A program made the translations under genes and the position numbers. Shown here piece by piece: positions 1 to 20,000 of a DNA stretch of 20,000 bases; position 1 is the stretch's first letter, and each line of letters opens with the position of its first letter. Below the pieces are notes generated by a model. The model did no database searches and was not told where the DNA came from. It saw only the letters and a program-made list of their open reading frames with translations. Source of the stretch: an uncultured virus (IMG/VR IMGVR_UViG_3300043446_002182) (Duplodnaviria; Heunggongvirae; Uroviricota; Caudoviricetes); IMG/VR virus record IMGVR_UViG_3300043446_002182, one strand, 5' to 3'.

Positions 1-5
1 TACCT

Positions 6-395
6 ATGCTTGATGTCAATGTCTTAATCACAATTCTGCCGCCCATTTTGGCAGCAGTTTTTGCGTATTTGATTGCCCGCAAACGTAATGCGGCCTCGGA
101 ACGAGTCAATCGTGCCAAGATAGAGGCTGATGTCCAAACGCAGGCATTGCAAATAGTCCGGGGTGTAATGAATGACATGCGTGACGAGTTCAAGCGTGAA
201 ATTGACGCCCTTCACAATGAAAACAAATCTCTTCGAGAAGAGATTGAAGAAAACAAAAGCCGACTTATGGTCCTTCAGAAACAATTGGTTGCCAGCGATG
301 AGTTGGTAGAAACCATGCGGTCGGAAATTTCAGCCCTCAAAAAGACTCTGGCTGTGTATGAAGCAGAGATTGAGCGTTTGAGAAAGAGCGAATAA
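6..395 (+). CDS. Membrane-anchored coiled-coil protein, function unknown
   Basis: N-terminal hydrophobic helix (VLITILPPILAAVFAYLIA) followed by basic RKR and a long heptad-like E/K/L-rich region. The stop is followed by AATCT and the next ATG. Confidence 0.7.
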   Translation: MLDVNVLITILPPILAAVFAYLIARKRNAASERVNRAKIEADVQTQALQIVRGVMNDMRDEFKREIDALHNENKSLREEIEENKSRLMVLQKQLVASDELVETMRSEISALKKTLAVYEAEIERLRKSE

Positions 396-400
396 AATCT

Positions 401-715
401 ATGACTGGTTTATTGGTTAAGAAGTATCATGTAGCTGTTTTCTCGTCCGACGACGGCTTTGTGACTCAGGTTGTAAGTGCTCTCAAAGAATGGTATAACA
501 ACCAAGTCGTCATCAAAACTTACGGGGATACCCATGAGTTTTTCGAGGCAATCAACGTCAATAAAGCCAAGAAACAACCCTTTGACTGTGCGGTGCTTGC
601 TCCCCGCAACGACGCCGAAAAAATGGTGCTTCGTCAGTCCAACCCAAATCTTCGGGTAATCGTTTGCAAGGATGCCCAAAACATCCCAGCACAGGTATCC
701 CGAGGTATGTTATAA
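401..715 (+). CDS. Hypothetical protein resembling a degenerate, truncated CheY-like receiver (pseudo-REC) domain
   Basis: The pattern HVAVFSSDD / helix / VIKTY / HEFFEAI / PFDCAVLA / LRQSNPNLRVIVC mirrors REC beta1-alpha1-beta2-alpha2-beta3-alpha3-beta4. Ala sits where the phospho-Asp is expected. Confidence 0.45.
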   Translation: MTGLLVKKYHVAVFSSDDGFVTQVVSALKEWYNNQVVIKTYGDTHEFFEAINVNKAKKQPFDCAVLAPRNDAEKMVLRQSNPNLRVIVCKDAQNIPAQVSRGML

Positions 716-740
716 AATCACCTTTTCCGCAACCAGAGCC

Positions 741-767
741 ATATTTATAAGTAGCGAAATATAAATA
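741..767 (+). promoter_or_regulatory. Candidate phage late promoter region: TATTTATA (742-749) and its inverse TATAAATA (760-767)
   Basis: Intergenic ATATTTATAAGTAGCGAAATATAAATA upstream of ATG 775. TATAAATA is the T4 gp55 late consensus, and TATTTAT recurs before two other genes. Confidence 0.55.
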
Positions 768-774
768 CACTGCC

Positions 775-1506
775 ATGCAACCAGACAAATTTCACAATCT
801 CGTTCGTCGTATTCTCAAGGAAGAAATGGAAAAGACTTCCGCAGTGGGAGTAAAGTCCCAAACCCGCCTTCCTGAAATGAATGGTAACGGCGTTGACCCC
901 GAGAAGAAGACCAAGACGTTTGCGACCGACGCTAACAGCCGTGATGCCTCAAACAAAGAAGCTTTGCTTGCCGACTTGATTGATTTCGTTGGCAAGAAGG
1001 ACGAGAGCGTAAGTATCGTGTGGGATGACCACGACGATATTATGGTCAATGGCCGTGATTTGAAATACATTCGTGTTTCGCCTCGGTGGGAAGATTCCTA
1101 TGTCGTCGAAATGATGACTCGGAACGAAGACCGAGTTCTAGTTACTGGATTGACTTGGAAGCAAGTTAAGGAATTCGTCAAGAACAACATTTCTGGCACT
1201 ACAACTACTACTGAAAAAGCTTACGACAAATCATATCGTAATCGTGAAGACCAAACTCCTGCACCTGACAAGGGATTGCCACAAAAGGACAAGCCCGCAA
1301 TTAAGCCGCTTACCAACGAAGACCCAAAGACTGCAAAGAACAAAGACAAAGACTTCACAGAAAAAGACGTTAAGAAGGAAGAAGATTTGCCAGACAAGCC
1401 GATGAAAGAAGTTGGTGATTTCAAGAAACAAGATTCACACAAAGTCAAAGACCCGGTTAAACTTCGCAAACGCAAACCAGACACCAAGCTTACGGTTAAA
1501 CCCTGA
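775..1506 (+). CDS. Hypothetical protein, possibly a late/virion internal protein with a K/D/P-rich tail
   Basis: 243-aa ORF between the candidate late promoter and a terminator. N-terminal LVRRILKEE resembles the (I/L)xE prohead-protease sites of T4-type head proteins. The C-terminus is highly charged with repeated DKP/KP. Confidence 0.6.
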   Translation: MQPDKFHNLVRRILKEEMEKTSAVGVKSQTRLPEMNGNGVDPEKKTKTFATDANSRDASNKEALLADLIDFVGKKDESVSIVWDDHDDIMVNGRDLKYIRVSPRWEDSYVVEMMTRNEDRVLVTGLTWKQVKEFVKNNISGTTTTTEKAYDKSYRNREDQTPAPDKGLPQKDKPAIKPLTNEDPKTAKNKDKDFTEKDVKKEEDLPDKPMKEVGDFKKQDSHKVKDPVKLRKRKPDTKLTVKP

Positions 1507-1525
1507 TTCATTTTCAATCTTCAAC

Positions 1526-1552
1526 AGCACGTCCTTCGGGACGTGCTTTTTT
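1526..1552 (+). terminator. Rho-independent terminator with C(UUCG)G tetraloop
   Basis: AGCACGTCC-TTCG-GGACGTGCT perfect 9-bp stem followed by a T run, about 20 nt after the stop at 1506. Confidence 0.93.
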
Positions 1553-1553
1553 G

Positions 1554-1582
1554 TTGACTTCCAACCCGAGTTATGCCATACT
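1554..1582 (+). promoter_or_regulatory. sigma70-type early promoter with extended -10, probably giving a leaderless mRNA
   Basis: TTGACT (1554-1559), 17-bp spacer, TG-c-CATACT (-10 at 1577-1582). ATG 1590 is 7 nt downstream. Confidence 0.75.
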
Positions 1583-1589
1583 CGGTAGA

Positions 1590-2513
1590 ATGAGTGAAGT
1601 AGATTTTGACAAAATCATCCGCAACGCTGCCTCCACAAAACCCAAAGAACTGATTATCAGTGATTTGAAGTGGAAGTATTTGCTGCGAGCCGTTTTACGG
1701 GGTAAAAACGTGATGATTGTAGGCCCGTCGGGGTGCGCCAAGACAATGGCAGCACGATGCGTTGCCGCCCAACTTGGGCGACCATTTGAGAAGTTCAACA
1801 TTGGCTCAACGCAAGATGCCCGTGCAACGTTGATTGGCAACACGACCTACAAAAAGGAATTGGGCACAGTCTTCCACCAATCGGCATTTGTCAAAGCCAT
1901 CACTACACCCAACACCGTCGTTCTCCTTGACGAATTTACTCGTGGCACACACGACGCATGGAACATTCTGATGACCGTCACAGACCCAATTCAGCGTTGC
2001 CTTCGCCTTGATGAATCGGAAGACAGTCAAGTTATCACTGTTGCCGATGGAGTGTGTTTCATTGCTACAGCAAACATTGGTAACGAATATACGGCAACCA
2101 AAGTTCTTGACAAGGCATCTGCCCGTCGTTTCCCAATCAAGTTGGAAATGAATCCACTCTCGGCACAGGAACTCAGGAATTTGTTTACGATTCTCTTCGA
2201 CCTTCGGACTCCCGAACAGGAAAAGTTGATGACGTTGCTCACCAATGTCTATGAAGATTTGATTGAACAATCTCGGATGGAAGACGCCTCCATTTCAACT
2301 ATCATCCCTCCTGCCAACATGGTCGAAATGGCTGAGTTGGTGATGGATGGGTTTAACCTTGAAGAGATTGCCGAGGCTGCTATTTATCCAGAGTATCCCG
2401 ATGAAGGTGGGGCAGACAGCGAACGGGCGTTCGTGAAATCCATTTTGCAGAAGTATTTCCCCAAGGATGTCAAGAGTCCCATCAATGACCCTCGGAAAAA
2501 GAAGCCGTTTTAA
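1590..2513 (+). CDS. MoxR/CbbQ-NorQ-type AAA+ ATPase (phage 'CobS-like')
   Basis: Walker A GPSGCAKT, Walker B VVLLDEFTR, sensor-1 FIATANIG, arginine-finger region LDKASARRF. Start moved from TTG 1551, which lies in the terminator/promoter, to ATG 1590. Confidence 0.9.
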   Translation: MSEVDFDKIIRNAASTKPKELIISDLKWKYLLRAVLRGKNVMIVGPSGCAKTMAARCVAAQLGRPFEKFNIGSTQDARATLIGNTTYKKELGTVFHQSAFVKAITTPNTVVLLDEFTRGTHDAWNILMTVTDPIQRCLRLDESEDSQVITVADGVCFIATANIGNEYTATKVLDKASARRFPIKLEMNPLSAQELRNLFTILFDLRTPEQEKLMTLLTNVYEDLIEQSRMEDASISTIIPPANMVEMAELVMDGFNLEEIAEAAIYPEYPDEGGADSERAFVKSILQKYFPKDVKSPINDPRKKKPF

Positions 2514-4792
2514 TGAGCCACATACTGTCACCAGCCGAAGCAGACTTTTGGTTGGATGCTGAAAAGTATGCCAACTATTTTGAAGAGCAGACTGACCCTG
2601 CTAACGGAAGTGTTGTGTTCAGCATTGACATGGTTCGGCTTTCATCCATTCGGAAAGCCATCGCAAATTTCGTTCGCATTCTTACCCGTCAAAACATCCC
2701 CGTCTATTTCAATGACCAAGACGCTACGGTAAACTTCGGTGGCAAGACCATTTACATTTCGGCTCAAATCACCAATAAGTATGATTTTGATGTCGCTGTA
2801 GGTCAAGCCCTCCACGAAGCTGCCCATACTCTCAAGACTGACTTCGACTCGGTGAAGATTGCATGGACAAACATTCCCCATCATATTTTTGCCAAGGCAG
2901 ACTCCAAGAACATTTGGCGTCCATCATTGGAGAAGTTCATCCATACCATGTGGAATGTCATCGAAGACCGCTATATTGATGACTATGTGTTCAATGAAGC
3001 ACCGGGCTATCGGGGCTACTATGTGGCACTCTATGACCGATTCTTCAACGCTCCCGAAATTGATGAATATCTGGCCAGCGACATGTTTCGCTATCCAAGT
3101 CTGGATTCCTATTCTTTTCGTATCATCAATTTCACCAACGAGAACAGTGATTTGATGGCTTTGCCTCGGCTTGATGAAATCGCCGACGTGATTGACATCA
3201 GCAACATTTCTCGACTCAAGCGCACCGAAGACCGATTGGAAGTTGCGTTCAAAGTTGTGGAGATTGTCTTGGATTGCTTAGAGAAAGAAGACCCAAAGCA
3301 GCAACAAGGCAGTCAAGGGCAGGGAAAGCCACAACAAGGCGGTGGATTGGCGAAGCCCGAAGACTTCTTTGACTTCGGTGATGGACAAGAATCACAAGAA
3401 GACGAAAAGTCTGAAAAGGAATCCAAAGACGAGCCAAAGGCCGATAAGGAACAAAAAGGCAAGGATAAGCCTAAGAAGGAATCGCAAGAGGACAAGTCCG
3501 ACGAAGAGGGTGATGAAGATGAAGAAGTAGATGTCAGTAAGAAGATGATTGAAGACATGTCGGATGTCATGATGGGTAAAGACCCCGACCCAACCGACCA
3601 CAAAGAGAACAAGCGCATCGTAAACAAAGTCGCCGACCAAGACCTTGACAAAGATGCCAGCAAGCAAATCAAAGACCTTGTGGAAAGCCAGCGCAAATTC
3701 TTGCGGGGTGAAATGCCCAAGGCTCAAGTCACGCCACAGCAAAAGGAACTGCTTGACTTGATTGAGAAACATGGTATTGTGCTGGTCAGAGTAGATTGCC
3801 CGGAAATGCTTTTGGGTGATGATGGTAACTTGAAAGTGGATTGCATCGTTGTCCAGCAAATGACCAAAGAACTTGTCCTCTCGGGACAAGACATGTTCCC
3901 TTTATGCGGCGTCAAAAAGTTTGGTCTTGGAAAAGATGACCCCGAACCTCCCAAAGACGTTGCGGATGCAGTCAAGAAGGGAATCGCCATCGGCACGAAG
4001 CTTGGTCGCAAGTTGCAGATTCGCAACGAAGTCAATCCTATCAAAATCGTTCGCAAGCAGAATGGGAAAATCAATCGTCGGCAATTGCATGAAGCTGCTT
4101 TTGATGCCGAAGATTTGTTCTTCAAGACCCGAATTGAACAGCATAATAAAGCCAGTCTGCATATCACCGTTGACGCCAGTAGTTCAATGTCAGGCGACAA
4201 ATGGAATCAGACTATGACCGCTGTAGTTGCCATCTGCCGAGCAACTTCCATGATTGATAATGTCCATGTCACCGTCTCCTTCCGTGCCACTCAACAGACC
4301 GCAGGCACAGAATTGCCGTATGTGGTATTGGCATACGATTCAAGCGTGGACAGATTCTCAAAAGTGAAAAATCTCTTCCCCTACCTCGTTCCAAATGGCT
4401 GCACCCCCGAGGGACTGGCTTTCGGGGCAATCATGAGCCTTTTCGAGAATATCACCCCTGACGAGGAAGACCGCTATTTCCTGAACCTCTCCGATGGCGA
4501 GCCTTGCTACGTCATCAGGATGCCCGGACAGGGCGTTAGACTGTCCTACATGCGTGAGACTGGCACAACCCACACAAAGGCTCAGGTGGACAAGATTAGA
4601 GCCAAAGGCGTGGACATTATGAGCTACTTCATCACAGAGCAAAAGACCGATGTCAAGAATGAATATGCCGATACCTTGAAAAAGGACTTCCAGAAGATGT
4701 ATGGCAAAAATGCACAGTTCATTAACCCCGAAAGCCTTGTGGACTTGGCCAAGACGATGAACAAGCTTTTTTTAACTCGGGCGACACAGTAG
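2513..4792 (+). CDS. VWA-domain partner protein with N-terminal HExxH metallopeptidase-like domain and acidic linker (phage 'CobT-like')
   Basis: ALHEAAH plus NVIEDRYID; low-complexity Q/E/D/K linker (~3280-3540); MIDAS elements DASSSM, GCTP and LSDGEP; TAATG overlap with the AAA gene. Confidence 0.88.
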   Translation: MSHILSPAEADFWLDAEKYANYFEEQTDPANGSVVFSIDMVRLSSIRKAIANFVRILTRQNIPVYFNDQDATVNFGGKTIYISAQITNKYDFDVAVGQALHEAAHTLKTDFDSVKIAWTNIPHHIFAKADSKNIWRPSLEKFIHTMWNVIEDRYIDDYVFNEAPGYRGYYVALYDRFFNAPEIDEYLASDMFRYPSLDSYSFRIINFTNENSDLMALPRLDEIADVIDISNISRLKRTEDRLEVAFKVVEIVLDCLEKEDPKQQQGSQGQGKPQQGGGLAKPEDFFDFGDGQESQEDEKSEKESKDEPKADKEQKGKDKPKKESQEDKSDEEGDEDEEVDVSKKMIEDMSDVMMGKDPDPTDHKENKRIVNKVADQDLDKDASKQIKDLVESQRKFLRGEMPKAQVTPQQKELLDLIEKHGIVLVRVDCPEMLLGDDGNLKVDCIVVQQMTKELVLSGQDMFPLCGVKKFGLGKDDPEPPKDVADAVKKGIAIGTKLGRKLQIRNEVNPIKIVRKQNGKINRRQLHEAAFDAEDLFFKTRIEQHNKASLHITVDASSSMSGDKWNQTMTAVVAICRATSMIDNVHVTVSFRATQQTAGTELPYVVLAYDSSVDRFSKVKNLFPYLVPNGCTPEGLAFGAIMSLFENITPDEEDRYFLNLSDGEPCYVIRMPGQGVRLSYMRETGTTHTKAQVDKIRAKGVDIMSYFITEQKTDVKNEYADTLKKDFQKMYGKNAQFINPESLVDLAKTMNKLFLTRATQ

Positions 4793-4839
4793 AGTTTTTA
4801 TAAAATCCCTTTTTATAACGACTTGCATGAAAAAAGGTC

Positions 4840-4868
4840 TTGACATATTATAGAACTTTTGATAACCT
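4840..4868 (+). promoter_or_regulatory. sigma70-type early promoter with extended -10 and A-tract UP element
   Basis: Consensus TTGACA (4840-4845), 17 bp, TG-a-TAACCT (4863-4868). AAAAAA just upstream; intergenic position. Confidence 0.8.
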
Positions 4869-4914
4869 CACAGGCGTCACTGCAAGGTGAACACAATTAA
4901 CACAATTCAAATTT

Positions 4915-5304
4915 ATGAAACAACCTCAACGTAAGAATAACACAAATCGTGATTTGTCGCTGCCAACTTCATCGGCAACGTATTTTACAATTCAAGATTT
5001 GGTGAAGCTCAATTCCAATCTGCTCACTGCTTCCAAGTCTGACATCACCATTCGGGTGAAGCTGACAAAAAAGATTGAAGATGGAAAAGTCGTCGAGATT
5101 GGCAGTCTCACTGGCGGCAAAGGCAGACCCCAAAAAGTCTTCGTCGTCGCTCCTGTGACCCAACTCGTTATCAACAAGGCCAAGGCCGATTCAATCAACT
5201 TGGTTGATAATGCCGACAAACTGGTGAATGCCATCAGCGTCAGCACTCCTACCCAAACTGCCACCGTTCCTACTGCTCCGACAACGGTCACTTCCGCAGT
5301 GTAA
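4915..5304 (+). CDS. Putative winged-helix DNA-binding protein
   Basis: FTIQDL...ITIRVKLTKKIEDGKV...GGKGRPQKVF matches the wHTH recognition helix plus 'GRP' wing pattern. Thr/Pro-rich tail. Confidence 0.6.
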   Translation: MKQPQRKNNTNRDLSLPTSSATYFTIQDLVKLNSNLLTASKSDITIRVKLTKKIEDGKVVEIGSLTGGKGRPQKVFVVAPVTQLVINKAKADSINLVDNADKLVNAISVSTPTQTATVPTAPTTVTSAV

Positions 5305-5332
5305 CCCCACAACAATGCCGTGTATCTTGATT

Positions 5333-5539
5333 ATGGCGAAGTCAAAGAAACCATCGAAGAAGGAAATTCTCAAAGCCCTCAAACCTTCGACATACAAGAT
5401 ATACGGCATTTATGACTTCCAAGAGAAGCGACTTGTCTATGTCCATTTGGATGAAGAACAAGTTGAGTTGGAATTTGACTTGGAAGACTACGACGGGGAG
5501 CGGTTCGACGTAGTTTCGTTTGAAGTTTGTCTGCTTTAA
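5333..5539 (+). CDS. Small hypothetical protein (68 aa; basic N-terminus, acidic C-terminus)
   Basis: MAKSKKPSKKE start at 5333 avoids overlap with the upstream gene and fills the gap. Confidence 0.65.
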   Translation: MAKSKKPSKKEILKALKPSTYKIYGIYDFQEKRLVYVHLDEEQVELEFDLEDYDGERFDVVSFEVCLL

Positions 5540-5841
5540 TAGCGACGAATGTATTTTCCGATGGTCTCGATTGGACCATTGTAGGTATCAATTCTCCGAT
5601 ACCCATCCGCCGTCAAGATGTAGGAATAAATCCTAACCTTGGCGGCTTTTTGCACACCCATCAATTCATCAATGCCTTTCAAGGTTGTCATGACAACGTT
5701 CTTAGACCCCCAAATGATTGGCTGGGTGAAGTCACGGTCGAAGAGAACCGCATGATTCAGGTCGGGATAGAACAGGTGGAATACTTGACCGAGGACTTTT
5801 CCGCCCTTCTTTTCCGAGTTGACAACGTTTTGTGCGAGCAT
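5536..5841 (-). CDS. Hypothetical protein
   Basis: 101-aa ORF preceded by CTATTTAT-N4-ATG; 4-bp convergent overlap with the 5333-5539 gene. Confidence 0.65.
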   Translation of the reverse strand: MLAQNVVNSEKKGGKVLGQVFHLFYPDLNHAVLFDRDFTQPIIWGSKNVVMTTLKGIDELMGVQKAAKVRIYSYILTADGYRRIDTYNGPIETIGKYIRRY

Positions 5842-5845
5842 ATTG

Positions 5846-5853
5846 ATAAATAG
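5846..5853 (-). promoter_or_regulatory. Candidate late promoter CTATTTAT
   Basis: Minus strand reads ggaCTATTTATcaatATG, the same motif and spacing as at 8206-8213. Confidence 0.55.
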
Positions 5854-5873
5854 TCCTCGGGAGTTAAAATAAC

Positions 5874-5902
5874 TTGATGGATATAGGGGGATGTGGTAGG
5901 AT
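5874..5902 (+). promoter_or_regulatory. sigma70-type promoter with extended -10
   Basis: TTGATG (5874-5879), 17 bp, TG-g-TAGGAT (5897-5902), upstream of ATG 5925. Confidence 0.6.
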
Positions 5903-5924
5903 GCGTTAAACAGAAGAAAAGCCT

Positions 5925-6092
5925 ATGGGCAAGTCTTACAAGCAAAATGACCGTCACTTTGTAAAAAGTGGGAAGACCTTTACCAAGCCCCGCAAACACG
6001 GGGCAGACCGCCGAATCAACTTCGACAAAATCAAACAAGTCATTCGCCAACCAAACGAGGATTTGTATGATGATTTGAGAGGACTATCTTAA
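5925..6092 (+). CDS. Small basic hypothetical protein (55 aa, absent from the ORF track)
   Basis: Manual translation gives MGKSYKQNDRHFVKSGKTFTKPRKHGADRRINFDKIKQVIRQPNEDLYDDLRGLS*. It follows a promoter, and its TAA overlaps the next ATG (TAATG 6090-6094). Confidence 0.7.
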   Translation: MGKSYKQNDRHFVKSGKTFTKPRKHGADRRINFDKIKQVIRQPNEDLYDDLRGLS

Positions 6093-6370
6093 TGCTCGCT
6101 ACCATTGCCACTATTTGTGTTGCACTCTACTTGGCAGGACTCACAGTCCTGTTCTTTTTTCTGAACAAACGTCAGGAGAAGGAAGCCGAGTTGATTGAAC
6201 AACTCACCAAGACCCTCGACGACCTAAAGCCTCAAATCTTGCTGCTTCAAGAGAACCAGCAGACCTTGCGGGCGAACGATGAAATTTTAGCCAAAGACCT
6301 CGAAACATTCTTCCATGAGTTCAAAGCCACTGAAAAGAAAGTCAAAATCCTCCGACAGCAGCAAAGTTGA
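6092..6370 (+). CDS. Single-pass membrane protein with coiled coil
   Basis: Hydrophobic N-terminal ~24 aa followed by NKRQ and a heptad-like region. Confidence 0.65.
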   Translation: MLATIATICVALYLAGLTVLFFFLNKRQEKEAELIEQLTKTLDDLKPQILLLQENQQTLRANDEILAKDLETFFHEFKATEKKVKILRQQQS

Positions 6371-6833
6371 AGGACCAAAGAAGCGCACGCTTTTTGACCA
6401 TGTGAAGCACATTCGACAGGTGCAGGATCCAGATTACTATACTAATCTGTCCGACGAAGACCGCAAGAGTTTCAATCACTTCATGATTATTCGTGCCTTA
6501 TCAATGGACGAAGAAATCTTGGAGACGATGGCACAACTCTACCAGATTTTTGACAAGATTCCTTCTCCCCAATTCTACAAACTCTTGATTGCACTTGTTC
6601 CAAAGAGCAATCGCTTCTTCCCGTGGGTTAAATCCAAGCGGATGAAGCACAGCAAGGAACTGTTGGGCTACGTTGCCAAACGATTCCAAGTTGCCAAGTA
6701 TCAGGCCAACGAGTATGTCAACTTACTCCTTCGCACTGAGGCTGGTCAAGGCGAATTGGTGAACATCTGTAAAGCATTCGGGCTTGAAGACAAAGAGATT
6801 GAAGACTTGTTTGATGAAAAATCGGACGACTGA
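6315..6833 (+). CDS. T4 gp62-like sliding-clamp loader small (A) subunit
   Basis: LFDHVKHI...FNHFMIIRALSM...QFYKLL...VPKSNRFFPWVK...VAKRFQVAKYQANEYVNLL follows the Phage_clamp_A pattern (F.INR.LS ... RF.PW.K ... A..YL.IL). Confidence 0.75.
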   Translation: MSSKPLKRKSKSSDSSKVEGPKKRTLFDHVKHIRQVQDPDYYTNLSDEDRKSFNHFMIIRALSMDEEILETMAQLYQIFDKIPSPQFYKLLIALVPKSNRFFPWVKSKRMKHSKELLGYVAKRFQVAKYQANEYVNLLLRTEAGQGELVNICKAFGLEDKEIEDLFDEKSDD

Positions 6834-6838
6834 AATCT

Positions 6839-7528
6839 ATGAAAGTAATCGGTATTGGCGGCTTCGCTCGTGCAGGCAAAGATGCGTTTGTCAGCATTGC
6901 AAAAAACATTCTTGAGAAGAATGGATACACTTCCCGGCGGTTTGCGTTTGCCGACAATCTGAAACTTGAAGTTGGAAGTATGCTCAAGGCCAACTGCTTT
7001 GAGTTGGATGTTTACACCAGCGATTCCAACGCTAAGAGCAAACTTCGCCCCTTGATGGTCTGGTGGGGCTGCGCTCGCCGAGATTTGAGTAATGGTGGAC
7101 TGTATTGGGTGGAACAAGTTCACAAGCAGTTGGAGGCGGTTCAGGCACAATTAGCTGCCACTGGAATGAGCGATGACCGCTTCGTAGCACTCATTTCCGA
7201 TGTTCGGTTTGTCAATGAGGCCAAATGGCTTCACGAGAAGTGGGATGGACAATTTGTCCATCTTCGTCGGTTCTCCATGCAAGATTGCCGTGACGGATAC
7301 GGCGATACTGTTCAAGGCAAGGTATTCGACCCAGCCCCCAACGAAGAAGAAGCCAAGAATGACCCTCTCATTCAGGAAATGGCCGATGTCAAGGTGGAAT
7401 GGGAAAGTCGAAGAATTGCTCCGGGTGGATGCGTTACCAAAGACCCATATCTTCAAGGAAAAGTTTTGGAAGCATTGAACTCAACCACTTACTTCAAGCA
7501 TACGACTACCGGGATATTATCAGTATGA
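6839..7528 (+). CDS. Deoxynucleoside monophosphate kinase (T4 gp1-like)
   Basis: N-terminal P-loop VIGIGGFARAGKD, FAFADNLK, RPLMVWWG..RR, YWV and ISDVRFVNEA motifs. Confidence 0.85.
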   Translation: MKVIGIGGFARAGKDAFVSIAKNILEKNGYTSRRFAFADNLKLEVGSMLKANCFELDVYTSDSNAKSKLRPLMVWWGCARRDLSNGGLYWVEQVHKQLEAVQAQLAATGMSDDRFVALISDVRFVNEAKWLHEKWDGQFVHLRRFSMQDCRDGYGDTVQGKVFDPAPNEEEAKNDPLIQEMADVKVEWESRRIAPGGCVTKDPYLQGKVLEALNSTTYFKHTTTGILSV

Positions 7529-7799
7529 GTTGGTTCTGTTCCGAGTAGAAGGCAACCTGTCTCTCACCCGTTTTGGATAGAAACTCGTTTTTGAAACGAG
7601 ATACAACATGGCGGACCCCATCCAAATACATCTTCGTGCAAGTCCGATAAAGGTCATCTTTATCGGATTTTTTGTGGCAGTTGCATGAAGCTGCGTAGTT
7701 GTTTATACAATGCACCAACTGAATGAAGCTCTGGTCAAGTTGAACCAGATTGTTGGCACTTAAGAAGCGTGCCATTTCGGTTGGATTGTTGATATTCAT
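7506..7799 (-). CDS. Hypothetical protein with Cys/His cluster
   Basis: 97 aa with HCINN..SCNCH..TC; starts 3 nt after the upstream stop; 23-bp convergent overlap with the kinase. Confidence 0.6.
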   Translation of the reverse strand: MNINNPTEMARFLSANNLVQLDQSFIQLVHCINNYAASCNCHKKSDKDDLYRTCTKMYLDGVRHVVSRFKNEFLSKTGERQVAFYSEQNQLILIISR

Positions 7800-7802
7800 T
7801 TC

Positions 7803-8201
7803 TTACCCGAGTAGTCGGTCAATGACTACAAACACAAACACACTTCCAAGAATCAAGAGTGGAAGTTCACATGCAAGCCCGAAGAGGGTCATCAGAATCG
7901 TCAGGAAGCCCACCCCAACGAGGGATGCCAGCAAGAACAGAATGCACTTCCCCAGCAAATAGAATAGGCATAGCCACACTGCAAGACAAATCGGGCACGT
8001 AATCAGGCGCACGAAAAAGCAGTTGTGGTAACGACGTAGGTAGATGTGATACGTCAACGATACGTCTTGGTATTGTTTGGCATCGAAGTCTTTGTAGAAC
8101 GACAGGAAGTTAAGACCGAACAAGCGGCAATACTCAACCCACACGTCGGTTCTGAACCACAGAAGTAGAATGAGACTTATTATAGAACATGCTAGTATCA
8201 T
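7803..8201 (-). CDS. Membrane protein with CPxC..W motif (DUF1360-like)
   Basis: Several hydrophobic segments and RLITCPICLAVW. Confidence 0.6.
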   Translation of the reverse strand: MILACSIISLILLLWFRTDVWVEYCRLFGLNFLSFYKDFDAKQYQDVSLTYHIYLRRYHNCFFVRLITCPICLAVWLCLFYLLGKCILFLLASLVGVGFLTILMTLFGLACELPLLILGSVFVFVVIDRLLG

Positions 8202-8205
8202 GTCT

Positions 8206-8213
8206 ATAAATAG
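8206..8213 (-). promoter_or_regulatory. Candidate late promoter CTATTTAT(A)
   Basis: The 14-bp gap between GT2 and the next gene reads ggCTATTTATAgacATG on the minus strand. Confidence 0.6.
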
Positions 8214-8215
8214 CC

Positions 8216-9514
8216 TTACAGAAGTCGAAAATTTATGTCATCAATGGGAGGATTGTTGACGACCAGAGCCTCTTGAATTCGATTCCTCACAGGGACGTTG
8301 GCAATGTTTACGGTGATGCTGCCTAACTCAAACGTTCCCACTTCCAATGAAGCGTTGTTCTCATGTATGATGTCGTTGATTTTGACAATGACCACATCAT
8401 TGAAGATATTCTCACTTTGCGTCATATCCACGTTCAACACTACGTCGTCTTGCACGGGGAAGTCCACAAAGACATCCTCGGCCTTGAGCGTTCGGTAGTA
8501 TTTCTTGTAGAGTTCCCAATCCGAAGGGCTGATATTCAACAACTGGTTGGCAAAGTCGTGGAATTTGTTGAACGAATCACGGAACTGTTGACGCACTACG
8601 AAGTTGTCAACGTAGATGCGTTGAAACCGATAGTAGTTCTGAATGATAGGCGCAGCGTTGTGCGGGGTGACATTGGTAAAGTTTGCACTGACCCAATACT
8701 TGTATTCTTTTTCAGGGTCAAATGTCGTGTCATGTTTGAACGTAGGCCATTTCTGTAAGAAGCGGGTCATTTCCACCATGTCGGCCTGCTGTTGCAATGC
8801 CGTGCGTGCCTTGGCCTTTTCCGTCCACCATTCGATGCCTCGGGATGACGTGCAGGTAAAGTGATAGACCAGAGCATTCCATGCTTGTTCAATCTTCAGC
8901 CCCTTCATTGTGAAGCGATACAGAAGGTCAGAGTCTTCACGAGACCGACGGAAAAGTGTGTCATGACCACCAATCTCTAACCAATGTTTTTTGTAGAGGG
9001 TGAAGGGAGCAAACCAGTAGTTTGTGATTCGGTCTTGCTTTCGTTGGTTGGCAAATCTGGTGAAAGCGTCCAAGTCGAATGCCCGTGGGTTGAGTCCGAA
9101 ATCGTGAGTAATCTTCTCGGGCGATTCAGGATGTAATGGTGGTTCAATGCGGGTGGACGATATGATGTTTGATTCATTTAAGTGCTTAAGAACTTCCAAG
9201 TCGTAATCAGTCGAAATTACCATATCACTCTGTAAATATGATACAATTGGATACTTAGCCATTTCAAACATCAGGTTGATGTTTCGGGCATATCCAATAG
9301 GTATTGGTAATGGGTTTACGACAATTTTTAGATCGGAGAAAATAGATTTTTGAGTCTTCAAAAACTCAACTGTACCTTGGTTGTCATTCTCAACATAAAC
9401 AATGATTTCATGGTCATGTCGTGATAGATTTCTATGCAATGAACGAAACAGTAGTTCCAAATGAAATCGTTCGTTTCTGGCAGTATTGATACAAAATGTA
9501 ATTTGGTTAGACAT
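8216..9514 (-). CDS. Glycosyltransferase family 2 (GT-A fold) with C-terminal extension
   Basis: ITFCINT start, HEIIVYVE, GYARNIN, YLQSDMV (DxD-equivalent), IGGHD.LF, EDSDL..R, VYHF. Confidence 0.85.
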   Translation of the reverse strand: MSNQITFCINTARNERFHLELLFRSLHRNLSRHDHEIIVYVENDNQGTVEFLKTQKSIFSDLKIVVNPLPIPIGYARNINLMFEMAKYPIVSYLQSDMVISTDYDLEVLKHLNESNIISSTRIEPPLHPESPEKITHDFGLNPRAFDLDAFTRFANQRKQDRITNYWFAPFTLYKKHWLEIGGHDTLFRRSREDSDLLYRFTMKGLKIEQAWNALVYHFTCTSSRGIEWWTEKAKARTALQQQADMVEMTRFLQKWPTFKHDTTFDPEKEYKYWVSANFTNVTPHNAAPIIQNYYRFQRIYVDNFVVRQQFRDSFNKFHDFANQLLNISPSDWELYKKYYRTLKAEDVFVDFPVQDDVVLNVDMTQSENIFNDVVIVKINDIIHENNASLEVGTFELGSITVNIANVPVRNRIQEALVVNNPPIDDINFRLL

Positions 9515-9965
9515 GACGTATGTTCTTTATTTTTCGGATGGTCTTTCCCATAAGTAGCATTTCATCGTGAGTGAACACATTACTCTTTACGCCATTACAC
9601 ATTGGGCAGCAGACGCAACAATTTTTTACTGAATACCCTCGATTACTGTCTATTCGGTCAAGATAGTAATTATAGTGGTTCTCTCTCCGGTTACGAGCGT
9701 GAGGTTGCCATTCTATATCACATCCACAATAACTACAAGATTTTATATCAGTAAACCTGACGAATTCTTGATATGTTATGTTGCAGGGCACATTACGTTT
9801 TTTGGCTTTGTGTCGAAGTGTTGTAAGTAAAAATTCATATGGCCTATTTTTGTGGCTACAACTCGTGCAGGTAAGATTAAGACGGATTGATTTTAAGAGG
9901 TTGCTCCGATGTGTGTAGGTCATCAATCCCCCACACTTGGGGCAGTCTTTGGAAAGAGTAGTCAT
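9507..9965 (-). CDS. Free-standing HNH-type homing endonuclease with Zn ribbons
   Basis: CPKC/CTSC, AKKRN, CSYCG, LDRIDSNRGYSVKNCCVCCPMCNGVKS. Lower GC than most neighbours and inserted inside the sugar operon. Confidence 0.82.
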   Translation of the reverse strand: MTTLSKDCPKCGGLMTYTHRSNLLKSIRLNLTCTSCSHKNRPYEFLLTTLRHKAKKRNVPCNITYQEFVRFTDIKSCSYCGCDIEWQPHARNRRENHYNYYLDRIDSNRGYSVKNCCVCCPMCNGVKSNVFTHDEMLLMGKTIRKIKNIRHV

Positions 9966-10813
9966 GTTAATTCTTCAACCATTCGGACAATGCCTTGTTC
10001 GAGACCATACAAGTCATAGCCTTGTTGTGCCAATACGATACCGTTACCAGTGTAAGGGTTATCCAGTCCGGGGGTCTTGATTTCAAAGTTGTCAAGTTTA
10101 CCCATGACGTGACAAATGTTTTTAGCAAGGTCAGACAGCAGAACTTTTTTCTGATAGACCAAGTTCATATGCCGAGTATCACTTTCTTGGTCTGTGATAA
10201 CACGGTCAACGACCGCAGCAACGTCGTCAATGTAAAAGAAATCCATGTATTTGTCCTTGAGGATTTCAATTGGCAAACCTTGCTTCAACCGATTGATGGA
10301 ACGTTTGATGAATCGAAAATCAGGTTCATCTGCTCCAAAGCAGCCGAACAGACGAAGTAAGAATGGATTGCTAACATCCCACCCGTCGTCATATGTGCCA
10401 TTGACAAAGCGACGAGAAATGATGTTCTTGGTCAACCCATACAAATCCAAGGGGTAGTTGTGAAAGAGTTCAACTTCACGAGCATCATCAATTGGGAAAC
10501 GACGGTCAAATTCTGCGCCCGAACCAAAAATAATCGTCGGACGCTCAATCGAGTCGGCCATGTAGATGTTTTCATACATGGTTAGGTTGGAAACCAAATC
10601 ACTCTCAGTGTTTTGAGCCGAGAAATGGCCTTTGAATGCAGTATGTATGATGGCGTCGGGACAATGACGATTCAAATACTCGACATATCCCTCGTAATTG
10701 GTCATATCCAACTCTTGACGAGTTGGAGCGAGAACTGTGTGGTCGTATTTGGGAAGTATGCGGGCAAGATTTCTACCAACAAATCCACCCCCACCTGTGA
10801 TTAGAACTCTCAT
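9962..10813 (-). CDS. Extended SDR NAD(P)-dependent nucleotide-sugar reductase/epimerase
   Basis: ITGGGGFVG, IIHTA, FGSGAEFD, YGLTK catalytic motif, RLFGCFG, DFFYIDD. Confidence 0.88.
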   Translation of the reverse strand: MRVLITGGGGFVGRNLARILPKYDHTVLAPTRQELDMTNYEGYVEYLNRHCPDAIIHTAFKGHFSAQNTESDLVSNLTMYENIYMADSIERPTIIFGSGAEFDRRFPIDDAREVELFHNYPLDLYGLTKNIISRRFVNGTYDDGWDVSNPFLLRLFGCFGADEPDFRFIKRSINRLKQGLPIEILKDKYMDFFYIDDVAAVVDRVITDQESDTRHMNLVYQKKVLLSDLAKNICHVMGKLDNFEIKTPGLDNPYTGNGIVLAQQGYDLYGLEQGIVRMVEELT

Positions 10814-11286
10814 TTTGACAAATTCATGTAGGATGGACGACCATTATTGATGAAATGATGCATTGCATGAGCCATTGCTTCTTCGGACTCGGGTTTGTAA
10901 AGCGCAATGTTGCTCAAAGTTGACAAAACTGTGATGTCTTCATCTGCCCAATGGGTGTAGCCGAGGTATCCATAGTCTTTGTTGCGTCCACCGCCGACGA
11001 TTTTGATGGGCGTGTTCTCAAAATGCATGTAGTTGCGGATGAACTCGAATGGCCGATAGATGGCAAATGGGGTGATTGAATAACAAACAGGCACACGACC
11101 CTCCAACGCCATGCCACAGGCTGCGCCAATCATGAGTTGTTCGGCAGAACCAACGTTGAAGAAGCGAGTTGGATAGGTATCCCGCACAGCATCCCATAGA
11201 CCATAGCCCATGTCGGCAGTAATCAGCACAATGGATTCATTTTGACCCATGAGCGACAACAAATTGGCAGCAAATGCTTTTCTCAT
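10810..11286 (-). CDS. Transketolase-like beta subunit (pyrimidine-binding domain only)
   Basis: MRKAF, ITADMG, RFFNVGSAEQLMIGAACGMALEG, RPFEFIRN, GYTHWADED. Ends at 158 aa with no transketolase C-terminal domain. Confidence 0.88.
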   Translation of the reverse strand: MRKAFAANLLSLMGQNESIVLITADMGYGLWDAVRDTYPTRFFNVGSAEQLMIGAACGMALEGRVPVCYSITPFAIYRPFEFIRNYMHFENTPIKIVGGGRNKDYGYLGYTHWADEDITVLSTLSNIALYKPESEEAMAHAMHHFINNGRPSYMNLSK

Positions 11287-11984
11287 TACTGTGGTGCTCC
11301 TTCGACAATCGTTGCCCCAGCGACCAATGGCATTTCCTTGGTCAATTCCAGTGCTACAAGATAGTCTGGTTCTTTCATGATATGATAGTGGGCATTCATA
11401 CCTTTCAAAAACGGAAATTCTTCGGTTGCTCTCTGAATGCCATGAACAATGGTGATGTTTCCATTGCTATTGAACGGTGCGAGACGGGCAGCAAACGTAT
11501 TCAGAGGAATCTCACGATATGCCCCGAATCCATTGTGCATGATGTAAACCTTGATGTTTGGAATCTTCTCGTCGGCGATGAATCGGAGGCTTTCCCACAC
11601 GACTCCCTCGGCGCATTCACCATCACTGAGCATGACATATACCTTGCGAGAAGGATTTGCCAAGGCCCGACCTACAGCGACAGAAATTCCCATTCCAAGA
11701 CTACCAGTGGAGCACCAGATGAAGTTGTCGGGGTCTAAGTGAGGATGACCACCATGTTTCTTGAATAGTTTCTCGGCATCTACGCCGTGGTGTTTTTCCA
11801 GAACGACGTATTGTGCCAAGGCTGCGTGGCCGTTTGAAAGGATGAAGATGTCTTCGGGAGACTTCTGGTTGAAAATCATTTCGATGGTGTCCACACAAGA
11901 CATATAGCTGCCCAAGTGGGACAGTTTGTTCTTGTATGCAATCTCAATGATGCGGCGTTTCAGGTCTTTGTTCAGAGTTACCAT
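11286..11984 (-). CDS. Transketolase-like alpha subunit (TPP-binding N-terminal domain)
   Basis: SHLGS, FILSNGH, GHP, STGSLGMG, LSDGECAEG..WE...HNG (GDG..N TPP motif variant). Start set at ATG 11984, overlapping the upstream stop. Confidence 0.9.
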   Translation of the reverse strand: MVTLNKDLKRRIIEIAYKNKLSHLGSYMSCVDTIEMIFNQKSPEDIFILSNGHAALAQYVVLEKHHGVDAEKLFKKHGGHPHLDPDNFIWCSTGSLGMGISVAVGRALANPSRKVYVMLSDGECAEGVVWESLRFIADEKIPNIKVYIMHNGFGAYREIPLNTFAARLAPFNSNGNITIVHGIQRATEEFPFLKGMNAHYHIMKEPDYLVALELTKEMPLVAGATIVEGAPQ

Positions 11985-12922
11985 ACAAAATGGTCGGTGT
12001 AATGTTCCACGATGCTGCGTAATTGGTAGTCGAATTGTTTTTTCGGCTTCCATCCCAAAGCTTTAAGCTTGGAGTCATCCAACGCATAGCGGACATCTTG
12101 ACCATCACGAGAATACGTGAAATCGCAGAATTGTTCAACATTTTTTATTCCATACATGATGTGGACAATTCGTTCGACAACTTCGATGTTCTGTAACTCC
12201 TGATTTCCTGAGATATTATAGATTTCGTTCGTAACACCTGATTCTATGATGGTTACGACTGCCTCTGCCGTATCCGCAGCATGTAGCCACATGCGATAGG
12301 GCTTGCCTCCGTTGTGAAGGGGAATCTTTCGGTCCAAGTTCAGATATTTTACTGTCTTGGGAATCAGTTTCTCAACGTATTGGCCGATACCGTAATTGTT
12401 GGTTGGCCGGACAATGATGTAGGGGACTTTGAAGGTTCGTGCCCAAGCCAAAATGAGCATGTCAGCAGCCGCCTTGGTTGCTGAATATGGGTTGGAGGGC
12501 TTGAGAAGGTCTTTCTCGGTGTGTGCGCCTTCGGAAATGTCGCCATACACTTCATCAGTGCTGAAATGAAGCAAGGTGGGCATCTTAAAGAGACCCTTTT
12601 GCCGAATCAGTTCCAACAAATGTTTGACACCATTGATGTTTGAGTGGAGAAATTCATCGCTGCTTACGATAGAGTTGTCAACGTGCGTTTCTGCCGCAGT
12701 ATTGATAACATAGTCACAATCCAACAAGGATGTCAGGTCGTTGATGTCAGACTTGATGAACTTGAAGTTGGGGTTCTTTTGAAAGGCTTCCAGACGGTCT
12801 GGTTGAGAAGCATATGTCATCTTGTCAACGCCAATGACATACCAGCCTTTGTCAAGGCAGGCTTGCGTGACATATGCCCCAATGAATCCGAGGCATCCCG
12901 TGACATATACAATCTTTTTCAT
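11978..12922 (-). CDS. rfbB: dTDP-glucose 4,6-dehydratase (RmlB-type)
   Basis: VTGCLGFIG, DKMTYA, AAETHVDNSI, STDEVYG, PSNPYSATKAA, NNYG..QY.EKLIP, R.GQDVRYALD. Confidence 0.9.
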   Translation of the reverse strand: MKKIVYVTGCLGFIGAYVTQACLDKGWYVIGVDKMTYASQPDRLEAFQKNPNFKFIKSDINDLTSLLDCDYVINTAAETHVDNSIVSSDEFLHSNINGVKHLLELIRQKGLFKMPTLLHFSTDEVYGDISEGAHTEKDLLKPSNPYSATKAAADMLILAWARTFKVPYIIVRPTNNYGIGQYVEKLIPKTVKYLNLDRKIPLHNGGKPYRMWLHAADTAEAVVTIIESGVTNEIYNISGNQELQNIEVVERIVHIMYGIKNVEQFCDFTYSRDGQDVRYALDDSKLKALGWKPKKQFDYQLRSIVEHYTDHFVW

Positions 12923-13155
12923 ACTCCGTCTTGCTTTTGTTTGCGCTTCTTGGCAATGAATTTGCGAATCAATTCAAGTTGAACTTCAACTGAGAAGCCA
13001 TTTTTGACTCCCGTTTCTAAGTCTTCGTCCAACTGTTCCATTGTAACGCCCATGCTTTTCAGAAGTTCGCTCTTGACGTAATCCTTGTCTTCTTGGGACA
13101 TCCAAGGCTCGTAGAGCATTTCAAAAATCTGGTTTAGTGATGCTTCGTGTTTCAT
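12919..13155 (-). CDS. Small hypothetical protein (78 aa)
   Basis: ATG 13155 forms an ATGA overlap with the upstream gene, and its stop forms an ATGA overlap with rfbB. Confidence 0.65.
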   Translation of the reverse strand: MKHEASLNQIFEMLYEPWMSQEDKDYVKSELLKSMGVTMEQLDEDLETGVKNGFSVEVQLELIRKFIAKKRKQKQDGV

Positions 13156-13847
13156 ACCTTTTTCTTCAATACAAAATACCAATTCCAACTGGTTCTTAGT
13201 TCTTCGGGCATTTCTTCTTCGGCCTGCAACCGTGGGTAATCAGGTGTTTGTAGGGGTGACGGGTAAACCGAATCCACCACAAACCCATGAATGTAGAAGA
13301 AATACAACACGTTGTCGTAATCCCACAGTCCACGGTAGAGAAATTGATGCCCCATTCTCCAATTGGGCACGCTGATTAAGACCTGAGAGGTTTCAGTCGT
13401 CAGAGCATGAATCTTACGTAACACATTAGAGGGAGCGAGCAAATGCTCCAATACATCATTACATATCACCAAGTCATAGGAAGAGTTCAACCCATTTGTA
13501 TCAAGGTCAATGGCGATGTCTTTGACGAAGAACTTGCCCTTAAAATTATTCTCCTTGAAGAATTTCTCAGCAAATGGCTTATCCACCAGATGATAGTCAA
13601 TCTCAAGGTCTTTTTGAACCAGTTGGCTCAAATGTCCCGGTCCAGACCCAATTTCAAGGACAGTCTTGGCCGACCCTTCCTTGATTACTTCACGGACAAG
13701 CTGGGCTTCATATTCATAACGAATTTCCCATCCCTTCTCGTGGACACGGGTTGTGTTTTCCCATTCATTTGAATCCAAGGTGTCAAGGTCTTTGTGGACG
13801 TTGAAATCTCGTTCAAACGGGACGTGTTGTAATCGGAAGACGCTCAT
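13152..13847 (-). CDS. Class I SAM-dependent methyltransferase
   Basis: VLEIGSGPG motif I, YDLVICNDVLEHL, ISVPN. Confidence 0.88.
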   Translation of the reverse strand: MSVFRLQHVPFERDFNVHKDLDTLDSNEWENTTRVHEKGWEIRYEYEAQLVREVIKEGSAKTVLEIGSGPGHLSQLVQKDLEIDYHLVDKPFAEKFFKENNFKGKFFVKDIAIDLDTNGLNSSYDLVICNDVLEHLLAPSNVLRKIHALTTETSQVLISVPNWRMGHQFLYRGLWDYDNVLYFFYIHGFVVDSVYPSPLQTPDYPRLQAEEEMPEELRTSWNWYFVLKKKV

Positions 13848-15193
13848 AGGGCTTTGAAAAACTCGTTGACCTTTGTTTCTACGTAATCAAGTTGGTTATG
13901 GTTGATGACGGGGCTTGTTCCCAAGAATAATGTGTCGGTGGTAACTTTGGTTGCCACTGGATATGCTGTCTTAGCATTGGAAATAGTTGCTCCACTCCAA
14001 TGATATGAATTCAATCCCTTGGTTAGTTCGCTATATGCTGGTTGTAAGAGAATGTTCCCACCAAAATAGTTGCGTGTCTGAATTTTGTTACCTTCCAAGA
14101 ATTGTGTCAAAGTTGACCGCTTAAAAGGAGCAGAGTCACGGACTGTGATTGGAAATGCGAACCACGACGGGTCAGAAAGCAGAGTCGCCCCGTGCATGTG
14201 GAAGTATTGCTCATAGGGGTTGAATATCTGTGACAGTCGGCGGTGATTAAACTTGCGACGTGAATGGATTTCAGGCAACTTATCCATTTGTGCCAGACCC
14301 ATTGAGCATTGAAGTTCGATTGGCTTCAGATTGTAGCCAATGTTGTCATAGACGTATTTGTGGTCGAAGATTTCATCTGGAATCTCAGGAATCCATGCGC
14401 TGAAGCGGCAACCACAGCTTCCTTTGGTTGAAAGGTTTGCTTTCTTACCAACACAGAAGCAACCACGTCCCCATTCACGGAGACTGCGGGCAATCTTTTC
14501 TTGAATGTCATTGGAGCAGGCAACAAACCCACCTTCACCCATTGTCATGTGATGGGCAGGATAGAATGAGCAAGTAGCCATATCTGCCGTAGAACCGACA
14601 GGAATGCCCTCGTAGGTTGTTCCCAAAGCATCGCAGCAGTCTTCCAATACAATCAGACCATACTTTGATTTGATAGCATCAAGACGGGTCATGTCGGGAG
14701 GATTTCCAAGAACATGTGCGAACATCAAGACCCGTGCCCCATTCTTGGCTGCTTCCTCAACTTGGTCGAGGTTCAGGTTGAGTGTGCTCAACTCAATATC
14801 AACAAACACAGGTGTAAGCTTGGCTTGAATGATGGGATTAACGGTTGTAGGGAAACCAGCCGCAGGAACGATGACTTTAGTGCCATCTTCCCACTTGAAG
14901 TATTTCTTGGCAGTCAGCACCATGATAAGATTGGCACTGGAACCACTGTTTACGACAATACCGTGCTTTTTTCCGAGCAACGGTGGGAACTTGCTTTCAA
15001 ACTTCATGGCATCTTCGCCAAGAACCAACCACTCGTTGAGAAGTGAGCCGATGGCGTTGACGTATTCTTTCTCGTCGAAGTACGCACCAGCATATTGAAC
15101 CCAATCTACTCCGGGCGTCCACTTCTTTGCCGCTTGCTTTTCCAAAATGTATTCAGCGACATCCTTGAGAATTTCATCTTTACTTTTTGCCAT
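13844..15193 (-). CDS. rfbH: NDP-4-keto-6-deoxyglucose 3-dehydrase (RfbH/DdhC E1; PMP and [2Fe-2S] dependent)
   Basis: DegT fold (NSGSSAN, FPTT.NP, HVLGNP, EDCCDALG). SFYPAHHMTMGEGG has His instead of the PLP Lys. WGRGCFC...C and DHKY are Fe-S ligand motifs; TRNYFGGN. Confidence 0.92.
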   Translation of the reverse strand: MAKSKDEILKDVAEYILEKQAAKKWTPGVDWVQYAGAYFDEKEYVNAIGSLLNEWLVLGEDAMKFESKFPPLLGKKHGIVVNSGSSANLIMVLTAKKYFKWEDGTKVIVPAAGFPTTVNPIIQAKLTPVFVDIELSTLNLNLDQVEEAAKNGARVLMFAHVLGNPPDMTRLDAIKSKYGLIVLEDCCDALGTTYEGIPVGSTADMATCSFYPAHHMTMGEGGFVACSNDIQEKIARSLREWGRGCFCVGKKANLSTKGSCGCRFSAWIPEIPDEIFDHKYVYDNIGYNLKPIELQCSMGLAQMDKLPEIHSRRKFNHRRLSQIFNPYEQYFHMHGATLLSDPSWFAFPITVRDSAPFKRSTLTQFLEGNKIQTRNYFGGNILLQPAYSELTKGLNSYHWSGATISNAKTAYPVATKVTTDTLFLGTSPVINHNQLDYVETKVNEFFKAL

Positions 15194-16187
15194 TGGTCAT
15201 TTGGTCGTAAATCCACGCATAGGTCTTTTCCAAGCCTTCACGCATGGTGATGCTTGGTTCCCAGCCCAACACTTGCTTGATAAGCGTGTTGTCCGAATTG
15301 CGGCCACGAACACCCTTCGGTGCGTCGAGCTTGTAAGAACGCTTTAGCTTGATGCCAGCGATGTCTTCCACCGTGTCAACCAATTGGTTGATTGAAATAA
15401 GGTCTTCTCGACCAAGATTGATAGGTTGTGAGAAGTCTGAATCCATCAGCTTGTTAATGCCGAGAACACAGTCATCAACATACATAAAGCTACGAGTCTG
15501 CTCACCATCACCCCAAATTTCGATGTTGTGATTGCCTGAAAGCTTGGCAGCAATGACTTTGCGACAAATTGCGGCTGGTGCTTTCTCACGTCCACCTTCA
15601 TATGTGCCCTTTGGCCCATAGACGTTATGGAAGCGGGCTACCCGAACCTGAATGCCGTAGTCTTCCATGAAGTGTCGGCACATACGCTCACTGAAAAGCT
15701 TTTCCCATCCGTAGCCATCTTCGGCCATAGCAGGATAAGCATCAGCTTCTTTGAGAGCAACAATGTCTGTGGTGGTTTGCTTGTCATGAGCATAGACACA
15801 GGCAGACGAAGCGTAGAAGAACTTCTTCACACCAGCTTCCTTAGCTGCCAGAATCAAGTGTGTATTGATAAGCACGGAAAGCATACATTCGGCTTTATGA
15901 GTTTCGATGAAACCCATTCCACCCATGTCCGCAGCAAGGTTGTAAACTTCATCAACTCCGTTGTCTTTCCAATTTCCAACCAGTCCATGATTCTTGGTGA
16001 CAGCATAACGGCACATACCAAGGTCTTTCATATCCAATTGAATGTTTTCAGCACCACTAAATGCTTGATACCATTCGGTGACTGGTTTGATGTCCACGGC
16101 ACGAACTTCATAACCTTTGGATAGTAAATCTTTGACGAGAAATCCGCCAATGAATCCGCCTGCACCTGCGACTAGAACTTTTTTCAT
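15180..16187 (-). CDS. GDP-mannose 3,5-epimerase (GME-like)
   Basis: VAGAGGFIG, NLAADMGGMGFI, SSACVY (catalytic Cys), YGWEK, GGREKAPAAICRK (catalytic Lys), GVRGRNSDN. Start set at ATG 16187. Confidence 0.88.
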   Translation of the reverse strand: MKKVLVAGAGGFIGGFLVKDLLSKGYEVRAVDIKPVTEWYQAFSGAENIQLDMKDLGMCRYAVTKNHGLVGNWKDNGVDEVYNLAADMGGMGFIETHKAECMLSVLINTHLILAAKEAGVKKFFYASSACVYAHDKQTTTDIVALKEADAYPAMAEDGYGWEKLFSERMCRHFMEDYGIQVRVARFHNVYGPKGTYEGGREKAPAAICRKVIAAKLSGNHNIEIWGDGEQTRSFMYVDDCVLGINKLMDSDFSQPINLGREDLISINQLVDTVEDIAGIKLKRSYKLDAPKGVRGRNSDNTLIKQVLGWEPSITMREGLEKTYAWIYDQMTNGKK

Positions 16188-16191
16188 AACT

Positions 16192-16890
16192 TTATGGTTT
16201 GACTGCCCACGTTGTATCCCATTCCAATTCCTCGGCTGGAATGTCTTTCTCATCGGTCACGATTTGTCCAATGCGACCAAGCACGATTGCTTCGATTTGA
16301 TAGTTTGGCTCCAAAATAGCTTTGAAACCGGAAAACTTGTTGTCCAACCCTTCATACAGTTGAACATCTGCAAAAGTCTCAAGGTGAAGCTTCTTGATTT
16401 TCTTTTGTGATAGATAATCACCCATCGTTCGGAGAATTGTCAAATCACTGCCTTGACAGTCCGACACGTAGTAATCAATAGTGTCAACCCCTTTTGCTTT
16501 GAGGAATTCGCCGAGGTTAATGGTTTCAACTTCGACTTGTTTGATGGATTTGTCGTTGGGATGATAACGACCAGTATCTCCACCATAAGGAGTTCCAGCA
16601 GGACACCAGATAGCAGCACTTTCACCCAAAGACGTGGCTACACGATTTGGTGTGATGTAAAGAGTGGCCTTTCCATTTTTGTCAGAGCAGGCCAGATTGA
16701 AAATGTGAGCACCACTAATTCCATCCATTATTCCCTTACACATGGCGAACATTTCAGGGTCAGGCTCGAAGGCATAAATGGTTTCGTATTGTCGTGCTAA
16801 TGCCCGCAGCGAATTGCCATTGTTAGTTCCACAATAGACGAGGGTCTTTCCTTTGGAAGTAATGTCACCATTGAGTTGATACGTTATCAT
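16192..16890 (-). CDS. FkbM-family methyltransferase
   Basis: VYCGTNNG, YAFEPDP, NLACSDKNG, VETINL, IDYYVSDCQGSD. Confidence 0.85.
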   Translation of the reverse strand: MITYQLNGDITSKGKTLVYCGTNNGNSLRALARQYETIYAFEPDPEMFAMCKGIMDGISGAHIFNLACSDKNGKATLYITPNRVATSLGESAAIWCPAGTPYGGDTGRYHPNDKSIKQVEVETINLGEFLKAKGVDTIDYYVSDCQGSDLTILRTMGDYLSQKKIKKLHLETFADVQLYEGLDNKFSGFKAILEPNYQIEAIVLGRIGQIVTDEKDIPAEELEWDTTWAVKP

Positions 16891-17705
16891 TGGTAGTGCT
16901 TGATTATCTCGACCAAGCCTTCATTGATTTCCGTGGTAGGTTTCCACAGATTCAAGATGTATTGGTCTGGTTCGTTACGTTGTCCCTTTTGAACAGTGTC
17001 TTTGTCCACTCCGGGCACAATTGGAACGTTACCACATAGTTTAGAGATATTCTGTGCAATGTCAATAATTTTTAACCACTTAAATGTGGTAATGTGAAGC
17101 TCTTGGTCACGAGGAACGTTTTTATACTGTTCGGCGAGCGTCAGAAGACATTCTGAGCAGTCACGGGCATATAAAAACTGGCGTTCTTCTTCCCCATCGG
17201 TTCGCATCCGAATTTCCTTCTTGTCCAGAGCCATCTTCACGAAGTCCGTAATGACGTGCGTCTTGGCGGGGTCATGTTCTACCCCATACACGTTCCAAAA
17301 CTTCACCACAAGCCCGCCAAGCGTCTTGGCGTAGTATTCCCCGAGGGCTTTAAGAACCCCATAGCTGGAAAACGACATATTTGACATCTGGCTCGACGCA
17401 AAGATGAAGGGCTTATTATATCTCCGCAAGGCATCGAATGTCACTTGCATGAGGCGGGTGTTGTTGTCAATGAACTGGAAGGTGTGTTGGTAAGCCTTCA
17501 AATACGTTGAACCACCGACATCAAATGCCAAGAAGAACACAAAGTCGGCTTCTTGCATGTAATTGTCAATGCGACCAGCCACTCGCAAGTCTTCCACTGC
17601 TGTTCGGGCAATGTCAAAGTGACGGACTTGATGGCCTTCCGATTTCAAATAGGTTGCGAGTGCCGCACCGATTTGACCTGACGAACCTAAGACGAGACAT
17701 TTCAT
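16887..17705 (-). CDS. Extended SDR NAD-dependent nucleotide-sugar epimerase/dehydratase
   Basis: VLGSSGQIG, LAFDVGG, ASSQM, YGVLK, FWNVYG, DGEEERQFLY. Confidence 0.85.
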   Translation of the reverse strand: MKCLVLGSSGQIGAALATYLKSEGHQVRHFDIARTAVEDLRVAGRIDNYMQEADFVFFLAFDVGGSTYLKAYQHTFQFIDNNTRLMQVTFDALRRYNKPFIFASSQMSNMSFSSYGVLKALGEYYAKTLGGLVVKFWNVYGVEHDPAKTHVITDFVKMALDKKEIRMRTDGEEERQFLYARDCSECLLTLAEQYKNVPRDQELHITTFKWLKIIDIAQNISKLCGNVPIVPGVDKDTVQKGQRNEPDQYILNLWKPTTEINEGLVEIIKHYQ

Positions 17706-18574
17706 AGTGATTCAAATTTCTGTTTGTAATTGTTGAAGACCCAATCGAACCGAGTGTTGTAGGCTCGTGCCTTCTCAACATTCTCTTGCACCGCAGCAAT
17801 CTTGCTGTGATACAGTTCGGGAGTCAGGGTAGGCAACAAAGCATCCAACTCTTCAATTGTGTTGAATGAAATGATGCCATCGGGATTGAAATACTTTCCG
17901 ATGTTATCTGTGCCCCACCAAATCGGAATTGTTCCTGCGGCCAATACGTCGGTAAGGATTTCCGTAAAGTAATCATCAGACTTCGAGTTCATGATGGCGA
18001 ATGAAAAATAGTAGGGAGCTACCGCCAGAATTTTACCAAGTCGTCCACCATTGTAGTTGTCAATGATGTTGTTGTAGCCACTACCATACGTCTCAATTTT
18101 GCCGGGATAACGATTGACGACGACGTGACGAAGCTTGTGTCCTTCCGTCCATTGTTTGTGGGAAGCAACGATTGAAATCAATCGTTCTTTTTCATACATA
18201 CCAAACTCTTCGAGTTTGATGCGATTGCCGCCCGCAGGCATCCACAGATAACGGTCGCCCACCAAGTCTTTGAGCCACGTTTGAGGACTCATGACATAGG
18301 TGAAATGTTGGTGGTTCTCTCGAATCCACTTGTAGGGATGAAACAAAGAGGGATTGTTGCCGCAACAGAAGTCGTAGATAGCAGGGGCTTCGACGATGGC
18401 TGCAATTTTGATTTTGTTGGGATGCTGAACGTGGTTGGGGAGGAATGTGTCCTCGAAAATGTGAACGTCACCATCAGGAGTTCCCTTTACCCAATCCCAA
18501 ACTTCTTGGGCAGGAGGAATCATGTCAACGTAGTTGGAACGCTCTTCGGCTGTGTGATATGTAACTTTTTTCAT
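17702..18574 (-). CDS. GT10 (alpha-1,3-fucosyltransferase-like) glycosyltransferase with divergent donor motif
   Basis: ISIVASHK..TEGHKLRH, YGSGYN, and YYFSFAIMN..DDYFTEILTD...GTIPIWWG, compared with the family consensus EN.....Y.TEK..D....GT.PIY.G. Confidence 0.75.
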   Translation of the reverse strand: MKKVTYHTAEERSNYVDMIPPAQEVWDWVKGTPDGDVHIFEDTFLPNHVQHPNKIKIAAIVEAPAIYDFCCGNNPSLFHPYKWIRENHQHFTYVMSPQTWLKDLVGDRYLWMPAGGNRIKLEEFGMYEKERLISIVASHKQWTEGHKLRHVVVNRYPGKIETYGSGYNNIIDNYNGGRLGKILAVAPYYFSFAIMNSKSDDYFTEILTDVLAAGTIPIWWGTDNIGKYFNPDGIISFNTIEELDALLPTLTPELYHSKIAAVQENVEKARAYNTRFDWVFNNYKQKFESL

Positions 18575-19479
18575 ATGTTTGATGCAAGTATTGTTCCGAT
18601 ATTTGAAAACTCCGTGTATGGTATTCTTAATAACTGAACTTGATTGTTTTTAGCCCATTTAGTCTTTAAGGAGTCTCTACGTTGATTGTTTTTTAACTCC
18701 CGATTGGTCATTTTGTGTCTTCCATGATGTATGCATTTGAAATGTTGTTCGCCATCATATTCAATCAATATATTTTTTAATGGAATAAAAAAATCAAATG
18801 GTAATTTCTTATTTGTTTTTGGATTCCGCAAATCATCGAAAGTTTTCTGTCGTATGTAATTGACGTGGTTATCTTTTAACCACTTTTCAATTTTCAATTC
18901 TCCCCGTGAAGAGTTACATATCGGACATCCATGCCCCTTTAGATGATTGTGTGGAGTTTGTAAAAAATCCCCATGAATTTTACATGTGATAGTAATGTCA
19001 GAATGTGCCGATGAATAATCTACTTTAGAGTAGTCATACAAATCTCCATGTTGTTGAATTGCATTTTCAATAAAATCTTTTGAAGATTTTTTGAAATTTC
19101 CATAACATACCGGACACCCCTGCTCTCCATATAAATGGTTTACGGGTGATTGGAAAAAATATCCATGAATTTTACAACCTATAGTTATTTTTTCATATCT
19201 ATTTTTATATTCCGATTTAGAGTAATCATACTTGTTCCCATGAATTTCTTTGGCACGTTTAATAAATTCTTGCGTAGTCAATTTCAAATTATTACTACAT
19301 GATTTACACCCAAATCCTTGCAAATGTGCTCCTGCGGATTGTCTAAAATCTCCATGTTTATTGCACGTTATTACAATCTTTTCTTTTACTCCAGAATAAA
19401 TAGATTTGGAATAATCATATTTATTTCCATGCGTTTTAGAGGCTCGGGCTATAAAATCTTTAGTTGTTAATTTTCGCAT
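18571..19479 (-). CDS. Free-standing Hef-like homing endonuclease: three CapR/DUF723-like Zn-binding repeats plus a Vsr/DUF559-like PD-(D/E)xK nuclease
   Basis: Three HG..YDYSK..Y......I.C..HG.F.Q....HL...GC..C units; C-terminal SRGE..I...L, PFDFFIP...LIEYDGEQH, RD..K..WA......LLRIPY. AT-rich. Start is probably ATG 19479 (alternative 19494). Confidence 0.85.
   Translation of the reverse strand: MRKLTTKDFIARASKTHGNKYDYSKSIYSGVKEKIVITCNKHGDFRQSAGAHLQGFGCKSCSNNLKLTTQEFIKRAKEIHGNKYDYSKSEYKNRYEKITIGCKIHGYFFQSPVNHLYGEQGCPVCYGNFKKSSKDFIENAIQQHGDLYDYSKVDYSSAHSDITITCKIHGDFLQTPHNHLKGHGCPICNSSRGELKIEKWLKDNHVNYIRQKTFDDLRNPKTNKKLPFDFFIPLKNILIEYDGEQHFKCIHHGRHKMTNRELKNNQRRDSLKTKWAKNNQVQLLRIPYTEFSNIGTILASNI
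18916..19470 (-). repeat. Three degenerate ~63-64-codon intragenic tandem repeats
   Basis: Repeated protein units TTKDFI..HGNKYDYSK, TTQEFI..HGNKYDYSK and SSKDFI..HGDLYDYSK. Confidence 0.85.
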
Positions 19480-20000
19480 TTCACTATATTCCATTCTGGA
19501 AGAATCAAATCATTATAATTAAATCCTTCATCCAACAATGCTTTTCCGTACCATATGGATGGAACATAAACATTAGATGCCTTAGATAAATATGAACTCC
19601 ACCATCCAAAACTACTATTGGAAATAATTATATTTTTGCACATAGATATTATGTATAACTCGATATAATCAGTGTCTGTGATGTATTGAACGGGGCAATC
19701 AAAACGAAGGTTTTCTTTGCACCAATTGATGTCATCACTAAAAACCCATATCTCCTTTGCTGCTGCCAATTTTACTGCTTTAGCATAATAATCGGGGTGT
19801 AATAAGGGATGGTGGTCGGGAAATTTTACATAATCGCCTCTTCTTACCTGTATAGCAGTAACATTTTCAAACTGCATTCCTCGGGAAGAATACTTCTTAT
19901 AGATTTCATTTTTGATTTTCTCAGGACAACTAAATAAGTCTCGGATGTAATCTCGGTTGTGGTCGAAATACTTGTAGGATTGATAGTGGCCGCTCAACTT
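19467..20000 (-). CDS. GT11 alpha-1,2-fucosyltransferase-like glycosyltransferase (5' part outside the window)
   Basis: Frame open to the window edge: KLSGHYQSYKYF, QVRRGDY, FSDDINWC, IISNSSFGWW. Confidence 0.9.
   Translation of the reverse strand, partial: KLSGHYQSYKYFDHNRDYIRDLFSCPEKIKNEIYKKYSSRGMQFENVTAIQVRRGDYVKFPDHHPLLHPDYYAKAVKLAAAKEIWVFSDDINWCKENLRFDCPVQYITDTDYIELYIISMCKNIIISNSSFGWWSSYLSKASNVYVPSIWYGKALLDEGFNYNDLILPEWNIVKCEN

Follow-up and report, generated by a model that had tools for sequence, protein, structure and literature searches.

An uncultured phage carries, at positions 9962–15193 of the window (the whole stretch of 20,000 nucleotides analysed here), what is probably a set of genes for making a nucleotide-activated 3,6-dideoxy-4-C-branched hexose. 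The cassette has a stripped-down transketolase (TK)-like enzyme where related phages use two other sugar-branching ThDP enzymes. No description of such a mini-TK cassette was found in the literature.

The window is part of a 51-kb contig of a viral record, which covers about 15% of the genome of a large, T4-like freshwater phage. Genes for a T4 gp19 tail tube, a T4 baseplate protein and a clamp-loader A subunit are encoded on the contig, together with a RecA/UvsX-like recombinase, a DnaB-like helicase and a class II RNR. An earlier sequence-only reading had placed the cassette in a genome with T4-like genes and had named a bacterial chromosome as the origin that would speak against it; because T4 tail and baseplate genes, together with replication genes, stand on a viral record, that origin is ruled out. 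Every gene of the coupled run that it described (RfbH/E1, methyltransferase, small ORF, RmlB, split TK and SDR) is present on the minus strand with the coordinates it gave (Table 1). Neighbouring ORFs overlap by 1–8 nt, except for 37 nt between the methyltransferase and the longest reading of the small ORF, and the overlaps are compatible with translational coupling. The island reaches past the span that had been drawn on either side, extending from 7803 as far as contig position 50472 at the least; two further SDRs and an FkbM methyltransferase belong to it, as do glycosyltransferases of the GT2, GT10 and GT2+GT11 types. The part of the contig past the window end completes the GT2+GT11 protein (518 aa) and also encodes a 342-aa ORF without assigned function and a NUMOD3 endonuclease. 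A homing endonuclease is inserted between the reductase and the GT2 glycosyltransferase, a junction at which none is found in the viral loci L007–L010. Orthologues of this GT2 protein (48–66% identity) come after the reductase in L007–L010, L099, L110, L111 and L158, and it is a candidate for the enzyme that transfers the branched sugar. Just one protein of the island looks membrane-like: it has 132 aa and no Pfam or PHROG match; an Atlas feature search gave DUF1360-like viral clusters (score 0.90), as a lead only.

Table 1. Features of the cassette and the surrounding glycan island (window positions).
Feature	Length (aa)	Position	Strand	Evidence
Small protein, four hydrophobic segments	132	7803..8201	minus	Kyte-Doolittle scan
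GT2-family glycosyltransferase	432	8216..9514	minus	Pfam Glycos_transf_2
HNH/endonuclease VII-like homing endonuclease		9507..9965	minus	PHROG endonuclease families, E 1e-14 to 6e-12
RmlD-like extended SDR	283	9962..10813	minus	Pfam Epimerase, RmlD_sub_bind
Mini-TK beta, pyrimidine-binding (Pyr) domain	158	10810..11286	minus	Pfam Transket_pyr, E 2e-19
Mini-TK alpha, ThDP diphosphate-binding (PP) domain	232	11286..11984	minus	Pfam Transketolase_N, E 1e-9; DXP_synthase_N
RmlB-type NDP-glucose 4,6-dehydratase	314	11978..12922	minus	TIGR01181
Small ORF (longest reading)	89	12919..13188	minus	ORF only
Class I SAM-dependent methyltransferase	231	13152..13847	minus	Pfam Methyltransf_23, E 1e-13
E1/RfbH-type PMP- and [2Fe-2S]-dependent NDP-4-keto-6-deoxyhexose 3-dehydrase	449	13844..15193	minus	NCBIfam RfbH NF011936
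Rest of glycan island: Fcl/GalE-like SDR (357 aa), FkbM methyltransferase, SDR (272 aa), GT10-like transferase, HNH homing endonuclease, GT2+GT11 fusion past window end		15180..20000	minus	Pfam, NCBIfam

The RfbH protein scores 438 bits against its NCBIfam model, above the equivalog cut-off of 423, and aligns end to end with the Yersinia E1 structures 3BCX/3BB8 (E 3e-87). The PLP-lysine position is occupied by H214/H215, and every one of 72 distinct homologues has the motif C187-X57-C245-X1-C247-X12-C260 unaltered and keeps the E1 histidine as well. No E3-type reductase, no Fer2 or NAD_binding_1 domain and no nucleotidyltransferase was found on the contig, and the records of five relatives, one of them 86% complete, hold no Fer2 domain. 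The RmlB-type protein matches TIGR01181 over its full length with 309 bits, under the equivalog cut-off of 365, and the CDP-glucose type model TIGR02622 with only 70 bits. All 10 of its PDB matches at E ≤ 1e-30 are dTDP-glucose 4,6-dehydratases, and its DE and YxxxK motifs are seen when it is aligned to 2HUN. Since the dehydratase is RmlB-type, dTDP would be more likely as the nucleotide than the CDP of yersiniose.

The 283-aa SDR, with weak PDB matches to dTDP-4-dehydrorhamnose reductases, is found immediately after TK beta in L008–L014, L016, L018 and L024–L026, and by analogy with YerF/ErwF it is proposed to be the branch-carbonyl reductase. Orthologues of the methyltransferase (59–66% identity) are positioned between RfbH and RmlB in L008–L010, L110, L111 and L158; a Methyltransf_24 protein takes the same slot in L007 and L099–L101, and the gene is absent from L011–L014 and L019–L021. 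It appears to be an optional tailoring gene. The small ORF lacks cysteines and matches no family; it belongs to the run as described but not to the conserved module, since tblastn across the fetched loci returned no homologue.

The TK-like enzyme is made of two pieces, as had been claimed, but beta is not a full subunit, consisting of the Pyr domain only and missing the transketolase C-terminal domain. The longest ORF of TK alpha is 11286–12053, its true start is probably 11984, hence 232 aa, and its homologues are 201–232 aa long. The top PDB match of alpha is the split transketolase 6YAK (E 1e-14) and that of beta is 6YAJ (E 1e-16). In E. coli numbering, alpha keeps H26, H66, H100, D155, E160, N185 and H261, and beta keeps R358, E411 and H473, while two phosphate-site residues (S385 and H461) are changed to G and the aldose-orienting D469 to L; K158, equivalent to R520, is the last residue of beta. 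These substitutions occur in 21 (S385 to G), 26 (H461 to G) and 22 (D469 to L) of 26 mini-TK members, and the three original residues are kept in 39 of 39 housekeeping beta subunits, the comparison set being Bacteroidota only. Against this Bacteroidota set, the median length is 212 aa versus 283 aa for alpha, with a PP domain about 70 residues shorter, and 158 aa versus 319 aa for beta, about 160 aa shorter. The sequence-only reading had called for a phylogeny and had held that grouping with ordinary transketolase would count against it. In a quick tree, the mini alphas stand together across a long branch (SH-aLRT 99) from Bacteroidota split TKs and E. coli TktA, and the phosphate- and aldose-binding residues are lost. 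Judged by its sequence, the pair is not a housekeeping enzyme.

TK alpha led to 12 viral loci; TK beta is present in 11 of them (L015 is cut), and the core of RfbH, RmlB, TK alpha/beta and SDR in nine (L007–L014 and L018), so the association of RfbH, split TK and SDR, for which a gene-neighbourhood search had been advised, recurs. A tenth locus, L016, has RfbH, RmlB and SDR, its RfbH being cut by the locus end. The five-gene core is kept in two distinct gene orders, with the SDR directly beside the TK pair in both. The whole module is found in three of nine MAG/SAG loci with a TK alpha of at least 41% identity, and RfbH adjoins the pair in one of the nine. Altogether, the pair co-occurs with RfbH, RmlB and SDR in 14 of the 21 TK-alpha loci, while L017, L023, L024–L026 and L027 have no RfbH orthologue within 8–9 kb and L024–L026 carry TK and SDR alongside different sugar genes. 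The TK pair is not strictly bound to RfbH.

The loci found through RfbH (the best 80 viral loci of 463 relatives) have three ThDP types in the slot beside RmlB and the reductase: the mini-TK in 14 loci, a YerE/ErwE-type enzyme in 25 and a miniature PDH-E1-like pair in 8. RmlB (at least 50% identity) and SDR without TK occur in 39 of these 80, comprising 24 loci with an ALS/YerE-type enzyme, 7 with a mini E1_dh + Pyr pair, 1 with both and 7 with neither, where 7 of the 39 were assigned via near-identical twin loci. A ThDP enzyme is thus present in 46 of the 53 loci among the best 80 that have TK or RmlB + SDR. The ALS/YerE-type enzymes are TPP_enzyme_N/M/C proteins, whole or split; in L100, L101, L113 and L137 they are accompanied by an acetaldehyde dehydrogenase and an HMGL/DmpG/BphI-type aldolase, the ErwE/ErwJ/ErwI arrangement described for the erwiniose cluster (PMC9306805). 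The miniature PDH-E1-like pair of the 8 phage loci consists of an E1_dh protein of 196–221 aa with a Pyr-like partner of about 177 aa, and in L099, where it fills the slot, the GT2 orthologue (48% identity) comes next after the reductase. Across 52 labelled rows of the RfbH tree, the ThDP type requires 21 changes, with the types interleaved, and the window RfbH falls within a six-member clade (support 100) of 4 TK, 1 E1 and 1 DC. The ThDP position is interchangeable among three enzyme types. Sister loci with orthologous RfbH, RmlB and SDR carry the ALS/YerE-type there, in agreement with the earlier proposal of a TK-fold enzyme in place of YerE.

From these genes we infer the chemical steps, the donor, the nucleotide and the glycan target. 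The RmlB-type enzyme would turn host-supplied NDP-glucose, probably dTDP-glucose, into NDP-4-keto-6-deoxyglucose, from which E1/RfbH (PMP + [2Fe-2S]) would take off the 3-hydroxyl to give NDP-4-keto-3,6-dideoxyglucose; as no E3 or Fer2 was found on the contig, its turnover would rely on a reductant not phage-encoded nearby. At the C4 ketone, the mini-TK would attach an acyl-anion equivalent of two carbons, leaving a tertiary alcohol, and the unit may be hydroxyacetyl if the action is transketolase-like or acetyl if it is DXS-like. The RmlD-like SDR would reduce the side-chain ketone, the sugar may be methylated by the methyltransferase, and the neighbouring GT2 would pass it on to the glycan made by the rest of the island. 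Unlike many YerE-type loci, the TK loci have no donor-synthesis genes, which suggests that the donor is a small, common metabolite, and the presence of the reductase is in keeping with a keto branch that has to be reduced. By the account of one review, C2 branches are the speciality of the PDH-E1-like superfamily, and in vitro characterisation is lacking for every ketone-accepting TK (PMC12247030). The conserved core and the YerE-type swaps lend support to the logic first suggested (dehydratase and E1, ThDP branching at C4, SDR reduction); the label "yersiniose/erwiniose-like" suits the chemistry but is not to be read as the same sugar.

It is unlikely that the sugar made by the cassette is an ordinary 3,6-dideoxyhexose without a branch, of the abequose, paratose or ascarylose type, the SDR serving as C4 ketoreductase and the TK acting separately, e.g., on another keto-sugar or a sugar phosphate. 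In seven of the best 80 RfbH loci (of 463), SDR, RmlB and RfbH are present but the module and the stretch just upstream of it lack a ThDP enzyme, so SDRs of this family may also be plain 4-ketoreductases. Moreover, the TK pair and SDR occur without RfbH or RmlB in L024–L026, the pair occurs alone in L017 and L023, and the RfbH sugar loci of the cultured Synechococcus phages S-H68 and RN05-S have no ThDP enzyme. However, the TK pair sits directly between RmlB and SDR with overlapping frames, the SDR stays its immediate neighbour whichever the gene order, the slot in other phages holds families known to branch exactly such a keto-sugar, together with donor-synthesis genes, and the 46-of-53 count argues in the same direction.

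Slightly less probable still is a ThDP enzyme that acts on the 4-keto sugar other than by C2 addition, as a C–C lyase beside the ketone or with a longer or different acyl unit, yielding a sugar unlike yersiniose. It is established chemistry that ThDP enzymes both make and break bonds adjoining a carbonyl, and the acceptor/donor pocket of the mini-TK is remodelled. ErwE-type enzymes are described with C4–C8 donors, not pyruvate (PMC12247030, PMC9306805). The missing donor-synthesis genes, the kept reductase and the GT2 orthologue common to the window and a PDH-E1-type locus favour C2 addition instead. An auxiliary pentose-phosphate transketolase (cf. cyanophage transaldolase), serving nucleotide/NADPH supply and in the island by chance, is very improbable: the absent C-terminal domain and PP-domain residues, the loss of S385, H461 and D469 in nearly all members, the long supported branch of the quick tree, the company of RfbH, RmlB and SDR in 14 of 21 loci and the sugar-branching ThDP enzymes in its stead in sister loci all oppose it, although the top Pfam/NCBIfam matches are transketolase and DXS, every core catalytic histidine is retained, as is the cofactor-activating glutamate, and transaldolase is present in cyanophage sugar loci.

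The proposed branched-sugar cassette can be compared with CDP-yersiniose A synthesis in Yersinia pseudotuberculosis (4,6-dehydratase, E1/E3, YerE and YerF) and erwiniose synthesis in Pectobacterium atrosepticum (ErwE, ErwF, ErwI and ErwJ) (PMC12247030, PMC9306805). As these pathways are outlined there, 4,6-dehydration, E1 3-deoxygenation, ThDP addition at the C4 ketone and NAD(P)H branch reduction would be shared. The E1 homologue is full length with His and Cys signatures, and sister phage loci have a YerE/ErwE-type enzyme and ErwI/ErwJ-like genes at the same slot. In contrast to both pathways, the proposed branching enzyme is a member of the transketolase superfamily rather than an ALS-like decarboxylase, neither E3 nor nucleotidyltransferase is on the contig and the genes are carried by a phage instead of a bacterial O-antigen locus. 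The dehydratase resembles RmlB (dTDP-like) and differs from the CDP-glucose type.

Split-gene transketolases of Streptomyces miharamycin/amipurimycin synthesis, for which hydroxyacetyl branching is proposed and not shown in vitro, are likewise two-gene TK-family enzymes in a sugar pathway with a presumed keto-sugar acceptor (PMC12247030). The 13 putative split TKs in that review are all from Streptomycetes, in actinomycete nucleoside-antibiotic clusters; compared by description only, the window pair differs in being 232+158 aa, without C-terminal domain, phage-borne and E1-paired. With the split TKs of Carboxydothermus hydrogenoformans (6YAK/6YAJ) and Bacteroidota, the mini-TK has in common the PP-then-Pyr order, D155/N185 for ThDP binding, E411 for catalysis and the histidines H26, H66, H100, H261 and H473, but identity is 30–36%, S385, H461 and D469 are replaced and the context is glycan synthesis rather than central metabolism. 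PDH-E1-like (alpha-KADH2) enzymes such as kibdelomycin KbDH-alpha/beta are described as adding a C2 unit onto keto-sugars (PMC12247030). The window TK resembles them as a two-subunit ThDP enzyme, and a miniature PDH-E1-like version is found in 8 sister loci; unlike KbDH-alpha/beta, of the E1_dh superfamily, the window enzyme is of the Transketolase_N type.

The claimed gene run, in which RfbH/E1, a methyltransferase, a small ORF, an RmlB-type dehydratase, a split transketolase (TK) and an SDR follow each other, is borne out in that order by the ORF listing and the family scans. The module genes all lie on the minus strand, with overlapping starts and stops in the ORF listing.

Positions of the module genes and their downstream neighbors in the window
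Feature	Coordinates	Strand	Evidence
RfbH/E1	13844-15193	minus	ORF listing and family scans
Class I SAM methyltransferase	13152-13847	minus	ORF listing and family scans
89-aa ORF	12919-13188	minus	ORF listing
RmlB-type 4,6-dehydratase	11978-12922	minus	family scans
Transketolase-like PP-domain subunit (alpha)	11286-11984 (longest ORF to 12053)	minus	family scans
Transketolase-like Pyr-domain subunit (beta)	10810-11286	minus	family scans
RmlD-like SDR	9962-10813	minus	family scans
HNH endonuclease, downstream of SDR	9507-9965	minus	
GT2 glycosyltransferase, downstream part of run	8216-9514	minus	
Small four-segment membrane-like protein (132 aa)	7803-8201	minus	hydrophobic segments

Upstream of the module are a Fcl/GalE-like SDR, an FkbM methyltransferase, another SDR, a GT10-like transferase, a second HNH endonuclease and a GT2+GT11 fusion that runs past the window end. 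The window covers positions 28429-48428 of a 51,457-bp viral record with a CheckV completeness of 15%. The rest of the contig encodes T4-type tail tube and baseplate proteins, Hsp20, a RecA/UvsX-like recombinase, a DnaB-like helicase, a class II RNR, a clamp-loader A subunit and a dNMP kinase. The viral origin therefore holds, and the alternative of a bacterial chromosome is excluded by the T4-type tail, baseplate, recombinase and clamp-loader genes. Judged by RecA, the closest cultured relative is Microcystis phage Mel-JY01, at only 45.5% identity, and a megablast search of 50,697 phage records with the entire window gave no match. The sequencing runs with this DNA are labeled freshwater metagenome, two of them possibly being the source sample, and no RNA dataset is listed as containing the cassette.

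Homing-type endonucleases (HNH, NUMOD3 and treble-clef DUF4379) are dispersed across the sugar island. Two are found in the window, one between the reductase and GT2 and one between GT10 and GT2+GT11 (18571-19494), and a further one at contig 50450-51160 (2651-3361 of L006, the window's own contig). In two related loci, L007 (8703-9431) and L110 (about 3798), such a gene lies between the two TK subunit genes. On the plus strand (1551-4792), the gene after a MoxR/CobS-like AAA+ ATPase (320 aa) encodes a 759-aa protein that matches no Pfam family; the pairing resembles the CobS/CobT-like pairs of large phages.

The 132-aa protein directly downstream of GT2 has four hydrophobic segments and could mark a membrane step in the glycan pathway. 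It was considered as a GtrA-type flippase and gave no Pfam or PHROG match; an Atlas feature search led to DUF1360-like viral clusters (score 0.90), which is taken as a lead only. Because every other island protein is free of such segments, and family scans found no Wzx, Wzy or initiating phosphotransferase on the contig, glycan assembly is probably cytoplasmic. The virion, the cell envelope and DNA are all possible targets of the glycan.

The RfbH protein reaches 438.3 bits against the NCBIfam equivalog NF011936 (cut-off 423), and its residues 5-446 align with residues 7-433 of the Yersinia E1 structure 3BCX (E 3e-87), with an end-to-end match also to 3BB8. In this alignment SFYPAHHMTMGEGG of RfbH is paired with SFYPAHHITMGEGG of 3BCX, placing a histidine where aminotransferases have the PLP lysine; the corresponding residue of E1 is H220. 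Both H214 and H215 are invariant in the distinct homologues from the fetched loci (72/72), as are all four cysteines of the pattern C187-X57-C245-X1-C247-X12-C260 (72/72). The [2Fe-2S] ligand motif of E1 is C-X57-C-X1-C-X7-C, and the alignment to the E1 structure shows the last spacer of RfbH to be 5 residues longer. Because the cut-off is passed, the E1 alignment runs end to end and the histidine and four cysteines are present, the window protein is read from its sequence as an E1-type, Fe-S-dependent 3-dehydrase. A ColD-type enzyme was set aside, as ColD-type enzymes are not known to carry an Fe-S cluster and the Fe-S cysteines are present here.

The dehydratase carries the DE and YxxxK motifs, and all 10 of its PDB matches at E <= 1e-30 are dTDP-glucose 4,6-dehydratases. 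Together with a score of only 70 bits against the CDP-glucose dehydratase model, this would make a dTDP-sugar likelier here than the classical CDP-sugar. The neighboring nucleotidyltransferases of three other loci (L018, L012 and L024), tried for nucleotide specificity, gave weak, non-diagnostic RmlA/GlmU-like NCBIfam scores. Directly after the module's nucleotidyltransferase in the viral sugar island L018 is a RuBisCO-like large-chain homologue (10601-11749), which reaches 172 bits for type III RuBisCO and 145 bits for 3-oxo-isoapionate-4-phosphate decarboxylase, both far under the cut-offs.

The contig, about 15% of the genome, contains no Fer2 or NAD_binding_1 domain that would mark an E3 partner (AscD-type flavin/[2Fe-2S] reductase), and no nucleotidyltransferase; Fer2 is likewise absent from five related viral records, one of them 86% complete. 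The phage presumably draws NDP-glucose, and ferredoxin or flavodoxin, from its host; SpnQ, an E1 homologue, likewise operates with host ferredoxin or flavodoxin. The 89-aa ORF was ruled out as a ferredoxin or E3 stand-in, having no cysteines and no homologues in the fetched loci. In several viral loci, a 385-aa LdpA-like 4Fe-4S dicluster protein followed by an unknown 126-aa protein lies between a YerE-type enzyme and the reductase (L104:11202-12359, L116:12507-13664, L130:11710-12867); this protein could be a phage-encoded source of electrons for the E1 3-dehydrase.

The two TK subunits, here called mini-TK, match Transketolase_N and Transket_pyr, with no TPP_enzyme_N/M/C (YerE-like) architecture and no Pfam match to Transketolase_C, so that the three-domain PP/Pyr/C-terminal arrangement is not present. 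The best 120 matches of alpha (58-100% identity) are nearly all 201-232 aa long, and clustering of the family at 50% identity gives 107 clusters for E <= 1e-30, rising to 944 for 1e-10 and 3108 for 1e-3. In the fetched loci, the median alpha length is 212 aa in the mini clade (n=35) vs 283 aa in Bacteroidota housekeeping split TKs (n=71), and the median beta length 158 aa (n=33) vs 319 aa (n=39). The window beta is itself 158 aa, against 317-348 aa for housekeeping beta subunits, and its last residue, K158, is the very one that corresponds to R520. Some alpha homologues are fused to extra domains (P0128, P0171, P0170, P0154, P0206). In those of 380-558 aa the match begins at residue 176-327, one 390-aa protein has an N-terminal match, and these may be alpha-beta or other fusions.

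The active site was mapped by E. coli TktA numbering, each residue number used having been found to carry the expected residue type in the tktA product. Every mini sequence keeps H26, H66, H100, G114, L116, D155, E160, N185, H261, R358, D381, E411, F437 and H473, among them the ThDP/metal-binding D155, E160 and N185 and the cofactor-activating E411 (27 alpha, 26 beta), and the metal-binding motif is SDGE...NG rather than GDG. In transketolase, R358, S385, H461 and R520 bind the phosphate of the substrate, contacts of S385 and H461 being seen in its structures, and the aldose acceptor is oriented by D469. R358 is retained in mini-TK and the R520 position is R or K, but S385 is replaced by G in 21/26, H461 by G in 26/26 and D469 by L in 22/26, all three of which are retained in 39/39 housekeeping beta subunits used as controls; H258 has become N in 19/27. 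Because the ThDP residues are kept and S385, H461 and D469 are replaced, the cofactor chemistry appears intact and the sugar-phosphate pocket lost, and the substrate pocket would no longer be that of a sugar-phosphate transketolase. In a quick ML tree, a branch with SH-aLRT 99 separates all 28 mini alpha subunits from E. coli TktA and 25 housekeeping subunits, the latter from Bacteroidota only, which is what the pattern scan retrieved. The tree thus sets the pair apart from ordinary transketolase, grouping with which would have counted against the sequence-only reading.

Twelve viral loci were found through TK alpha. A neighborhood search for RfbH, split TK and SDR, suggested with the earlier reading, shows that the full set recurs, with RfbH, RmlB and SDR all accompanying the pair in 9/12 (L007-L014, L018). 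L016 also has all three, with RfbH cut by the locus end, and L017 has the TK pair only. TK beta is present in 11/12, L015 being cut by the contig end, and in L007 an inserted HNH gene separates the subunits. In the window the 4,6-dehydratase, 3-dehydrase, ThDP enzyme and reductase are contiguous. The genes come in two orders: that of the window, RfbH-(MT)-RmlB-TKa-TKb-SDR-GT2, and TKa-TKb-SDR-RfbH-RmlB. In L007 and L009, synteny with the window reaches the adjoining clamp-loader and dNMP-kinase genes.

In phages of the searched collection, tblastn of alpha and beta gave only 27-36% matches, which came from fragment records, from 'Bacteriophage sp.' entries of human fecal origin that carry no annotation and from a Salmonella contig included in the collection, and mini-TK is absent from every cultured phage of that collection. 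In the prokaryotic scan, which took one genome per species and kept 80 loci, a TK alpha of at least 41% identity is found in only 9, all of them on contigs of MAGs or SAGs whose assigned taxa differ widely (Maricaulis, Thaumarchaeota, Actinomarina, Flavobacteriaceae, Planctomycetaceae, Euryarchaeota, Patescibacteria). The other 71 are Bacteroidota housekeeping pairs of 30-36% identity, with no sugar genes of the module nearby. By Pfam, the context of L023 is phage-like (SegE endonuclease) and those of L019-L021 resemble viral islands, while L022 (Actinomarina SAG; WecG, Bac_transf, NeuB) and L027 (Patescibacteria) look cellular, so the clade, as judged from gene context, is mostly but not exclusively viral. 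In L024-L026 the TK pair and SDR are found beside an HldE-like nucleotidyltransferase, a PfkB kinase, a cupin, an NTP_transf_3 protein, GT61 and a class II aldolase; therefore, the pair can serve other pathways. Two of these, the TMED MAG contigs L024 (4079-9933) and L026, carry the pair and SDR with no RfbH or RmlB, the HldE-like protein being an adenylyl/cytidylyltransferase and the NTP_transf_3 protein 524 aa long, which suggests a second pathway context for mini-TK.

The role of the pair is best seen from the position it occupies beside RfbH. Viral contigs contain 463 RfbH relatives, of which the best 80 (55-68% identity) were analyzed, with loci sorted by BLASTP against the window proteins. 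Among these 80, mini-TK is present in 14, and RmlB (at least 50% identity) and SDR occur with no TK in 39; the remaining 27, without RmlB and/or SDR, are outside the ThDP count. In the 39, 105 of 126 intervening ORFs were Pfam-scanned, the 21 left out coming from L107, L109, L128, L131, L167, L168 and L173, each with the ORF layout of a scanned twin locus. An ALS/YerE-type TPP_enzyme_N/M/C protein of 575-616 aa, or split into about 335+250 aa, is encoded in 24/39; a miniature pair, E1_dh (196-221 aa) plus a Pyr-like partner of about 177 aa, in 7/39; and both types in one (L113). NCBIfam supports the acetolactate-synthase-like and PDH-E1 alpha/beta-like identities. The earlier proposal of a TK-type rather than an ALS-like branching enzyme stands for the window, the YerE-type architecture being seen only in sister loci.

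Genes forming keto acids accompany many YerE-type loci. In L100, L101, L113 and L137 these are an acetaldehyde dehydrogenase and an HMGL/DmpG aldolase, exactly the ErwJ/ErwI pair of erwiniose, which was shown to supply 4-hydroxy-2-oxopentanoate to ErwE (Steitz et al., PMC9306805); the ketone analogue dihydro-2H-pyran-3(4H)-one has also been used with ErwE. Other companions are HpcH-type aldolases, ketopantoate hydroxymethyltransferase, and NeuB with a DHQ-synthase-like protein and an SDR. The ketopantoate hydroxymethyltransferase homologues (Pfam E about 1e-95) adjoin the YerE-type enzymes (L106:11034-11963, L129:11747-12673, L151:13207-14145), which suggests 2-dehydropantoate or a related hydroxymethylated keto acid as the branch donor there. 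In L118, L127, L135 and L143 (e.g. L118:10910-13648), a NeuB-like or HpcH-like aldolase, a short-chain dehydrogenase and a 3-dehydroquinate-synthase-like protein occur with the YerE-type enzyme, pointing to phage branch donors that are longer and possibly cyclised or polyhydroxylated.

On a quick LG+G4 tree of RfbH (73 distinct rows, 52 labeled by ThDP type), the ThDP type needs 21 changes, and the window RfbH falls in a clade of six with support 100 that holds four TK, one PDH-E1-type and one YerE-type locus. Thus, one set of keto-sugar-forming enzymes has been paired over and over with ThDP enzymes from three superfamilies, the ones that a 2025 review names as able to branch keto-sugars (PMC12247030). 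For two of these superfamilies the reaction on this substrate class is established. The simplest reading is that mini-TK would perform a branching step equivalent to that of the YerE-type and PDH-E1-type enzymes.

On that branching reading, NDP-glucose would be converted to NDP-4-keto-6-deoxyglucose by the RmlB-like enzyme and then to NDP-4-keto-3,6-dideoxyglucose by E1 with an external reductant. Mini-TK would turn the latter into a 4-C-acyl tertiary alcohol, which the SDR would reduce to a 4-C-(hydroxyalkyl) sugar, with optional methylation before transfer by GT2. Donor-synthesis genes are absent from TK-type loci, which suggests a common metabolite as the donor. Downstream of the reductase, TK-type loci and the PDH-E1-type L099 have a GT2 orthologue in common, which supports a small, C2-size branch. 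In transketolase, H26, H100, H261 and H473 hold the dihydroxyethyl-ThDP intermediate; because they are retained, transfer of a hydroxyacetyl group, from hydroxypyruvate or a ketose, is favored at about even chances, acetyl from pyruvate (as in DXS) has a lesser though real claim, and some other group is improbable.

A different account, in which the phage makes an unbranched dideoxyhexose and the TK is unrelated to it, is kept alive by three observations taken together. No ThDP enzyme was found in 7 of the 39 RfbH-RmlB-SDR loci, nor among the ORFs upstream of SDR in the five of these that were checked, and SDRs of this family may there be simple 4-ketoreductases. The TK pair occurs with no RfbH in 6/21 TK-alpha loci despite adequate flanks, and the E1 reductant was not found on the contig. 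We regard this account as unlikely.

The branching reading can be extended into a joint picture, which as a whole we hold tentatively, as possible rather than probable. In it, aquatic phages would maintain a swappable branching position, where constant RfbH, RmlB and reductase make one keto-sugar and three unrelated ThDP types, with or without donor genes, are swapped repeatedly to vary the branch of a surface or virion glycan, plausibly driven by host-phage recognition pressure. Under the same reservation, mini-TK, at about 370 aa per alpha-beta unit and with no C-terminal domain, would be the smallest transketolase-family enzyme and the first shown with a ketone acceptor, hydroxyacetyl transfer leading to a 3,6-dideoxy-4-C-(1,2-dihydroxyethyl)-hexose. 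To our knowledge, this sugar has not been described.

To judge by their gene content, large aquatic phages may code for whole tailoring routes that lead to rare branched deoxysugars, and their lineages may trade the branching enzyme with one another. A variable glycan on virions or infected cells would be implied, with adsorption, superinfection exclusion and defense evasion as conceivable roles. In annotation, mini-TK genes are better not labeled as auxiliary metabolic genes of the pentose-phosphate pathway. According to the 2025 review, ThDP-dependent tertiary-alcohol formation on ketones is sought after in biocatalysis, and no ketone-accepting transketolase has been characterized (PMC12247030). 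The mini-TK family is compact and diverse, and the proposal is directly testable in vitro because the gene context predicts the acceptor.

Full-text literature searching turned up no paper that connects a transketolase-like enzyme with RfbH-type pathways of phages, and no account of a phage or mini-TK version. In the review, the sole TK precedent in this role is the uncharacterized split TKs proposed for miharamycin and amipurimycin; it counts 13 putative cases, all in Streptomyces, and names viruses as unexplored (PMC12247030). The likeness of these split TKs to mini-TK is drawn from their description. With yersiniose and erwiniose, the window shares the pathway logic. Its enzyme is not a member of the YerE family, because the TPP_enzyme_N/M/C architecture is not matched, nor is the pair a transketolase proper (EC 2.2.1.1), because substrate residues and the third, C-terminal domain are missing; mini-TK belongs to the transketolase superfamily and probably works like YerE.
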